Shown in pieces: positions 1-64,000 of a stretch of 64,000 nt of DNA (its first letter is position 1; every line of letters starts with the position of its first letter). The notes under the pieces were generated by a model. That model did not search any database. It saw nothing but the letters and a program-made list of their open reading frames with translations, and had not been told where the DNA came from. The position numbers were made by a program, and so were the translations under genes. The DNA comes from an uncultured virus (IMG/VR IMGVR_UViG_3300008624_000002) (lineage: Duplodnaviria; Heunggongvirae; Uroviricota; Caudoviricetes), in the IMG/VR virus record IMGVR_UViG_3300008624_000002; one strand, given 5' to 3'.

Positions 1-662
1 ATACCTGGATCGTATACACCTTCTTGTATCAAGTCTTCTATCATGTATTCAGGTAGATTACCTTCCATGATTCCCATACCTTTACGAACATCTTTATACA
101 ACTTGTCTGCAAGTTTTTTATTCGCCACACCAGCCTTAAATGCATCGTAGTCTCCCTTTTCAGCAGCAGCACGCATTTTACTTGCACTCATACCTGATAC
201 ATCATCTGCATCTGGATCCCTCTCACCTGCACTGACTATCTCTATCTTATCAAAGTCATAGTGACCATGGCGTCCTCTCGCTTTATTGTATTTCTTAATC
301 AATGTATCAAATTCTCTGACTCTATCTGAACCTACTACCATGTAGATTTCTTTATACCCTTGATTGTATAATGCACTACAGATATCAAATATTGTTCTGG
401 CCGCAACATCAGGTACTCCCACCTTCTTTGCAAAGAACTTTCTGAGATACCAAACACACTGTTTATGCGTTAAAGGATTCTTCTTCTTATCAACTGAATG
501 TGATGTGAACAACATAGGGTCACCTTTGACCTGTTTTGCGATTCTACTAAGTCTATCTACTAGTTTTGCGTGTCCTGTTGTTGGTGGATTGAAACGGCCA
601 AATGAAAACACTGCTGGTTTATTCTTAGCTTCTGATATAAATCTTGTTAGTGTTTTTGCCAT
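1..662 (-). CDS. Cytidylyltransferase-like (HxGH nucleotidyltransferase) protein of T4-like phages, truncated by window edge
   Basis: Not in ORF track; manual translation MAKTLTRFISEAKNKPAVFSFGRFNPPTTGHAKL...VVGSDRV...GMSASKMR; ATG overlaps upstream stop (TAATG). Confidence 0.8.
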   Translation of the reverse strand, partial: MAKTLTRFISEAKNKPAVFSFGRFNPPTTGHAKLVDRLSRIAKQVKGDPMLFTSHSVDKKKNPLTHKQCVWYLRKFFAKKVGVPDVAARTIFDICSALYNQGYKEIYMVVGSDRVREFDTLIKKYNKARGRHGHYDFDKIEIVSAGERDPDADDVSGMSASKMRAAAEKGDYDAFKAGVANKKLADKLYKDVRKGMGIMEGNLPEYMIEDLIQEGVYDPG

Positions 663-1867
663 TACTTATCCCAATTTTTTGCTACGGTGAAATTATTCAA
701 TGAAAACTCCAGTCTATCAACTAGTTTGACTGCCTTGCCATCATCATCTACTGCGACATATCCTTCTGGATTCACAACATCAAACCCTTTAGAGGTCTTC
801 TTGAATGTTCCTATACCCTTTGCAGTATTTAGTCCTTTGATAATTATACCCTTTGCATTAACTAAATTGGTTTGAAATGTTGTTAATGCGGTTATTAGAA
901 GTTTTAGGCCGACTAGTTCTCTTCTTAATTGTTCGCCCATTTGTTGTTTCATTTGTTTTGTCTTTTCCATTTTAACTTTTGCAACGACTTTATCTTTCCA
1001 ATACGAATCAAAATGTTTTATATAATCGTTGTAAGTTAGTTTGAATTTACCCTTTCTAATTTCTGTGTTCATGTATGTCTTATAGGTTGCACCTGCACCC
1101 TTCTGTTGTATAGTCTGTTGAACTTTCTTAAACTTTAACAATGCAGGTTTCTTAATCTTATGAAATGATTTACCTGTTTCTTGTAGTGCCTTAGTTAATA
1201 CGACTGTATCTTTTGCCGTCAACTTTGACTTACCTGCAACACTTTTGTATGTTGCATCATCAATCCATACATCTTTATTGTGTCCCAATGTAGATATATC
1301 TGCACCAAATGATGCACCAAGGTCTTCTATAGTTGAACCCTCATAGGTGGTGTGAAAGACTATACCATATTTTGCAGTAGCGATAGCCTCACCCAAGTCT
1401 GATTCAATATCAGCGGCATATAATATTGTGTTTGGTTGAAATGTGACATAATTTACACCATCAATCTCTGTCATTTTCTTATCTGACTCAGTGAACATCA
1501 AGTCACCTTGTAAGATTTTATTCCATGATAGTCTAGATAGATAGTTAAATGACTCTATGAACTTCTTCTCTAAGTCACCAGATAGTTCAGATGCTTCTTT
1601 GATTTGTTGAATTGAGGTGTAGTGTAATTGTTCTTTAGTGAATAGTGATTTCTTTGCGACAAAGAATTGTCCTGTTTCGGGGTGTTTTCCTGCCCAAATT
1701 GCTGGGGCACCATCCCATTTGACAGTCATGTTGACACCTTTCTTTGAGGTACCTTTCATCATGTCTCTTAAAGACCTGAGAAAATTTATAGATGCTCGAC
1801 CACCATCAATACCGTTATTGATGATTTCGTCTTCTAAATGTTCTAAATGTAGATTCTTAACTGCCAT
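662..1867 (-). CDS. Conserved T4-like phage protein (DUF6267-like; KWDG and EGYV ligase-fold-like motifs)
   Basis: KNLHLEHLED N-terminus, TVKWDGAPA, PEGYV..KLVDRLEFS; late promoter upstream. Confidence 0.65.
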   Translation of the reverse strand: MAVKNLHLEHLEDEIINNGIDGGRASINFLRSLRDMMKGTSKKGVNMTVKWDGAPAIWAGKHPETGQFFVAKKSLFTKEQLHYTSIQQIKEASELSGDLEKKFIESFNYLSRLSWNKILQGDLMFTESDKKMTEIDGVNYVTFQPNTILYAADIESDLGEAIATAKYGIVFHTTYEGSTIEDLGASFGADISTLGHNKDVWIDDATYKSVAGKSKLTAKDTVVLTKALQETGKSFHKIKKPALLKFKKVQQTIQQKGAGATYKTYMNTEIRKGKFKLTYNDYIKHFDSYWKDKVVAKVKMEKTKQMKQQMGEQLRRELVGLKLLITALTTFQTNLVNAKGIIIKGLNTAKGIGTFKKTSKGFDVVNPEGYVAVDDDGKAVKLVDRLEFSLNNFTVAKNWDK

Positions 1868-1927
1868 AAAGTAGTATCACTTTTATCTTAATGTTCGTGT
1901 AATACTACTATTTATGTGTTTTAGATT

Positions 1928-2356
1928 CTAAGAAAAGTCGACATTGGCAGAATCTTCGCCATTGTCTATGATTTTCTGTATGTGTGCGATATCGTCTTGT
2001 ATATCACTAGCAGAAGATTCAAACTTTGCCTTCTCGCCTGCCCAAAATGCATCGTCTTTTGTATTAGTGAAGTAGTTCCATTCAACATACATATCACCAC
2101 TTGTTGCAGATGAATTTGCGGTTCTCCATGCTGCTAATGCACTCTTAATACCACCTGTTCCTGTATAACTATACTCTGTAGAATCTGAATCATGGCGGTC
2201 AGCGAATTGAACATAGATATGGTCGCCTTTGTCAGCAGCGGACCTTTTAAATACTACTGTTCCATTGCCTCTAGCAGGGTCTAATAAATCAGCTTGTTTC
2301 TGTTTCTCTGCCAGAAGAGCAGTTAATCTTGTTTTTTCGTCAGCGTAATGTCCCAT
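1928..2356 (-). CDS. Hypothetical protein (late-promoter driven)
   Basis: 142-aa ORF with GGAG RBS and CTAAATA upstream. Confidence 0.6.
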   Translation of the reverse strand: MGHYADEKTRLTALLAEKQKQADLLDPARGNGTVVFKRSAADKGDHIYVQFADRHDSDSTEYSYTGTGGIKSALAAWRTANSSATSGDMYVEWNYFTNTKDDAFWAGEKAKFESSASDIQDDIAHIQKIIDNGEDSANVDFS

Positions 2357-2397
2357 AAAAAGAAATCTCCTTTGTTTCTATGGACTATTTAGTTTTT

Positions 2398-2580
2398 CTA
2401 GTTTTTTGCAAGCGGTCTGGAGTGTAATTTAGACTCTATTTGTTGAATTTTTTCAGCAATTATATCAGCTTTTCTGTTCTCGCCTTTCTGTTTGAATTCT
2501 CTCATGGCTTTTTTAAGTTGAACTTTATAGGTTATAAGTTCGATAACTTCATCAGATTTTATGTTCTTTGATGGCGTCAT
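2398..2580 (-). CDS. Small hypothetical protein
   Basis: 60-aa ORF, ATGA-coupled to upstream gene. Confidence 0.5.
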   Translation of the reverse strand: MTPSKNIKSDEVIELITYKVQLKKAMREFKQKGENRKADIIAEKIQQIESKLHSRPLAKN

Positions 2581-2891
2581 GCTATATCTTCAAACTTTTT
2601 TGCAACAAGTATGCAATTCATATATGCTTCTGGATCATCAACATTTTTCCAGATTTCACATAAGTTTTCATCTTCAATAATTGGGTCGTCAATTATGATT
2701 GGTTCGGGTTCTTCCGGACACAAGTATGTTCCATCTCTATCGTTATAACATAGACCCTCAATGAGTTCAACATGTGAACAACCCATAGGGATTAAAAGCA
2801 TCATGAATAATAATGTATATCCTATCCAAAGTAAAGGAGTATCACTAGGTTTCATGTTATATAATCTCTCATCTAAACTCAATTTTTTCAT
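2577..2891 (-). CDS. Hypothetical membrane protein/lipoprotein
   Basis: Hydrophobic stretch ending PMGC, several Cys. Confidence 0.5.
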   Translation of the reverse strand: MKKLSLDERLYNMKPSDTPLLWIGYTLLFMMLLIPMGCSHVELIEGLCYNDRDGTYLCPEEPEPIIIDDPIIEDENLCEIWKNVDDPEAYMNCILVAKKFEDIA

Positions 2892-2908
2892 ATTACTATT
2901 TATTATAA

Positions 2909-2939
2909 CAAAAAACCACCTATTTGTATAGGTGGTTTT
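2909..2939 (-). terminator. Intrinsic terminator hairpin
   Basis: AAAACCACCTAT-ttgt-ATAGGTGGTTTT inverted repeat, T-tract on minus strand, after the HAD phosphatase gene. Confidence 0.75.
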
Positions 2940-2963
2940 CTCTTTTTTTAGCCCACCCCTAGA

Positions 2964-3407
2964 CTAGAAATCTCCCTCTGCAACTTGAACTACAGTGGTG
3001 CCTCTTGCCCTCCACATATCAACGACTTTGTTTCTATCGTCAAATACAAGGTCAATTTTACCACCAAATTCTTCAAACTTGTCAGCAAGTTCTGCTTTAA
3101 ATACTTCATCAGGATCATATGAATCATTGGGCCTAAGGAAAAGTCCTTTGTGACCATCACCAATCCACTCTGAAATTTGTTGTTCAGTAACCTCTCTTTC
3201 TGATTCATTTCTTGCAGAAAAGAAAGCAACATCATCACCTTGTGCAATGTATCTTTTTGCGATATCACAAACCCACTGAACAGGCGTATCATTTACTGTC
3301 TGTTCTTTAAAAGATTTCCAATCGTTATTGTTCTCCACAAAATGTCTCCTGTGGTCGCAATCTGCGATTGTTCCATCTACATCAAAAATTACTGTTAATC
3401 TATTCAT
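2964..3407 (-). CDS. HAD-family 3'-phosphatase (PseT phosphatase-domain-like, no kinase domain)
   Basis: FDVDGT, SAR, LFLRP..D.VFK, FDDR..VVDMWR motifs. Confidence 0.8.
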   Translation of the reverse strand: MNRLTVIFDVDGTIADCDHRRHFVENNNDWKSFKEQTVNDTPVQWVCDIAKRYIAQGDDVAFFSARNESEREVTEQQISEWIGDGHKGLFLRPNDSYDPDEVFKAELADKFEEFGGKIDLVFDDRNKVVDMWRARGTTVVQVAEGDF

Positions 3408-3487
3408 TTATAATAAACTCCAAAACATAATTGCAAGATATAATATAAATGCAATTATTATATAAAATGTCCATTTGAAGAGTTTTT

Positions 3488-3964
3488 TCATATCAATGTT
3501 ATTTCAACTAACTCTTCTTCAATTGGACCAGCGGTTAATGCTGTTTCAAATTCTTGTTCAGACTCATGTTTTGCCTTTAATTCGGCAGTCTCTTTGATGC
3601 CCTTTTTAAGGTCATCAATTGTTAAAACTTTGGGTTTGTCCCACTCTTCAGCACCATCAATGTAATAGTTCATCAAGTTTTCGGTGACTATTTCAGAACC
3701 GGTTATATAAGAGAAGGCGAACTCCAAACCATTGTATGCGTTAAGATATTGCATTACAAGCGCATCTATTGTCGCCTGAGACACATTTGGCGCATCATAG
3801 TAAGCGTGTTCACCAGGGCCGTAAGCGTCTTCTTCGTAGACTAACTTCTCAGTTGTGAAAGGAACAAAGATGGTATCACCACCTTTATATTTGTAATGGG
3901 GAGATGTTTCGTCTCCATAATTCTCAAGATATTGTGTAGTGATTTTAGCTGCCTGATGTGCCAT
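3488..3964 (-). CDS. Hypothetical early protein
   Basis: 158-aa ORF, AGGAG RBS, early promoter directly upstream. Confidence 0.6.
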   Translation of the reverse strand: MAHQAAKITTQYLENYGDETSPHYKYKGGDTIFVPFTTEKLVYEEDAYGPGEHAYYDAPNVSQATIDALVMQYLNAYNGLEFAFSYITGSEIVTENLMNYYIDGAEEWDKPKVLTIDDLKKGIKETAELKAKHESEQEFETALTAGPIEEELVEITLI

Positions 3965-4000
3965 TTGGGGTCTCCTTATTAAGATGTTTTTTCATTATGT

Positions 4001-4034
4001 GTCCATTTTACACAAAAATGTGACCTATTGTCAA
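4001..4034 (-). promoter_or_regulatory. Early sigma70-type promoter, class I
   Basis: TTGACA-N18-TAAAAT-GGAC; same family as 31900, 36709, 37539. Confidence 0.75.
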
Positions 4035-4492
4035 GCCCTACGAATAAGAATTTTTGTACTTCCACCATCTGAATAGAAGTTCTCTATCTCTTTAATAACC
4101 TTAAAATCACGAGTGAGTAGTATGTGTTCGGCAGCCGTATTATCTGAATGAATACATGTTTTAATCAAAGGATATGATTCACATATATGAGTGGTTAAGA
4201 TACCTGATATACCATTCATTCGATAATCTGGATGAACACAATTATCTAAAATGTTATATGATATCTGATTATAATACTCTTCTGGTATCATATGGTCATC
4301 TAAGTTGTGTATTAGGCCGATATTATGAGCAACAACTTCGCCCTCTAATTCTACGACCCAAGAATCTGTTAGAAATGTACTTAAAAACTTCCATGAATCT
4401 ATAGACCAAAGACCTGCTTCATGATAGTGATTAGCATGTTGATTATTGAAACATGCCTCTGCATCTTCTGGTTTAATCTTTCTTATTTTCAT
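4031..4492 (-). CDS. GNAT-family acetyltransferase (RimI-like)
   Basis: CVHPDYRMNGI acetyl-CoA motif A, N..A, FYSDG C-terminus. Confidence 0.7.
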   Translation of the reverse strand: MKIRKIKPEDAEACFNNQHANHYHEAGLWSIDSWKFLSTFLTDSWVVELEGEVVAHNIGLIHNLDDHMIPEEYYNQISYNILDNCVHPDYRMNGISGILTTHICESYPLIKTCIHSDNTAAEHILLTRDFKVIKEIENFYSDGGSTKILIRRA

Positions 4493-4700
4493 CTCTAGTA
4501 AAGAACATTCTAATTAAATACACTCTTATTACAGCAATAAGAGTAAAACAAAGTGTCAACCAGACACTCACCATAAAGGTTGATAGTGCTAATATATCTA
4601 TAAACACATACAAAAGAACGACACTTATCGGCCAATTGATAACCAAACCTGTGCCTACTGTGACAACAGATTCTTTTAATGCTTGTCTCTTTCTATTCAT
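4473..4700 (-). CDS. Small two-TM membrane protein
   Basis: Likely start MNRKRQALKES at 4700, ATGA-coupled to upstream ORF; two hydrophobic segments. Confidence 0.55.
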   Translation of the reverse strand: MNRKRQALKESVVTVGTGLVINWPISVVLLYVFIDILALSTFMVSVWLTLCFTLIAVIRVYLIRMFFTRDENKKD

Positions 4701-4876
4701 GATGTATGCCATAGTAAAGTAGATATAGAATATATGACTCCACAACCCAATAAAGGCCATCGCCAAGTTTTATTACGCCACATAATTAATCCTAATAATA
4801 TAACTGTAGTACCAATAACGATGTCTGCATATAAGACATTGGTATAATCTGTGGTCCAAACTAATTGTTCTTTCAT
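4697..4876 (-). CDS. Small membrane protein (59 aa)
   Basis: Manual translation MKEQLVWTTDYTNVLYADIVIGTTVILLGLIMWRNKTWRWPLLGCG...; below ORF-track cutoff. Confidence 0.5.
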   Translation of the reverse strand: MKEQLVWTTDYTNVLYADIVIGTTVILLGLIMWRNKTWRWPLLGCGVIYSISTLLWHTS

Positions 4877-4881
4877 TGTGG

Positions 4882-4957
4882 TGGTGGAGCTGATAGGAAT
4901 CGAACCTACGACCTACTGGATGCAAACCAGTCGCTCTCCCTACTGAGCTACAGCCCC
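4882..4957 (-). tRNA. tRNA-Ala (anticodon TGC), CCA encoded
   Basis: GGGGCTG TA GCTC AGTAGGGA GAGC G ACTGG TTTGCAT CCAGT AGGTC GTAGG TTCGATT CCTAT CAGCTCC A CCA; 76 nt; G3:U70 Ala identity pair. Confidence 0.95.
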
Positions 4958-5194
4958 ATTCTCCTCTTCAAGTATTCTATCTAATTCTTCTAAGTCATAT
5001 TCACCTAGAAGTTCTACTGTAAACATATCTCCCTCTGTCTCATGTTGTACTACATATAGTAGTTCATGACCAAGAGATTCTAATTTAGCTACCATTATAG
5101 TAAATTCTCTATATTGGTCTCTATCGATTCTAATCTTCTTATCTTCGATTAAGACCCCTCTTTTTTTAACTGGAACCATGTCTAGTATATTCAT
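4940..5194 (-). CDS. Hypothetical protein; 3' end overlaps tRNA-Ala
   Basis: 84-aa ORF, ATGA-coupled to upstream oxygenase. Confidence 0.55.
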   Translation of the reverse strand: MNILDMVPVKKRGVLIEDKKIRIDRDQYREFTIMVAKLESLGHELLYVVQHETEGDMFTVELLGEYDLEELDRILEEENGAVAQ

Positions 5195-5865
5195 ATTGTT
5201 CTTACCGCTCTCATTCTTTCTATAGGCATGGGTTCGCCTGAAATTCTATGAAAGAACATAACTAATGTTAATCTTTCTTCTTCTTCAACTTCGAAATTGT
5301 TAGCACCATGATAACAATTCGGCATTAACAATAGTCTATTAAATTTGCCCTTAACATTTACATGTTCTTCAAATGAATCGTTAAACTCCATTTGAACTAG
5401 TGTGTCCCTCTCAGTCATATAACCTTGAAGATTACATTTCGTTTTTGTTTCAATATGAGCTGGGTCAAGTAGTGTACCTTCCTTACTAGTATAGATTGAA
5501 GTGCCATCACTATCATTTAGATAAAGTATGCCTGTTGCATAACCATTATCACTATGAATCCACCCACGATGCATCTTGGCAGGAATCCTTTGAAATGCCA
5601 TAGTGCAATCAACTAACCCTACAGCAGATGACCCATATGAAGAATACTCTCTATCACTTTGACCCAAATCAGGTAAAGCTTGAAATAAACTCATCGTTTT
5701 TGTGACAAGATTATCATAAAATATTTCATGTACTTCATGAAGTGGTCGACTTCTAGTACCAGGCCACATTCCATTTGGGTCAGGTGTAAATTCTAATCTA
5801 TTGGCCAACTCTACAAGTTGGTGTGGTTCATTTAAAAAGTCGTCAACTATTGTTATTGGTATCAT
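5191..5865 (-). CDS. 2OG-Fe(II) oxygenase-like protein
   Basis: WIHSD...GILYLN...YHG...RLT (HxD..H..R). Confidence 0.75.
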   Translation of the reverse strand: MIPITIVDDFLNEPHQLVELANRLEFTPDPNGMWPGTRSRPLHEVHEIFYDNLVTKTMSLFQALPDLGQSDREYSSYGSSAVGLVDCTMAFQRIPAKMHRGWIHSDNGYATGILYLNDSDGTSIYTSKEGTLLDPAHIETKTKCNLQGYMTERDTLVQMEFNDSFEEHVNVKGKFNRLLLMPNCYHGANNFEVEEEERLTLVMFFHRISGEPMPIERMRAVRTI

Positions 5866-7142
5866 CGACCTACATCTCCTAAATATTTTTCTTTACATTC
5901 TTCCCACGACATACTAATTATATCATCGTAGAATAATGTCTCAGTTAAATTTTGTCTATCTGATTTCATAAGATTAGTAATTCTCTTAGCGGCATATTTC
6001 TCTTTCCATAACTGAGTTAATGATTCTACTGAACCATCGTTAGAGTTTCTAACTAACTGGTCTTCTTCTATCTCACCTCTAAGAAACTCTCTAGAGTTTT
6101 CATAGAATGTAGAATAATAAATGCCTCTTTGATGGTCACTCTTCTGTAATTCTTTTGGTATCTTTAACTGTGAATACATGAACTGTCTCATACGATTTCT
6201 ATGGTCTCTCTTCAATGTCTGGCCACTCTCTCGTTTTGCAACATACAATAAAAAATATCTCTCGTTAAAATGATGTTCTGCGTAGTCAAGCATAGCTCTT
6301 TCAGTGTCTTTGGTCATTTCAAATGATAATGAACCTTTACTATAACCCATTTTCTTCCAATGTTTAAGTCTATCGTATTGTGATAAACCACCTGTCTTAG
6401 TTTTACCATACAATGATGTAGTAGTCATACCAACTAACTTATCACCATAGTTTTCTTCCCACTGTTTCTGTATCACATCGGCAGTGCATAACAATGCCAT
6501 GAGTTTACCACCTGTGTAATTAAAACCAAGTGGTTGTGTTGGGAGAATACTCGAACCTATAGCACTGTTATTCAGTTTACCAGAATTCGTTTTGTATATT
6601 CTCTCCCAACCAATGTATTCATCTCTAGGTGTTAAGTCAATGAAGTCGCCTGTGATACAAATGACACCAAGATACTTACCTGTGACTTTATCTCTAACTA
6701 TATAATGCAGATTTCTACCAATGTTAGATGAATTCTTCTGGCTGTGTGTCATTGTTCTTAAACAATTCCACCTCTCAGTAAGAGAACCAGCGGCTTGTCT
6801 ATCTTTCTCAGAATCAGTGTATATCAATTCTGGTTCTAGATTAACGAAGTCTGCATATGTATTTGGAAACCATATGTTATTCTTAGTCTCATTGATTAGT
6901 TTTAAATGGTCTTCGTTTACAAAGTTTACTTCTTCACCATACAATGTTGAGACTGTTTGTGTTGGATATTTTAAATGTATTTCCTGATACTTCTGGTATA
7001 AGGTGTATTCTGCCACACCCATTTTAGAAACAAATGATAAATCTTTGATTATCATCTCTCTGAGTTCTTCTCTAGAGATGATATCTTTCTCAGGTCTATT
7101 GGCCTGATACTCATCAAATTGTTTCTGAACAAATGGTTCCAT
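5862..7142 (-). CDS. DUF4338 / DruA-like protein (paralog 1)
   Basis: IGRNLHYIVRD..TGKYLG, PLGFNYTGGKLMALL, TTTSLYG..SQYDRL; paralog of 16491..17615. Confidence 0.65.
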   Translation of the reverse strand: MEPFVQKQFDEYQANRPEKDIISREELREMIIKDLSFVSKMGVAEYTLYQKYQEIHLKYPTQTVSTLYGEEVNFVNEDHLKLINETKNNIWFPNTYADFVNLEPELIYTDSEKDRQAAGSLTERWNCLRTMTHSQKNSSNIGRNLHYIVRDKVTGKYLGVICITGDFIDLTPRDEYIGWERIYKTNSGKLNNSAIGSSILPTQPLGFNYTGGKLMALLCTADVIQKQWEENYGDKLVGMTTTSLYGKTKTGGLSQYDRLKHWKKMGYSKGSLSFEMTKDTERAMLDYAEHHFNERYFLLYVAKRESGQTLKRDHRNRMRQFMYSQLKIPKELQKSDHQRGIYYSTFYENSREFLRGEIEEDQLVRNSNDGSVESLTQLWKEKYAAKRITNLMKSDRQNLTETLFYDDIISMSWEECKEKYLGDVGR

Positions 7143-7474
7143 TAGTGATTTCTTCCTCCCTCAAATACACATATAAAATATAAACCAAAAAAACCTGTAT
7201 TAAAAACTCTATGAAATTCTTTCTTATGAATACAAACTATATCTCCTGCCTCTACAGGAAATCTTTCATCATCAATCTGCATTTCACCCATACCTTTATG
7301 AAAGTAATAAACTTCTTCTTGGTCGTCATGTGAATGTCCAGTTGTTGACTGATTCGCCCTTAACATTGTACTACTAAGAGTTAGGTGTTCGCCAAAAGGA
7401 TTATCTTTTAATAGATATCGAGAAGTATCTTTAATAATTTCTCCACCTATATCTTCTACTCTGACTTTTTCCAT
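7142..7474 (-). CDS. Cupin-domain protein
   Basis: GHSHDDQEEVYYF..G.G and GDIVCI...FHRVFN cupin motifs. Confidence 0.85.
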   Translation of the reverse strand: MEKVRVEDIGGEIIKDTSRYLLKDNPFGEHLTLSSTMLRANQSTTGHSHDDQEEVYYFHKGMGEMQIDDERFPVEAGDIVCIHKKEFHRVFNTGFFGLYFICVFEGGRNH

Positions 7475-7608
7475 TATCTTAACCTCTCTTCTAGAATCTT
7501 AATATCTTTCAACTCTCTCTTGTTCGGTTCTTTAATTTTTTTTAGTCTGTCTAAAGCTCTTTGTCTTCTGACCCTAATGTTTTTATTTCTCCACGCTCTT
7601 ACGCCCAT
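7474..7608 (-). CDS. Small basic hypothetical protein
   Basis: Likely start MGVRAWRNK immediately after the gp41 stop. Confidence 0.45.
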   Translation of the reverse strand: MGVRAWRNKNIRVRRQRALDRLKKIKEPNKRELKDIKILEERLR

Positions 7609-7609
7609 A

Positions 7610-8998
7610 CTACACCTTGAAATCGTTAAACTTATCTGATGGTCTTGTTCTATCAGCAACAGGAATACTATCATCAATTAATAGTTCGCCATCGACTAAT
7701 TCTTCCTGTGCCTCTTGTTCTACATCATACAGTTTCATTCTTGACCTATCGACACCTATAACAAATCGTTTAAATATCGTGGGGTCATTGTATCTGTTCT
7801 TCAATTGTTTTACGACAAATTGGTCTAATTCTTCAAGTTCCTCTGATGTAATCAATGCGAACATTAAGTCAGCAGTTGCTGGTAAACCAAATGATTCTGA
7901 TGTATCTTCTAAACCAATATCAGTGGAACCGAAACCACTTCTTGTAGTTTGTGTTGCACTCACAATTGGTACATCATATTCTACTGCAATGCCTCTAAGT
8001 TCTTCTGCTATACTCTTCACCAATGTATATGAGTTTGCACCAGCGCCTGGTCTAATTCTCTGAGATGCACAAATGTTTAAGTAGTCTACAAAAATAACAT
8101 CTGGTTGAAAATCTTTTTTGATGTTTAATTCTTGTAATAGATGTCTGAAATGTCCTGCATGAGCGGCTGCTGTTGGGTATTCTTTACATATAAGTTTACC
8201 CTTTGTCTTGTTCTTAAGTCTACCAATCTTCTTACCATATTCTTTCTTAGATAAGTCTGGTAAATCTTTCATAGGAACATTCATGATGTTTGCATCTATT
8301 CTCTCTGCAATTCTTTCTTCACTCATTTCCATAGTGATATACAATACATTCTTATTCTGCATCAAAGAACTTGACGCCATATGACACATGAATAATGATT
8401 TACCAACACCTGTTCCTGCAAGACATATGTTTAATGTCTTATTTGGCAGACCACCTTTTGTAATCTTATTAAAGTATTCTAAATCAAAAGGTAATTTCTC
8501 TTCTTCATGCGTATAGAAATCATGTCTTTGTTCTGCATCTTCGAGTTGGTCATGACCAATGTGTTGGTCAAAAGACACGGAAAGGGCATCCTTTAATAAC
8601 TCTGGTATTTCGCCGGTCGACCTTTGAGATTTTTTATCTAAGACTTCAATAGAATCCATAACTGCAATATAGATTGCTCTATCTTTGCACCAAGATTCTG
8701 TTTCATCAATAAGCCATTCTATAGGTGTTTCATCTTTAGGCATCGAGCCCAACAACTCTTTGGATCCTTTGACTACATTCTCTGACTCAGAGGTGATGTT
8801 GTCTAGGTTAATGAGAAGTGCTTCGAGTGTTGGGCTCTTAGTATACTTATCGAAATAATGTGTAATTTCTTTGTATACCAATTGCTCTGATGAATCGGCA
8901 AAATACTCAGGTTTTAGGAAAGGAATTACTTTCCGTGAAAACTCGTCATTCTGTATCAGATTCTTGAGTATCGTCTGTTCTATTCTCGTTGTTTCCAT
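7610..8998 (-). CDS. 41: Replicative DNA helicase (T4 gp41)
   Basis: LAGTGVGKS Walker [28 protein letters not shown]. Confidence 0.95.
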
Positions 8999-10001
8999 AT
9001 TTAAAATATTGATTTGCTACCTTTTCAAGTTTTTCCATTACTTCATCTGTGAAGTATTTCTCTGGATTATTATTAATCGTTTTACCAAACTCTGTTTTTC
9101 CATTTGGTAGTTTGACTCTGGTTGAAGATTTTTCAAAAACTCCACTTGCAAGTGCAAGGTCTAGTAGACCATAATATCTATCTAGTCCTTTATCATATGT
9201 CAATCTGACATCGACCATTCTGTTCTCAACAGTAAGTCTTGACTTTGCGTTCTTACAATGAATGATGTTTCCTATAATCTCAGTTCCCTCTTTCTCTTTT
9301 CTTCTAGAAAGATATATGATTGAACTAGCGGCATATTTAAGTCCACTACCACCACCCATTTCTTTCTGTGGGAACATAGAACCAATCACATCATATGTGT
9401 GGTTCGTGACTATCATAGGAACTCCTGCACGACCAAGTTTTAGAGTTAATACTCTAAATGCACCCTTTGTTATTTGGGCACGAGTCATGTCTTTAGTTTC
9501 CTTTCCTTCAGCAGTATCTTCGATTTCTTTTGTAGTTGATAACATACCAAGACTATCTAAACAAAACATCATAGGAGGTCTATCGTCTTCTGGTGTTTCT
9601 AGATATCTATCGAGAATATTGATTGCCTGATTTCTAAATTGTTGAACTGTTATTACAGGCACGATAACAACTCTGTTTGAATCTATTCCTCTATCTTCAA
9701 TCATTTGCTTACTAAGAGCAGATTCAGATTCAAAATAGATAACAGCAGCTTCAGGATTATCTTCTAAGAATTGTTTGCACATTCCTAATGCGAAGTAAGT
9801 TTTACCTGTTGCTGATTCTCCTGCGATTGCAGTAATTTTGTTTTTAGGTAACCCACCGAATAGTGAGCCACTTAATAATGCATTGAAGACATATGACCCA
9901 CTGTCTACGAATGAGTCAACATCTCCAGCTGCAACACCATCTGCAACAATACCTGCGTATTCATTGCCGGATGCTTTAACTAAGTCTTTGATGAATGACA
10001 T
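8946..10001 (-). CDS. uvsX: RecA-like recombinase UvsX
   Basis: [30 protein letters not shown]. Confidence 0.93.
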
Positions 10002-10049
10002 ATTTCACTTCTCCATAATATAAAAGTTTTTTATACTGTTTCCAGTATA

Positions 10050-10250
10050 CTACTTATGGTCAATTTTGTCTAGAGACTTTTCTAAATCTTTTAGGGTATC
10101 TGTATAAAAATCTTCTTCTAGTGAATGACCTGTCCATCGTTCTTTCATCATTTCTAAAATAAGTTTCATCTGTGTTTCAAGATGAACAATGAATCCAAAT
10201 ATTGTGATAATCATTAAGATGTAGAATACATCCATAAGTGTTATCAGCAT
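10050..10250 (-). CDS. Small membrane protein
   Basis: Single TM segment; start probably MLITLMDV. Confidence 0.45.
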   Translation of the reverse strand: MLITLMDVFYILMIITIFGFIVHLETQMKLILEMMKERWTGHSLEEDFYTDTLKDLEKSLDKIDHK

Positions 10251-10251
10251 A

Positions 10252-10683
10252 TTATGATCCGTTTCCATTCTCCAACTCCACTGTCCCATTCTCTATCAAA
10301 ACTTTTCTGTTGGCCATATGTTGTTTTTCAACTTCTTCTTTATTACCACCTGTGTATGCGACTGCATGATGGTCATCAATCATCTGTTGATTGATAGAAT
10401 AAGAAGAAGAACCATGATATAAATTACCTAAGATTCTTCCAAACTTTCCTCTGTCATGAGAAACCATTTGGATATCTCCTTCTTCTAAGATTTTTGCGAG
10501 ATGAGCTTTAGAAGCTTTACCAAATTTCTTTTCTACTAAATCACGAGTTCTAGATTCAGGTGTATCAATACCCAACATCCTAACTCTTTGTTTTTTGTAA
10601 ACCATTCCGAAACCAAGGTCTACATCAACATCAACTGTGTCTCCGTCCACGACTCTTACGACATTTACTTTATATCTATACAT
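10252..10683 (-). CDS. Thermonuclease (SNase-like)
   Basis: RVVDGDTVD, RMLGIDTPE, GKFGRILG. Confidence 0.9.
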   Translation of the reverse strand: MYRYKVNVVRVVDGDTVDVDVDLGFGMVYKKQRVRMLGIDTPESRTRDLVEKKFGKASKAHLAKILEEGDIQMVSHDRGKFGRILGNLYHGSSSYSINQQMIDDHHAVAYTGGNKEEVEKQHMANRKVLIENGTVELENGNGS

Positions 10684-11095
10684 AATTGTGTTGTCTATGT
10701 TCTTTTTTATTTTCCCAATCTGTTATTGCCTGTCTTATAGAATCTTCTGCAAGAACTGAACAATGCAATTTGATTGGTGGCAATTCAAGTGCTTTTGCTA
10801 TATCTTTATCTTTGACTTGTTTTGCCTCTTCAATTGTTTTACCTTTCAGCATATCAACAAACAATGTAGATGATGCGATTGCACTTCCACATCCATATGT
10901 TTTAAATTTAACATCAACGATTCTTTCTTTATCGTTAAGTTTAATTTGTAATCTCATTACATCTCCACATGCAGGTGCACCTGTCATGCCTGTAGCAACA
11001 TTAGGGTCATTAGGATCAAAACTGCCCACCGAGTGTTTATGCGGATCATTTAGAACAGATTCAAATCTGTCTATGACCTTCTTACTATATGCCAT
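10676..11095 (-). CDS. iscU: Fe-S cluster scaffold IscU
   Basis: GAPACGDVM, KTYGCGSAIASS, LPPIKLHCSVLAED: three conserved Cys and LPPVK-like chaperone motif. Confidence 0.93.
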   Translation of the reverse strand: MAYSKKVIDRFESVLNDPHKHSVGSFDPNDPNVATGMTGAPACGDVMRLQIKLNDKERIVDVKFKTYGCGSAIASSTLFVDMLKGKTIEEAKQVKDKDIAKALELPPIKLHCSVLAEDSIRQAITDWENKKEHRQHNYV

Positions 11096-11116
11096 ATTAA
11101 TATATTTAGTGTTTTT

Positions 11117-13624
11117 CTAACCGAAGAATGAATCTAATGATGCGGTGGGTTCTACATTCCAATCTATCAATTGAACTATGTTTTTGAGTGGTTCGACAAA
11201 TGATTTATCAAACTGTAAATCATAATCTACAAATCTATGTAAGTCGAATTCTTTTGGCAATGAGTTAGTAAATGATATCACATTCTCATTAATAGGATTA
11301 GGCATAGTGAGATATGTAAAGTGTATCTTCTCACCATTTAAAATGGGTTCATATCTCTTCATAAGATTCATCTCTTTAAGTCTATGATTAAACAACAATG
11401 AACCTCTAACATGAATTGGTGTACCCTTTGAATATATATTTGTAGTGTCTGCGTATTGAATTAAACCTCTGCACCCTCTAGGGAACGCAACATCTTCTGG
11501 CGGTAATTCTCTAAACTCTTTTCTTGATGTCTCTACGAAATTCCATAGTTCTTGTTCTGTTCCAGTCATTACAAGTTTAATTGCTTGTTCTAATCTTCTT
11601 CTAACCCACAAAGGCGTAGACGACTTTGCAGTCTCAATACCCATGAGTTTAAGTTTTGGTTCCTCTAATCTTACACCCTCGTTATCATGCACATTAAGAA
11701 TGTATCTTTTCTTTGCAGTCCAAATACCCTTATCTGCAATAACTTCTCTGCCCATTTCCATCTTCTGTTGAAATGCGTTTACATACTCTGCAAGTTCTAC
11801 AAACCCTTCTTCTAATACTTCTTCTATCTTATGTTCTACCTTAGATAAGAAATCGATAATCTTATCTTTATCTGTTTCTTCTGGCATAACTGCATTAACA
11901 AATTTGTCCATTGTAAGATAAATTGAATCAGTATCAATTGCGATTACATAATCTTCATTATCTGTTTTAAGTAGTTCATTAAGATACCTATTGACTATCT
12001 TCTCTGACCATCTAATTACCAACTGGCCAGCAGTTGTAATTGCTTCTGCTAAGTCAACACTAAAGAAGGCGAACCACTGATTCGCCATAGAACCATATGC
12101 TGAGTTCAATGCAATCTTTCTTACTTGTTGATTGTTGTATGCCCTTTTGATAAGTGTATCGAGTTGTCTGATTCTTTTTGCATCAGTTGTTCTTTCTTTT
12201 TCTATCTGATACTCAATCATCTTTTTCTTCCATGCCTTTCTTTCGTCATACATGATTTCCATAATCTCAGGAAAGAAACCTTGTTTGTCTCTAGAGAACA
12301 TGACACCATTAGGTGCAATAGAAGTATTCATCTTCTTACCTATCGATAAGTCCATTTCTTGATACAACATTTTATCTACTGTTGCATCTTGACGATTGCC
12401 TTTAATCATTTTCTCAGGCGAAATGTTCCACTGCATAATTAAATGTGGATATAGACTATTCAAGTCAAATGACATCACCCAATTATGTCCACCTACAATA
12501 GGTTCTTTTACATATGCACCAACTATCTGATTGTTCTTATTCTCATTCTTCTTTTGTGGTGGTGTCTGAACACCTTGTTCTTTTAAGAAATTGTATATGA
12601 TAGTTTCCCAATACTTAACCATACCAAATGTATCGATGTAATTACACTTGGCATCATATGCCATCGCCTGTGTTAAATCTAAGAAACCTAATTTCTCTTC
12701 TAGTTCTTCTACGAGAACAACATCACGAACATTGTATTCAAGATACTTTGCATAATTATTTTTGTATAAGGTGTGAAGTGAACCATACTCTGAGTAATCT
12801 AACTTCTGTTTACCCAATTCAAAGTGAGCAATGTAATCTAACTTATATGATTCTTGATTATGAAATGTTGACCTCTTGTATAGTTCCATATAGTCAACAA
12901 CATTGACACCACTTAAATCAAATATCTGAGTTCTCTGATAACCATGTTGTAAGAATTCTCTTTGAGATGATTGTCCCCATGGCGATAACTTCTTATGTGT
13001 ATCTTCACCAAACAATCTATCATATCGATTACAAAGATAAGTCATATCAAATGAATCTACATTCCAACCTGTAATGATATCAAACCATTCTGACCTCCAA
13101 TACTTCATGAAGTTCACTAATAGTTCTTGTTCGTTTTTACAGTTCACATAGACTACATCTGACTCTGTCTCCCATTCACCAATACCAAATACGACAGTAG
13201 ATTTGCCGAAAGGTTTAATTGAAATTGCGTTTACTTTTTCGATTGCCTGGTGTGGTTCTGGAAAACCATTCTCTGATTCACACTCAATATCAAGTGTGGC
13301 AATCTTTATGTGTTGTGGGTCAAAATTTATTTTGCCAGGAAATTTATCTGAGATGTAAGTATAAACATATCTATCATAACCATGAACTTCAAAACCATCT
13401 ATCTTCTGATACTTGTCTTTGAATTTCTTGGCGCCTGCCATTGAGTTGAGATTAACAACTTCTAATGGACGACCATCGAGTGCCTTATAAGGGGAGGAAC
13501 TTTTCTTTGATGGTATGTAAAGATTCGGTCTATACGATACAGAAAGTTTTTGTTTCTTTCCGTTCTTATAACCTATTGCAAGTATTTTATCACGAGAACG
13601 ACATACATTAGTGTAAAAATCCAT
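11117..13624 (-). CDS. 43: Family B DNA polymerase (T4 gp43)
   Basis: LDIEC exonuclease motif, SFDLNSLYP, KIALNSAYG, IDTDS; no intein-sized insertion. Confidence 0.97.
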   Translation of the reverse strand: MDFYTNVCRSRDKILAIGYKNGKKQKLSVSYRPNLYIPSKKSSSPYKALDGRPLEVVNLNSMAGAKKFKDKYQKIDGFEVHGYDRYVYTYISDKFPGKINFDPQHIKIATLDIECESENGFPEPHQAIEKVNAISIKPFGKSTVVFGIGEWETESDVVYVNCKNEQELLVNFMKYWRSEWFDIITGWNVDSFDMTYLCNRYDRLFGEDTHKKLSPWGQSSQREFLQHGYQRTQIFDLSGVNVVDYMELYKRSTFHNQESYKLDYIAHFELGKQKLDYSEYGSLHTLYKNNYAKYLEYNVRDVVLVEELEEKLGFLDLTQAMAYDAKCNYIDTFGMVKYWETIIYNFLKEQGVQTPPQKKNENKNNQIVGAYVKEPIVGGHNWVMSFDLNSLYPHLIMQWNISPEKMIKGNRQDATVDKMLYQEMDLSIGKKMNTSIAPNGVMFSRDKQGFFPEIMEIMYDERKAWKKKMIEYQIEKERTTDAKRIRQLDTLIKRAYNNQQVRKIALNSAYGSMANQWFAFFSVDLAEAITTAGQLVIRWSEKIVNRYLNELLKTDNEDYVIAIDTDSIYLTMDKFVNAVMPEETDKDKIIDFLSKVEHKIEEVLEEGFVELAEYVNAFQQKMEMGREVIADKGIWTAKKRYILNVHDNEGVRLEEPKLKLMGIETAKSSTPLWVRRRLEQAIKLVMTGTEQELWNFVETSRKEFRELPPEDVAFPRGCRGLIQYADTTNIYSKGTPIHVRGSLLFNHRLKEMNLMKRYEPILNGEKIHFTYLTMPNPINENVISFTNSLPKEFDLHRFVDYDLQFDKSFVEPLKNIVQLIDWNVEPTASLDSFFG

Positions 13625-13630
13625 AGTATA

Positions 13631-13668
13631 ATTATACTATACTATGGTCTATTCTACAAGGGTCTTTT
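13631..13668 (-). promoter_or_regulatory. Class II sigma70-type promoter of gene 43
   Basis: AAAAGACCC-TTGTAG-N17-TATAAT. Confidence 0.6.
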
Positions 13669-13882
13669 GCTGTCTATAGTCAAAAATACTGGCAGCATTT
13701 TTGATATCGGTCCAATAAGCAATGCGTTCCAATTCTTTCTCAATTGTTGCCATTATATCTGGATGTTCTGCAACACCCACTGCATTTTTAGTGAGAATCT
13801 CCACATTAACTTTGTGTTTCTCAATCATTGCATCTGCTTGTTTTACTTGAGCTGATAGAGCTCTATCGATAAAGTCATTCAT
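13649..13882 (-). CDS. Conserved hypothetical T4-like protein
   Basis: VGVAEHPDIM..IEKEL motif familiar from marine myoviruses. Confidence 0.6.
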   Translation of the reverse strand: MNDFIDRALSAQVKQADAMIEKHKVNVEILTKNAVGVAEHPDIMATIEKELERIAYWTDIKNAASIFDYRQQKTLVE

Positions 13883-13885
13883 AAT

Positions 13886-14179
13886 CTATTTCCTAATTTG
13901 GCCTCTGACGCCGTGTGTATTACCTGTTGCAACTTTGAAATTAGTTTCAAGTTGAGGTTTAGCATCAAAGACTGTTTGTATCAATTGTTTTTTTATTCTA
14001 AAAGTATATTCTTTGGCGAAAGGAATCCATGGTGCCAAATTGACTTCCATAGTTCCATCTTTCGCTTCTAAAACACATATTTGTGCATCTTGTATAGTAT
14101 AGTCTCCATTATAGTGTTTGGTGACAAACCCTATTAAGACTTCACCTGTGTCTAGGCGTATGCATTTTACATCAAGCAT
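13886..14179 (-). CDS. Sm-like fold hypothetical protein
   Basis: IRLDTGEVLIG...LAPWIPFA pattern. Confidence 0.55.
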   Translation of the reverse strand: MLDVKCIRLDTGEVLIGFVTKHYNGDYTIQDAQICVLEAKDGTMEVNLAPWIPFAKEYTFRIKKQLIQTVFDAKPQLETNFKVATGNTHGVRGQIRK

Positions 14180-14624
14180 CTAATACCATTTCCTGTAGTT
14201 CTACTGACCTTCTACCTACTTGCCCAAACCATTTTGAATCTTCCATTTGAGCAGCCATTTCTCTCCAATCAGACTCAGAACATGCCTTGAGCATGTTTCT
14301 AAACTTTGCTAATCGGTTGGCACCCAAATTGAAACACATATTAACTAATACATGTTGCACATTCTCTGGTAGATTATCAAAATCTATGTCGTGTGCTTCA
14401 CAAACATGTAATGTTTCGTCTACATGTTTATCAAAATCTACTTCATAGTATCTATCTACCACCTCTTGTGAAACTGGTGTACCTGCTGGTTCACCAAATT
14501 CGTGGTCATCTTCTCTGATGAGGTGACCGACACCTAGGGTTAAGTAACCTAGTGAGTCTTCATAAACTTCTAGAACTTCTCCCTCGTGTCTTTTTATTTG
14601 TTCTTTCAAGACTTCTTTATTCAT
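14172..14624 (-). CDS. Lysozyme (T4-type muramidase, GH24)
   Basis: HEG......YEDSLGYLTLGVGHL (E-D-T triad), NMCFNLG, DSKWFGQVGRR. Confidence 0.88.
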   Translation of the reverse strand: MNKEVLKEQIKRHEGEVLEVYEDSLGYLTLGVGHLIREDDHEFGEPAGTPVSQEVVDRYYEVDFDKHVDETLHVCEAHDIDFDNLPENVQHVLVNMCFNLGANRLAKFRNMLKACSESDWREMAAQMEDSKWFGQVGRRSVELQEMVLDA

Positions 14625-14642
14625 ATTAAAGTTGGGTTATGG

Positions 14643-14819
14643 TTATTCGGATTTAGGTTCTGGATCTTGTTTTGCAACAAATGTAAATCCAGCATCTGCC
14701 TTAGCAGTTTTAAAAGTTGCTTCAGCGACTTCATTTCCATCAGCATCGATATTAGGAAAGTAATGTCCTGTTGGAGTGCCGTCAACATCTTTAGTGAATT
14801 TGTAGTTAGCTATTGCCAT
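14643..14819 (-). CDS. Small hypothetical protein (58 aa)
   Basis: Manual translation MAIANYKFTKDVDGTPTGHYFPNIDADG...; GAGG RBS. Confidence 0.5.
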   Translation of the reverse strand: MAIANYKFTKDVDGTPTGHYFPNIDADGNEVAEATFKTAKADAGFTFVAKQDPEPKSE

Positions 14820-15111
14820 CTGATTTTTCCTCTCTTTTGATTTGCTCTTGGATTAACTCTACTAGAATATCACCCATGAGATTATTTAATTCACCATTAT
14901 TTAGTAATTCTTCAACCGCCTCATCAGAAGGTTCAACACCTTCTGGTAGTCTTCTGATTGTTCTTTTAAAATTCATCTGTGGTTCACCATCTACGAATTG
15001 AACATCACCATATTGATAGACTAAACCTTTCCATTCTCCAGATATCAATTCGATACCTGCATCTTTTTCATATGGATTTTCTACAACTTGATAAACTTCT
15101 CTAAAAAGCAT
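14806..15111 (-). CDS. Conserved hypothetical T4-like protein
   Basis: GLVYQYGDV, MGDILVELI motifs. Confidence 0.6.
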   Translation of the reverse strand: MLFREVYQVVENPYEKDAGIELISGEWKGLVYQYGDVQFVDGEPQMNFKRTIRRLPEGVEPSDEAVEELLNNGELNNLMGDILVELIQEQIKREEKSDGNS

Positions 15112-16087
15112 CGTTCATTCTTCTCTCAAACTCTTCATAATATTCATCTTCTGTAAGATGAACCTCTGCGTAGTTTTGTCTAGCAAGTTCTAACTTCTCT
15201 TTTCTGAAAACTTCGTCTCTTAATTGTAATGACTTTTCTAAAAACTCTTCGAAAGTATAGACTCTTTGCCACTTGTCTATTCGATATGAGTTGGTGCAGT
15301 CATAGTTTCTCCAAACAAATGGAACAATACCTATTGCAAGTGCCTCTGGATATCTGGCTGTTGTTGCAGTTTCATCTAACCAATTAAAACATAATGTTTC
15401 TCTACAACCCTCCAATAAAGGATAGAGTTTTCTCCAATCTTTAATCCATTTGGCTTCTCGTTGAACACCAGATGGCATTCCACCTATAAGTTGGCATGAA
15501 AGTTCACTTCTATAAATTTGACGAATGGTCTTTTCTCTATCGTGGCCATGTTTCATACGACCCCAATATCCAAAGTCATGAGTCTTAGTTGACCCAACCA
15601 TTTCCGCCAAAGGGTTTTTTAGGGTGTTTATGAAGTGATACTTCATGCCGTGTATGTTACCACTAAAATCGACTTCATCGATAGTAGTGAATGATTTGAT
15701 ATTAATACCTTTAAATACTTCTTCTCTATATAACTCTTCTGTATCTGCCCTATCACTACAGAACATTATAACATCTTTACCTTCGAAGAAAGGTCTGATT
15801 ACATCCATATGTTCGTTAGACTTCGCTAAGTCTTTTGGATTCATCTGTAGTTCACCGTGATATCTGAACTCACTATCACTTGGTATAACAATTACATCTG
15901 CCCAATCAATAGTCTCAGGTGTTCTCTTTGGTCTTTTATTTTCAAATGATACATTATAAGTATCGTACCTATGTTGAGGATTTGCTCTCATCCATCTCAC
16001 ATAATTTTCAAAGAAACTATCTAATACTGTCTCTAAAGGTCCATTGTATTTCACAAATGAACGAAGTCTTGCTATAGTTATATTCAT
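15101..16087 (-). CDS. GT-B glycosyltransferase resembling T4 DNA beta-glucosyltransferase
   Basis: KTHDFGYWGRMKHGHDREK, TTARYPEALA..VPFVWRNYD, RVYTFEEF..LRDEVFRKEKL parallel recalled T4 BGT segments (KTLDVIYGGSFRSGQRESK, ITLRVWETMA..IDEEFD, YVNNRAEL..DVLRKEML); similar length. Confidence 0.6.
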   Translation of the reverse strand: MNITIARLRSFVKYNGPLETVLDSFFENYVRWMRANPQHRYDTYNVSFENKRPKRTPETIDWADVIVIPSDSEFRYHGELQMNPKDLAKSNEHMDVIRPFFEGKDVIMFCSDRADTEELYREEVFKGINIKSFTTIDEVDFSGNIHGMKYHFINTLKNPLAEMVGSTKTHDFGYWGRMKHGHDREKTIRQIYRSELSCQLIGGMPSGVQREAKWIKDWRKLYPLLEGCRETLCFNWLDETATTARYPEALAIGIVPFVWRNYDCTNSYRIDKWQRVYTFEEFLEKSLQLRDEVFRKEKLELARQNYAEVHLTEDEYYEEFERRMNDAF

Positions 16088-16494
16088 GATTGGGTTACCC
16101 TCCTTCTTAAACCACTACTTGAAAATGAATGTTTTCTATTGGTATAGTAAACTTTTATAGGCAAGTAATCTCCTGTAAAAGTTTTGTCTTTATAATCTTC
16201 ACCTATAAATCTTACATCGATTGGTGTTGATTCTAGTAAATCTATCAGACTCGCTTCTGTATCATATGGTATAACTTCATCGACATATTGTATCGCATTA
16301 AGTTGTACGAATCTTTCGTATACAGACTGTACTGGTTTATTCTTTTCTTGCCTATCAATAGTTGGGTCAGTCTGCAACCCTACAATTAAATGTTCACAAT
16401 TCTCTCTCGCTTCTTTTAACATTACTACATGTCCTGCATGTAATAAGTCAAATGCGCCACAAGTAAATCCTTTTTTCTTTGTCATATATCTCAC
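16084..16494 (-). CDS. TagD/RfaE-like cytidylyltransferase
   Basis: GAFDLLHAGH, LIVGLQTD, YVDEV, RKHSFSSS. Confidence 0.88.
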   Translation of the reverse strand: MRYMTKKKGFTCGAFDLLHAGHVVMLKEARENCEHLIVGLQTDPTIDRQEKNKPVQSVYERFVQLNAIQYVDEVIPYDTEASLIDLLESTPIDVRFIGEDYKDKTFTGDYLPIKVYYTNRKHSFSSSGLRRRVTQS

Positions 16495-17615
16495 CTAATA
16501 ATATCTATATTACTATTCTTAGACCAAACCTCTAGTTCAGTTCTAAGTCTGTTATCATTTTTTAATTTCTCGTATCTTCTACCTGCGTGTTTCTTCCACC
16601 ATGTAATGATACTATCGTATTCAAATCTATCAAAGTTGATATTCTTTTCTAATGTATCAGTTTCTAAATTCAAATACTCTTTTACATTCTTGAAACCATA
16701 TGTTCCAAGATATTGTCTCTTCTGTTCTGTAAGATTCTTTGCATCAACGAAACATTGTTTGAATGGTTTTAACATTTCGCTATGATGTTTATCTAATGAA
16801 TTTCTTATAATAGAAATCATCTTGCCTTGCGTTTTAAGTTTTCTACTCGATGCATCATCATGAACAAGTGGCACTCCATTATTCTTATTTTCAAACCATT
16901 CTTTTAGATGTGCATACTTATCATCATTGATTGACGGAACAAAATCTGAATCAGTTAGTCCTATAAATCTTAAGAATGGTTTCATGCCATCATACATCGA
17001 TGATGATTTAGATGTGCCATATAATGATGTAGTTTCAAACATACAGAACTCTGTATTATATTTCTTGTTTAATGTTTCTCTTGCAAGATGTGAATTACAA
17101 ATGCCTGCAAGTAGTTTACCACCTAGATAATTGAAACCAAATGGTTGTGTTGGTATGATATTAAACCCCATGATTGCTGAGTCATTAAATCTTCTCATTA
17201 CATCTTTGTCTAATGTGTTTAAAGGTTTGCCTAGAAATTCATTACGAGGTTTAGAGTTGATAGTAGGAGAACCAAAACGAATGAACCCTACAATCTTATT
17301 AGTATTAGTTTCATATACAACCCACTTAAGAGTTTTGCCTGGTATCGATTTCTGAATCATTTGAGATGCAACTATATCAATGTAATCATCGTATAAAGAA
17401 ACCTCTCTACAGTCGAACTCCATGTCTTCTGGATGAATCGTAAAGTCTTGAAACATATCGTCCTCTGGACCCATACCAAATAATGATGCAGGTCTATCTG
17501 ACATTTTTTCTAGTTTTACTTTGCGTAGATAATCATCTATTCTATCAAAATTAGCATAGTAGTCGATAAAGATTTGACCGACATATTGTGCATCTTGTTT
17601 TGATAGTATCAACAT
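16491..17615 (-). CDS. DUF4338 / DruA-like protein (paralog 2)
   Basis: IPGKTLKWVVYE, PFGFNYLGGKLLAGIC, ETTSLYG..SSMYD. Confidence 0.65.
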   Translation of the reverse strand: MLILSKQDAQYVGQIFIDYYANFDRIDDYLRKVKLEKMSDRPASLFGMGPEDDMFQDFTIHPEDMEFDCREVSLYDDYIDIVASQMIQKSIPGKTLKWVVYETNTNKIVGFIRFGSPTINSKPRNEFLGKPLNTLDKDVMRRFNDSAIMGFNIIPTQPFGFNYLGGKLLAGICNSHLARETLNKKYNTEFCMFETTSLYGTSKSSSMYDGMKPFLRFIGLTDSDFVPSINDDKYAHLKEWFENKNNGVPLVHDDASSRKLKTQGKMISIIRNSLDKHHSEMLKPFKQCFVDAKNLTEQKRQYLGTYGFKNVKEYLNLETDTLEKNINFDRFEYDSIITWWKKHAGRRYEKLKNDNRLRTELEVWSKNSNIDIIR

Positions 17616-17674
17616 AAAAAACCCACCTCCATTATAAACGAAGATGGGTATAATTGTCTAGTGACTTTTTGTAA

Positions 17675-18199
17675 TTATGCTACGAATTCATCGCCAGGAT
17701 TCCATGCACAACCTGTAAGACCACCAGCTTTTAATGCTTGTAATGTTCTTAATATTTCTTGTGCGTTTCTACCTGTATCTAATGCGTTGACTGAAACACT
17801 TTGAATTGTTCCATTAGGGTCAACAATGAATGTTGCTCTATAACAAACACCGTTGTCAATATCAACGATTCCTAATTCAGAAGATAAATATAGTCCAGTG
17901 TCAGCTGCAAGTTCATGATTGATTTCTCTAATCATTCCATTTACATTTCTCCAGGCCTGTTTGCAGAATTCATTATCACCACTGATACCAATTACTCTCG
18001 CCTCATCGACAAGTATGTCCATAGCGGCAATTTCTGTTGGGCATATGAATGTGAAATCTTTTGGATAAAAGTAAATGACACTCCAACCAACATGTTCCTC
18101 TAAACTTACCTCTGTTATATCGTTTGCAGGATTAACTCCTTGTAAATTAAAAGTAGGAAATTCATCACCTACAGTTAATTGTTCTCCTTCTCTAAACAT
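17675..18199 (-). CDS. ahpC: Peroxiredoxin (AhpC/TSA)
   Basis: YFYPKDFTFICPTEI, RATFIVDP.G, GRNAQE.LR; true start MFREGE at 18199 with GAGGAG RBS. Confidence 0.92.
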   Translation of the reverse strand: MFREGEQLTVGDEFPTFNLQGVNPANDITEVSLEEHVGWSVIYFYPKDFTFICPTEIAAMDILVDEARVIGISGDNEFCKQAWRNVNGMIREINHELAADTGLYLSSELGIVDIDNGVCYRATFIVDPNGTIQSVSVNALDTGRNAQEILRTLQALKAGGLTGCAWNPGDEFVA

Positions 18200-18220
18200 T
18201 TTTTCTCCTCTGTTTGAAAC

Positions 18221-18292
18221 TGGAGCGGAGTGAAAGTTTCGATACTTCATCTCTCAACTGGTAGTCGAGTGTGTTCTTTACACTAACTCCGC
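18221..18292 (-). tRNA. Non-canonical tRNA-Gly-like RNA (anticodon ACC), CCA encoded
   Basis: GCGGAGT TA GTGT AAAGA ACAC A CTCGA CTACCAG TTGAG AGAT GAAGT ATCGAAA CTTTC ACTCCGC T CCA; perfect acceptor stem and U73, but no D-loop GG and no GTTC. Confidence 0.75.
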
Positions 18293-18302
18293 TTAGTATT
18301 CC

Positions 18303-18341
18303 ATCCTACTAAATCTAGTAGTATTTTACAAGGGGTTTTTT
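18303..18341 (-). promoter_or_regulatory. Class II promoter for the tRNA-Gly-like RNA and ahpC
   Basis: AAAAAACCCC-TTGTAA-N18-TAGGAT; predicted start a few nt before the tRNA 5' end. Confidence 0.6.
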
Positions 18342-18345
18342 GAAA

Positions 18346-18768
18346 TTATTTAATTTTAATTTCGACTGGTTTATCTTCTTCTGGAATAATCCTTTCTAAA
18401 GATACACTCAATATACCATCTTTCATATCTGCACCCTTGACTTCAATATCGTCTGCAAGTGTAAATCGTCTATTGAAAGTTCTGCCTGATAAACCTCTGT
18501 GAACATACTCAGTATCTTCACTTAGATTTTCTTTTGAACCCTCAATCAAAAGAGTTTCTTTTTCTTTTGTAATGGATATATCCTTCTTACCGAACCCAGC
18601 AACAGCAAGTTCAATACTGAAATTTTCAGCATCAATCTTTACAATATTGTAAGGTGGGTAGTTTGAAGTGTCGTGCAAATGTTCAGCACGGTTTAATAGT
18701 TGAAAAGTTCTGTCGAACCCTATTGCGAATGGGAATGATTTCCCGAAGACATCGTCATAGATTGTCAT
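18346..18768 (-). CDS. Small heat shock protein Hsp20 (IbpA-like)
   Basis: NYPPYNI, IELAVAGF, HRGLSGRTFNRRFTLA, DGILSV; start MTIYDD with AGGAGG RBS. Confidence 0.93.
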   Translation of the reverse strand: MTIYDDVFGKSFPFAIGFDRTFQLLNRAEHLHDTSNYPPYNIVKIDAENFSIELAVAGFGKKDISITKEKETLLIEGSKENLSEDTEYVHRGLSGRTFNRRFTLADDIEVKGADMKDGILSVSLERIIPEEDKPVEIKIK

Positions 18769-18782
18769 AATAGTCCTCCTTA

Positions 18783-19162
18783 AGCGACTGTTTGTTAAAA
18801 TACCTAACCTCAAATGAGCATTAGGGCGTATGGGATGTCGAACTCTTTACGGTTTCAAACTTCTCGAGCAAATCTAAAACAAGTTCAACATCTCATACTA
18901 AAGTGAGGTTTATTTCCCAACTCGAACACGGAAGGGACTTCTTCCTCAATGCTTCGCAAACGAAGCAACTGAGTCACTCTTACTTCTGAATCGCCTTCAT
19001 TTGAACAATTATAAACTGTTCTATGAAAGAACATCATCCGTCTGGACTCAGTAAGATGAAGTTCTCTAGGTCTCGAATTAACGGTAACCGGATCCCTTCA
19101 TCGTCCAGATTGTTCTCAACTAATTGGTTTTCATTTCTCTCCCAATCGATTAATTACAATCT
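18783..19162 (-). ncRNA. Putative large structured RNA / hsp20 leader
   Basis: ~380 nt with no credible ORF, many complementary segments (17-bp stem, nested 6-7 bp stems), promoter at 19169-19208. Confidence 0.55.
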
Positions 19163-19168
19163 AGGACT

Positions 19169-19208
19169 ATTATATAGTACATTTGGTAGCTTAAACAAGG
19201 GGTTTTTT
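19169..19208 (-). promoter_or_regulatory. Class II promoter upstream of the structured RNA
   Basis: A-tract, AAAAAACCCC-TTGTTT-N18-TATAAT. Confidence 0.65.
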
Positions 19209-19219
19209 AATTTTTTTTT

Positions 19220-19351
19220 TTAATTTTTTTTATTTTTGTATTCTTCTTCACTAATAACTCTTATCTTTTCTTTAGGAAAAGTTATATTCCATGCATAAAC
19301 ATCAGTTTTAATCTGCCATATCATAAGTCTTCGCCACAATCTTTTAATCAT
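19220..19351 (-). CDS. Small hypothetical protein (43 aa)
   Basis: Manual translation MIKRLWRRLMIWQIKTDV...; ATGA-coupled. Confidence 0.4.
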   Translation of the reverse strand: MIKRLWRRLMIWQIKTDVYAWNITFPKEKIRVISEEEYKNKKN

Positions 19352-19575
19352 GCTTCTATAGGTTTGTCACGAAAGATTATGTTTGATAGTCCGAGTTTGT
19401 TTCTTCGTTCTATCTCAACTCTAACTTTAGCTCTAAGTTTTCGTTTAGTGCTTTCTTTATTGTATGCTTCGATTAAGTCTGCGTTTGATTTACATTTCAT
19501 GTAGTCATAAACTAAAGTAGTCTTCTTAGTCATTCTATCATATTGTCTAGATGTTTTTCCAAATTTAATTGGCAT
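19348..19575 (-). CDS. Small basic conserved hypothetical protein
   Basis: 75 aa, AGGAG RBS. Confidence 0.6.
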   Translation of the reverse strand: MPIKFGKTSRQYDRMTKKTTLVYDYMKCKSNADLIEAYNKESTKRKLRAKVRVEIERRNKLGLSNIIFRDKPIEA

Positions 19576-19592
19576 AATATACTCCTGTTCTT

Positions 19593-21482
19593 TTATTTAT
19601 TGAGTTTACGAACCTCTTTTCTTCCTCTGCCATCATCAAAGACAGGTGCAAATATTTTAACTGGTATGTCTTTACCCTTAACTTTAATCTCATCTATTTG
19701 TTGACATGCAATATTGTCCAATTGCATATAAGTATATTCGGATAAAAGAATTGGTGTATCAAAAGTTCTTGTTTGAACTTCTAATCTTGCGCCAAGATTA
19801 ACTGCATCTCCAACTACTGAGTAATCAAATCTCAATTCACTTCCCATATTTCCTACAATACATGGGCCTGTATTAATTCCTGTACCTATTACTACTGGTG
19901 GTAAATCCATACCCTCATCTTTAATTTCTTGATTCATTTTCTCAGTGAGTAGTTCTATTTCTATTGCAGTCTTCACAGCCATCTCTGCATGATTAGGACA
20001 ATCTAACGGAGCATTCCAAAATGCCATTAAACAATCCCCCATATACTTATCTACTGTTCCACCATTCTCAATTACCACCTTTGTCATACCATCTAAGAAT
20101 CTATTGATAAGTAATACTAGTCCCTCTGGATCATCATTCTTCATATAAGCTTCTGATATGGGAGTGAATCCAACTATGTCTGCAAATAAGAAAGACATTT
20201 CTTTTCTATCACCACCAAGTCTAAGTTTACTTGGGTCTTTCTGGAGTTCTTCAATCATATCAGGAGATAAATATTTCTGGAACTGCTTCTTAATTTGTTC
20301 TTTGAGTTGGTAGGTCGTATAGTATTGGTTGAAAGAGGCATGCCCGAAAACAACTATGGAGGAAATCGATGACCAGAAAATATCGAAGAGAACGAGAGAT
20401 GAAGACCATAAGTAGAAACCCCCACCCACCTGAACTAACACGATACTGGAACTCACTATCGCCGAGTAGACTGTGGGAAGTTTGTAAACCGATGCCAATA
20501 TTCCTAGAAGGACTATCAAAAGAAGAACGACTTCTAAAAATTCAAGAAAGTCGGATTGTTGTATTTGAACTCCTGTCGAGACGGTTTGGATTAGGTTCGC
20601 TTGAACTTCGTGGGGATACATTGTACCCACTGGAGTTGAAATTGGATTAGCTAATCCTTCAGCAGTAAGACCATAAACTAGAATCTTATTCTCTATATCC
20701 GATTCTTTTAGGTCTGAGAATGAAATGGAATCAAACTGATTCCAATAAGAAATCATTAAGTCACCGCTTGATGTGGTCTCGATTGGCGAATCTCTTCCCA
20801 TTTTTACCCAAACTATACCCTCTTCTTTAGTAACCCTAGTCTGATAATTAGGTTGGTCATAGAAAGCTCTGAGTGTTTCAAAGCCCAAACTCGGATAGAG
20901 CTGGCCATTGGCCTGGATGACAAGCGGAGCGCTCCTGATGGTACCATCAAAGTTAGGGGTTTTCGCCACACTAGGTGTAGCGACTGTGACTCCCATACCC
21001 CAAGCCGAACTTTGTAATCCGGGAATGGGACTCACCAAACCTGGAAAGTTCCATACATGGTCTTGTATATCACCATCTCCAAATACAGATGTATTTACGA
21101 ATGGTGCGTTGCCTGATTCTTTTTGAACTGTTGGTGCAGATGATAATATGGTTAATCTATTCTCTAATGCGTTTGCAAAGACTTCGTCTCCACCAAATCT
21201 ATCTTCTTCTGAGAATAGAATATTGAATACATGAGTGTTTGTGTGGTGAGTTTCCCATAGAGTATCAGCATATATCTCTCTAGGGAATGGGTATTGACCT
21301 AGGGCGTCTATCGACTTTTCATCTATATTTACTAGAAGAATGTCTTCTACTTGAACTTTTTCTTTTGATGAATGTAGAACATCGAAGTAAGACCATCTAA
21401 CATTATCTATTAAATAAGGCGACCATATCTTTACACCCACCAATGCAACGATAGTGAGTAATACCGTTTTCCAATTATACAT
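19593..21482 (-). CDS. CHASE2-domain class III adenylate cyclase (membrane receptor cyclase)
   Basis: N-terminal TM; VNIDEKSI..LGQYPFPR and NILFSEEDR (CHASE2); 3 TMs; FADIVGFT, DKYMGD, DYSVVGDAVNLGARLE; likely start MYNWK at 21482. Confidence 0.92.
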   Translation of the reverse strand: MYNWKTVLLTIVALVGVKIWSPYLIDNVRWSYFDVLHSSKEKVQVEDILLVNIDEKSIDALGQYPFPREIYADTLWETHHTNTHVFNILFSEEDRFGGDEVFANALENRLTILSSAPTVQKESGNAPFVNTSVFGDGDIQDHVWNFPGLVSPIPGLQSSAWGMGVTVATPSVAKTPNFDGTIRSAPLVIQANGQLYPSLGFETLRAFYDQPNYQTRVTKEEGIVWVKMGRDSPIETTSSGDLMISYWNQFDSISFSDLKESDIENKILVYGLTAEGLANPISTPVGTMYPHEVQANLIQTVSTGVQIQQSDFLEFLEVVLLLIVLLGILASVYKLPTVYSAIVSSSIVLVQVGGGFYLWSSSLVLFDIFWSSISSIVVFGHASFNQYYTTYQLKEQIKKQFQKYLSPDMIEELQKDPSKLRLGGDRKEMSFLFADIVGFTPISEAYMKNDDPEGLVLLINRFLDGMTKVVIENGGTVDKYMGDCLMAFWNAPLDCPNHAEMAVKTAIEIELLTEKMNQEIKDEGMDLPPVVIGTGINTGPCIVGNMGSELRFDYSVVGDAVNLGARLEVQTRTFDTPILLSEYTYMQLDNIACQQIDEIKVKGKDIPVKIFAPVFDDGRGRKEVRKLNK

Positions 21483-21646
21483 TACTGGATCCAGCAAACA
21501 GGATATACACACCAGTAAGGATTAGCAAATCCTAATAACCATAGTATGAGAATCCATAATGGGATTTTTACCCATGTTCTGCCTTTAGACCACTCTCTGA
21601 ATCGTATGGCGTATGGTGCCATTTTATTAAACAACCAGTCTTGCAT
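21482..21646 (-). CDS. Small Trp-rich membrane protein (54 aa)
   Basis: Manual translation MQDWLFNKMAPYAIRFREWSKGRTWVKIPLWILILWLLGFANPYWCVYPVCWIQ; TAATG-coupled on both sides. Confidence 0.55.
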   Translation of the reverse strand: MQDWLFNKMAPYAIRFREWSKGRTWVKIPLWILILWLLGFANPYWCVYPVCWIQ

Positions 21647-21831
21647 TATCCTCTGATTTCCTCTATAGGTTCTGGTATTACAATCTCTTCTGGTTGCATA
21701 TGATTAAGGTAAATATACAATGCACCACCTAAAAGTGTAATCATCAAAGCCCATGCTAGTAATCTTCTCATAAATCTTTTCCTTTTTTTTAGACGCCACT
21801 CGCCTTTAAGTTTAATTATTCTCTCGTTCAT
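21646..21831 (-). CDS. Small single-TM membrane protein
   Basis: Basic N-terminus followed by hydrophobic helix. Confidence 0.5.
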   Translation of the reverse strand: MNERIIKLKGEWRLKKRKRFMRRLLAWALMITLLGGALYIYLNHMQPEEIVIPEPIEEIRG

Positions 21832-22024
21832 TTTCTTGTATAAAGTCTTTCATCTCTAACATCCAAGCTCTAAGTCTATGGGTTTGTTTCATGTGAAACT
21901 CTGCGTTCTTCTTATCTTCTAGTATCATTCTATTATGATAATCTATTACCCTCAGAATGATTCTTATGCCCTCTTGATATGGCATACGAATTAGAGTTGA
22001 AAATCTCTCTTTTTTTGTAGACAT
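21812..22024 (-). CDS. Small hypothetical protein
   Basis: 70-aa ORF within the operon. Confidence 0.5.
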   Translation of the reverse strand: MSTKKERFSTLIRMPYQEGIRIILRVIDYHNRMILEDKKNAEFHMKQTHRLRAWMLEMKDFIQENERENN

Positions 22025-22032
22025 TCAAGATA

Positions 22033-22863
22033 TTAGTTTCCTTGCGAAACCGTGACAGAACAACCGCCAGAAGTTTGGCAGTTTTGTGTAAGTGTATAAT
22101 TTTGTGTTGTGTTGCCTCGTTGTTCGAAATCGAGAGTAGTTCCAAATGTTCCATTTAATGTTATGGTTGCATTGTGTTCGCCATGGCCATCTTGAAGATA
22201 ATCAACAGTATTGTCATCATTCTGAACTGTTAAATAAAATTCTTTTGCACCATCGCCCTTTTGTTTGCCAAAGATTGAGTTATCATCTCCATATAAATAT
22301 ATTCTTGCTGAGTGTCCATCACAATTACCTTGTGAACAATTTCGTTGTTGCCCAACTATTTCGTTATCATCTCCATGTATATCTACGGTAACATAATGAC
22401 CGCCACCCTCTGTATTATCAATTGCCCAACTAGTGTCGGTTCTACTTGAGATTTCATATCCTTGAGCCCACCATAACTTATTATTTGTTCCATAACTAAT
22501 ATGAAACTGAATATCATTCTTGTTGCAATCTGAATTTTTAGTACAGTTCTGCCAGAGTTTAACAGTTTGGTTATCATAGTCAATATCACCACCCCAAGAT
22601 GCGCCAGAACCCCAACTTGGAGAATCATTGGCCCAACCTATTTCGTTGTTAGAACCAACTTGTTTCATTTCAATCACAACATCATCTCCATCACCTACAG
22701 AAAAGAATATATCGTTGTTGAATCCTTCTTGAATGATATCGATTTCTAAGTTGTCTCCACCTGCTACTTGATTAATGTTGATAGTATTATCATCAGATGC
22801 TATAACTGATAAGGAAAACAATGTTCCTATTGCAAATGTTTTTATTTTATTTAAAAAATCCAT
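22033..22863 (-). CDS. Secreted curlin-like beta-repeat protein
   Basis: Signal peptide; repeated x-I-x-Q-x-G-x-x-N units (QEGFNN, QVGSNN, HGDDN, QDGHGEHN); paired Cys. Confidence 0.7.
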   Translation of the reverse strand: MDFLNKIKTFAIGTLFSLSVIASDDNTININQVAGGDNLEIDIIQEGFNNDIFFSVGDGDDVVIEMKQVGSNNEIGWANDSPSWGSGASWGGDIDYDNQTVKLWQNCTKNSDCNKNDIQFHISYGTNNKLWWAQGYEISSRTDTSWAIDNTEGGGHYVTVDIHGDDNEIVGQQRNCSQGNCDGHSARIYLYGDDNSIFGKQKGDGAKEFYLTVQNDDNTVDYLQDGHGEHNATITLNGTFGTTLDFEQRGNTTQNYTLTQNCQTSGGCSVTVSQGN

Positions 22864-22868
22864 ATTAA

Positions 22869-24026
22869 TTAACCTTGTTGAATAATAACTATTTCTATTC
22901 CATCTCCATCACCAAATGTTATAACACCTTGATAACCTTCTACTTCGGTCTCTAGAGTTCCGGAACCTCCTGCGGCTATTATTATATTTATGTGTCCATT
23001 CACATCTCTAAAGAATACTAAGTCGCCATCTTGTTCAAAGATATTATACTGCGATTCTTTATTGAACCCAGCAGATGCACCTCTAAGTTTGAAACCTGCT
23101 ATATCTGCGGCCTGTCTATCATCAACCAATACAACTCTAGTCTTTTCTAAAGCTTCAACAACATCTAATAAATCTTGTAAGAAGTCTACATCTAGATAAT
23201 CAATATCTAATTCGGAGAAATCTCCTTCCATAGTGTCATCTAATGCATTTGCTTCTAGTTCATTAAACTCTAAGAAGTCGATGTCTAATACACCTTGGTC
23301 TGAGTTCTGCTCATCTGAATATGATTCTTCCATCGCCTGTCTTATCGCAGGTGGTGGATTCACAATAAACATATTGTCAATCATACTAGGTGTTATGCCT
23401 TGAACAACAACTGATTTAGTTGGTGCGGCCTCAAAAGATGCGACTGTTGTGGCCGCATACGCTTGATTTAAAATCGTTTCACCGCCATCATTCCATACTA
23501 AAATCTCTCCTGATGTTTCACCTGTTGTTTCATCAGGCAAAAGAATGACCATTGTCCTACCCAACTCATCTATGGTTGTGGTGAAATCGGTCCCTCTCAT
23601 CGTAATGTTCGCCGTTGGTGTGGCGACATTAACATTTTGTTTTTTAATTCTATTACCAGCACCCGAGGCAAATCTTGATGTGCCTCTTACCATTCTAATC
23701 GACATCTTTGATAGACTTGGGTCTGGATCGTAATACGCCTCGTCAATATAAACAAGACTGTTTTCTGTTAATGAGAGTTGTTCTGCATCGAGGAACTCTA
23801 TTAACATTCTGCCATTGGCAGTTTCCGCTTCATCATATAAAACTATGTCTGTTCCGACATCAGTTTCAAGCCGACTGTCACCTCTTTTTACGGAAGTGAC
23901 ACCTTTGTTTTCTACAATATCACCAATGGGTTCAGCATAAGCGAACCCACCGTATGATAAAAAAAGACTTAAACTAACTGTCGTTAGCAGCGTCTTTCTG
24001 ATTAATTTGAATGATTGCATTTTCAC
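22869..24026 (-). CDS. Secreted FecR-domain protein
   Basis: Signal peptide; ETANGRMLIEFLDAEQLSLTENS and VATPTANITMRGTDF FecR motifs; acidic linker. Confidence 0.8.
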   Translation of the reverse strand: MKMQSFKLIRKTLLTTVSLSLFLSYGGFAYAEPIGDIVENKGVTSVKRGDSRLETDVGTDIVLYDEAETANGRMLIEFLDAEQLSLTENSLVYIDEAYYDPDPSLSKMSIRMVRGTSRFASGAGNRIKKQNVNVATPTANITMRGTDFTTTIDELGRTMVILLPDETTGETSGEILVWNDGGETILNQAYAATTVASFEAAPTKSVVVQGITPSMIDNMFIVNPPPAIRQAMEESYSDEQNSDQGVLDIDFLEFNELEANALDDTMEGDFSELDIDYLDVDFLQDLLDVVEALEKTRVVLVDDRQAADIAGFKLRGASAGFNKESQYNIFEQDGDLVFFRDVNGHINIIIAAGGSGTLETEVEGYQGVITFGDGDGIEIVIIQQG

Positions 24027-24720
24027 TATCCGCCGTTAAGGTTATATGGGCGTCTGGTGATGAGCAAGAATTGCCTGCACCCGAAACACATGTTCCACTT
24101 AATTGATTGATATCAATATCAGCACTTGAACCAGTTAAAGTTAGGTTCAATGTTTGTTCTCCATCTTTTTGTAGAGTGTTAATGTTATTGGATCCACCTG
24201 TGACTGTAAAGTTCCAGGTAGCGTCATCTGACTCCCAATCAACATCGAATACATTACTGTTTCCTACTAAGACTAAATCTGCGTTCAATCTCTCTGCACT
24301 TAAAGAATATCCTTGGTCTAAATCGAATGTATTTGAATCACCATCAACATTAAAGTTAATATCTGAATCATCAGCAGAACCTGAGGCCCCTATGTTCCAA
24401 TCAACTGAGTTTGAATTTCCTGAAAGTAGCAAAGTTATATCAGTGCTATCTGTGATAAAAGGTCCGAATAACAAGTTCTGATTACCAATCATATCGATGT
24501 TTAAATCTAGAGTGTGACCAGTCATTGTCATAGCAGTACCAGAACCACTTGAATAATTATTTTGACCTATTTTGTTACCAAAACCGATTTGGTCAATATA
24601 TAATTTCAAGGTGTCTCCAGTTTGTGCAATCATAACCTCATTATCATCTGTAGCAGCAGCGAAAACGAATGATGTCGACATTCCAAAAAGTAATGCTATA
24701 CTTAATAAAAATTTATTCAT
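23974..24720 (-). CDS. Secreted curlin-like beta-repeat protein
   Basis: Signal peptide; ~23-aa repeats ending G-x-x-N (QIGFGN, MIGNQN, SGNSN, DGDSN, VGNSN, TGGSN). Confidence 0.7.
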   Translation of the reverse strand: MNKFLLSIALLFGMSTSFVFAAATDDNEVMIAQTGDTLKLYIDQIGFGNKIGQNNYSSGSGTAMTMTGHTLDLNIDMIGNQNLLFGPFITDSTDITLLLSGNSNSVDWNIGASGSADDSDINFNVDGDSNTFDLDQGYSLSAERLNADLVLVGNSNVFDVDWESDDATWNFTVTGGSNNINTLQKDGEQTLNLTLTGSSADIDINQLSGTCVSGAGNSCSSPDAHITLTADSENAIIQINQKDAANDS

Positions 24721-25600
24721 TTTCTTCTCCTATTATCCAAAAGCCTCTATCGTGCCCTTGGTAAATTAATTCCAACACGGCAGCCTCGATAGCTGTTCGT
24801 GTTGCGTATGTCACTGACTCATTATTACCCACGCCGTCCTCGAACTCGACAAGTTGTGTTCCTTCTTCAAAGAATCGGAATACATCTCCCCCAGCACCAT
24901 AAGAAAGGATAGTCTTTCTTGTTTGGACATTCAATAATATTTCTCCTGTGAGAACACTAACAGCTCTCATAGAAATTGTCACAGCATCTTGACGATACTG
25001 TTTGGCCATTCCAACACCTAGAGTTCTTGCGCCTCGACCTCCGGTTAGTAAATTGGAATCATAACCAATTATCCCACCTTCTATAATTATGCCTGCGAAT
25101 AGCATAGGTTGAATTCCTTGTGCTTCTGTCCCATTGGCAGTAGCAAAATCTTGTCTGGCAGAACGAATAATCTGCCTCTCTCTTACTAAGTTGTCTATAC
25201 CACCCCTTTCGACAACTCTAAACCACTTACCACCAGCGGCGGTTTTAAGTGCATCTATAACCATTGCTTCAGCGCCTTGTGTGACTGCTGTAGAGAATGA
25301 TGCAATGTTACCTTCTGATTTTCTTTGACCTGTTCTATCAATGAAATTATATACTGCAACCACTGGCATTTCTTTTGCAGGTGGTATGTTTAACAGTTCT
25401 ATGTATGATGGAAGTCTTATTACTTCCGGCGTATCAACACAAATATATTTTCTGGACATTATTTTATTAACACCTGTCCAAACATCTTTGCCAAACCCCT
25501 CCTGATAATCACAATCTTTAGGGTCCATACTCCACTGTGGTATTGATGCACAACCTGACATAAGAATCAATAAAGAACTTAAAAGAAAATTTCGAAACAT
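24713..25600 (-). CDS. csgG: Curli secretion channel CsgG
   Basis: Lipobox LMSGC; VAVYNFIDRTGQRK, FSTAVTQGA, WFRVVER, IIEGGIIGYD, TGEILLNVQTRKTILS. Confidence 0.92.
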   Translation of the reverse strand: MFRNFLLSSLLILMSGCASIPQWSMDPKDCDYQEGFGKDVWTGVNKIMSRKYICVDTPEVIRLPSYIELLNIPPAKEMPVVAVYNFIDRTGQRKSEGNIASFSTAVTQGAEAMVIDALKTAAGGKWFRVVERGGIDNLVRERQIIRSARQDFATANGTEAQGIQPMLFAGIIIEGGIIGYDSNLLTGGRGARTLGVGMAKQYRQDAVTISMRAVSVLTGEILLNVQTRKTILSYGAGGDVFRFFEEGTQLVEFEDGVGNNESVTYATRTAIEAAVLELIYQGHDRGFWIIGEENE

Positions 25601-26127
25601 TAACTGTCTCCAGGCACTGGCACAGGATCAGGGTCCTGACTAAAGTTTCCTGAACCTATTGGTATCTCTAATATTGTTTCTGTACCATCTTCTGATACAA
25701 TAGTCATTCTAATAAATTCTGAGCCGTCTGCGTTAGTGATTACTTCGTATGTGACTGTACTACCTTCTAATACAAATGAACCAAAACGAGTTGCAGTATC
25801 GTTTGAGAACATTGATTCAACCAATTGTTTGGCCATTTGAGCATAGATACGGCTCTCTAAGTTTCTAATAAATTTTGCAAGGGTTGTATTGTCTTCTGCC
25901 CTTTCAGCAGCTTTACGAGCTGATTCTAATGCATCTTCTATCTCCGTCTTACGAGTGAACTCTTGGTTCTCTACTGTGAGATAATGAGATGCGGTTCCCT
26001 TTCCACTGAAAGATGGATTTTTAAATTCGTGTGTTATTGGTGATGCGTAAACATTGTTTGCGTGTAGAAACAATACAAATAATATTGAAAATACGAAACT
26101 AGCTATCTTTATCTTTTGTGTCTTCAT
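25600..26127 (-). CDS. csgF: Curli assembly component CsgF-like
   Basis: Signal peptide then HEFKNPSFSG (cf. CsgF FQFRNPNFGG); FIRNLESRIYAQ; adjacent to csgG. Confidence 0.75.
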   Translation of the reverse strand: MKTQKIKIASFVFSILFVLFLHANNVYASPITHEFKNPSFSGKGTASHYLTVENQEFTRKTEIEDALESARKAAERAEDNTTLAKFIRNLESRIYAQMAKQLVESMFSNDTATRFGSFVLEGSTVTYEVITNADGSEFIRMTIVSEDGTETILEIPIGSGNFSQDPDPVPVPGDS

Positions 26128-26440
26128 TCTTCTTCCCCTTTAGAGCCTGCGCTTGCTTATACTCTAAAACTGTATTTAATTTTTCTTGCAATCTTATCTG
26201 GTCTTGGTCTAACATTCTCATTTGGTCGATAAGTCTTACAAGTACCGTCTGTTGTTTATCCAGATTCGGTTCTAATTCTTCCGTCACAAATTTCCAGACA
26301 AAGTAGATAAAATAACCCATTGCAAGTGCAATTATAATTGGGAATCCAAACTCATTGAGCATATCTGCAACAGGAGTTAGATAATCTAATTCTAAGTCCA
26401 GAACATCTTCTGGCAATTCATTACTAATCTCTTCTTGCAT
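26099..26440 (-). CDS. Single-TM coiled-coil membrane protein (paralog A)
   Basis: EFGFPIIIALAMGYFIYFVWK then heptad-like segment. Confidence 0.65.
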   Translation of the reverse strand: MQEEISNELPEDVLDLELDYLTPVADMLNEFGFPIIIALAMGYFIYFVWKFVTEELEPNLDKQQTVLVRLIDQMRMLDQDQIRLQEKLNTVLEYKQAQALKGKKNEDTKDKDS

Positions 26441-26717
26441 CTATGTTTCCATCCTCTACAAAATTTTCAGACCGTGCAACTCTATCCAAATCTGGTCTTA
26501 ACTCCAGAGTTTGTGAAATAAGTAAGTCGATTTTTAATATGTCATTGTTCATTACTCTCGCCCTATCTTCTAACATGGTTATAATACCTGTTAGACCTTT
26601 GACATTATCAAGTACACCTTCTAAGATGTATTTTAGGGTTAAGAATATGAAGAAAGCCATAACAAGAGAACCAAAAATTGGCGCTCCGACTTCAGCTAAA
26701 AATTCTATCCAGTTCAT
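26424..26717 (-). CDS. Single-TM coiled-coil membrane protein (paralog B)
   Basis: EVGAPIFGSLVMAFFIFLTLK then heptad-like segment. Confidence 0.65.
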   Translation of the reverse strand: MNWIEFLAEVGAPIFGSLVMAFFIFLTLKYILEGVLDNVKGLTGIITMLEDRARVMNNDILKIDLLISQTLELRPDLDRVARSENFVEDGNIDARRD

Positions 26718-26730
26718 AATATTACTCTAT

Positions 26731-26738
26731 TATTTATG
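26731..26738 (-). promoter_or_regulatory. T4-type late promoter heading the csg/FecR/cyclase operon
   Basis: CATAAATA 14 nt upstream of the first ATG, just downstream of a terminator. Confidence 0.6.
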
Positions 26739-26760
26739 ATTTCATTGTCTTATTAACCAT

Positions 26761-26788
26761 AAAAAAAGGGACCAAAAGGTCCCTTTTT
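26761..26788 (-). terminator. Intrinsic terminator
   Basis: AAAAAGGGACC-aaaa-GGTCCCTTTTT hairpin with T-tract. Confidence 0.8.
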
Positions 26789-26807
26789 AATAATCCGTGA
26801 GGACTAA

Positions 26808-27119
26808 TTATAATTCTTCGGTTTCATCACCATCGGAATTATCTTTCAGTTGCGAGTGTATCTCGTTGATAACTTGAGCTTTCGTACCACTCTTCTTAAC
26901 TTTAAGAGAGTTTTTGTCAGCAAGGTCAAGAAGTTGAACTTTGGTTAATGTTTTCAGTTCAGCTTTGGAAGTAATTCCATTGTCGTTCTTATCAGCGACT
27001 GGTACCGGTCTCGGTCTTGGTGCTGGTGTCGAACTTACTTTACTACCTTTATCTTTCTTATCAAAGAAAGCGAAGTAAATAACAACTAATACGACTACAA
27101 TTGCAATTGCGTATTCCAT
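26808..27119 (-). CDS. Membrane-anchored protein with Rho-N/HeH-like C-terminal domain
   Basis: N-terminal TM, Pro-rich linker, LKTLTKVQLLDLA..SGTKAQVINEI. Confidence 0.6.
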   Translation of the reverse strand: MEYAIAIVVVLVVIYFAFFDKKDKGSKVSSTPAPRPRPVPVADKNDNGITSKAELKTLTKVQLLDLADKNSLKVKKSGTKAQVINEIHSQLKDNSDGDETEEL

Positions 27120-27192
27120 AATATACTCCTATTTCAATTATGAAACTCCATATTAACACTGGAGTTTAAAATTGACAAGGGGTTTTTTGGGA

Positions 27193-27369
27193 TTATTTGT
27201 CTTTTGCTTTACCAACATTAAATGCAAACCAATCAAGGACTTTATAAGCCTTCTTGACTAGACCATCATCTACTGGTGTTGGTGTAAGGGCTGCTATTAG
27301 TGAAGCGCCTGCAACTATCCAAGGGATTAATTGAAGCCATCCGACTACCCATGTAAGAAATTCTAACAT
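27193..27369 (-). CDS. Small membrane protein (58 aa), possibly holin-like
   Basis: Manual translation MLEFLTWVVGWLQLIPWIVAGASLIAALTPTPVDDGLVKKAYKVLDWFAFNVGKAKDK; GGAGG RBS; late promoter at 27422. Confidence 0.6.
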   Translation of the reverse strand: MLEFLTWVVGWLQLIPWIVAGASLIAALTPTPVDDGLVKKAYKVLDWFAFNVGKAKDK

Positions 27370-27424
27370 TTCTATCCTCCATTGTTTAAAAATAAAAGTT
27401 AATTATTACTATTAACGATGGTAT

Positions 27425-27832
27425 TTATGAAATATTGTTGCCAATTGAGTATTTTTGGGTGAGTTTCCACTCTGTTTTCTCTTTGTAAGGTATAACTTTT
27501 ATCTGAGAAAGTGGTGCTCTAGGGGTTGCGATTGATGTTGGAATGACTACTGATACTAGATTCCATTGTCTTAATAAGTCAACGATGGTGTTTCTACGGC
27601 CCACATCCGACTCGTCAAAGTTGGTTGGTTTACCATCTAGTTTGAATAGTTCTTTGAAATGGACAATGTAATACTTGCCTCTTTTGTGGAGAATGTGACA
27701 GGACTGAAACAGTTCTTTTTCTTTTCTAGATGCCACACCAATACGAGATAAGGTCTCTCTTATCTTAAGAAAGTCGTCCTTTTCAGGAAATGTGATTTCT
27801 ATTAAGTCCTTTACTAAATCGTTGTCATCCAT
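27425..27832 (-). CDS. regA: Translational repressor RegA
   Basis: DDFLKIRETLSRIG, QSCHILHKRGKYYIVHFKELF. Confidence 0.95.
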   Translation of the reverse strand: MDDNDLVKDLIEITFPEKDDFLKIRETLSRIGVASRKEKELFQSCHILHKRGKYYIVHFKELFKLDGKPTNFDESDVGRRNTIVDLLRQWNLVSVVIPTSIATPRAPLSQIKVIPYKEKTEWKLTQKYSIGNNIS

Positions 27833-28217
27833 TATTCTTGCCACCAAGTTTCATTCTGTTTTTCAACTCACGATACTGTTTATCATTTAATAACTCTAGA
27901 TATTCTTTAGCTCTTTGTGTTGATACACCAAAGGCATTCTTCACTGTATCTAACTTCTTACTTAAGTAAGGTTTTTGCCATTTCGAAAATCTCTGTCTTT
28001 TTCTAAGAGTATTTATGAAAAACAAGTATTGAAGACGGTTATCCGTACCGTGACGGACATTCATCTCGTTTACAAGAAAAACAGAATCTTGATGATAAGA
28101 TAATGCTTTATTGATTAGGAATGGTTGATAGGCTTTCTCTTCGACATCATCAACCATGATGTCTTTTTTGTCGTAAGAGACCGACTTTACGAAATCAAAC
28201 GGATTTCGTTTGTTCAT
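27825..28217 (-). CDS. 62: Clamp loader small subunit (gp62)
   Basis: YQPFLINKALS, NEMN, LRKRQRFSKW; position between 44 and regA. Confidence 0.9.
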   Translation of the reverse strand: MNKRNPFDFVKSVSYDKKDIMVDDVEEKAYQPFLINKALSYHQDSVFLVNEMNVRHGTDNRLQYLFFINTLRKRQRFSKWQKPYLSKKLDTVKNAFGVSTQRAKEYLELLNDKQYRELKNRMKLGGKNNG

Positions 28218-28504
28218 CTTTGAGGATATTCGTATTGTGACTTGCGTAAGAAAGAGTGTAAAAGATTCTCACCTCTCTTCTCAGAACCGAATCTGTGAAT
28301 TTCTTTTCCGTTTTTAGACCTGACAATCACACCATTGTTGTATTGAACATCGGTCACTGGTGAATCGTCTGTATCTGCTGGTCTATCATCGTACCACATA
28401 GATTTTAATTGATGTATATGGACACATTTAACATGCCATGCCCATTCTTCTGCCTCAAGTTTAAGTCTTTGTTTCTCTACCCTTTCATCATATTGGGTCA
28501 TCAT
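28214..28504 (-). CDS. Hypothetical protein inserted between genes 44 and 62
   Basis: 96-aa ORF with GGAG RBS. Confidence 0.55.
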   Translation of the reverse strand: MMTQYDERVEKQRLKLEAEEWAWHVKCVHIHQLKSMWYDDRPADTDDSPVTDVQYNNGVIVRSKNGKEIHRFGSEKRGENLLHSFLRKSQYEYPQR

Positions 28505-28553
28505 ACTTCTCCCTCTCTACTGAAAAAACACCAAAAGATTAACCATAGTGTTC

Positions 28554-29498
28554 TCATTTGAATTTACACTCACTCATTATTTCAGTAAGACAAGCAACAA
28601 AGTTTATCTCACTGTCCATTGCAAATGCAGACTTGTATTGATAGTCAGCGATAAACAATACAGCGGCAGGTATCGAACTTGGTTCAAGACGCTGTTCAAG
28701 TGTATTGAATACTTTCCTATATAGGGTGTTGAAGTCATTATCTGAATTCTGACCTACCCATTTTCTCATGCCAGACCAATTCTTGTCTGCCAACATATCA
28801 ATTAGAGGTGTAAGTTTTTCTTCGGATAATGTCGCTAATAGACCACTATCTATTACACCACTTGCACCATATCTCTGAACTTCATTGATACATCGTCTAA
28901 AATCTGGAAAGAACTTCATAATAAGTTCTACTAAAACCTTTTCGTCATATTCTATATTCTCTTCTTTACAGATATGCTTTAATCTATCTAATGCACCCAT
29001 AGCGAGAGTTTGTTTCTCATTATTAGGTATCGCAAAATCTATAACAGTGCATCTACTATGAAGTGGTGCAATGATACGATTCTTATAATTACATGTGAAT
29101 ATAAACCTACAATTAGAAGAGAACTCTTCTATGAAATTTCTTAATGCAGGTTGAACAGATTCAGCAGATATGTAATCTGCTTCATCTAAAATAACTACTT
29201 TTGGACCACCAGAAAGTGAAACTGTTGATGCAAAGTTTTTGATTTTTGTCCGTAAAGTATCGATAAGGCGGCCCTCATCACTACCATTGATAACTATAAA
29301 GTCAGCTCCTAACTCATTACACAACGCCTTAGCGATGGTTGTTTTGCCTGTCCCAGCAGGACCATTCAATAATAGATTAGGTATTTCTTGATTATCTACG
29401 AACTCTGAGAAACTTTTCTTCACCCCTTTGGGTAAAATTGTGTCCTCAATTGTTTGAGGTCTATATTTCTCTACATATAAAAATTCTGTTTGACTCAT
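28554..29498 (-). CDS. 44: Clamp loader large subunit (gp44)
   Basis: VEKYRP, GPAGTGKTT, ILDEAD, PLHSRC. Confidence 0.95.
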   Translation of the reverse strand: MSQTEFLYVEKYRPQTIEDTILPKGVKKSFSEFVDNQEIPNLLLNGPAGTGKTTIAKALCNELGADFIVINGSDEGRLIDTLRTKIKNFASTVSLSGGPKVVILDEADYISAESVQPALRNFIEEFSSNCRFIFTCNYKNRIIAPLHSRCTVIDFAIPNNEKQTLAMGALDRLKHICKEENIEYDEKVLVELIMKFFPDFRRCINEVQRYGASGVIDSGLLATLSEEKLTPLIDMLADKNWSGMRKWVGQNSDNDFNTLYRKVFNTLEQRLEPSSIPAAVLFIADYQYKSAFAMDSEINFVACLTEIMSECKFK

Positions 29499-29620
29499 AA
29501 CTTAAAAGAACGACCCCCACCTGCCGTTTGTGCATTAGACCAAAGATGATGAGATTCTAATACTCCCATGAAAAGAGCGGAGACTGGCGCTTTTTCACAC
29601 ATTTATATATCCTATATATG

Positions 29621-30286
29621 TTAGGCGTTGTAAGAACTGTCAGGTTCTAACGCAATAAAATACTCTAAATCTATATCTTTATTTTTGAAATGAGATATAC
29701 CTTTAGAAGATACTGCAACCGAGTAGTTGCCATCTAAAACTTTCAAGTTCTCAATCTTGAAGTTCATTGTGAATTTAGAACCATTGCCCTCTCCTACAAC
29801 TCTTGAGAATGTATTTGAAGTTGGATTCTTTTTGTCAGCAACTGACAATTTGATAGTTGTACCATCAGAAGTCATACTTAAATCATTGACGCCTAGAACT
29901 GAAGCAGCCTTCTGCAATTCGGACAATAATGTTGATGATAAATCTATATTGATTTCTGAGTCAGGCATTGTAATCATTTTGTCTACAGTAGTTACCATAC
30001 CCTCAGATGCATAGAAATAAGTCAAAGATGTATCAGCATCAGCAATAGTCAATGATGCTTCATTGAAATTGAAATCTGGATTATCTGTCAGACTTATTGC
30101 ACCTAGAAATTCAACTAGGTTGTATATACTAAACTCTTGATTAAATGTTTCTGGAACATTTGCAACAGCAAGTATGTTTTTCATATTAGATATTGTTCTA
30201 AGTTGATTACCTGCACCAACTTTAATACCTGAATTAATTGTGGCGAAGTTCTTTAATATCGCCTGAGTTTCACTTGAAATTTTCAC
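29621..30286 (-). CDS. 45: Sliding clamp (gp45)
   Basis: MKISSET..ILKNFATIN, FKIENLK, YFIALE. Confidence 0.93.
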   Translation of the reverse strand: MKISSETQAILKNFATINSGIKVGAGNQLRTISNMKNILAVANVPETFNQEFSIYNLVEFLGAISLTDNPDFNFNEASLTIADADTSLTYFYASEGMVTTVDKMITMPDSEINIDLSSTLLSELQKAASVLGVNDLSMTSDGTTIKLSVADKKNPTSNTFSRVVGEGNGSKFTMNFKIENLKVLDGNYSVAVSSKGISHFKNKDIDLEYFIALEPDSSYNA

Positions 30287-30570
30287 TTTTCAGTCTCCTT
30301 ATAAGTATCGTGATTATATAAAGCAAGAAATCCGTAATGGATAACTTTCAACAGGTCGGCACGATTATAACCGTCCTTCTTTCCGTATCGTTGGGCATAT
30401 TTCAAAATATTCCCAATACAAAATCCTTCTCCATGACCACCGTCCATAATGAACTCTGTGGCCTGAAATTTTTCTTTTGAGTAATGTTCTTCATAAGTCT
30501 TGTCTACATAAGAAGAGAACTCGTTTAAGAGTTCTCTTTCGTTATATTTGTAGTCTATACTATTACTCAT
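30283..30570 (-). CDS. DUF3310-like protein
   Basis: GFCIGNILKYAQRYGKK.G...DLLKVIHY. Confidence 0.75.
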   Translation of the reverse strand: MSNSIDYKYNERELLNEFSSYVDKTYEEHYSKEKFQATEFIMDGGHGEGFCIGNILKYAQRYGKKDGYNRADLLKVIHYGFLALYNHDTYKETEK

Positions 30571-30614
30571 CTTGTTCCATTATACTCTTGAACCTTTCTA
30601 TCGTCAATGGGGTT

Positions 30615-31868
30615 TTAGATATAATCATCTTCGATTACAGTATCCTCAGGTTTGACTTCCTCAACAACTTCTTCGTAAGGATTAACTCCTTCATCAACTT
30701 TGGTGTAGAGGTCAAGAACTGCGGCCCTAGTTTCTTCATCGAATCTAGAGATACACATTGTTATTGATTTGAGTTTATCGTTAAACATTCTGAAAGCGTT
30801 TACAATGTGAACAAGTCTTCGAGTTGTTATCACATCATCTATCGCACCTTCGTAGTAAGTTTTTCTGATTATGTCTGCCCAATCAACTAGTTTTTTGCAG
30901 AACTCTTCATCAACTTCGCCACTCAATGCCATTTCTTTTTTAAGAATGTTTCTCTCAGTAGTCACTGGAGGATATTCTTGTTGCATTGTAATCGCAAACC
31001 TTTCAAGCATCGCTTCATTCATAATTTGAGTCCCTATGAACTTGCCATCTTCTGAACCTTGCCCTTTAGTGTTTGCAGTTGCAAGAACTGTGAACCCAGG
31101 TGTTGGTGTCACCCACTCACCAGTTTTCTTGATTAAGTATCCTTTCCCTTCAAGAACTGATTGTAAACACATGAGTTTATTAGACCCTAAGTCAACTTCA
31201 TCAAGAAGTAAGACAGCGCCTTTTCTCATTGCCTTGATAACAGGACCTTCTCTAAAGATAATGTTACCATTTTGTAGAGTGTGTCCACCCATTAAATCAT
31301 CTTCATCAGTTTCGATGGTAATGTTCACTCTGAAAAGTTCCCTTTTCAATTGAGCACAAACTTGTTCAATCATCAAAGTTTTACCATTTCCTGAAAGACC
31401 AGTCACGAAAACTGGAAAGAAGATTTTAGATTTAATGATGTTTTTAACATCTTTATGGTGTCCAAACTGAACATAGTTTGACATCTTCTCAGGAATGATT
31501 TTGACTTTGTCGTCAATTAGATTGACTGCCTCAGTAGCAGCGGCGGCAGGCATATTTGAAACTTGCGGTGCAGGAACAGTCGCAACTTTTAACGGTGCAG
31601 GTTTATTAACTGCAACAGTTGTGCCATGTTCATCAACTGCAAGAATCGGTTGAAGATTGAAAACAGCACCATCTTTAAAATTGTATCTGTTTGATTTCAA
31701 CCAGTAAGGGAAATGTCCCAATGCATCAAATTGTTCTTTAGTGAACTGTAATTGATTAGGATATTTCGTTTTCAATGCCGTGATAAATTCTTTTCTATCA
31801 GGCGTCAGGTGGAAGTTTTGACCACCTATGTCGATTGACTCGGTTGGGTCATATGTCCATTTACTCAT
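30615..31868 (-). CDS. CobS-like / MoxR AAA+ ATPase
   Basis: GLSGNGKT, LLLDEVD, ATANTKG, NEAMLERF. Confidence 0.88.
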   Translation of the reverse strand: MSKWTYDPTESIDIGGQNFHLTPDRKEFITALKTKYPNQLQFTKEQFDALGHFPYWLKSNRYNFKDGAVFNLQPILAVDEHGTTVAVNKPAPLKVATVPAPQVSNMPAAAATEAVNLIDDKVKIIPEKMSNYVQFGHHKDVKNIIKSKIFFPVFVTGLSGNGKTLMIEQVCAQLKRELFRVNITIETDEDDLMGGHTLQNGNIIFREGPVIKAMRKGAVLLLDEVDLGSNKLMCLQSVLEGKGYLIKKTGEWVTPTPGFTVLATANTKGQGSEDGKFIGTQIMNEAMLERFAITMQQEYPPVTTERNILKKEMALSGEVDEEFCKKLVDWADIIRKTYYEGAIDDVITTRRLVHIVNAFRMFNDKLKSITMCISRFDEETRAAVLDLYTKVDEGVNPYEEVVEEVKPEDTVIEDDYI

Positions 31869-31899
31869 ATAGTCTCCTTGTTAATATTTTTCATCATGT

Positions 31900-31933
31900 G
31901 TCCATGGTACTAAAAAAGTGTACCTACTGTCAA
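31900..31933 (-). promoter_or_regulatory. Early promoter, class I
   Basis: TTGACA-GTAGGTACACTTTTTTAG-TACCAT-GGAC. Confidence 0.75.
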
Positions 31934-31942
31934 CCATTATTA

Positions 31943-32239
31943 TTACCATTTGTCTTTAACATCTGGTACTCCGTTTACATAATCAAATGGCATCGATATA
32001 CTAGCAGGGTTATGACCACTACCAATATATCTAAATCCTTTCTGAACTGTCATAGGGTCTACATGGTCTAGATATCTATCAACCCAACACCCTTTCCTTT
32101 GACAGTAATCTTCCACTTCAGCATATGTTCCATGAACATACTCTTTGAAGTTTCCTTCTTGGTCTAATACCCTTGCATATTCTTGTTGGTCTATCTGACC
32201 TCTAGGTATCTTTGGTAAATTTAATTCTAATTGTTTCAT
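31943..32239 (-). CDS. Hypothetical protein
   Basis: 98-aa ORF overlapping the upstream stop. Confidence 0.55.
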   Translation of the reverse strand: MKQLELNLPKIPRGQIDQQEYARVLDQEGNFKEYVHGTYAEVEDYCQRKGCWVDRYLDHVDPMTVQKGFRYIGSGHNPASISMPFDYVNGVPDVKDKW

Positions 32240-33762
32240 AATTTCTCCGGAACTAGTGTCACTTTGCCACTATCATCATTTGTTGAACCTAGTATAGTGC
32301 AAAAGTCACCAACATCCTTGTGGTGATTATGCCAAGTGTTTGCAGTGATTTTCTTAGAAGAAGCAGGACCATCTTTACCTTTTGAACCATTACTTTTCCA
32401 ATCGTTAGGTGCATCTGCTCTGCCACCATTAATATCTGTTATTGTAATCCACATCTTACTACAGTCTTCATTTCTACCAATCAGTAAGAAGTCCATTGTT
32501 GATGCCGTTTTAGCGGTACCTGAACCATCACCGCCTGCCCACCCATTCATAGAACCTTGGTCTTCATTTATCAATGTCACTTTAACTTCAATAACTGGAA
32601 TGTGATATCCCTCTTTTGAAGTTTTGTATCTTTCGCCATCAATTAAACCTCTAACTTCAACATCGAATACACTATCATTTTCTTTACCTTCTGAGTATGC
32701 ATCATATCCATATTCTCTCATAACAAGAGTCATAGCAGACATAGCACTATGCGAACAACCACTTGATATTGCACTTTGACTTTCGCCTGCAATCTTACTG
32801 AATACAATTTTTACTTTACCCTCACCTGGAACAACTGCGACTGCACCAAATTTTTGTTCTAGAAAATCTTTAAATAACTTTACGAATCTCTTTTGCATCT
32901 TCTTAGATTTTTTGAATAACTTCCAAAAGTGTTTCGCATCTGTAATACATTCTGCATAATTTTCATCTATAGCAAACTCTAATGCCTTTGCAGGAGTTGT
33001 GCAACTTTTACCATTGAACTTCTTATCTACATCAATAATCTTGAACCATTTTCTTGCTTCTTTATCACCCACAAAGTCAATCAATTGAAGCCCTTTCAAT
33101 AAATGTGTATTACTTATATCTCTATCTTTGGCAAAGTTTTTTCTCTCTTTAGCACAAAAAGAATAGTTTTTTGTTTCTTTATAGTTTCCTGTTAAGTCAA
33201 CCTTTCTATCTTCTGCCAACATTTTTCTCATGGCGTTAAACTCTTGACAGTTGGTCAACCAACTCTTCATATTTCTTACTAATAAGTTTCTTCCGTTTTG
33301 TGATGATAATATCTGTGCATCGTCAAACTCACTTCTATTTGGGTCAAACCATATGTCTTCTGGACAAATATAAACTCTTACAAGTTCAAGACCAGTCTTA
33401 GTAGTCATGAAAACTCTACAATCACCATTTCTTATGAAACAATAACCATCTATTGCAACTGCTTCTGTATTACCTACACCATCATAATCAATCTTTGAGT
33501 TTTCTAATAACCCCTCTACACCATAACCTAAATCATATAACTTTCGAACATTAGGGTCTTCATCGTGTGGATTCTTTTCGAAGAGTTCAAACTCTGGATA
33601 CATTTTTCTATTTGCAGGACTAGGTCTCAACAATTCAGCAGGCATTAGAAATGTATAAGATTGTTTACCATACTCTTTACTGTTTAATGCCTCTATGAAT
33701 TCTGGATATTCACAACCCACAAACTGTTTCAATTCAGATAATATTTTTTCTCTTTGTTTCAT
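32236..33762 (-). CDS. Hypothetical protein, possible ParB-like N-domain plus PD-(D/E)xK nuclease-like C-domain
   Basis: LLRPSPANRKMY..IDGYCFIRNGDCR; FDVEV..IEVKVT. Confidence 0.45.
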   Translation of the reverse strand: MKQREKILSELKQFVGCEYPEFIEALNSKEYGKQSYTFLMPAELLRPSPANRKMYPEFELFEKNPHDEDPNVRKLYDLGYGVEGLLENSKIDYDGVGNTEAVAIDGYCFIRNGDCRVFMTTKTGLELVRVYICPEDIWFDPNRSEFDDAQILSSQNGRNLLVRNMKSWLTNCQEFNAMRKMLAEDRKVDLTGNYKETKNYSFCAKERKNFAKDRDISNTHLLKGLQLIDFVGDKEARKWFKIIDVDKKFNGKSCTTPAKALEFAIDENYAECITDAKHFWKLFKKSKKMQKRFVKLFKDFLEQKFGAVAVVPGEGKVKIVFSKIAGESQSAISSGCSHSAMSAMTLVMREYGYDAYSEGKENDSVFDVEVRGLIDGERYKTSKEGYHIPVIEVKVTLINEDQGSMNGWAGGDGSGTAKTASTMDFLLIGRNEDCSKMWITITDINGGRADAPNDWKSNGSKGKDGPASSKKITANTWHNHHKDVGDFCTILGSTNDDSGKVTLVPEKL

Positions 33763-34004
33763 TCTATGTCCTTAAGTAATCTCTCCATATCAATTGCGAT
33801 AGAAGTCTTCTTACCCTTTCTCTTGGTGGTATAAGAATCATTGTTAACCCAAAATCTGAATGCCTTACATTCGACCTCTTCTTCAGCACACAAAGCTTGC
33901 CTAGGGCAATTAAACTTAACGCATGGTCCTACACCAACACTAACTATTGCTTCTTGAAACTTGTCGTAATTGACAGATTCAATTATTTCCATTTTTATTG
34001 CCAT
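33759..34004 (-). CDS. Small Cys-rich (possible Zn-binding) protein
   Basis: PCVKFNC..LC..ECKAF. Confidence 0.55.
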   Translation of the reverse strand: MAIKMEIIESVNYDKFQEAIVSVGVGPCVKFNCPRQALCAEEEVECKAFRFWVNNDSYTTKRKGKKTSIAIDMERLLKDIE

Positions 34005-36469
34005 TATGCAATCTCCTTTATAAATTCATTAACTAAAAATCTTGAGGTTGTTTTACCTTTTTGATTTCTTTTGAAGGCCGCCATTACTCTATTCTTGTTT
34101 GCACCAATGTACTCTTCATCAAGTTCATCATCGCCTGCCGTGGCAAGTTTAGATGCATAAGTTAAGAACAATTTGTTGTACCCTTTACATTCAACTACAT
34201 ACCCTTGTTTTCTGGTTTCTTTCCAAAGTTCATCTGTTGAGTGATAAGCCTTGTTGCCCATTATTGCATATGCAGTATTTCTAAAATCGTGTTTCTTAGA
34301 GAACACAAAGTATCCTGTCACGGTCACATTGCAAGTTTCTGATAACCACTCTAAAAGATTTTGAGTCGCATCGAACCTACTGTCACCGATAGTTGAATTA
34401 TCTTCGTAAAGGAAACTCTTATTGATGTATGGGTCTAAGAAATATCTCTTCTTGTTCCATCTTGCATAAGAATCTTCACCTACTTGTGCTTTTTCATCAG
34501 ACCTTTCCTCAGAACTATCTGAGAAGAATCTAGAACTGTGACTGTAACCATCAGTGATAATCGTTAAGATAGATTTTTCAACTCCGTATGCGTGGTTAAA
34601 CTCTGGTAAGAATTTTCTCATTGCAACTAAACAGTGGTCAAGAGGTGTTCCTCCCAATCTGTAATGGTCAGGATACATTTCATAATGTTGGTGTTTTTCT
34701 TGTTTCTCATTATAATATGCCTCAGGATCCCAAGTTTGAACTCCATTAAAAATTCTATCGTATTCTTCAATCAAAGGTCTCTCTTTTTGTCTCCAACTGT
34801 ATGTGATGTCTTGGTGCAATTTACTAACTAGTATTGAACTAAGGTTCACAAACATTTCGTTATATTCTCTGTGAGATTGTTCGTTAGAAAGTATTTCAAC
34901 TAATTTGCCTTTGCCACTTGAACGATAAGGATCACCATCTTTTCTTCTAATTGCATCTGAGAACAAATACACTCTGAAAGGTATTTGAACTTTTCTGCAA
35001 AACTCAGCAAGAACAAGAGATTGTTCAAGTAAGTCTGAAACTTCTCTACTGATAGAACCAGACCAGTCAACTAAAACATTCAAACCATGATTCTTACCAT
35101 CAGGTATGTAAGTGACTCTCTTGAAAATATCATCAACTATTTGATACTTAGCAAGTCTATTCATATCGAGTTCACCACTTTTTCCTGTGAAAGCTTTTGC
35201 ACTTCTTTGTGCGGTTTGTCTCATTTCAAATTCTTTTGCCATGTGAGCGACAATCTTTTTGTTCTTATCTTGAATATGTTTCTTGTAATGTTCAGCAAGA
35301 ACTTTCCAATATAATCTATTATCTTTTTTTCTATCGTTATATTCAGAACGCCAAGCTTGTGATTTCTTATCTTTATGATTTGCCATCAATTCTTCTAATC
35401 TTTCATCAAGGTCTTTGCCCGAGAAGAATTCTCTCCAATCTTCAAGAACTGTTTTGTAATCATAAAGAACATTATCAACTTTTTTATTTTCAAATCTTTC
35501 TCTTATTGGAACAGTTGTTCTGATACAAGCATTTTCATCTATAAATTCTTCTTCATTATTATGTGCATTGTATTCAGTAAGTGATTCTCTTGCACCCTCA
35601 GGTTCATCATATCTACCTGTGAAGTTTCCACCTTCTTTACCAGTGACTTTAATTTCTTCTTCAAGGTCTTCGCCAGGTTCTGTACCAGGTTCTGGTACTT
35701 TCTCTTCTTCCTCTTCTTTATCTGGATTGATAGGTGAACCATAAGAATCAGTATTGTCTCCATCTGGATCTTCCGTTTCTTCATCTTCGGTTTCCCACTT
35801 AGAAGTTTCTTCTGAGTTTTCTTCTTCGCCTTCTTCATCGCCATTTTCTAGCATTTCATCAGGCACTATAAATGTAATTTGTTCGTCATTCTCGTCTCTG
35901 GTCTCATTTTCTTTTGACCACTCATAAATCTCTGTAGCAACTTCAACAACATCTTCCCATGTTTTACATGCATCTGCCTTTTTTAAGAACTGAATTAAAA
36001 CTGTATCGTGAATGATGTCTACTCTAGAACCACACTTTGTAATTAGATTGATTTTATCAATCATAGAAAGTGTTTGTAAATCTCTCTCTTTAATACCAAA
36101 GAAGTCTTTGTCCATTAATTCATTATATGCCTTGAAGAATGAACCCCTTAACCCTTGATACTTCTCTTTGATTGCCTTCTCAATTCGGACATCTTCTATA
36201 ACATTGAGATACCCTTTAAGAGTTTTATTCTCCATAATAGTGGAGTGAAGCCCTTCATATGGAGTATTCAACGCATGACCCACTTCATGACCCATAAACA
36301 AGTCATAAAGTTCTGGTGATATATCGTCTTTGAAAACAGGACAAGCAAGTACCCTATTCTTCACATCAAAATATGCGGTGGGTATTGCTTTATGAACTAT
36401 CGTCAAGTCCTCAGTAGCCATAAGTCTAGCGAGGTTATCTTTCTGCGTTCTTAATCTTTCGTCTACCAT
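34004..36469 (-). CDS. Metallopeptidase-like + VWA domain protein (CobT-like partner of the AAA ATPase)
   Basis: HEVGH, NVIEDVRIE, acidic linker, MIDAS VDWSGS, GGTPL, IITDG. Confidence 0.82.
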   Translation of the reverse strand: MVDERLRTQKDNLARLMATEDLTIVHKAIPTAYFDVKNRVLACPVFKDDISPELYDLFMGHEVGHALNTPYEGLHSTIMENKTLKGYLNVIEDVRIEKAIKEKYQGLRGSFFKAYNELMDKDFFGIKERDLQTLSMIDKINLITKCGSRVDIIHDTVLIQFLKKADACKTWEDVVEVATEIYEWSKENETRDENDEQITFIVPDEMLENGDEEGEEENSEETSKWETEDEETEDPDGDNTDSYGSPINPDKEEEEEKVPEPGTEPGEDLEEEIKVTGKEGGNFTGRYDEPEGARESLTEYNAHNNEEEFIDENACIRTTVPIRERFENKKVDNVLYDYKTVLEDWREFFSGKDLDERLEELMANHKDKKSQAWRSEYNDRKKDNRLYWKVLAEHYKKHIQDKNKKIVAHMAKEFEMRQTAQRSAKAFTGKSGELDMNRLAKYQIVDDIFKRVTYIPDGKNHGLNVLVDWSGSISREVSDLLEQSLVLAEFCRKVQIPFRVYLFSDAIRRKDGDPYRSSGKGKLVEILSNEQSHREYNEMFVNLSSILVSKLHQDITYSWRQKERPLIEEYDRIFNGVQTWDPEAYYNEKQEKHQHYEMYPDHYRLGGTPLDHCLVAMRKFLPEFNHAYGVEKSILTIITDGYSHSSRFFSDSSEERSDEKAQVGEDSYARWNKKRYFLDPYINKSFLYEDNSTIGDSRFDATQNLLEWLSETCNVTVTGYFVFSKKHDFRNTAYAIMGNKAYHSTDELWKETRKQGYVVECKGYNKLFLTYASKLATAGDDELDEEYIGANKNRVMAAFKRNQKGKTTSRFLVNEFIKEIA

Positions 36470-36684
36470 TCTTTGTAAAACCCTTCTTTTTCGTTATCGT
36501 TATAACCTTTCATATAAATTTTTATTTGATATGGGGTTAAATCGGTCACTCTTTTACATTTGTATGTTCCGTGAGGATAGTAATGAGGATTTATACCTCG
36601 TCTATAATAAGAGTCGCAAGTGCCTCTATCATAAAGACCACCATTGACTGTGTGTTTTTCTGGAATTCCTTCTACTTCAAACAT
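36463..36684 (-). CDS. Small conserved hypothetical early protein
   Basis: GGLYDRG.CDSYYRR..PHYY motif; RBS and promoter upstream. Confidence 0.6.
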   Translation of the reverse strand: MFEVEGIPEKHTVNGGLYDRGTCDSYYRRGINPHYYPHGTYKCKRVTDLTPYQIKIYMKGYNDNEKEGFYKEW

Positions 36685-36708
36685 ATTTACTCCTATAATT
36701 CATCATGT

Positions 36709-36742
36709 GTCCATGGTACTAAAAAAGTGTACCCATTGTCAA
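36709..36742 (-). promoter_or_regulatory. Early promoter, class I
   Basis: TTGACA-ATGGGTACACTTTTTTAG-TACCAT-GGAC. Confidence 0.75.
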
Positions 36743-36744
36743 AT

Positions 36745-36957
36745 TTATCCTAGGTTATCTACTGATGATTGAACATCTGAAATATTACTATTAGCAGATT
36801 GTATCTCTGATTCAATTGAACTCAATTGACTTTCTAAAGAATCGACTTTTGATTTTAAGTCTTCAATCGTTGAACCTAATATATCATTTATTTCAATAAC
36901 TTTATCGAAATTTTTCACTACTTGTTCCATTAGTGTATTATTGGTTACTTCACTCAT
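36745..36957 (-). CDS. Small coiled-coil protein
   Basis: Heptad repeat pattern. Confidence 0.55.
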   Translation of the reverse strand: MSEVTNNTLMEQVVKNFDKVIEINDILGSTIEDLKSKVDSLESQLSSIESEIQSANSNISDVQSSVDNLG

Positions 36958-37310
36958 GCTTTCGCTCCTTTGTTTTTGATTACTGTTCTGATATCAGCAG
37001 CGAATTGCCAGGCGTTATAATCACCAGCACTTGCGATACCAAAATCTTTATCGTTAATAATTAATTTGTAATACTTGGCACCACTTATAAAATCTAGAAG
37101 TTCACCATCTTCGATTTTACCGGTAATCCAGTATTTGTTAAATGAACCTTTGACAGGTTGCAATTGATAACCTAGACCTTCCATAAAGTCTAGAATTTTT
37201 TGTTTGTTAAAGATACCTTCTTTCTCAGCAGGTACTTTTAAAATTGGATTGTATTTCATATTACTCCTATAAATTTTATCCGTGAGGACCAGGAATGTTG
37301 ATCCAATCAT
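36954..37310 (-). CDS. Hypothetical protein (true start probably MKYNP near 37259)
   Basis: AGGAG RBS before the internal ATG. Confidence 0.5.
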   Translation of the reverse strand: MIGSTFLVLTDKIYRSNMKYNPILKVPAEKEGIFNKQKILDFMEGLGYQLQPVKGSFNKYWITGKIEDGELLDFISGAKYYKLIINDKDFGIASAGDYNAWQFAADIRTVIKNKGAKA

Positions 37311-37500
37311 CGAACATTTGGTCCATTAAAACTGTTTTTGCAAAATCTATTATGTTTGCACCGTGGACTTTGTCTCCTGTGAATTTGGAAACTTTTGTTA
37401 GGTTTGCAGGATTAAGTGCTTTGATTACATCCATGTCTTTCATATCTGCAACATCCATTATAATGTTGTCTGCAATTATGTCATTAGCGGGGTGACTCAT
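37276..37500 (-). CDS. Hypothetical early protein
   Basis: AGGAG RBS, promoter upstream. Confidence 0.55.
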   Translation of the reverse strand: MSHPANDIIADNIIMDVADMKDMDVIKALNPANLTKVSKFTGDKVHGANIIDFAKTVLMDQMFDDWINIPGPHG

Positions 37501-37538
37501 TTTTTTACTCCTTTTTTTATTACTTTTCTCATTTCTTA

Positions 37539-37572
37539 GTCCATGGTATCAAAAAGCGCTACCCATTGTCAA
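37539..37572 (-). promoter_or_regulatory. Early promoter, class I
   Basis: TTGACA-ATGGGTAGCGCTTTTTGA-TACCAT-GGAC. Confidence 0.72.
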
Positions 37573-37607
37573 CCTCTGAAAGGCCTATAGGTATAAGGAT
37601 TTAGAAA

Positions 37608-38204
37608 TTAATTTTCGTAAGGATTTTCTAAACGATAGGAATCTTCGTCTAGATTTAAGTCTTTTACCGGATAAATTGGCATACATCGAGTGATGTCTGT
37701 AGTGAACCAAAATGAAACTGTATGTCTTGAATGTCTTCTAACTTTTGATACGCCGTGTGGTATGTAGATACCTTGAAACAATAAACCTGAACCTGTTTCT
37801 GGTTCGTATGTTTCGCCACCTGGAATCCATGTTCGACCACCATTAAAGTTGTCGTTTAGATATAAGATACAAGTCCATTCTCTTGAAGGTTTATCAGGAC
37901 TTGATTGGTGTTTTATTTCTTGATTTGAATATGTGTCTAGATGTGGTTCTTGAACTCCGCCGATTGGCCACTCATTGAGTGCAATCATTTCTGGAAATAC
38001 AACTTGGTCTGATATCTTTCTGACTTCGCCTATAAGATTGACTACTACTTCTGATATCCAATTCCGTATATGTGGAGTGTGTATATGCATGAATCTGATA
38101 CCAGTGTAATCAGAACCATCACCTACGCCTGTTATGTGTCTATGACTCTTGTGAAATCGTATCAGTTCCTGACATCTCTCCATCGACATCAGATTTTGAA
38201 TCAT
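37608..38204 (-). CDS. 2OG-Fe(II) oxygenase (prolyl-hydroxylase-like)
   Basis: PHLD, ILYLNDNFNGG, PHGV..RHT; start uncertain, overlaps def. Confidence 0.8.
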   Translation of the reverse strand: MIQNLMSMERCQELIRFHKSHRHITGVGDGSDYTGIRFMHIHTPHIRNWISEVVVNLIGEVRKISDQVVFPEMIALNEWPIGGVQEPHLDTYSNQEIKHQSSPDKPSREWTCILYLNDNFNGGRTWIPGGETYEPETGSGLLFQGIYIPHGVSKVRRHSRHTVSFWFTTDITRCMPIYPVKDLNLDEDSYRLENPYEN

Positions 38205-38775
38205 TCTTGGCTTGTAGTTGCTGGAAGTATTTTGCGAGTTCATGTCTTTTTTCATTCTCTAATCTCTTCTTTCGAATTTTTGGTCTGGCTTTTAATGCTC
38301 GTTCTATTTTCAACTGAGATGCTCTTTGTAGAAACAGTATACCATTCAAATGGTCTATTTCATGTTGAACACATCTTGCGCCAATACCTTCTAATAGTGC
38401 TGTTTGTTCTTTGCCTTCAATGTCTTGATATTTAAACTCTACTGTTTTAGACCTTTTAATCATCAAGAACATATCAGGAAATGATAAACAACCTTCTTTC
38501 ATAAGTTCTGTTTCTTGTGAAACTTTTGTCAATTCAGGATTAAAGTATGCGATATTTGATGGAGTTTTATCTCCTTCATGCATAGTTCTCATAACAAAAA
38601 CTCTGTAAGGTAATCCTACTTGATTTGCAGAAAGGCCTAACCCACCAAATTTATCCATCGCTTCACCCAAGTTCTTAGCAATCTCTTTGGGGTCTTCCGG
38701 TGGGTTATCAAAATCGAACTCCGGTGGTGGAGTTCGTAATACCTTTGAAGCCTCTTCTATAAGTTTATACATCAT
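38140..38775 (-). CDS. def: Peptide deformylase
   Basis: GLGLSANQVG, EGCLS, QHEIDHLNG. Confidence 0.95.
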   Translation of the reverse strand: MMYKLIEEASKVLRTPPPEFDFDNPPEDPKEIAKNLGEAMDKFGGLGLSANQVGLPYRVFVMRTMHEGDKTPSNIAYFNPELTKVSQETELMKEGCLSFPDMFLMIKRSKTVEFKYQDIEGKEQTALLEGIGARCVQHEIDHLNGILFLQRASQLKIERALKARPKIRKKRLENEKRHELAKYFQQLQAKNDSKSDVDGEMSGTDTISQES

Positions 38776-38778
38776 ATA

Positions 38779-39954
38779 TTATTTATCAGATTCTTCTCCA
38801 TGACCTTTCATAAAATATGGGTAAGCTTTTGAACCTGTTTCCCACATATCTGAACCACCAACTTCTTCTTGTTCACCAACTCTGATACCTACAGTCTTGT
38901 TTAATATCCACCATAATAGATATGATGTAGAGAAAACAAATCCAAATATTGTGACTGTTCCATATGCTTGATGTAAGAAACTTGCATCTGCGTTTAGTAT
39001 TGGGACTAACATAAGTCCTAAAACACCTGCGACACCATGAACTGATATTGCACCAACTGGATCATCACAACCTTTTCTTTCTATCCAACTCATAACAACA
39101 GGCATCATTACTCCACCCAATGAACCATATAGTAATGCGATTAAAGGTGAAGGTGTTAATGGGTCAGCAGTTATAACTACTAGACCTGCTAATGCACCAT
39201 TTGTTGTGGCGTTTAAGGCAGTCTTACCTAACCACAGTTTAGATAATATCATTGCAGATAAAAGACCACCAGCAGCGGCAGTATTAGTGTTTACAAATAT
39301 CTTTGCGACTGCATTTGCGTTCTCTACACCATCTATTGCAAGTTGTGAACCACCATTGAATCCAAACCATCCCATCCACAAAATGAGTGTGCCTAATGCG
39401 ACTTGAGCCGCATTGGAACCGTGTATTGGTTTAGGTGTTCCGTCTTTTAAGTATTTACCCTTTCTTGGTCCAAGTATTAAAACTCCTGCAAGTGCGGCTG
39501 AAGCCCCAGCCATATGAACTATGCCTGAACCTGCGAAGTCAAAGAATCCTCTCTGACTCAACCAACCACCACCCCATGTCCAAGAACCTTGAATTGGGTA
39601 TATAATTGTGGTGAAGATAGCGGCAAACAATAAGAATGTCCACAGTTTCTTTCTTTCTGCGACTGCACCTGATACAACTGACATTGCAGTTGCGACAAAT
39701 ACTACTTGAAAAAAGAAATCAGAATACATCGAATGTGTTTCTATATCTCCCCACCCATACATAAGGGAATAACCCCCTACTAAAAACCCTACAGATGCGA
39801 CACTATAAAGTGCAACATTCTTTAAGAGTATTTCTATAACATTTTTACTTCTAACTGAACCCGCTTCTAGCATGGTAAAACCGGCTGCCATCCACATGAC
39901 TAATACGCCAGACATTAAAAAGTAAAATGTGTTTAATGAATATGATAAATCCAT
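38779..39954 (-). CDS. amtB: Ammonium transporter AmtB
   Basis: GFTMLEAG.VRSKN, SGAVAER, DFAGSGIVH, GWFGFNGGS, DDPVGAISVHG; both pore His present. Confidence 0.95.
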   Translation of the reverse strand: MDLSYSLNTFYFLMSGVLVMWMAAGFTMLEAGSVRSKNVIEILLKNVALYSVASVGFLVGGYSLMYGWGDIETHSMYSDFFFQVVFVATAMSVVSGAVAERKKLWTFLLFAAIFTTIIYPIQGSWTWGGGWLSQRGFFDFAGSGIVHMAGASAALAGVLILGPRKGKYLKDGTPKPIHGSNAAQVALGTLILWMGWFGFNGGSQLAIDGVENANAVAKIFVNTNTAAAGGLLSAMILSKLWLGKTALNATTNGALAGLVVITADPLTPSPLIALLYGSLGGVMMPVVMSWIERKGCDDPVGAISVHGVAGVLGLMLVPILNADASFLHQAYGTVTIFGFVFSTSYLLWWILNKTVGIRVGEQEEVGGSDMWETGSKAYPYFMKGHGEESDK

Positions 39955-39968
39955 TATTTTCTCCTTTA

Positions 39969-41687
39969 TTATGAAATTGATATACGACTAAAGTTTTTAT
40001 ATTTTTCGAAACGAATTACTTCTTCGAACTTATCGTATAACTCTCCTCCCTTATGGGAAATAATAAAGGCGTTTGTTTTCTCATTCAATGAATTCAATAA
40101 CTTTAAAAAGTCATCGGTTCCTTGAGCATCTAAAGAACTATCAAACACCTCGTCTAATATAAGTATGTTTGTATTTACTGAGTTCTTAATTCTTGCGACT
40201 GCTCTCCATGTGAAGAGTAATGCAAGGTCAATTCTCATCTTCTCACCTTGTGAAAAGTTATCATACTTAAATACATCTCTAAATCTGGATTTGATTGTTT
40301 CTTCAAATGCTTCATTCAATTCAAACCCAACATAAAATTCTAAATTGGCCAGATACTTGTTTATCATCTTATTCATTACTGGAACATATTGTTTAATAAT
40401 TCTCTGCCTCACCCCTTGGTCTCTTAATAGGGTTGTTGCGAGGTCGTAGTAATGTTGTCTATCAGTTAGACTTTCTTTCTTAATATGTAAAGTATCTAAA
40501 TCATCTTCTGCTGTGGTCAATTTATCATGAACATTAGCATCAACAGAAGTCTCATTCTTTAAATCTTTAATCTCTTGATTCAATTTGTCTATGTATTTCT
40601 GATTAGATAAAATCTCTGTTTGATGTAATCCAATGTTTCTTTGCAGTTTTTCTATTTCATCTTGAATAAGATTTATTCTTTGGATTTCATCGTGGCAGGC
40701 ATCGATTGTTTGAGCAATCTCGTTGAGCGCCTTCTGGATTTCATTCGATTTAGCTTTTCTTTCCTTAATGTGTTTCTTCTTGTGTTCTTCATCTAACCCT
40801 TGTTTACATGTTGGACAATCATCGTTCTCTTGATAGAATAAGACATCTTGGTCAGCTTTAGCTCTGGCTTGTTCCAATTGTCTTTCTAAATCTAGTGTCT
40901 CAGTTAATCTATCTTCATTTGATTTCTTATTAGTTATGCCTTCTTTCTTTTTATCAATCTCTTTATCTTCTTGAACAACATCATTCATAACCTTTTGTAT
41001 ATTCTCTTGTGTCTCCTTTATGGTATTCTCATACTTCTTTATCTTCTTATCACGAGATTTTTGTAAGAGACCCATTTGTTCATTTAGACCATTTATTCTT
41101 TCTTCTAGCAATTCAATCTCATGGTTTGTTTCTCTTACATCTATATTATGTTGTGTGACTTTCTTCTTTAATATATCCTGCATTGTAGAAAAGATTGATA
41201 TGTCTAGTAAATCTTCCACAAGTCTTCTTCTCTCTACCGACTTTAACTGCATAAACGGAGTAAAGTTAGCAGAACCTAATACTGCGACTTGGGTAAATGA
41301 ACGATAGGACATCTTAAGAATGTTCTTCTCTAAATGTTCTTGATAATCTCTCATCGTTGCATCTTGATTGATTAATGAATCATTGACATATAACTCAAAC
41401 TTATTTGGTTTAGCGCCTCTTATAACTTTATATAATTTTCTTCCAATCTGAAATTCTATCTCTACTATCAACTCTTTACCATTGATAGAATTAACCAACA
41501 AGTCTTTCTTTAAGTTTCTAAACCCTTTTCCATATAAACCAAAACATAATGCATCTAACAATGTAGATTTACCAGCACCATTATCACCAACAATAAGAGT
41601 TGTTTGCGACCTGTCTAAGTCTATGGAAGTAAAAGTGTTTCCTGCCGATAACAAATTCTTGTATCGGATCTTTTTAAAATTAATCAT
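39969..41687 (-). CDS. 46: Recombination nuclease ATPase subunit (gp46, Rad50-like)
   Basis: GDNGAGKST, CPTC hook, FSQGEK, ILDEVFD. Confidence 0.95.
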   Translation of the reverse strand: MINFKKIRYKNLLSAGNTFTSIDLDRSQTTLIVGDNGAGKSTLLDALCFGLYGKGFRNLKKDLLVNSINGKELIVEIEFQIGRKLYKVIRGAKPNKFELYVNDSLINQDATMRDYQEHLEKNILKMSYRSFTQVAVLGSANFTPFMQLKSVERRRLVEDLLDISIFSTMQDILKKKVTQHNIDVRETNHEIELLEERINGLNEQMGLLQKSRDKKIKKYENTIKETQENIQKVMNDVVQEDKEIDKKKEGITNKKSNEDRLTETLDLERQLEQARAKADQDVLFYQENDDCPTCKQGLDEEHKKKHIKERKAKSNEIQKALNEIAQTIDACHDEIQRINLIQDEIEKLQRNIGLHQTEILSNQKYIDKLNQEIKDLKNETSVDANVHDKLTTAEDDLDTLHIKKESLTDRQHYYDLATTLLRDQGVRQRIIKQYVPVMNKMINKYLANLEFYVGFELNEAFEETIKSRFRDVFKYDNFSQGEKMRIDLALLFTWRAVARIKNSVNTNILILDEVFDSSLDAQGTDDFLKLLNSLNEKTNAFIISHKGGELYDKFEEVIRFEKYKNFSRISIS

Positions 41688-42751
41688 AGATAATTATGTT
41701 CGTCTAATGCTTCATTATATAACGAAGTCATTAATTCGAATAGGGGTTTTTTCTGACCTTGTATTTCTAGTCCATCAATATACTTTTCTAATATAGTAAG
41801 AGTGTCTTCTACTCCTTCTAATTCTTTATCGTCCATTAAGTCCATATGTTTATGGTCATCTACGACAACAACATGCAATGGATTAGCGGCATGTAATTTG
41901 TCGACCATAGAATCAAACCAATATGGATTGTCTTTATTGACTACTATCATCTTCACAAATTTGCCTGTGAATTTACTGTAATCTTTATTTGATATTGTTT
42001 CAAAAGTTTCTTTTGTATCATCATAGAATAACTTTTCGAACATAGTTAATGGATTATGAACAGGAGTTATTTCTCTTGTATCTGTATCAAATATGTGGAA
42101 GTATTTTTCATCTCCATAATCTGACCATGTGAATTGCATCTGACTTCCTAGATACCTGATATTCTTAAGTTCTGATTTTTGATGAAAGTGACCACTATAA
42201 ACTTTGTCGAATCGTTTTAAATATGTGTGGTCTAGACCATGTTGACTTGTCATTCCAGGCATCATTAAAGCGCCCTCTATTTCGAAATGACCAAAACATG
42301 TATCTGCATTGGCATTTAATAAGAAGTCTACACTATCTGCATAGTTCTCATTATTAATCCAAGGAACAAGTGCAAGATTAACTCCATCGTATTCTCTTAC
42401 TGTAGGTTCTGTTATAACACTTATATTATCGTGTTCGAACAATAATAAGTCTGGTGAGTTTACTTCATTGGTATTCTTATAATAGGTATCATGATTACCA
42501 ATAATCAAGTCCATAGTAATACCCCTTTCTAGCATAGGGTCTATAAAATGTTCTCTATTTGATTTTAGACTTGCAAAGTTTACATACTTTCTTCTATCGA
42601 AGTAATCTCCGAGATGTAAAATGTGTCCAATGTTATTTTCATCGAGATATGGGAAGAATACTTCCTCATAGAATCGGCCTTGATATTTGGCCATCTCTAA
42701 CATATCTCCTCGAACACCTGCATGAGTGTCGTTGAGTATCGCTATTTTCAT
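41684..42751 (-). CDS. 47: Recombination nuclease subunit (gp47, Mre11-like)
   Basis: DTHAG, GDYFD, GNHD, SGHFH. Confidence 0.95.
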   Translation of the reverse strand: MKIAILNDTHAGVRGDMLEMAKYQGRFYEEVFFPYLDENNIGHILHLGDYFDRRKYVNFASLKSNREHFIDPMLERGITMDLIIGNHDTYYKNTNEVNSPDLLLFEHDNISVITEPTVREYDGVNLALVPWINNENYADSVDFLLNANADTCFGHFEIEGALMMPGMTSQHGLDHTYLKRFDKVYSGHFHQKSELKNIRYLGSQMQFTWSDYGDEKYFHIFDTDTREITPVHNPLTMFEKLFYDDTKETFETISNKDYSKFTGKFVKMIVVNKDNPYWFDSMVDKLHAANPLHVVVVDDHKHMDLMDDKELEGVEDTLTILEKYIDGLEIQGQKKPLFELMTSLYNEALDEHNYL

Positions 42752-43290
42752 TCAGTAAATTTATCTAAGCCTTTATCTTTCTGTACTTTTTTTCGTTTTG
42801 ATTTTCTTGGTTCGTATTGAACACGGTTCATATTGTCTTGCATCCACTCAACATTAGTATTATGCATACCAGAAGTATCGCCATCTATTGTATCGAATGT
42901 ATGTGCGGTGATATCTGATATTACTTGTTGCTTAATGAAAACTTGTTTCTTCTCTTTCTGTATCCTTCTTAGAAAGGCGTAATAACAAATTTGTGTAATA
43001 TATGCAAATGCGTTGTTAGATTTTTCTACATTGAAGTTCTTAATATACTGAATACAATTCTCGATTGCATCACATATCATTTCATCTCTGTAAGTGTAGT
43101 TTATAAAGTTTGGTCGTGTAGATAGTCGAGTTGCAATCTTATAGATACACTCTCCTATGTAATTTGACATTTGTGGTGGGGTTCTGCCCTCTTCCTCGGC
43201 GAGTTTAACGGCGGCGTTATGTTCGGCGACTGCGGCTGTGAACTCTTTGTTATTAACATAATGTTCACTTTGTTTTTTAGTTTTTGCCAT
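42748..43290 (-). CDS. 55: Late transcription sigma factor (gp55)
   Basis: HYVNNKEF, RPNFINYTYRDEMICDAIENC, AFAYITQI..AFLRRIQKEK. Confidence 0.95.
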   Translation of the reverse strand: MAKTKKQSEHYVNNKEFTAAVAEHNAAVKLAEEEGRTPPQMSNYIGECIYKIATRLSTRPNFINYTYRDEMICDAIENCIQYIKNFNVEKSNNAFAYITQICYYAFLRRIQKEKKQVFIKQQVISDITAHTFDTIDGDTSGMHNTNVEWMQDNMNRVQYEPRKSKRKKVQKDKGLDKFTE

Positions 43291-43436
43291 GTGGTCTATT
43301 ATACTAGGGTTAATGCTATAATGTAAGGGGTTTTTCTCCCTTATTTTTATTTATTTATTTTAAAAACCCCCTTGTTATAAGAAGGATTTCGTGATATTAT
43401 AGCTTTGTGCCAGCGGATAGGATAGCTATTAGCAGT

Positions 43437-43553
43437 CTAATGGAAATAGACTACTCCTATTATATATCCACAAAAGAAGAAAGCAGCTGCCCATACTGGC
43501 TCCTGCTTACAAAACTCCCATATATTGGCCCAATAGTCCAAAAACTCTTTCAT
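43437..43553 (-). CDS. Small membrane peptide (38 aa)
   Basis: Manual translation MKEFLDYWANIWEFCKQEPVWAAAFFFCGYIIGVVYFH; GGAGG upstream. Confidence 0.45.
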   Translation of the reverse strand: MKEFLDYWANIWEFCKQEPVWAAAFFFCGYIIGVVYFH

Positions 43554-43718
43554 CTAGAACCTCCAAGTTGCTAGGTACATTATTCCAAATGGTAATAATA
43601 TTGGAAGAGTCAATAGTGTTAGGAACTCAAGTTCTTTGATGATTCTTGGTAGAACTTCTCTTGGGTCTTCAAATTCGCCCACCATGCTCTTCGCAATGTT
43701 TAAAATTGCCGTGGTCAT
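43554..43718 (-). CDS. Small membrane protein
   Basis: Likely start MTTAIL with GGAG RBS; C-terminal TM; late promoter at 43777. Confidence 0.55.
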   Translation of the reverse strand: MTTAILNIAKSMVGEFEDPREVLPRIIKELEFLTLLTLPILLPFGIMYLATWRF

Positions 43719-43897
43719 GGTTTCTCCGTTATTAATAGTAATTATAATTGTATATTCACGAGAATTATACACAATCTATTTAGTAAACTTTTTGTTTTAA
43801 AATAACAACTATGTGTAAAATAATATTATGAAGAAGAGTGAACCACCTATGCCGTAGACAAGAGTGCCTACAACCCATACTGGTATTTTGTCAAACA

Positions 43898-44089
43898 TTA
43901 GTAGATTGTTTCGTGACAGATTAAATGTCTTGGTGAAGTGCCGGTACAGACTTCAATGGTATCTCTTTTCATCTCTTTTTTCTTTTCTGGTGTCGCAACT
44001 GTTTGAGTTGAAGCACAACTAACTGCAAAGATTACTAAGAATAGTATACTTAAAAATTTCATCGATTCCTTAGATTTAAAATTAAACAC
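43898..44089 (-). CDS. Small lipoprotein
   Basis: MKFLSILFLVIFAVSC lipobox-like; late promoter at 44118. Confidence 0.5.
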   Translation of the reverse strand: MFNFKSKESMKFLSILFLVIFAVSCASTQTVATPEKKKEMKRDTIEVCTGTSPRHLICHETIY

Positions 44090-44318
44090 AGGTGTATTAC
44101 CTGAGTAATACAGCAGATATTTATAAACTAATGAATCTTATCGAAAAGCCCATATTCCAGCAGTTGTAAAGTAAACAAACATGAAAGCTATTGTTAGCCA
44201 ACTAGTTGTATCGTCCCAACCTGCAAGTGGTTTAAATTTGTATTCTTTATTCATTTCCATTTAGTCACTCTTAAAAGTAACCATTCGAGAATTCGAATGA
44301 GTCGAGCTTTGATTTTCA

Positions 44319-44834
44319 TCAGTGAAACTTCTTTTTGTCTTTGGGTGGTAATGCGTATTTGAATTCTTCGAAATCATCTTCTGTCATATCTTCTAACATT
44401 TCTTCTATGAATTCTGCATCTGGTGCTGAGAATATCGCCTTCTCATCTTGTAGTAATCTATCTATGTGTCTTCTCATTACCTCTTGCACTTTCAAATCTT
44501 CTGCGTTGGCCAATGGTATAGATTTATTCTCAATCATATCCATCCACTTAGAAGATGCATTATCGTAATAAGGAACGAATTGCTCGTTCATTAGATTTCT
44601 ATGAACTATTTCAAACTTCGGTATATTGACTTTCTCTTCAGCACTTAATGGTGCATAAGGATAAAACACTGCATTAGTTCTTGGTGTACCTGGAATTAAA
44701 GACAACTGACATATCATTGGTAATGTTATCTCAATTGTGTCTCCTAAGTCTCTGGTCATTCCAACAACTTCAGCACCATTCTTAAGTTTGATAACTTCGT
44801 ATCTTTCAGGTATTAAATCTGATGGTATTGCCAT
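44319..44834 (-). CDS. Conserved T4-like Sm-fold protein between uvsW and 55
   Basis: VIKLKNGAEVVG pattern, KKKFH end, conserved position. Confidence 0.65.
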   Translation of the reverse strand: MAIPSDLIPERYEVIKLKNGAEVVGMTRDLGDTIEITLPMICQLSLIPGTPRTNAVFYPYAPLSAEEKVNIPKFEIVHRNLMNEQFVPYYDNASSKWMDMIENKSIPLANAEDLKVQEVMRRHIDRLLQDEKAIFSAPDAEFIEEMLEDMTEDDFEEFKYALPPKDKKKFH

Positions 44835-46253
44835 TTACTTAAGCTCGAATTGTTTGAGTTCATAAGGAAAATTCTCCTCGTTATAAGTATTTATGCGTTC
44901 CTTTAAGTGAACAAGGGTATAATTTTGATACCCTAAGTCGTCTGCGATATCAAATAACCTCATACTATCTTTACCTTCCACTTTACGAAGACCCCTACCA
45001 ATAGACTGTAGGTTTCGTATTCTTGACTTGGAAGGACTTGCAAAAACGATATTATCAATTCGTTTTATATTAATACCTGTCGAAAAAGTTCCATATGATG
45101 CAAGTATAGTATCTTCTTTATTTCTCTCAACAATTTCTCTAACTGACTCTCTATCTTCTGTATCTGTTCCACCATAAACATAATGTAAGTTTCCACCCAT
45201 GTCTGCATTAGACATCATATCAAATAACTTTACACCATGTTTTTCAACAAACTGGAACAGTACAAGTGTGTTTCCCTTTAAACTCTTAACTAAATTCAAT
45301 ATGAACATATTTCTTTTCTCATTAGAAACAAGATAGTCCATCTCTTCTTGATATGACATTTTCTTCATTTTGGTATGACATAGTATGACACAATCAATAT
45401 TAATTTGTGCAATTGTTCCCTTTTCCATAAGTTCGGAAGATGATACAACTTTCTTAACAGGTCCAAACAAACCTTCTAACTGTAGTCTATGAACTTCTGA
45501 ACCATCTAATGTTCCTGTTGTACCTATTCTAATTGCAGTAGACTTCATCTTCTCTAAGATACCTTTAAGTGTTGTTGCCTTAAATAAGTGTGCTTCGTCT
45601 CCGACAACCATGTCGAATGTTTGCATTACCTTCTTGGGTGCTTTACTAAATGATTGCCATGTAGTAATTGTTATAGGTGCATCGAACACTTCTTGACCAT
45701 GATATATCTTACAGATAGGTTCTTTATAACCATACTCTACAAAATCTTTCGCCATTTGTTCTACTAATGATGTTGTTGGAACTATGATTACAGTTTTCTT
45801 ATTATAGTATCTTGCCAACATATAAATGATTAATGATTTACCACTTGCAGTTGGAGATAAAAGAAGTTGTCTGCCATATTGCACAGCAGTTCTAAATGCT
45901 TCCATCTGATAATCTCTAGGTGAGAAAGGTAAATTTAGTTCTTCTATAAACTGATGCAACTCTTCTGTTGCTCTTTGTTTCTCTCCTATTACATCTTCTA
46001 TACCACTAAAATCGAAACCTCTTTCTCTACAAAACTCGTCAACATAGGGTAATAGTCCTATGTAAATCTTACGAGTTTTTATTGAAAACAGTCTGACTTT
46101 GCCATCCCAATACTTATTTCTATAAGAAGGCATGAACTTAGCATTTGGAACTGTAAACGAAAAGAAGTCGTATAAGTCTCGTGCAAGACCATCGTCACAT
46201 TCGACTTTCATAAAACATTCGTCTACCTTTGAGACGATAACTTGATTAGACAT
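44835..46253 (-). CDS. uvsW: UvsW helicase
   Basis: SPTASGKS, GDEAH, TFSTGINI, LQSIGRGLR. Confidence 0.95.
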   Translation of the reverse strand: MSNQVIVSKVDECFMKVECDDGLARDLYDFFSFTVPNAKFMPSYRNKYWDGKVRLFSIKTRKIYIGLLPYVDEFCRERGFDFSGIEDVIGEKQRATEELHQFIEELNLPFSPRDYQMEAFRTAVQYGRQLLLSPTASGKSLIIYMLARYYNKKTVIIVPTTSLVEQMAKDFVEYGYKEPICKIYHGQEVFDAPITITTWQSFSKAPKKVMQTFDMVVGDEAHLFKATTLKGILEKMKSTAIRIGTTGTLDGSEVHRLQLEGLFGPVKKVVSSSELMEKGTIAQINIDCVILCHTKMKKMSYQEEMDYLVSNEKRNMFILNLVKSLKGNTLVLFQFVEKHGVKLFDMMSNADMGGNLHYVYGGTDTEDRESVREIVERNKEDTILASYGTFSTGINIKRIDNIVFASPSKSRIRNLQSIGRGLRKVEGKDSMRLFDIADDLGYQNYTLVHLKERINTYNEENFPYELKQFELK

Positions 46254-46929
46254 AGGGTTGACCATGATACCAACTAACTAGAGATACTCTTGTTCCTCGT
46301 GTCACCGGCGTGACTTGGTGATGCACAAATGAAGGAAATACGATAAGTGTTCCTCGTGCCTTTGCACTGAAAGGTGCTGTCTTGATATATGGATCCACAT
46401 TGATGTTCTGAGAACCTGTTGCTTTGAGTTTATCAAATAAGCCTGCTGGTTCAATCCATTGAAAGTTGCCTCCCTCATATTCATCTGCATCTGATAATTG
46501 AATTGTTGAACTAAGTTTTCTTCTTCTACCACCAGGCGATTGGTCACCTTCACCGGCATCTGTATGCCATGTATAGAAATCTCCTGTGACTGGTTCATCT
46601 GGTCTATGTTTGTAAATTGTATATTGATGATTTTCTACATGGTCCCACTGATGCAACCAATCTGCATCTATACTTGCTTGATTTACTCCATCTGTAATTC
46701 TTTGTTGAATCTCATTGGGCATGACACTGTGCTCTATCCATTTAATTTCTGATTGTCTGATGTATCTATCATCATTACCTTCCAATGGATCAGGTGAATC
46801 TGGATCCACATCTTTATTACCAATAAGACCTGGAAGAGTTTCTATTTGATTTGCAACTGCGTGTATCTTATCAACTTCGTGTGGTGTAAAATAATTAGGA
46901 AAGACTACACAATATTGTCTTAATATCAT
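46246..46929 (-). CDS. 2OG-Fe(II) oxygenase (PKHD-type)
   Basis: WHTD, RKLSSTIQLS..YEGG, FPSFVHHQVTPVTRGTRVSLV. Confidence 0.88.
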   Translation of the reverse strand: MILRQYCVVFPNYFTPHEVDKIHAVANQIETLPGLIGNKDVDPDSPDPLEGNDDRYIRQSEIKWIEHSVMPNEIQQRITDGVNQASIDADWLHQWDHVENHQYTIYKHRPDEPVTGDFYTWHTDAGEGDQSPGGRRRKLSSTIQLSDADEYEGGNFQWIEPAGLFDKLKATGSQNINVDPYIKTAPFSAKARGTLIVFPSFVHHQVTPVTRGTRVSLVSWYHGQPYV

Positions 46930-47372
46930 TATTGACCCGCCATAAATTTGCGCCATTCAATGGTGTTTCTGATTGTTTGATGTCTCCATGTGATATTATC
47001 CATACATCTCTTAATGAAGTCTACAGTGACTTCAAGATATTCTATTTTAGATTTTAATTTAACTAAATCTTCATCTGAATTGAAGAAGTAATTCATATCA
47101 TTCTTCATGATTTTAAGACCATCGAATGGGTCTTTTTGCCAACCAAACTTCTCTATAGTATCGTCATCTAACTTACCTGTAAACCACAACCACTTATACT
47201 TTAATAGTTCGTTGTAGTCAGTGTTTAACTTCTTAAGTAGTAATACTTTGTTGGTTAGTTCGTCTGAATATTTTGCGTGGAGTTTGGGAACTTCTAAAGA
47301 TGCAGAATCAAGTTCTATATCATCAATAATGCAATCCTTTTCCCACTCAGCTTTAAGTTCTTGTAAGTTCAT
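46929..47372 (-). CDS. uvsY: Recombination mediator UvsY
   Basis: PKLHAKY, IRNTIEWRKF; position. Confidence 0.9.
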   Translation of the reverse strand: MNLQELKAEWEKDCIIDDIELDSASLEVPKLHAKYSDELTNKVLLLKKLNTDYNELLKYKWLWFTGKLDDDTIEKFGWQKDPFDGLKIMKNDMNYFFNSDEDLVKLKSKIEYLEVTVDFIKRCMDNITWRHQTIRNTIEWRKFMAGQ

Positions 47373-47400
47373 AATATACCATTATAACACAATATAGTAG

Positions 47401-47408
47401 TATTTATA
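47401..47408 (-). promoter_or_regulatory. T4-type late promoter upstream of uvsY
   Basis: Exact TATAAATA. Confidence 0.65.
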
Positions 47409-47415
47409 AGGGGTT

Positions 47416-47961
47416 TTAAGACTTGGTTGCTATGTCGTAGTATGAGAATCTAAATGATACATTAACTAGTGCTGGTTCTGCATCAGCACCAGATTCTAGT
47501 TCAATTGAACCTAATGCAATAGGAAATGCATCATGGAATCTAATATATCTGTTTGCGATATTTTTATTTGTGTTGATAACTAGTGTTATATCTGAGTATT
47601 GATTTAAGTCATTTGCAGTAGATTGTAAAACATTTGTACCTGATTTTGCAGTTCCGGTAAATGTTCCATACAATTCTGGATCACTTAAAGGAACTATAGA
47701 GTCTATCCAATTGTATATCTCTACAAAGTTCTGTAAGTCTTCGTCTACTAAGAATGATACTTCTAATGTATCGAATGATGCCTTATCGCCTGGAAAGAAA
47801 GCTTCTAAACCAACACCAGCAGGTTGAACTGTTTCTCCAAACTGAACACCTGGTATGTTTACTGTTCTAACATAATATTCTACAGTAGGGACTTTATCTA
47901 TTAGAAGTCTAAAGTTATTTTTATTTAGAATCGATTTGTTTATATCTGTTTTTATACCCAT
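47416..47961 (-). CDS. 3: Tail completion / tube terminator (gp3)
   Basis: VNIPG, FLVDEDLQNFVEIYNWI, FHDAFPIALG. Confidence 0.85.
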   Translation of the reverse strand: MGIKTDINKSILNKNNFRLLIDKVPTVEYYVRTVNIPGVQFGETVQPAGVGLEAFFPGDKASFDTLEVSFLVDEDLQNFVEIYNWIDSIVPLSDPELYGTFTGTAKSGTNVLQSTANDLNQYSDITLVINTNKNIANRYIRFHDAFPIALGSIELESGADAEPALVNVSFRFSYYDIATKS

Positions 47962-47975
47962 GCTACTATTTATGC

Positions 47976-47998
47976 AAAAGGGGACCGTAGTCCCCTTT
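47976..47998 (-). terminator. Intrinsic terminator
   Basis: AAAGGGGAC-cgta-GTCCCCTTT. Confidence 0.75.
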
Positions 47999-48016
47999 CT
48001 TAGTTAATAAAAGTAT

Positions 48017-48232
48017 TTACTTCTCATTAACGAACTCATTCAACTGTCTAGCAGTCGCAATGACTTCTTCCGTAGAAACGAATTGGTCACCTAGTGCCCT
48101 TTTATCGTTTGGGAAGTTTTCATTGTGAATACCAATAGCCTCATTATCTCTGTAGAGGTTTCCTTCTAAGAGACCTTGTGCTTGGTTTAGTAAGTCGGCT
48201 CTGATTTCGAAGCCTGATTTTGGTTGTGACAT
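48017..48232 (-). CDS. Small conserved protein downstream of gene 23
   Basis: SGFEIRADLL..A, EEVIATARQLNEFV; late promoter at 48284; GGAGG RBS. Confidence 0.7.
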   Translation of the reverse strand: MSQPKSGFEIRADLLNQAQGLLEGNLYRDNEAIGIHNENFPNDKRALGDQFVSTEEVIATARQLNEFVNEK

Positions 48233-48295
48233 AATTTCCTCCTGTGTGTATGTGTGTTATGTCTGTATCTTAATGATACTTTATATTTAGTGCAT

Positions 48296-48324
48296 AAAAA
48301 AAGGGGTCTCGAAAGACCCCTTTT
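48296..48324 (-). terminator. Intrinsic terminator after major capsid gene
   Basis: AAAAGGGGTC(T)-loop-(A)GACCCCTTTT; TTCG in the loop on the minus strand. Confidence 0.85.
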
Positions 48325-48359
48325 AACTTTGAACTGTAGTTCTACTACAATAGAGTTTC

Positions 48360-49664
48360 TTACATAATGTTAGAAACTACCATTTTTCTGTAGTATTGGT
48401 TAGTTCCATCAGTCGCAAGACCGTTAGCAGGTGTAGCACCTACGAATGGGTTTGAAACCATTCCGTATCTTGTTTTGAAACCGATTTTAGGTTGGAAAGT
48501 ATTTTCGCCAACAGCACGAACCATTTGTAATGGAACATATGGGCAATAGAACATACCAGCGTCATAAGGGTTAGTACCTCTATAACCAACTGTCATGTAG
48601 TCTGCGCCAGCATATGGATCAACATATACTTTAACTCTTCCGTTAAGAACACCGGCGAAAGTATTGCCTGTGTCATCAACATTCAAGTTAGTGGAAAGTG
48701 CAGGTGCGTAATCTAATACACCAGCCATTGAAAGAGCAGATGCAACATCACTTGAGCAAAGGATAAAGTTACCTTTTCCTCTACGAGTTTCTTTTGCAAT
48801 TGTGTTTGATTCTCTTTCGATTTGGAACAATAAACCTTTGAACTTCTCAACTGACCATCTTCCGTTAGCGTCAACATCTAAGTTGAAAGTACCAGCAGTT
48901 GCTGTTGCGGCTGCACCAGTTTTTGCTTGGTTGTTTACTTCCCTTACAACTTCTCTGTTAATCTCTGCAAGTATTTCACTTGAAAGAATGTTTGCTAACT
49001 CAGATTCAGCGTCAAGACCGTGGATTGCTTTTAAGTCTTGTGCAAGTTCTAGAGTGTATTCTGCTTTTAATGCTCTGGATACAGCAGTCACAGTTGATTT
49101 TTCAATTGTGAATGACATTTCAGCAAATGCGTTATTAGCGGCATCGCCTAATGCTTCAGCTGTAGCTGTGCTCATACCAGTAGAAGTAGCGTTTTGATAC
49201 GCACTACCACCAGCAAATGGATCACCTTCTGGATCAGCATCAACACCAGCGTTGTCAGTGTTAGCTGCGGCTGAATGAGCAGTTCTCGGCTCATTAACAC
49301 CCATAGCTTCTGAATTTGCTAATCTTGTACCTGAAGGGTAATCTTGGTATCTTGCTTTCATAGCGAAGATAAGTCCTGTAGGACCAGTCATTGGTTGAAC
49401 ACCACAAATGTCGTAAGCAACGAGATTTGGCATAGCTCTTCGAACTAGTGAAATTAGGATAGGATCCCAATTACTAATTCCAGTGCCAGTAGCATTTAAA
49501 GGTGCTGCTTCCTCAAGAGTTTGGCGGTCTTCTGCAAGTGCCTTCTCTTGGTTTTCTAGGATTACAGCAGTGACGGCTCTTTTGTAGTTGTCTTCGATTT
49601 TAGGTAAATCGGAGTGCTCTAGAATAGGGCTCCACTTTTCTTGTAAATTTTCTGATAAAAACAT
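48360..49664 (-). CDS. 23: Major capsid protein (gp23)
   Basis: LISLVRRAMPNLVAYDICGVQPMTGPTGLIFAM, RALKAEYT.ELAQDLKAIHGLDAE, FQPKIGFKTRYG. Confidence 0.98.
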   Translation of the reverse strand: MFLSENLQEKWSPILEHSDLPKIEDNYKRAVTAVILENQEKALAEDRQTLEEAAPLNATGTGISNWDPILISLVRRAMPNLVAYDICGVQPMTGPTGLIFAMKARYQDYPSGTRLANSEAMGVNEPRTAHSAAANTDNAGVDADPEGDPFAGGSAYQNATSTGMSTATAEALGDAANNAFAEMSFTIEKSTVTAVSRALKAEYTLELAQDLKAIHGLDAESELANILSSEILAEINREVVREVNNQAKTGAAATATAGTFNLDVDANGRWSVEKFKGLLFQIERESNTIAKETRRGKGNFILCSSDVASALSMAGVLDYAPALSTNLNVDDTGNTFAGVLNGRVKVYVDPYAGADYMTVGYRGTNPYDAGMFYCPYVPLQMVRAVGENTFQPKIGFKTRYGMVSNPFVGATPANGLATDGTNQYYRKMVVSNIM

Positions 49665-49682
49665 TTCTGATTTCCTTTAAAT

Positions 49683-51092
49683 TTAACCTAATGGTTGTAG
49701 TTTACTAATTGCAGATGAATACTGAGTCATAGTAGGATCTAGAACAGTTTCTTCACTTGAAGTAAATTCACCAGTTCCTTCTTCTACTCTCGTTTCTTCT
49801 GCGATGTCTTCTTCTTTTGGAAAGTAAGCATTCTTAAGTTCTTCAACTTTATCACTAAAGTCTTCAGCACTTGTGAAGTCTACACCTTCTGCAAGAGAAA
49901 CCATCTTCTCTGTTTGTGATTCAGTTAGGTCATTACATGCCTCTCTAATCACATTGCCTCTTTTGAGTTGGTCGTTCTCAGCAACTACATCCATATTCTT
50001 CTGGACTTCACTGTCGAGTTTTTCTTCCATCTCATCAAGACGATTTGCGAGTTCATCAATAACATTGTACTTATCTTCTGGAACTTCAACATAATGTTCT
50101 ACGAACAATGTTTTAAGTCCTTCGATGAAGTTATCTGTCATTTCTGACCTCAAACCTCTTTCGATTGCAAGTTCGTTTTCTTTCGTCCACTCTTCTGCAC
50201 AATAGGATAGATATTTGTCAACGGCCTCTGCGAGGTCTTCTTTGACTTTATCTACTGAGGTTTCTAAATTCTTCTCGTAAGTTGTTTCTAATTCTTCTTT
50301 GATTTCAGCAACTTTTGAAGATACAGCGGCTTTGAAGATAGTTCTTGCTTTCTCAGAATTTTCTTCTGATAGTTCAAGTGCTTCTGAGATTTTCTCTAGG
50401 TCGTCTTCTATTTCCATCTCAACTAACTCAGACTCAACTTCTGTAGACTCTTTAGTAGTTTTCTTTTCATCAACTTCTTCTTCGTCTTCATCATCTTCGT
50501 CTTCGTCTTCTTCTTCGTCACCTTCGTCTTCTTCTTTAGCTACTTTTTCTTCAAGCTTCGAATAAGTTTCTGCAACTGTTTCTTCGTCTGAACCCTTTAA
50601 GAATTCTACGATATTTCTTGCAATTTCTGCTTTAGTCAAGGATTCGTCAACCTCTTGAGTTTCGTCCTCAGACTGTACCATTTCTGAATACATAGTCTGT
50701 AAGTCTTCTTTACTCATATCCTTCATAGTGTTGACCATAGCCTTGATTGTTTGCATTTTGGAAGGAGCTTCTTCAGCGATTGTATCTTCTGAATCTTTAT
50801 CTTCTTCCTCTTTTACTTTTTTCAACTTAGGTTGCTTCTCGGCAGGAGCTTCCCCTTTCTGTTGAGCGTCACCACTCACTTCTTTGGTTCCTTTCTCTGC
50901 ACTTTTAATAGATGCAACTGCTTTGTCAACAGGATTTTCTTCTGGTTTGACGACTTCACCTTTACCACTTTCAATTTTAGCGGCATCAGATGAACCTTGC
51001 TTAACAGGTTTTGAGTCACCTTTTTGAGCTTTAGAATCTGGCTGAAGAGCCTCTTCTATTGCCTGTTCTAGGTTTTTTTCTAAATCTGCCAT
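49683..51092 (-). CDS. 22: Prohead core scaffold (gp22)
   Basis: Acidic coiled-coil, TIFKAAV, VDKYLSY..EEW..ENELAIERGLRSE. Confidence 0.9.
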   Translation of the reverse strand: MADLEKNLEQAIEEALQPDSKAQKGDSKPVKQGSSDAAKIESGKGEVVKPEENPVDKAVASIKSAEKGTKEVSGDAQQKGEAPAEKQPKLKKVKEEEDKDSEDTIAEEAPSKMQTIKAMVNTMKDMSKEDLQTMYSEMVQSEDETQEVDESLTKAEIARNIVEFLKGSDEETVAETYSKLEEKVAKEEDEGDEEEDEDEDDEDEEEVDEKKTTKESTEVESELVEMEIEDDLEKISEALELSEENSEKARTIFKAAVSSKVAEIKEELETTYEKNLETSVDKVKEDLAEAVDKYLSYCAEEWTKENELAIERGLRSEMTDNFIEGLKTLFVEHYVEVPEDKYNVIDELANRLDEMEEKLDSEVQKNMDVVAENDQLKRGNVIREACNDLTESQTEKMVSLAEGVDFTSAEDFSDKVEELKNAYFPKEEDIAEETRVEEGTGEFTSSEETVLDPTMTQYSSAISKLQPLG

Positions 51093-51127
51093 TTGTTTCT
51101 CCTGTTTGAGTTTTAGCTTAACTCTTT

Positions 51128-51135
51128 TATTTATA
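51128..51135 (-). promoter_or_regulatory. T4-type late promoter (genes 22-23)
   Basis: Exact TATAAATA in the intergenic gap. Confidence 0.75.
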
Positions 51136-51137
51136 TA

Positions 51138-51791
51138 TTATAGGTTCTCTACGAACTTTTTCCATAAAATTAATTTGGTTTCTTCAAGTTTATTAAGCCT
51201 TGCAGCTTTTAAATCTTTCTGCATTTGTTCGGCGTCTTGTGCTTTAAGAATACCAGATTCATAGACCCACTCTACTCCTTCCATGATGCCTTCTACGAAA
51301 GCCTCTGGAGCGGAAGGGTCTGCAACGATATCAGCGGCAGTTGCCAATTGAAAATCGTCTTTAACATATTGAGCACCACCTCGTTGTTCTAGTGAACCTA
51401 GACCACGAGAAGATACTCCTAGTTTTGCACCGTCATTAATCAGATTTCTTACAATCTGACCGTTTGGTGTTGATAAAATCTTTGCTCTCCCCATGAAGTT
51501 ATTACCATCTTCTTCTAGTTTGGTAATCATGTGAGATACTTTGTCTAAATTGATTGTTGGACCGTCTGGATGTCCCAACTCACCGAATGCTCTGTCTTTT
51601 TTTACGAACTCTTTTACATATCGGTTTACTTCTTTTGCCATTACGGCTTTAGGGTATACACGACCATTTCTGTTTTTTATTTCTGCCTGCATGAATACTC
51701 CTTCTATGAAGTATTCTTTTTCACCCTTTTCGTTCTCTTCGACTATTACAGGTGCGACTTGATAGTCTGTAAATTCTGATATTAATTTCAT
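51138..51791 (-). CDS. 21: Prohead protease (gp21)
   Basis: KNRNGRVYP, GELGHP, GVSSRGLGS, DIVADPSAP. Confidence 0.95.
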   Translation of the reverse strand: MKLISEFTDYQVAPVIVEENEKGEKEYFIEGVFMQAEIKNRNGRVYPKAVMAKEVNRYVKEFVKKDRAFGELGHPDGPTINLDKVSHMITKLEEDGNNFMGRAKILSTPNGQIVRNLINDGAKLGVSSRGLGSLEQRGGAQYVKDDFQLATAADIVADPSAPEAFVEGIMEGVEWVYESGILKAQDAEQMQKDLKAARLNKLEETKLILWKKFVENL

Positions 51792-52096
51792 GTATTTGAC
51801 TCCCTAATTACTGTTAGTATATCATGTTTTGAGATGTCTTCTTCACCCATCTGTCTAATTACATTCTTAATATTCTTCATCTCTTTCTCAGCAGCCTTCA
51901 TATTTATATATGGGTCTCCCATTGAAACACCATCTATATAGACATGAACTTTGCCTCGTTTATCCTCTCCGAACCTTATGTCGAGAGTTTTGCCGGCGAC
52001 CTTTTGAGTCTCCTTCTTAACTTCTTTCTGGTCACGAGGAAATTTAAACTTTGCCTCATTCAGAATCGTTATTATCTGTTCCCAAGTCTTCGCCAT
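51788..52096 (-). CDS. Hypothetical protein in gp68 position
   Basis: Synteny between portal and protease. Confidence 0.5.
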   Translation of the reverse strand: MAKTWEQIITILNEAKFKFPRDQKEVKKETQKVAGKTLDIRFGEDKRGKVHVYIDGVSMGDPYINMKAAEKEMKNIKNVIRQMGEEDISKHDILTVIRESNT

Positions 52097-52241
52097 TGTT
52101 CCAATCTACTGACATTTCAACTCTTTTCATGTCGACAGCGTCAGCAGCCTTTTGTTTGATGCCTTGATTTATAGTTTCTCGTGCATCGTTTAATTTACCA
52201 GATTCAATCTGGTCTACTATCTGTTTACTAATTTCTGACAT
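52056..52241 (-). CDS. Small prohead core protein (gp67 position)
   Basis: Synteny; directly after portal. Confidence 0.55.
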   Translation of the reverse strand: MSEISKQIVDQIESGKLNDARETINQGIKQKAADAVDMKRVEMSVDWNNGEDLGTDNNDSE

Positions 52242-53767
52242 TAGAATTCATCTCCTTCTTCTTCACTATGTCCCTCACTATCCATTTCGCCTTGTATTCT
52301 AGCGATATCGTCTTCTGAGAAACGAAGTATATGTTTTCTGATATATTCATCAGAAAAATACTTACCAACAAATGATTCTGCCTGTGAAAGAGTATCTAAT
52401 CTTTCTCTGATAATTTCTCCCTCTTTCAATTCTTGGAAGTGATTATCTGTCGCAAAATCATAATATATAAAATCTTTAAATGCATCGAACTCTTCTCCTG
52501 ACACAATGTTTTTCAATATCATTTGTGTTCTGAGTAAATCTGTAAAGAGTCTTGCAAACTTAGTCTGTAATCTCTTTGTGAACTTATTAAACTTAAGTTC
52601 ATCTCTAGATATCTCAGATGCCCTACCCATATTGAAACCATTATCAGCTTCAAGTCTTGAGATAGGTACATTTAGAGAACGATACAACTTCTTCTTGAAG
52701 TATTCTATATCTTCTATCTCTGAAAGATTCATGCCACCTGGAAGAGTTTCAATCTGAGTTCCTCGACCTCCCTCTCTTCTAGGTAACCAGAAATCTTCCA
52801 ACATTGACATGTGGCGTCTATCATCTTTGATTTCGCCTGTATCTGCATTATAAACAAGTTTATTTCTATACTTGTTCATAGTATCTGCAAGATACTGTTC
52901 TGCCTTTGCCTTTGGAAGGTTTCCTACATCAATGTAGAAAATTCTTCTTTCTGGTGCCCTTGAAATCCTATAGATAACAAGTGCATCTTCCATCATTGAT
53001 AACTGATTCGCAGTCTTCAATGCTTTGTGTAAGTAACCTATGACTACATTCTTAGTGTAATCTAACATACCAGAAGTTGTATAACTTACTGCCTCTGGTG
53101 CGATTCTTACTGTAGAGCCCTCACTGGCACTACCTTTATCGAAACCTTTATCGCTGAAGATATAAAACTCTTCAACTTTCTTTATTATATCAATCTTGGT
53201 TTTAGCGTCTTTCTCTTTCTCGACATTTCTAACCTTCTTGATTTTCAAGGGGTCGACATTTCTTATATCAACCATACCTTGCTGTGGTCTTTTACTGTCA
53301 ACGACTTTATGGAAATAAATCCTGCCGTCAACATACCACTTTCGGAATAGTTCATGAGAATTTTGATGAAATTTCATTAAGGAGAGAATCCCCTTAAATT
53401 CGTCATGCATCTTGGTTTTGATGCTGTCTGACAATTCTACATCTCTTAAGTCTAATGAGACTATTCTATCTTGGGTATCTGAAACTATACATTCATTTAC
53501 TATATCTTCGATAGCAATATCACATTCTGGAACCAGAGATGTTTCACGGTATCTTGTAATGAGTGCGACCTCATTCTTGATACCGCCTTCCATATCAATA
53601 TAGGAACCATATGCTCCACCTGATATGAAACCACCTGGTGCTTGTTGGATAATGGGAGTTCCATCATCCTCAACAGGTGCAACAAAAGAAGCCGCTGACT
53701 TCTTTGCTACATCTTTTACTCTTAACTCGTCTTTCTTACGAGTGATTTCAAACCCAAAAATTTCCAT
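52241..53767 (-). CDS. 20: Portal protein (gp20)
   Basis: FRKWYVDGR, YRISRAPERRIFYIDVGNLPK.KAEQY, EDFWLPRREGGRGT. Confidence 0.97.
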   Translation of the reverse strand: MEIFGFEITRKKDELRVKDVAKKSAASFVAPVEDDGTPIIQQAPGGFISGGAYGSYIDMEGGIKNEVALITRYRETSLVPECDIAIEDIVNECIVSDTQDRIVSLDLRDVELSDSIKTKMHDEFKGILSLMKFHQNSHELFRKWYVDGRIYFHKVVDSKRPQQGMVDIRNVDPLKIKKVRNVEKEKDAKTKIDIIKKVEEFYIFSDKGFDKGSASEGSTVRIAPEAVSYTTSGMLDYTKNVVIGYLHKALKTANQLSMMEDALVIYRISRAPERRIFYIDVGNLPKAKAEQYLADTMNKYRNKLVYNADTGEIKDDRRHMSMLEDFWLPRREGGRGTQIETLPGGMNLSEIEDIEYFKKKLYRSLNVPISRLEADNGFNMGRASEISRDELKFNKFTKRLQTKFARLFTDLLRTQMILKNIVSGEEFDAFKDFIYYDFATDNHFQELKEGEIIRERLDTLSQAESFVGKYFSDEYIRKHILRFSEDDIARIQGEMDSEGHSEEEGDEF

Positions 53768-53772
53768 AATAA

Positions 53773-53780
53773 TATTTATA
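53773..53780 (-). promoter_or_regulatory. T4-type late promoter (gene 20)
   Basis: Exact TATAAATA, overlapping hairpin 53778-53801. Confidence 0.7.
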
Positions 53781-53809
53781 ACTCCCTAAAGGGGGAGTTA
53801 TTCACTAAA

Positions 53810-54307
53810 TTAAAGGACTCTTTCCCAATGAGAATACTGGAATTCAACATCAAAGGTCTCCAATGCATCGACTGTCTCATATGATAAGTCAATAGCACCT
53901 ATAGAGGTTGGAAACATGTTAAAGAATTCGTATCTCGCAAGAACTGAGTCGTCTTTATTTAATTGTTCAACAAATGCTCTGTCTACTAAGTAGTCTAATG
54001 AAGTCATACCTTCACCACTGTCTAATTCTTGGATATCTGTTTGCCAAGACTCTAAGGCAGTTCTTGATGAAAATTCTACATCATTAATAATCGTCACGGT
54101 CCAAGGTTCAAATGTTCTATCTCCTGCGAGTTTTAGAATATGTCCTCTGAACTGTTGTTCAACTACACCTACAGTAGCAGCAGGAATTTGTGCAGACTGA
54201 CATAAGAATTCAATCTTATTGCCTGTTCTAGGTATAAAAACTCTAAAACGGTTTGCTCTAGGGCCTCCGCCGAGTAATTGTGCTTTAAATTGGTCTATAC
54301 TTGCCAT
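53810..54307 (-). CDS. 19: Tail tube protein (gp19)
   Basis: GGPRANRF, AGDRTFEPWTVTIIND, FPTSIGAIDLS. Confidence 0.93.
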   Translation of the reverse strand: MASIDQFKAQLLGGGPRANRFRVFIPRTGNKIEFLCQSAQIPAATVGVVEQQFRGHILKLAGDRTFEPWTVTIINDVEFSSRTALESWQTDIQELDSGEGMTSLDYLVDRAFVEQLNKDDSVLARYEFFNMFPTSIGAIDLSYETVDALETFDVEFQYSHWERVL

Positions 54308-54320
54308 TTACTTATACTCC

Positions 54321-56324
54321 TTAAACTGCGCCGTAAATTTCTTCGAACTGAACACCACTCTTAGCGGCGACAAAGTTCAATGTTATGTAGTTAATTGATT
54401 TAGTTGGTTTCAAGAATATTGAACAAACGAATTCGTTTCTATCTTGAACAGCATCTGTATTGTTTGTTTCGTCACAAACAACTGAGAAGTCTATTAGACC
54501 TCTTCTGTTCTTAACATCTCTTAAGAAAGGTTCTACAGCAGCCCTAAATTGTGCCCTTGTAAATGAATCGTTGAATTCAAACAATTGAGCCTTAGCGGCA
54601 GTTGAAATAGCCTTTTCTAAAGTGATGAATAATCTTCTTACATTGATTCTATCAAATGCAGAAGGTGAACTTAATGCAGTCTTGTCTCCAAATAGTACAG
54701 TTCCTTGTCCAGGAAATGTGACTATTGGGTTAATTCTTGCACGATACAAGTCATCTCTTGATGCCTGTTTCGGATTAAACGCAAGTTTAGTAATACCCAT
54801 GTATTGTCCTCTTGCGAATCCAGCAGGTGAATACCATGGGTCTTGCAGTAAGTCTGCTCTTGCCATGATGCCTGCGGTGTGTCCGTTACCTGGAATCCAA
54901 CAGTATTTGTCGTTGTATCTTTCGTATTGGTATACCCAACCACTATCTAGAACACAATATGAACTAGAAGTCACTGATGCGAAATCTGCTTTAACATTAG
55001 TTGCCTGAGTTGATTCGGAAGATACATTTACTACGGATGCTCTTCTTGGCGAAGCAACTACCATGCAATCTTTTCTTGCTTCTGCAATTAAGATAGCACT
55101 GTTTACTATACTGTTATGGTCTGCAACTGTATCTTGTGCGGACTCTGAACCACCCCCAGCATCAGTAGATGTTGAACCTACGATGAGGAAAGAGATGTCG
55201 ATTAACTCGCCATCTGCAAAGTGTTTATCCCATGCATCTGTTTTTTGACCAACAGTTGGGTTTGCCCTACCATCTGCACCACCACTTAATGATGATAACT
55301 CAGGTAAAGCGGGTCTGCCAAACGCAGTTCCTACTGCGGTTGCCATTGTTCTATGTTCAGCAGCACTTGCCAACATTGCTGTTGAGTGTCCTGACCAATA
55401 GACATATTTTGAATCTCTTTCGATTACATCTCTATAATAATTAGAGTTACCAACACTGTCATTAGCGTCTGTAGCCAACGAGCAGAAACCATGAGCTTCT
55501 AATACTGTGCCCTTTGTACCTGTTATTGCACCGTCTTCGTCTATTACGACAACATGAACTTCGTCATTTACAGCGCCAATCAATGTTGCGTGAGCAGATG
55601 TTCCTGGTGCCTTGTCGAATAATGCGTAGTGTTCCCAATATCTGTCTACAGCTGAATTATCAGCGACAGCAGCTACTAGGCCTGTGCCAGCAGGTTGGTT
55701 TAAAGCTTCGATAGTTAAGTTATGAGAGGAAATTGCCGTAATCTTATATAGATTAGTGTGAGCTGCGAACTTAATGATATCTCCAACAACAAACAAAGCG
55801 CCATTATCAACTGTGACAGTTGTTGCCCCAATTGCGTAATTTGAACTATTGTTTATTAAAGATGCGTTATCATTATAGTAAGCGTCACTAGATGCACAAA
55901 CTGAAACTTTAAGAGAGTTTCCTAAAGTACCTGCGAATCTAGATGTCCATTTTCCTACTGTACCTGCACTACCACCACTTTTGAAAGTATTTGTGTAATC
56001 ATCAGAGTGTTTTAATAATGTTGCGCCGTTCCCACTAGCGTTAGCTGAGAATAATCCAGTGTTAGATATTCTTACAACACTTAATGAAGAACCATATCTC
56101 AAGAAAGATTCTGCTGAATAGAAGTCTTCGGCTCCAGCGTCTGTATTAGCCGGTTGGAAAAATTCATCAACTAACTGTTGTCCGTCTGAAACTGTTTTTA
56201 CTTCATCAACAGGACCCCATTGGAATAAGCCAGCGAAAGCCCCTCTTGTTGAGGATACTGCTGGGACAACATTCGATAAGTCAATCTCTTTGACTTGAAC
56301 GCCTGGTGAAACTTGAAATGCCAT
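54321..56324 (-). CDS. 18: Tail sheath protein (gp18)
   Basis: SPGVQVKEIDL, WYSPAG..RG, FDRINVRRLF, FEFND. Confidence 0.96.
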   Translation of the reverse strand: MAFQVSPGVQVKEIDLSNVVPAVSSTRGAFAGLFQWGPVDEVKTVSDGQQLVDEFFQPANTDAGAEDFYSAESFLRYGSSLSVVRISNTGLFSANASGNGATLLKHSDDYTNTFKSGGSAGTVGKWTSRFAGTLGNSLKVSVCASSDAYYNDNASLINNSSNYAIGATTVTVDNGALFVVGDIIKFAAHTNLYKITAISSHNLTIEALNQPAGTGLVAAVADNSAVDRYWEHYALFDKAPGTSAHATLIGAVNDEVHVVVIDEDGAITGTKGTVLEAHGFCSLATDANDSVGNSNYYRDVIERDSKYVYWSGHSTAMLASAAEHRTMATAVGTAFGRPALPELSSLSGGADGRANPTVGQKTDAWDKHFADGELIDISFLIVGSTSTDAGGGSESAQDTVADHNSIVNSAILIAEARKDCMVVASPRRASVVNVSSESTQATNVKADFASVTSSSYCVLDSGWVYQYERYNDKYCWIPGNGHTAGIMARADLLQDPWYSPAGFARGQYMGITKLAFNPKQASRDDLYRARINPIVTFPGQGTVLFGDKTALSSPSAFDRINVRRLFITLEKAISTAAKAQLFEFNDSFTRAQFRAAVEPFLRDVKNRRGLIDFSVVCDETNNTDAVQDRNEFVCSIFLKPTKSINYITLNFVAAKSGVQFEEIYGAV

Positions 56325-56374
56325 ACTTTTCTCCTGTTAATGTATTTTTACATTGTAAAAGTTGTTTACACTTT

Positions 56375-56382
56375 TATTTATA
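56375..56382 (-). promoter_or_regulatory. T4-type late promoter (gene 18)
   Basis: Exact TATAAATA. Confidence 0.75.
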
Positions 56383-56401
56383 TATTTTATTTATCTAAGA
56401 A

Positions 56402-57988
56402 CTACTTTAAACCTTCTGTAGACCATAATTGTCCGTCTGCGTCCACAAATGTTTCATCGTTGTTCTGTTCCCCAAATACTCCTGCTGGTAACAAATCATC
56501 TTCTATCATTTTCTGTTGTTCAGAATATAATAAGTCCTTTACAGCAGTATCCGTTAAGTGTGTGAAAAATTCGGTGGTGACAAACCATGCGAAAAGAACA
56601 CAATTCATGACCATATCGTCATGATATCCTCTGTCTGCCTCGAATGACGACCCCTTATGAACAAATGTCATTAGTTCTGTTATTGTGGGTCTATCTACTA
56701 CAACGAGTCTATTTTCTTCGAGAAGTTCTTTTAGAGTAGAACAACCTACTCTTTTAATCTTTCTCGACATCGTAATACCAATATCTTCTGCTTTTGTTAA
56801 ACCTTGAGTGAAGACATTAGGGTATTCGATATCATAGTGTAATTGAGTAGCAACTAACGAACCTTCTGCGTTATTTTCTATAATAACTAAAGATTCATTA
56901 TATCTACTACAATACTTATTTATTAAATCCGGAAAGAGTAAAGGGCTAACCATATTGTCTCTAAATGTGCAAACTTGTTTAAAAGGTCTCATAGTGATAT
57001 CAAATACACTAAATGTAGAGAAATCCATACCTCTCCCTTGCGAAACATCTACAGTTGTAATATAATTATGTCCTTCTTTTGGTTTCTCATAAACAGTTAA
57101 ACCACCTCTTTTCCATTCTCCATCTAATGCCCTCATACCTAATAAGGTGTCTGCATTGATAAGTGTATTACCAGTACCTAAGAAACTATTACCATACTCT
57201 TGTTCGAATTGTGCTTCTGAGGTATTTGCGATTGTTTGTTCTTTCCATTCTTCATCTCGACCTGGTACATCATACCAGTTTATTACAAAATTTGCATATT
57301 CTGAATTGCCATGAACCGCACTTTCATATATCTTATGGAACATATTACCTACACCATTTGCAGTAGATGTAATAATAACTTTAGAATCTTTACCAGATGT
57401 TACCACAGGATATGTCGCAGTATAGAATACTTCTGCATCTTCTACGAAAGCGAACTCATCTAGATACAACATATTGATTGACATACCACGAATTGAACTT
57501 GAACTTGTTGCGGCCGCCACTAATTTACTATCATTACCAAACTCTATATTACCTTTATTCAGTATCTTTACGCCTGGTTGTAAGAAGAATGGCACGGTTT
57601 CCAACATGGTAACAATTCTGGCTACCATCTCCCTCGCAATCGCCCCTTTATTCGCTAAAATAGCCACAGTGACTTCTGGTGTAAATAGAAGATACCATAG
57701 TAGATATGCACATGATGTTATTGATTTGCCTGACTGTCTAGCAGCTAATACAACACTAAATCTATTATCATCAAAGTGATGTACCAACTCCTCTTGATAA
57801 CCACGAAGGTTAAAAGGCACAAGACCTTCATCTAGTGATATAATTTGTGTATAAGTTTCGATAAAATGGCAAGGGTCGTTGGTGCATTTTTGATATTCTG
57901 CTATCTCTTCTTCGGTGTATTTGCTCTCTACACCTGCTCGTTTTATAAGGTTGTTTCCAAGATAACCTTCGTTTTTAGCTTTAACCAT
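56402..57988 (-). CDS. 17: Terminase large subunit (gp17)
   Basis: ARQSGKS, LYLDEFAF, ITSTANG, VDVSQG, HDDMVM. Confidence 0.96.
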   Translation of the reverse strand: MVKAKNEGYLGNNLIKRAGVESKYTEEEIAEYQKCTNDPCHFIETYTQIISLDEGLVPFNLRGYQEELVHHFDDNRFSVVLAARQSGKSITSCAYLLWYLLFTPEVTVAILANKGAIAREMVARIVTMLETVPFFLQPGVKILNKGNIEFGNDSKLVAAATSSSSIRGMSINMLYLDEFAFVEDAEVFYTATYPVVTSGKDSKVIITSTANGVGNMFHKIYESAVHGNSEYANFVINWYDVPGRDEEWKEQTIANTSEAQFEQEYGNSFLGTGNTLINADTLLGMRALDGEWKRGGLTVYEKPKEGHNYITTVDVSQGRGMDFSTFSVFDITMRPFKQVCTFRDNMVSPLLFPDLINKYCSRYNESLVIIENNAEGSLVATQLHYDIEYPNVFTQGLTKAEDIGITMSRKIKRVGCSTLKELLEENRLVVVDRPTITELMTFVHKGSSFEADRGYHDDMVMNCVLFAWFVTTEFFTHLTDTAVKDLLYSEQQKMIEDDLLPAGVFGEQNNDETFVDADGQLWSTEGLK

Positions 57989-58386
57989 TATTTCTTTTTC
58001 TTTTCTTTCTTCAAGAACTTCTGCAACTCAGATGTTGAACCAACATATAAATGATTATGTTGTGTCCCAACTTTGGTGTCTTCGCCTTCTAACTTCTTCA
58101 ATTTTTGTTGAAGGTCTATTAACTTCTCTGCTGTTTCTCCAACAGTTTTAATTAATTGGCCTGCGACTTCGTATGCACGAGGATGTTCCGTTTCTTTTGA
58201 AAGTTGTAATATACCATCTATGGCATCTTGACCTCGTTCTACTAGGTCATAAAGGTTTTCTCTGGCGTATCTATAGTCTGTTTCCATATTCTCATGTCGA
58301 GAAGGAAGTTTAACTACTTGTGTTTCTTTTTTAATATCAGATGAGATATTTAGAATATCATCCAATTTCTGGTCTATTTCGTTCAT
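57988..58386 (-). CDS. 16: Terminase small subunit (gp16)
   Basis: DYRYARENL, HPRAYEVAGQL, YVGSTSELQK. Confidence 0.92.
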   Translation of the reverse strand: MNEIDQKLDDILNISSDIKKETQVVKLPSRHENMETDYRYARENLYDLVERGQDAIDGILQLSKETEHPRAYEVAGQLIKTVGETAEKLIDLQQKLKKLEGEDTKVGTQHNHLYVGSTSELQKFLKKEKKKK

Positions 58387-58388
58387 AA

Positions 58389-59423
58389 TTAAGTATTGTC
58401 TTCATCAGCAAAAGTATATCTTGCTCCGTCATCATAATATGTCACATTTTCTGCAACAACAAATGTATCTGCTGGGTCTACTGAACCAACAAATTTAAGT
58501 AGTGTGTTTGCATCAACTGTTATAGCAGCTGATAATACCATTGATAATTTGTTAGCGTGAATAGATGCAATGGTTGGATTAGTTGATAAGTTTGTTCCAA
58601 ACACCTCGTCTGCAACACTTATCTTACTGTTTATTGCAGTTGCAAAGGTTACCGTAGTTGAATTGGATACGGCATTACATCTTTCTCCAAATGCAGGTTC
58701 ATAGTGTTTAACTTCTTTAATTAGACCAGCGGCAGTTATCTCAGATGTTGAAAATGCAGTTTGGCCATCTCCAAGATAAGTTCTTTCAATAACATTCTTA
58801 ATAATATTACCAGTGTATACAGGTCCAAAGAAGTATGTTTTCATTGTAAAGTCTAAAGTGTATTCTATAATTCTTCTATCTTCAAATGAACCTTCATAGT
58901 CATCTTGAAAAGATACACTATTTAAAATGACAGGTACATCTCTATTATCAGGCATTGAATCTACCATTTTCATTGTGACTGTATATTCTGGTTGAAAGTA
59001 TGGAAGAATCTGTTCTACTATCTGTAATGCATCATTCATATTCTTTGTTAGAATAGATAATGTAAAGTTTAAATTGTATGGTGCTGGGTTGTATTGAAAA
59101 CCTCTCTTACCATCTGCCTCATAAGTAGACTTTGCGGCTCTTATAAGTTTATTCTGTTGTCTTTCTCTATCATATTCAAAACCTGTAAGTTCAAATGCCA
59201 TACGAGGTAATGATATTGCACTTCTATTTTTATCTGATAAATTGGGTTCTTCTGCGATTCTATCTAAAAACTTTTGTTTAGGTCCATATGATAACGGAAC
59301 AATAGGAGAAGTCAAAACAGTTCCATCTGCTTTGACCTTCTTATATTGTATATTATTAAACAAGGTACCAAATACTGATACGCACCGTTTAATAGTTTCA
59401 TTATAGAAATATGTTCCGAACAT
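58389..59423 (-). CDS. 15: Tail sheath stabiliser / completion protein (gp15) with C-terminal extension
   Basis: FGTLFN, VPLSYGPKQKFL, LPRMAFE, QIVEQILPYFQP. Confidence 0.92.
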   Translation of the reverse strand: MFGTYFYNETIKRCVSVFGTLFNNIQYKKVKADGTVLTSPIVPLSYGPKQKFLDRIAEEPNLSDKNRSAISLPRMAFELTGFEYDRERQQNKLIRAAKSTYEADGKRGFQYNPAPYNLNFTLSILTKNMNDALQIVEQILPYFQPEYTVTMKMVDSMPDNRDVPVILNSVSFQDDYEGSFEDRRIIEYTLDFTMKTYFFGPVYTGNIIKNVIERTYLGDGQTAFSTSEITAAGLIKEVKHYEPAFGERCNAVSNSTTVTFATAINSKISVADEVFGTNLSTNPTIASIHANKLSMVLSAAITVDANTLLKFVGSVDPADTFVVAENVTYYDDGARYTFADEDNT

Positions 59424-59638
59424 TATGCATTGTCCTCTACATATTGTTTTATATCTCCAACAGTAAATATGTTTTCTGCATCTTCATCAGGTACAGATAT
59501 ACCATATTCTTCTTCTACTGCCATTACCAATTCTACAACATGAAGAGAGTCAGCTCCCAAGTCTTCGACTAGTTTACATTCATCTCTTACTGCATCTTGG
59601 TCTATATTAAGAGTATTTGCTATTATTTTTTCTATCAT
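59423..59638 (-). CDS. acpP: Acyl carrier protein
   Basis: DLGADSL.VVELVMAVEEEY with phosphopantetheine-attachment Ser. Confidence 0.88.
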   Translation of the reverse strand: MIEKIIANTLNIDQDAVRDECKLVEDLGADSLHVVELVMAVEEEYGISVPDEDAENIFTVGDIKQYVEDNA

Positions 59639-60492
59639 TATGGTTCTCCAAACGGATTAACTTCACTTAAATCTAGATACGATGTATCTTTCTGTTCAAA
59701 TTCTAAGTTCTGAGCAGCCGCATCATTAGAGAATGTCATTCTATCATCTATTGATGTTATTGTAAATTGTGCGCCTGAAACAGCACCAACTAATACATCG
59801 TTCACTTCTAGGGTTGTTGTTATGTCTTTAGCGAGTAGTTTACTAGTAGGTTGATGCCATGATACTGCTTCTGCAACAACTGTGCTACCTATCTTTATAT
59901 CCTCATTAGCAACATAATCTTTATTATTTCCACTACCCATTGTCATACTTAATGAGTATGCTTGTTCGTCTTCTATCAAGTCTATATCTGCAATACCTGT
60001 ATCGAAATCTTCTTGACCGTATTCGTAGAGTTCACATCTAAGTTTAAATACAAATAGTTTGCCAACTTGATAGAATGGGTCTTCGTGTTCTACAAATTTG
60101 ATTTCAAACATTGAACCACTTAAAGGGAAATAAACTAAATCTCCTTCATTGGGTCTGAATGATGATGCAAGGTTTGAGTCTAGGGAAATGAATCTTTCCC
60201 AACTTCTTAGTGATATGACAAATGTTGCTTGGTCTCTAACTTGAACACCAAACTTAGACATAAGGTCTCCTTCTCCTTCGAAACCTTCTGCATTTTCTAT
60301 ATACATTTCAACCGAATACGCATCACCAAACTTAGACTGAACATCTTCGTTCAGTATAGTATCTTCTTCTATTATCTGCCTTGGCAAATAATAAGTTTCG
60401 TGACCATAAATCCTTAAAGACTCAACTACTAAATCTTCGTATAGTTGTTGTTCCGTTGAGACTGCATGGTTGAAAAAAACATTAGTAGGCAT
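59638..60492 (-). CDS. 14: Neck protein (gp14)
   Basis: YYLPR, SKFG, RPNEGDLVYFP, FEIKFVE, NPFGE. Confidence 0.92.
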   Translation of the reverse strand: MPTNVFFNHAVSTEQQLYEDLVVESLRIYGHETYYLPRQIIEEDTILNEDVQSKFGDAYSVEMYIENAEGFEGEGDLMSKFGVQVRDQATFVISLRSWERFISLDSNLASSFRPNEGDLVYFPLSGSMFEIKFVEHEDPFYQVGKLFVFKLRCELYEYGQEDFDTGIADIDLIEDEQAYSLSMTMGSGNNKDYVANEDIKIGSTVVAEAVSWHQPTSKLLAKDITTTLEVNDVLVGAVSGAQFTITSIDDRMTFSNDAAAQNLEFEQKDTSYLDLSEVNPFGEP

Positions 60493-60498
60493 ATCTCA

Positions 60499-61314
60499 TT
60501 ATCCAATCATATCCATAGGTAACATGTCATGATTTAATCTTGACTCTTCTTCAAGTCGTTGTATTTCTTCTTGTGCTTCTTGTTTCATCTGAGTTCCATC
60601 AAGAGTCACTCCTCCAGGCAATGCAATACCTTGGAACTTAGATAAGTTTTCTCCCCATTGGTATTTGCATAATGCGGTTGCATATTTTTTTAACCACATA
60701 TCATTATAGATATCAGTAAAATCTGTAGGGTCTAGTTTTCTATAACATTCTATGATTAAGTGTTCGTCTTCGTATATACTATCTACATCCATATCTAAAT
60801 ACAATCTATTCATATGTTGATTAAATCTTAGTGGTGTTCTACCAACTAATACATGTTGCATTAAAGATAATTGTTGTTGAACTTGTTCGTAGTATAGAAT
60901 GTTGGTTGATGTTAAACTATATAAATCGTTTAATCTTATTTGGTATCTCATATCAAACATGTTAAGATTACTCTTATCATTGAATGGGAATATGTTCTGC
61001 ACTGCGAGAACGAAATCTGGTAATACGATATAGTTCTTTTGTTGTTTAACAACTTCATTAGCATAGTCATGATTTCCAGCGGCATTCTCTGTGAATGACT
61101 CGTCTGTTTTCATAGTGGTAGTTTTATTAGCAGTTATCTTATGTTTTAGATAAGTCTTTATACTACCATCGTAATGATAATTATGAAAATACTGTAGCGC
61201 CTCATCTATTCTATCATCGAATTGGTCGTCATCGATGTTTATTTCTAGAACAGGTGCACCCAGCCGTCTCTTGATGTATTCTTTTAAAGTTGCTTTACTG
61301 TTCGGTGATGCCAT
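60499..61314 (-). CDS. 13: Neck protein (gp13)
   Basis: RRLGAPVLEIN, WLKKYATAL..QWGENLSKF.G..LPGGVTLDG. Confidence 0.93.
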   Translation of the reverse strand: MASPNSKATLKEYIKRRLGAPVLEINIDDDQFDDRIDEALQYFHNYHYDGSIKTYLKHKITANKTTTMKTDESFTENAAGNHDYANEVVKQQKNYIVLPDFVLAVQNIFPFNDKSNLNMFDMRYQIRLNDLYSLTSTNILYYEQVQQQLSLMQHVLVGRTPLRFNQHMNRLYLDMDVDSIYEDEHLIIECYRKLDPTDFTDIYNDMWLKKYATALCKYQWGENLSKFQGIALPGGVTLDGTQMKQEAQEEIQRLEEESRLNHDMLPMDMIG

Positions 61315-61338
61315 AATAGTAGTTCCTGTTTATACTAC

Positions 61339-61346
61339 TATTTATA
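61339..61346 (-). promoter_or_regulatory. T4-type late promoter (gene 13)
   Basis: Exact TATAAATA. Confidence 0.75.
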
Positions 61347-61352
61347 GTAATT

Positions 61353-61622
61353 TTAATCTTGGAAATAAGTTTTTGTCTGGAGTCTGTCTATCTTCTCATC
61401 TATTCGTTCTATAGAATCGATAATTCTTTGAAAAGTTTGTTCCATCTGTTCTCTGGTAACATAGTCTCTTGCGACTTCTTCTCTTGTTTTATTAATTAAT
61501 ATATCTATTCTTTTTTGTTCAGCGAAAATGCTTCTAATTAACCATCCACCAGGTATTACTATAACAGTAAGAACCAGGTTCCATAGCATATGCGGATCCA
61601 TTGATATTGTAGCGATTTCCAT
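61353..61622 (-). CDS. Single-TM coiled-coil membrane protein
   Basis: TM followed by TREEVARDYVTR..IERIDEKIDRL; late promoter at 61628. Confidence 0.6.
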   Translation of the reverse strand: MEIATISMDPHMLWNLVLTVIVIPGGWLIRSIFAEQKRIDILINKTREEVARDYVTREQMEQTFQRIIDSIERIDEKIDRLQTKTYFQD

Positions 61623-61630
61623 ACATATAT

Positions 61631-62344
61631 TTAGTAAATGTAGTTGCCGTCTTCATCTATATGCCATATGTTATCTAGATTTTTTATATCATCTCTATGA
61701 AAGCTATCTTCGTTTTTTCCTAGTGTATAATTTCTCATTCTGACTTGCATATTAAAGGATATACTGTATCTTTCTTTATCAGTTAAGTTTGGTGCGACCA
61801 TATGCATAGCAGCACTAGGAAACATTAACAAGTCTCCTGTTCTAGGTGTTATTCTGACATTATCATGCAGTCTTGGAGCGGCGGGCATATCAGATACAAC
61901 CTTAGGGTCTTTATCAACAAACACTATGTCTCCTTCATCTCCATCGGCCCTTATATACATAGCACCAGAATAGAAACAACCATTGTGTAAATGTGGAGAA
62001 TTCCATGCACCGAAACCATTAATGTTTCCCCATGAGTTATGAAATTCTATATCAAAAGAATCTTTCTTAACACCCATGTATGGCATAATTTCATCTCTCA
62101 TCACCCTCTTTATTTGTCTTACTGCACCAATGAATATAGGATTAGTTTCTAAACCATCATTTGATTGCCAACTAGTATTTTCTTGATTAGATAAAAATCT
62201 TCCTTCATCTCTTTTTCTTATTGCGTCCATCTCATCTCTCAACAGACCAAAATACTCTTCGGTCATAGTTGAACACCTATCTTTCTCTTCATGTAAAAAA
62301 GATTTATGAAATAGATAAGTTGGAAACATTAGTCTAACTGCCAT
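61631..62344 (-). CDS. 2OG-Fe(II) oxygenase (TIGR02466-like)
   Basis: WGNIN..PHLH..SGAMY, FPS..MHMV..N..RYSISFN. Confidence 0.82.
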   Translation of the reverse strand: MAVRLMFPTYLFHKSFLHEEKDRCSTMTEEYFGLLRDEMDAIRKRDEGRFLSNQENTSWQSNDGLETNPIFIGAVRQIKRVMRDEIMPYMGVKKDSFDIEFHNSWGNINGFGAWNSPHLHNGCFYSGAMYIRADGDEGDIVFVDKDPKVVSDMPAAPRLHDNVRITPRTGDLLMFPSAAMHMVAPNLTDKERYSISFNMQVRMRNYTLGKNEDSFHRDDIKNLDNIWHIDEDGNYIY

Positions 62345-63195
62345 TACTTCTCCTCATCTGTTATGTGTGCAGGACATTCTGGTGGCGGTTTATCTTCTTT
62401 AAAGTATTGTCCTTTCTCTTTCCAATAACCTTCTAATCTATATGGACCCAATTTCTTCGAATCACTATTTTTATATTCATCGTACATTTTTCTTCCTTGT
62501 TCGTCCATTCCAGGCATGTCTGCATGTCTTGTATATTCACTTCTGTTTTCATGCCACACCTTAGCGTCTTTTAATTGATATGTTGCAGTCCATTTTTCCC
62601 TCTTGAAAGGAATCACTTGAACGAGAGGCGTGCCTTTCGGTATAGTAAATGAATGTTCTACTTTAGGATAGAATATGATTTGCGAATTATCCAAATTTGT
62701 GTTAAACTTATCTGTATCTATAACACCTTGCCAAACTGCAAAATAATCATTTTGAAATAGAAAAGGGTCTAAGTAGAAACAAGAATAATCTGTTGGTGTA
62801 ATAATGTTCCATGCATTTCTCATTTTAAACGCATCTTTAACATGACCTTTACCATTCTTTATATAATCAAATGCATTATCAAACTGTTCAGATGGATGTG
62901 TCGGAGAACCATAGCCTGAATCTGTTGGGTCTTTTGTTGTAAAATTCTCATTCGACAAACCATCTCTATCTTGTCCAACTAAAACTTCCATATCTCTATT
63001 TGCGAGAATATACCAACCAGACTTTAACCAATCGTCCATAGCTGGACATGCACGAATAGTTTGAGTTCTTCTACCTCTTACTGCTTGGAAGATTTTCATT
63101 TTCTTCCACCAGTCTGGCATAATAGATTTAGCCAGAATAGGTTTAAAATCCCTTATCGTGTTGTCATTAAATGTAGTGAAGTCTATCGTTGGCAT
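62344..63195 (-). CDS. Conserved phage protein (DUF6065-like)
   Basis: TIRACPAM.D, WNIITP..YS, GVIDTD, KGTPLVQVIPFKR. Confidence 0.65.
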   Translation of the reverse strand: MPTIDFTTFNDNTIRDFKPILAKSIMPDWWKKMKIFQAVRGRRTQTIRACPAMDDWLKSGWYILANRDMEVLVGQDRDGLSNENFTTKDPTDSGYGSPTHPSEQFDNAFDYIKNGKGHVKDAFKMRNAWNIITPTDYSCFYLDPFLFQNDYFAVWQGVIDTDKFNTNLDNSQIIFYPKVEHSFTIPKGTPLVQVIPFKREKWTATYQLKDAKVWHENRSEYTRHADMPGMDEQGRKMYDEYKNSDSKKLGPYRLEGYWKEKGQYFKEDKPPPECPAHITDEEK

Positions 63196-63901
63196 TATAA
63201 AACTCTTCTTTTTCTACTAGTTCTATTTCATCTCCTCTTAGAACTACTGAGCGTCTATCCATGTATCTCGCTCTTTCTGTTGGTGCATCTGCACCGTGTG
63301 GTATTCTTCCGTCAAACATTAATAATCTATTCGGAACAAACTCAATGTTTCCGATTTCATGATTCTTAATGTGTTCGTTTCTACCATCTAAACCTTGTTG
63401 TGGTTCATCATATATTCTTAAATTACCACCCCATTTCTTTTCCCAAAATGTATTATAATAATATAAGAATGAGAGATTCCAATCATCATCTTCAGCACAA
63501 TCACTATGAGTTGTTCCATGCTGACCATATGTTTGAGAATTTAGTCCCATATATTGAAATCTTTTCCATTTGAATCCAAAATCAGTACATATTCTTCTAT
63601 TCAACCATCGAGCAGGAATAGATTGTAATGCATCAACACAAACTGAATCTCTTTCAACTACACCATTCTCTACTCGAAAAAATGATGCACCCCAAAATGA
63701 ATGATGTGGTAATCCTGTTCTACTGTGACCTTGTACTGAATTTGTTTTAGACCATATTGCATTATTGGTAAACTTATTATTAATCCAATAGTGTAGACTC
63801 GTTTCTAGATAGTTGTCTATTACATAAATTTTATTTCTTATGGGAAAGTCAACCAATCGAAACGGCTTATCTAGATAGATAATCTCAAGGTCTTCAAACA
63901 T
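63167..63901 (-). CDS. 2OG-Fe(II) oxygenase
   Basis: THSD, LYYYN..W..WGG, PNRLLMFDGRIPHG..R. Confidence 0.82.
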   Translation of the reverse strand: MFEDLEIIYLDKPFRLVDFPIRNKIYVIDNYLETSLHYWINNKFTNNAIWSKTNSVQGHSRTGLPHHSFWGASFFRVENGVVERDSVCVDALQSIPARWLNRRICTDFGFKWKRFQYMGLNSQTYGQHGTTHSDCAEDDDWNLSFLYYYNTFWEKKWGGNLRIYDEPQQGLDGRNEHIKNHEIGNIEFVPNRLLMFDGRIPHGADAPTERARYMDRRSVVLRGDEIELVEKEEFYNANDRLHYI

Positions 63902-63913
63902 GTTTTTAACCTA

Positions 63914-64000
63914 TTAAAGCTTTCTGTGGTGAAGGAATCTGGTTTGAGTAATCTTCGAACTCTCTTAGAGTGTCTTCTCTAGTGTTTCTAATTTCTTCAA
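63914..64000 (-). CDS. 3' end of an upstream gene (partial)
   Basis: Open frame ...EEIRNTREDTLREFEDYSNQIPSPQKAL*. Confidence 0.45.

What the first reader, a model, noticed from the sequence alone, without database searches (positions are those of the whole stretch)
18221..18292. tRNA-Gly-like RNA with ACC anticodon that looks built for charging but not translation
Seen: all bacterial GlyRS identity elements are kept (G1-C72, C2-G71, G3-C70, U73, C35, C36), the acceptor, D and anticodon stems are intact, CCA is encoded, and a promoter predicts a start ~4 nt upstream. However, the D-loop is only AAAGA (no G18G19), the T-loop is ATCGAAA (no TTC), 53:61 is mismatched and 51:63 is A-U. Established: A34 tRNA-Gly is essentially absent from bacteria, and loss of the D/T-loop consensus with A51-U63 characterises staphylococcal non-proteinogenic tRNA-Gly that escape EF-Tu. 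Inference: a glycyl donor for non-ribosomal chemistry, or a decoy for anticodon nucleases. The selective pattern of conservation argues against random decay. The ORF track hides it by over-extending the peroxiredoxin.
Basis: partly seen in the sequence, partly recalled or inferred. Interest (0 to 1): 0.75.

Follow-up and report, generated by a model that had tools for sequence, protein, structure and literature searches.

The report
Phage glycine tRNA with "forbidden" ACC anticodon
This is a real, conserved glycine tRNA gene of an uncultured ocean phage that carries the anticodon ACC, which reviews list as missing from all cellular life, and it most likely serves ordinary protein synthesis.

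Summary
Window 18292..18221 (minus strand) encodes a 72-nt cloverleaf with anticodon ACC, encoded CCA, a 5-nt D-loop, T-loop AUCGAAA and a U53·C61 mismatch. ARAGORN and Rfam's filtered scan miss it; an unfiltered Rfam scan scores it 41.4 bits (cut-off 29).

It is not an oddity of one genome. It belongs to a covarying tRNA-Gly family of marine T4-like phages related to pelagimyophages. Position 34 in that family is U, A or, rarely, C. One pattern scan of viral contigs gave 41 distinct ACC sequences in 90 stretches. Some have fully canonical D- and T-loops and sit beside tRNA-Asp, tRNA-Glu or tRNA-Ala. Pelagibacter phage HTVC008M carries an unannotated ACC copy. Stem changes are compensatory, and the exact window sequence persists in diverged flanks, so it is not a pseudogene.

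The most likely function is translation of GGN codons; GGU makes up 54% of the window's glycine codons. Published work on an engineered E. coli tRNA-Gly(ACC) suggests undiscriminating reading by unmodified A34.

The non-ribosomal donor idea is not supported but not excluded. No Fem-type enzyme was found, yet a GNAT-fold DruA-like gene is often adjacent. Expression, charging and the state of A34 are untested.

The parts
18221..18292 (-). tRNA-Gly gene with anticodon ACC, 72 nt including the encoded CCA. It has a 5-nt D-loop (AAAGA), T-loop AUCGAAA and a U53.C61 mismatch.
   Evidence: Sequence. Rfam RF00005 scores 41.4 bits. The family model R1 scores 76.3 bits. The predicted fold has the four arms of a cloverleaf. 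Family covariation supports the structure.
18260..18262 (-). Anticodon ACC (A34 C35 C36) in the 7-nt loop CUACCAG.
   Evidence: The Rfam alignment places it in the anticodon loop. ARAGORN calls 'acc' in relatives such as L010 and L016.
18303..18331 (-). Promoter-like element: TTGTAA, a 17-nt spacer, then TAGGAT, ending 10 nt before the tRNA 5' end.
   Evidence: Read from the sequence. Both boxes are conserved in position in syntenic relatives. The consensus scan did not call it. The -35 context AACCCCTTGNAA recurs 6 times in the window against 1.05 expected.
17675..18199 (-). AhpC/TSA peroxiredoxin gene. Its start lies 22 nt after the tRNA's CCA and has a GAGGAG ribosome-binding site. The longer ORF reaching 18250 is an over-extension into the tRNA.
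   Evidence: Pfam PF00578, E 9.8e-25. ORF list. Homologues match residues 1-174.
17621..17649 (-). Terminator-like hairpin (13 pairs, then a T run) after the peroxiredoxin gene. It may close a tRNA-peroxiredoxin transcription unit.
   Evidence: Terminator scan. That it ends a shared transcript is inference.
18346..18768 (-). Hsp20 gene upstream of the tRNA.
   Evidence: Pfam PF00011, E 2.6e-18. It is syntenic in 18 of 19 relatives that carry the tRNA.
16491..17615 (-). DruA-like protein (374 aa) with a GNAT-like core, two genes downstream of the tRNA. A homologue lies directly beside tRNA-Gly in several relatives.
   Evidence: Pfam PF14236 and PHROG 19197. The AlphaFold model has pLDDT 66.8. 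Its fold matches are weak but uniformly GNAT; the best is Mu Mom at Z 7.1. Adjacency is shown.

Best explanation
The locus is a functional phage-encoded tRNA-Gly gene.

Proposed steps:
- It is transcribed from its own sigma-70-like promoter with a leader of a few nucleotides, possibly together with the peroxiredoxin gene downstream.
- It is trimmed to a 72-nt tRNA that already ends in CCA.
- The host GlyRS charges it through the retained identity set (G1-C72, C2-G71, G3-C70, U73, C35, C36).
- It is used on the ribosome to read glycine codons during infection.

Decoding: A34 pairs by Watson-Crick with GGU, the phage's commonest glycine codon. If A34 stays unmodified it probably reads all four GGN codons with little discrimination, as reported for an engineered E. 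coli tRNA-Gly(ACC). One small gene would then cover the whole glycine box.

Elbow: the short D-loop and altered T-loop are a lineage-wide remodelling of the tRNA elbow that changes in a coordinated way. They are not decay.

Shown here: the gene, its structure, its conservation and covariation, its spread among phages, and the codon match. Inferred: transcription start, processing, charging, EF-Tu use, the modification state of A34 and its decoding range.
For: Real tRNA:
- Rfam scores it 41.4 bits against a 29-bit cut-off. The predicted fold has the four arms of a cloverleaf, z -3.36.

Family under structural selection:
- In 26 relatives, 96.7% of pair cells are paired and 12 of 21 pairs show changes on both sides. 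The covariation score is 0.562 against 0.134 in shuffles (0 of 500 reach it) and at most 0.105 when partners are slid.
- In the 41 ACC-only sequences, 96.3% of cells are paired. Covariation is 0.734 against 0.181 (0 of 500) and at most 0.122 when slid.

The window's own subtype:
- It has 4 distinct sequences (window, L016, L502, L367). By my reading, all keep A54 and U53.C61, and every stem difference preserves pairing: 51:63 A-U to U-A, 29:41 C-G to G-U, and 30:40 and 52:62 G-U to A-U.
- The exact 72-nt sequence occurs in 5 flank contexts. In the three diverged ones the upstream 100 nt are 91-94% identical and the downstream 100 nt about 53-89% identical, yet the tRNA has 0 changes.

ACC is not tied to a degenerate body:
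- Of the 41 ACC sequences, 12 have TTC T-loops, and 10 of those have GG in the D-loop.
- ACC genes lie beside tRNA-Asp(GUC) and tRNA-Glu(UUC) in L394, and beside tRNA-Ala(UGC) in L342.
- The ACC tRNA L335 is 80% identical to T4 tRNA-Gly; one such record labels it UCC.

The elbow changes are coordinated:
- 28 of 29 non-TTC T-loops lack GG in the D-loop, and C56 is kept in 38 of 41.

Codon match:
- In 67 window ORFs, GGT accounts for 636 of 1174 glycine codons (54%). The window's other tRNA, Ala(UGC), matches GCA at 55%.

Recurrent U/A switching:
- A34 occurs in 18 sequence clusters at 85% identity, 3 of them mixed with U34. The closest A/U pairs differ at only 5 other positions.

Literature:
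- An E. coli tRNA-Gly1 changed from UCC to ACC, with unmodified A34, lost discrimination among glycine codons. The review argues A34 would suit fully degenerate boxes read by a single tRNA (PMC6103715 passages).
- HTVC008M's only detectable tRNA is Gly(ACC).
Against: - No expression data. The RNA-library contigs that were laid do not cover the tRNA, so transcription, processing and charging are unshown.
- The window's form is the most deviant in its family. It has A54, an unpaired 53:61 and a 5-nt D-loop, and ARAGORN rejects it. Any of these could impair binding to EF-Tu, the ribosome or RNase P.
- The wobble base does not track codon use. Flanks of A34 loci have GGT at 50% (78 loci, 1774 glycine codons). 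Flanks of U34 loci have GGT at 54% (31 loci, 968 codons). This is opposite to a simple codon-matching prediction (Mann-Whitney p 0.04).
- The host and its tRNA-Gly set are unknown. The best bacterial peroxiredoxin match is only 60% identical, to a Gammaproteobacteria MAG.
- In this phage the elbow remodelling affects tRNA-Gly but not tRNA-Ala, which scores 70.9 bits and is canonical. Translation alone does not explain that.
- A GNAT-fold gene is often directly adjacent, which keeps a non-ribosomal or tRNA-directed role open.
Confidence: 0.62

Rival explanations
1. It translates as above, but A34 is deaminated to inosine by the host's TadA. The working anticodon would then be ICC, reading GGU, GGC and GGA (94% of the window's glycine codons) and leaving GGG to host tRNAs.
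For: According to the reviews read, A34 in tRNA transcripts is almost always converted to inosine (PMC6103715; PMC8007984). The loop keeps U33, A34 and C35. GGT, GGC and GGA together make 1102 of 1174 glycine codons.
Against: Bacterial TadA is described as limited to tRNA-Arg(ACG) (PMC4928997 passages), and position 36 here is C, not G. The eukaryotic enzyme deaminates tRNA-Gly(ACC) poorly because of its anticodon loop (same passages). No cytidine/adenosine deaminase family (PF00383) was found in G001 or in the complete HTVC008M genome. The laid RNA contigs do not cover the site, so no A-to-G signal could be read.
Confidence: 0.12
2. It is a defence-proof replacement tRNA. The host (or the phage itself) inactivates cellular tRNA-Gly or Gly-tRNA during infection, for example with an anticodon nuclease or a GNAT toxin. 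The phage copy, with its changed wobble base and elbow, escapes recognition and keeps glycine decoding going. It still translates.
For: In this phage the remodelling is specific to tRNA-Gly; tRNA-Ala is canonical. Position 34 and the elbow vary fast while the cloverleaf is kept. The window also holds a PNKP-type phosphatase domain at 2964-3407. T4 uses such an enzyme in tRNA repair; that link is recalled, not tested. HTVC008M carries this tRNA and no other.
Against: No nuclease or toxin aimed at tRNA-Gly has been identified in any candidate host, and the host is unknown. Nothing here tests resistance to cleavage. U34 and A34 versions share the same loop context, for example CU-NCC-AG, so the loop is not systematically recoded.
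Confidence: 0.12
3. The tRNA is charged with glycine but kept away from EF-Tu and the ribosome, and donates glycine to a non-ribosomal acceptor. The candidate enzyme is the neighbouring DruA-like GNAT-fold protein; all known Fem-type, L/F- and aminoacyl-lipid transferases are, by my recollection, GNAT-fold enzymes.
For: - Elbow features resemble the S. aureus non-proteinogenic tRNA-Gly, which lack G18 and G19 and bind EF-Tu weakly (PMC4574755 passages).
- A DruA-like gene lies on the same strand next to tRNA-Gly in three different arrangements. Spacers are as short as 1-16 nt, and 18 of 64 distinct tRNA-Gly sequences with usable flanks have it within the flank.
- The DruA-like model matches only GNAT folds: Mu Mom Z 7.1 and FemA Z 5.8.
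- In five relatives that were read, a radical-SAM gene follows the tRNA within about 10 nt.
Against: - ACC and remodelled elbows also occur without a DruA-like gene in the flank (46 of 64 sequences).
- In HTVC008M the two genes are 8 kb apart.
- The paralogous DruA-like gene has a downstream slot that holds Ala, Thr, Arg or Ser tRNAs in relatives. That pattern looks like an insertion hotspot, not a glycine-specific partnership.
- No FemAB (PF02388) or Acetyltransf_6 (PF13480) match in G001 or HTVC008M.
- The fold matches are weak (best Foldseek E 6e-3, all Z under 8) and cannot separate acetyl-CoA users from aminoacyl-tRNA users.
- The window tRNA keeps U55 and C56, unlike the staphylococcal species. 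Canonical-bodied ACC tRNAs sit in ordinary tRNA clusters.
Confidence: 0.1
4. It is a decaying tRNA pseudogene, or only a tRNA-shaped processing signal that lets RNase P cut the 5' end of the peroxiredoxin mRNA, with no adaptor function.
For: ARAGORN and Rfam's filtered scan miss it. It has an unpaired 53:61 and a minimal D-loop. It lies 22 nt before the peroxiredoxin start codon.
Against: - The sequence is identical across diverged flanks.
- All stem differences within the subtype preserve pairing.
- The anticodon, U33, A37, the GlyRS identity set and CCA are all kept. A mere cleavage signal would need none of them.
- The same tRNA occurs without a peroxiredoxin gene downstream, in L162, L396 and L507.
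Confidence: 0.03

Closest known systems
T4-type phage tRNA-Gly (annotated UCC in one T2L record) and other phage-encoded tRNAs
   Same: It is a small tRNA gene in a T4-like myovirus with encoded CCA, the same acceptor start (GCGG...) and discriminator U73. A canonical-bodied ACC family member (L335) is 80% identical over its full length to T4 tRNA-Gly. The window tRNA joins the same family through model R1 at 76.3 bits.
   Different: The wobble base is A, not U. The D-loop is 5 nt without GG, the T-loop starts with A54, and 53:61 is unpaired. ARAGORN does not call it.
Engineered E. coli tRNA-Gly1 with a UCC-to-ACC change (Boren et al. 1993, as described in PMC6103715) and Mycoplasma mycoides four-way tRNA-Gly(UCC)
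   Same: Both are glycine tRNAs whose unmodified wobble base (A34, or U34 with C32) reads all four GGN codons with little discrimination (passages). The window tRNA has A34 and C32.
   Different: Those are a laboratory mutant and a cellular U34 tRNA. This is a natural A34 gene family. Its modification state and decoding range are untested. Most ACC relatives have U32, not C32 (25 of 41 have the loop UUACCAA).
Staphylococcus aureus non-proteinogenic tRNA-Gly (NP1, NP2, NEW)
   Same: These are glycine tRNAs with GlyRS identity kept and the G18G19 elbow pair lost. They are proposed to escape EF-Tu and feed Fem transferases (PMC4574755 passages).
   Different: Those carry UCC and also lack U55 and C56. 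The window tRNA has ACC and keeps U55, C56 and one D-loop G. No Fem-family gene was found in G001 or HTVC008M. The nearest cultured relatives of this phage infect Pelagibacter and Methylophilales; pentaglycine cross-bridges are, as far as I recall, not described for such hosts.
Bacterial tRNA-Arg(ACG), the TadA substrate
   Same: It is the only widespread bacterial tRNA with a genomically encoded A34 (PMC8007984 and PMC4928997 passages).
   Different: It has a different amino-acid identity and G36 where this tRNA has C36. Deamination of this tRNA is untested, and no phage deaminase was found.
Unannotated tRNA-Gly(ACC) of Pelagibacter phage HTVC008M (NC_020484.1, 91140-91213)
   Same: It has the same anticodon, encoded CCA, a GG-less D-loop and a non-TTC T-loop (AGCGUUA). 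It scores 49.5 bits with Rfam and 71.1 bits with R1. It is in a cultured phage.
   Different: Its acceptor stem (GCGGGUG) and its context differ: it lies between the CobS and ribosomal protein S21 genes. It has no tRNA feature in the RefSeq record. A survey that used tRNAscan-SE lists 0 tRNAs for this phage (PMC7029224 Table 1).

Membership tests
tRNA (Rfam RF00005) | Cloverleaf of four helices scoring above the family's gathering threshold | tested here: met
   41.4 bits against a 29-bit cut-off, model positions 1-71. The predicted fold has the four arms. In relatives, 96-97% of pair cells are paired with compensatory changes.
tRNA (Rfam RF00005) | Seven-nt anticodon loop with U33 and a purine at 37 | tested here: met
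   The loop is CUACCAG. Of the 41 ACC relatives, 39 have a 7-nt loop by the model alignment.
tRNA (Rfam RF00005) | Canonical elbow nucleotides G18, G19, U54, U55 and C56, with a G53-C61 pair | tested here: not met
   The D-loop AAAGA has one G. Position 54 is A and 53:61 is U.C; U55 and C56 are kept. This lowers the claim that it is a canonical tRNA, not the claim that it works as one. The change is family-wide and coordinated.
Bacterial tRNA-Gly (GlyRS substrate) | Identity set G1-C72, C2-G71, G3-C70, U73, C35, C36 (the set itself is recalled from the literature) | tested here: met
   All six are present in the sequence. In relatives the first four pairs and U73 were fixed by my search patterns, so their constancy there is not independent evidence.
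Bacterial tRNA-Gly (GlyRS substrate) | Actual glycylation by the host GlyRS | not testable with these tools
   This needs an in vitro charging assay or acid-gel analysis. The literature shows that ACC does not block charging by human GlyRS (PMC4928997 passages).
Staphylococcal-type non-proteinogenic tRNA-Gly | Loss of G18G19 together with U55 and C56 | tested here: not met
   GG is lost but U55, C56 and one D-loop G remain. C56 is kept in 38 of 41 ACC relatives. The reference features come from PMC4574755 passages.
Staphylococcal-type non-proteinogenic tRNA-Gly | Weak binding to EF-Tu | not testable with these tools
   T-stem pairs 49:65, 50:64 and 51:63 are G-C, A-U and A-U here and vary widely in the family. 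No affinity can be computed from them.
Staphylococcal-type non-proteinogenic tRNA-Gly | A partner aminoacyl-tRNA transferase of the Fem type in the same system | tested here: inconclusive
   No PF02388 or PF13480 match in G001 (about 32% complete) or in the complete HTVC008M genome, and none among the 53 window ORFs scanned with Pfam. A neighbouring DruA-like protein has a weak GNAT-like fold of unknown substrate. Host enzymes could not be examined.
A34-to-I34 tRNAs (TadA substrates) | A34 in a loop like that of tRNA-Arg(ACG), plus a deaminase | tested here: inconclusive
   A34, U33 and C35 are present but position 36 is C. No PF00383 gene in G001 or HTVC008M. Host TadA was not examined, and no RNA reads cover the site.

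The most novel reading that the evidence does not exclude
Marine T4-like phages maintain a natural lineage of glycine tRNAs with the 'universally missing' ACC anticodon and a rebuilt elbow, and this lineage is functionally coupled to the DruA-like GNAT-fold enzyme (and, in some relatives, a radical-SAM enzyme) encoded within a few nucleotides of it. Either the enzyme uses Gly-tRNA as a glycyl donor for a non-ribosomal product, or it modifies the phage tRNA itself. On this reading the odd tRNA is one half of a new tRNA-dependent phage pathway and not only a decoder.
Probability: 0.1. Interest if true: 0.9.

Novelty: new variant of a known kind. Interest (0 to 1): 0.72.

Why it matters
Reviews of tRNA gene content state that tRNA-Gly(ACC) is missing from all organisms. 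They also say that phage tRNAs lack the same 'prohibited' species, and they treat the gap as a puzzle (PMC8007984 passages; PMC4928997 passages).

This finding is a natural counter-example. One pattern scan of viral contigs gave 41 distinct ACC sequences, all showing the marks of purifying selection. A cultured phage-host pair, HTVC008M on Pelagibacter ubique HTCC1062, carries one.

That makes several open questions directly testable:
- What does a natural A34 in the glycine box read?
- Is it deaminated to inosine?
- Why do cells avoid it?

It also shows that standard tRNA finders under-count tRNAs in abundant ocean phages. HTVC008M is listed with 0 tRNAs, and ARAGORN missed 10 of the 41 ACC sequences. 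The same phage lineage has remodelled the D-loop/T-loop elbow in a coordinated way.

My literature searches found no paper that notes a phage tRNA-Gly(ACC). They cover only the open-access library. The original HTVC008M paper and the supplements of the phage tRNA survey (PMC6409571) were not seen.

Tried and rejected
- RNA evidence. Twenty-three coded runs were listed, all held as contigs. Four were laid. Contigs covered parts of the peroxiredoxin and Hsp20 genes and the intergenic region down to 18289, but not the tRNA. This says nothing about expression or A-to-I editing.
- Cultured-phage searches. DNA searches with the locus and with the tRNA alone found no real match. The peroxiredoxin has no cultured-phage homologue above 43% identity.
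- Codon-use test. I asked whether A34 and U34 track GGU use in the flanks. They do not, and the small difference runs the other way. Simple codon matching therefore does not explain the switch.
- Host identification through the peroxiredoxin. The best hit is 60% identical, to a Gammaproteobacteria MAG, and there was no SAR11 hit. The host tRNA-Gly set could not be examined.
- Phage-encoded deaminase and Fem-type transferases: none found in G001 or HTVC008M.
- DruA-like protein. No sequence match to solved structures. The atlas returned only its own family. Two literature look-ups gave nothing on its fold. The structure model is of middling confidence. FemA appears only at rank 35 (Z 5.8) among generic GNATs, so Fem-like membership is undecided.
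- General anticodon census in viral contigs.
- The survey paper on phage tRNAs (PMC6409571). Its main text has no statement on Gly-ACC, and its supplements were not read.
- The alternative T-arm register from the energy fold. I rejected it because L016 does not support it.
Full report
**1. What is at the coordinates**

On the minus strand, 18292..18221 reads GCGGAGU-UA-GUGU-AAAGA-ACAC-A-CUCGA-CUACCAG-UUGAG-AGAU-GAAGU-AUCGAAA-CUUUC-ACUCCGC-U-CCA.
- a perfect 7-bp acceptor stem with G1-C72, C2-G71 and G3-C70, then U73 and an encoded CCA;
- intact D and anticodon stems;
- anticodon ACC in a 7-nt loop with U33 and A37;
- a 5-nt D-loop with a single G;
- T-loop AUCGAAA, 53:61 U.C and 51:63 A-U.

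One correction is needed. The T-loop differs from consensus only at position 54. U55, C56, G57 and A58 are kept.

ARAGORN finds only a tRNA-Ala(UGC) at 4882-4957 in the window. Rfam at gathering threshold over 64 kb finds the same single tRNA. With lax filters on 18100-18450, RF00005 matches 18224-18292 end to end at 41.4 bits, E 1.3e-7, above its 29-bit cut-off.

The energy fold has the four arms of a cloverleaf at -22.5 kcal/mol, z -3.36. Its anticodon stem is over-extended by C32-G38 and U33-A37 pairs. Its T stem is shifted by one base, a register that the relative L016 does not support by my reading.

The long ORF 17675..18250 runs into the tRNA. The real peroxiredoxin start is the ATG at 18199, behind a GAGGAG ribosome-binding site. 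That start is the one matched by homologues.

**2. Context**

The window is part of a marine T4-like myovirus. It encodes DNA polymerase, UvsX, a DnaB-like helicase, clamp and clamp loader, and major head, portal, sheath and terminase proteins. It also carries curli genes, an ammonium transporter and RegA.

- Its major head protein is 64-67% identical to those of Methylophilales phage Melnitz and Pelagibacter phages HTVC008M and Mosig.
- The nearest held record is a 58.5-kb viral contig, G001, estimated at 32% complete. It contains the same tRNA.
- Gene order on the minus strand is Hsp20, promoter-like element, tRNA, peroxiredoxin, strong terminator-like hairpin, DruA-like protein, cytidylyltransferase.
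- The element TTGTAA-17 nt-TAGGAT ends 10 nt before G1. The consensus scan does not list it. Both boxes are conserved in position in relatives, some with TATAAT.

**3. It is one member of a large, covarying phage tRNA-Gly family**

Loci encoding relatives of the peroxiredoxin carry a tRNA-Gly at the same place. ARAGORN calls it TCC in L008, L017, L019-21 and L024-26, and ACC in L010-L016.

A pattern scan of viral contigs with the conserved acceptor and D-stem motif gave 113 stretches and 50 distinct sequences.

On 26 of them the cloverleaf is paired in 96.7% of cells:
- 12 of 21 pairs show changes on both sides;
- the covariation score is 0.562 against 0.134 in shuffles (0 of 500 reach it);
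- it is at most 0.105 when partners are slid.

Acceptor pairs 1-4 were fixed by my pattern and say nothing. The anticodon and T stems carry the signal.

In the sub-lineage with loop CU-NCC-AG, position 34 is:
- U in L017, L019 and L159;
- A in the window, L016, L087, L093, L104, L121 and L172;
- C in L156.

No G occurs at that position in this sub-lineage.

**4. ACC is widespread and old enough to have diversified**

A scan specific for U33-A34-C35-C36-A37 in this tRNA-Gly frame gave 90 stretches in viral contigs. I read 88 loci holding 41 distinct sequences. ARAGORN of the 41 tRNA-Gly(acc) and misses 10, including the window's.

On these 41 sequences 96.3% of pair cells are paired. Covariation is 0.734 against 0.181 (0 of 500 shuffles) and at most 0.122 when slid. 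The count of pairs with a change on both sides (13) does not exceed shuffles (260 of 500).

I pooled all family sequences with a well-formed anticodon arm: 146 of 163, comprising 94 U34, 39 A34, 11 G34 and 2 C34. In this pool, A34 falls in 18 clusters at 85% identity, and three of them also hold U34 siblings. The closest A/U pairs differ at only 5 other positions: L087 against L008, and L354 against L256. The wobble base has therefore switched repeatedly, and ACC lineages persist.

HTVC008M has exactly one detectable tRNA, a tRNA-Gly(ACC) at 91140-91213 between the CobS and S21 genes.
- The RefSeq record does not annotate it.
- A pelagimyophage survey using tRNAscan-SE lists 0 tRNAs for this phage (PMC7029224, Table 1 passage).
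- Melnitz and Mosig have other tRNAs but no tRNA-Gly.

**5. The window's own subtype is conserved, not decaying**

Four distinct sequences share its peculiar T arm: the window, L016, L502 and L367/L504. By my reading of the sequences, all four keep A54 and U53.C61.

- Their stem differences all preserve pairing: 51:63 A-U to U-A, 52:62 G-U to A-U, 29:41 C-G to G-U, and 30:40 G-U to A-U.
- The remaining differences lie in loops or at position 9.
- The exact 72-nt window sequence occurs in five flank contexts. In the three diverged ones the upstream 100 nt are 91-94% identical and the downstream 100 nt 57/107, 77/105 and 90/101 identical. The tRNA has no change.
- In L009 the peroxiredoxin is only 73% identical in protein while the tRNA is identical.

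**6. The elbow is remodelled in a coordinated way**

Among the 41 ACC sequences:
- 12 have a TTC T-loop, and 10 of those have GG in the D-loop;
- of the 29 with other T-loops (TGC 12, GGC 7, ATC 3, AGC 3, TTT 2, TGA 1, TCC 1), 28 lack GG;
- C56 is kept in 38 of 41.

The same non-TTC loops occur in U34 relatives. The short D-loop and odd T-loop are therefore a lineage trait of these phage tRNA-Gly genes and are independent of the ACC anticodon.

The window's tRNA-Ala is canonical (70.9 bits; GG and TTCGATT). In this phage the remodelling is thus specific to tRNA-Gly. I cannot explain that.

**7. What it most likely does**

I favour translation, for these reasons:
- Canonical-bodied ACC tRNAs exist, for example L335, L344 and L373.
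- L394 has tRNA-Asp(GUC), tRNA-Glu(UUC) and tRNA-Gly(ACC) in a row. L342 has tRNA-Gly(ACC) next to tRNA-Ala(UGC).
- L335 is 80% identical to T4 tRNA-Gly.
- In 67 window ORFs (18,460 codons), glycine is GGT 636, GGC 166, GGA 300 and GGG 72. ACC is therefore the exact match to the commonest codon, just as the window's tRNA-Ala(UGC) matches GCA at 55%.

Published work, of which I read passages only, reports the following:
- An E. coli tRNA-Gly1 changed from UCC to ACC, with unmodified A34, lost discrimination among glycine codons.
- A34 would suit fully degenerate boxes read by a single tRNA.
- C32 makes UCC undiscriminating (PMC6103715).
- tRNA-Gly(ACC) is charged by human GlyRS, and a mutated E. 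coli tRNA-Gly(ACC) works in elongation (PMC4928997).

The window tRNA has both A34 and C32. A single gene that covers all GGN codons fits a phage such as HTVC008M that carries only this tRNA.

Evidence against a simple codon-supply story: flanking genes of A34 loci use GGT at 50% (78 loci). Those of U34 loci use it at 54% (31 loci). The wobble base does not follow codon use. This fits functional near-equivalence of U34 and A34 better than adaptation to GGU.

**8. Rivals**

*Inosine.* No deaminase gene was found in G001 or HTVC008M. Bacterial TadA is described as restricted to tRNA-Arg. This reading is open but not favoured.

*Defence evasion.* This is attractive because only tRNA-Gly is remodelled and because the window carries a PNKP-type phosphatase domain. 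Nothing here tests it.

*Pseudogene or mere processing signal.* Section 5 contradicts this. So does the occurrence of the same tRNA without a peroxiredoxin gene downstream.

*Non-ribosomal donor.* I found no FemAB or Fem-like GNAT family, and none among the 53 window ORFs scanned with Pfam. A lead did appear, however.
- A DruA-like gene (PF14236, PHROG 19197) is on the same strand next to tRNA-Gly in three arrangements:
  - tRNA, peroxiredoxin, DruA-like (the window and 18 further loci);
  - tRNA followed directly by DruA-like, 11-16 nt later in L371, L415 and L418, or 74 nt later in L162, L396 and L507;
  - DruA-like stop codon, 6-10 nt, tRNA, 8-10 nt, then a radical-SAM gene (PF04055, E 2.4e-14 in L121), read in L096, L121, L374, L380 and L367.
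- Of 64 distinct tRNA-Gly sequences with at least 300 nt on both sides, 18 have a DruA-like gene in the flank and 46 do not.
- A model of the 374-aa protein (27-sequence alignment, pLDDT 66.8, pTM 0.59) matches only GNAT folds, all weakly: best Foldseek E 6e-3, VIA Z 7.1 to phage Mu Mom, about 6.5 to SpeG and 5.8 to FemA.

Against a glycine-specific partnership:
- The paralogous DruA-like gene (5862-7142) is followed in close relatives by a slot holding Ala(UGC), Thr(UGU), Arg(UCU) or Ser(UGA) tRNAs.
- 34 of the 42 loci scanned with ARAGORN have no tRNA there.
- 75 loci scanned with the Gly-family model gave no Gly-family hit.
- In HTVC008M the DruA-like gene is 8 kb from the tRNA.

This pattern looks more like tRNA genes landing in a plastic region beside a conserved gene than like a dedicated pair. 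I keep it as the boldest reading, at about 0.1.

**9. Comparison with what is known, and novelty**

Reviews state that tRNA-Gly(ACC) is among eight universally missing tRNA genes. They also state that phage tRNAs lack the same 'prohibited' species, and they call the absence of A34 in the glycine box a mystery (PMC8007984 passages; PMC4928997 passages).

My searches of the open-access library found no paper noting a phage tRNA-Gly(ACC). The terms covered tRNA-Gly-ACC spellings, phage with A34, pelagimyophage with tRNA, and HTVC008M with tRNA and Gly. The original HTVC008M paper was not looked for, and no supplements were read.

The kind (a phage-encoded tRNA) is known. The variant is new: a natural, selected A34 glycine tRNA with a rebuilt elbow that standard finders partly miss.

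**10. Verdict**

| Question | Verdict |
|---|---|
| Observation | confirmed |
| Best explanation | a translating phage tRNA-Gly(ACC), probably a broad GGN reader; confidence 0.62 |
| Real, selected tRNA gene | about 0.95 |
| Interest | 0.72 |

Noticed in passing
NC_020484.1 (HTVC008M) 91140-91213; locus L203 1501-1574: The cultured Pelagibacter phage HTVC008M carries a tRNA-Gly(ACC) between the CobS and ribosomal protein S21 genes. It has no tRNA feature in the RefSeq record, and a published survey lists this phage with 0 tRNAs.
   Followed up: yes
window 5862-7142 and 16491-17615 (minus strand); tRNAs at 4882-4957 and 18221-18292: Two DruA-like (PF14236) paralogues with a weak GNAT-like fold each lie within about 1 kb of one of the window's two tRNA genes. 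In relatives, the slot after the 426-aa paralogue holds Ala, Thr, Arg or Ser tRNAs.
   Followed up: partly
L096, L121, L374, L380, L367 (around the tRNA): In these relatives tRNA-Gly is squeezed between the stop codon of a DruA-like gene (6-10 nt before) and the start of a radical-SAM gene (8-10 nt after), with no room for its own promoter. The radical-SAM gene is absent from the window.
   Followed up: partly
L122, L138, L148, L171, L142/L386, L085, L197: Some family members have anticodon loops of 6 nt (UUCCAA) or 8 or more nt (UUAACCAA, CAUACCAG), by both ARAGORN and the model alignment. These are possible odd decoders or decaying copies.
   Followed up: no
window 19593-21512 (minus strand): A phage-encoded 639-aa protein with a CHASE2 sensor domain and an adenylate/guanylate cyclase catalytic domain.
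   Followed up: no
window 22033-26127 (minus strand): A curli-type secretion module (curlin repeat protein, FecR-like protein, CsgG, CsgF), as described for Melnitz and HTVC008M.
   Followed up: no
window 38779-39954, 10676-11095, 2964-3407, 662-1867 (minus strand): An ammonium transporter, a NifU-like scaffold, a PNKP-type HAD phosphatase domain and a DUF6267 protein. The phosphatase might belong to an RNA-repair set, but no ligase was identified, and DUF6267 has no sequence match to solved structures.
   Followed up: partly
window 18326-18337, 27173-27184, 47404-47415, 53243-53254 (minus strand) and two plus-strand sites: The motif AACCCCTTGNAA (the -35 context of the tRNA promoter-like element) occurs 6 times with up to 1 mismatch, against 1.05 expected. 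It may be a shared early-promoter context.
   Followed up: partly
window 18256-18264 (anticodon loop): C32 and G38 could form a Watson-Crick pair, and the energy fold closes the loop to a 3-nt ACC triloop. The loop CUACCAG occurs in 8 of the 41 ACC sequences. Whether this affects decoding is unknown.
   Followed up: no
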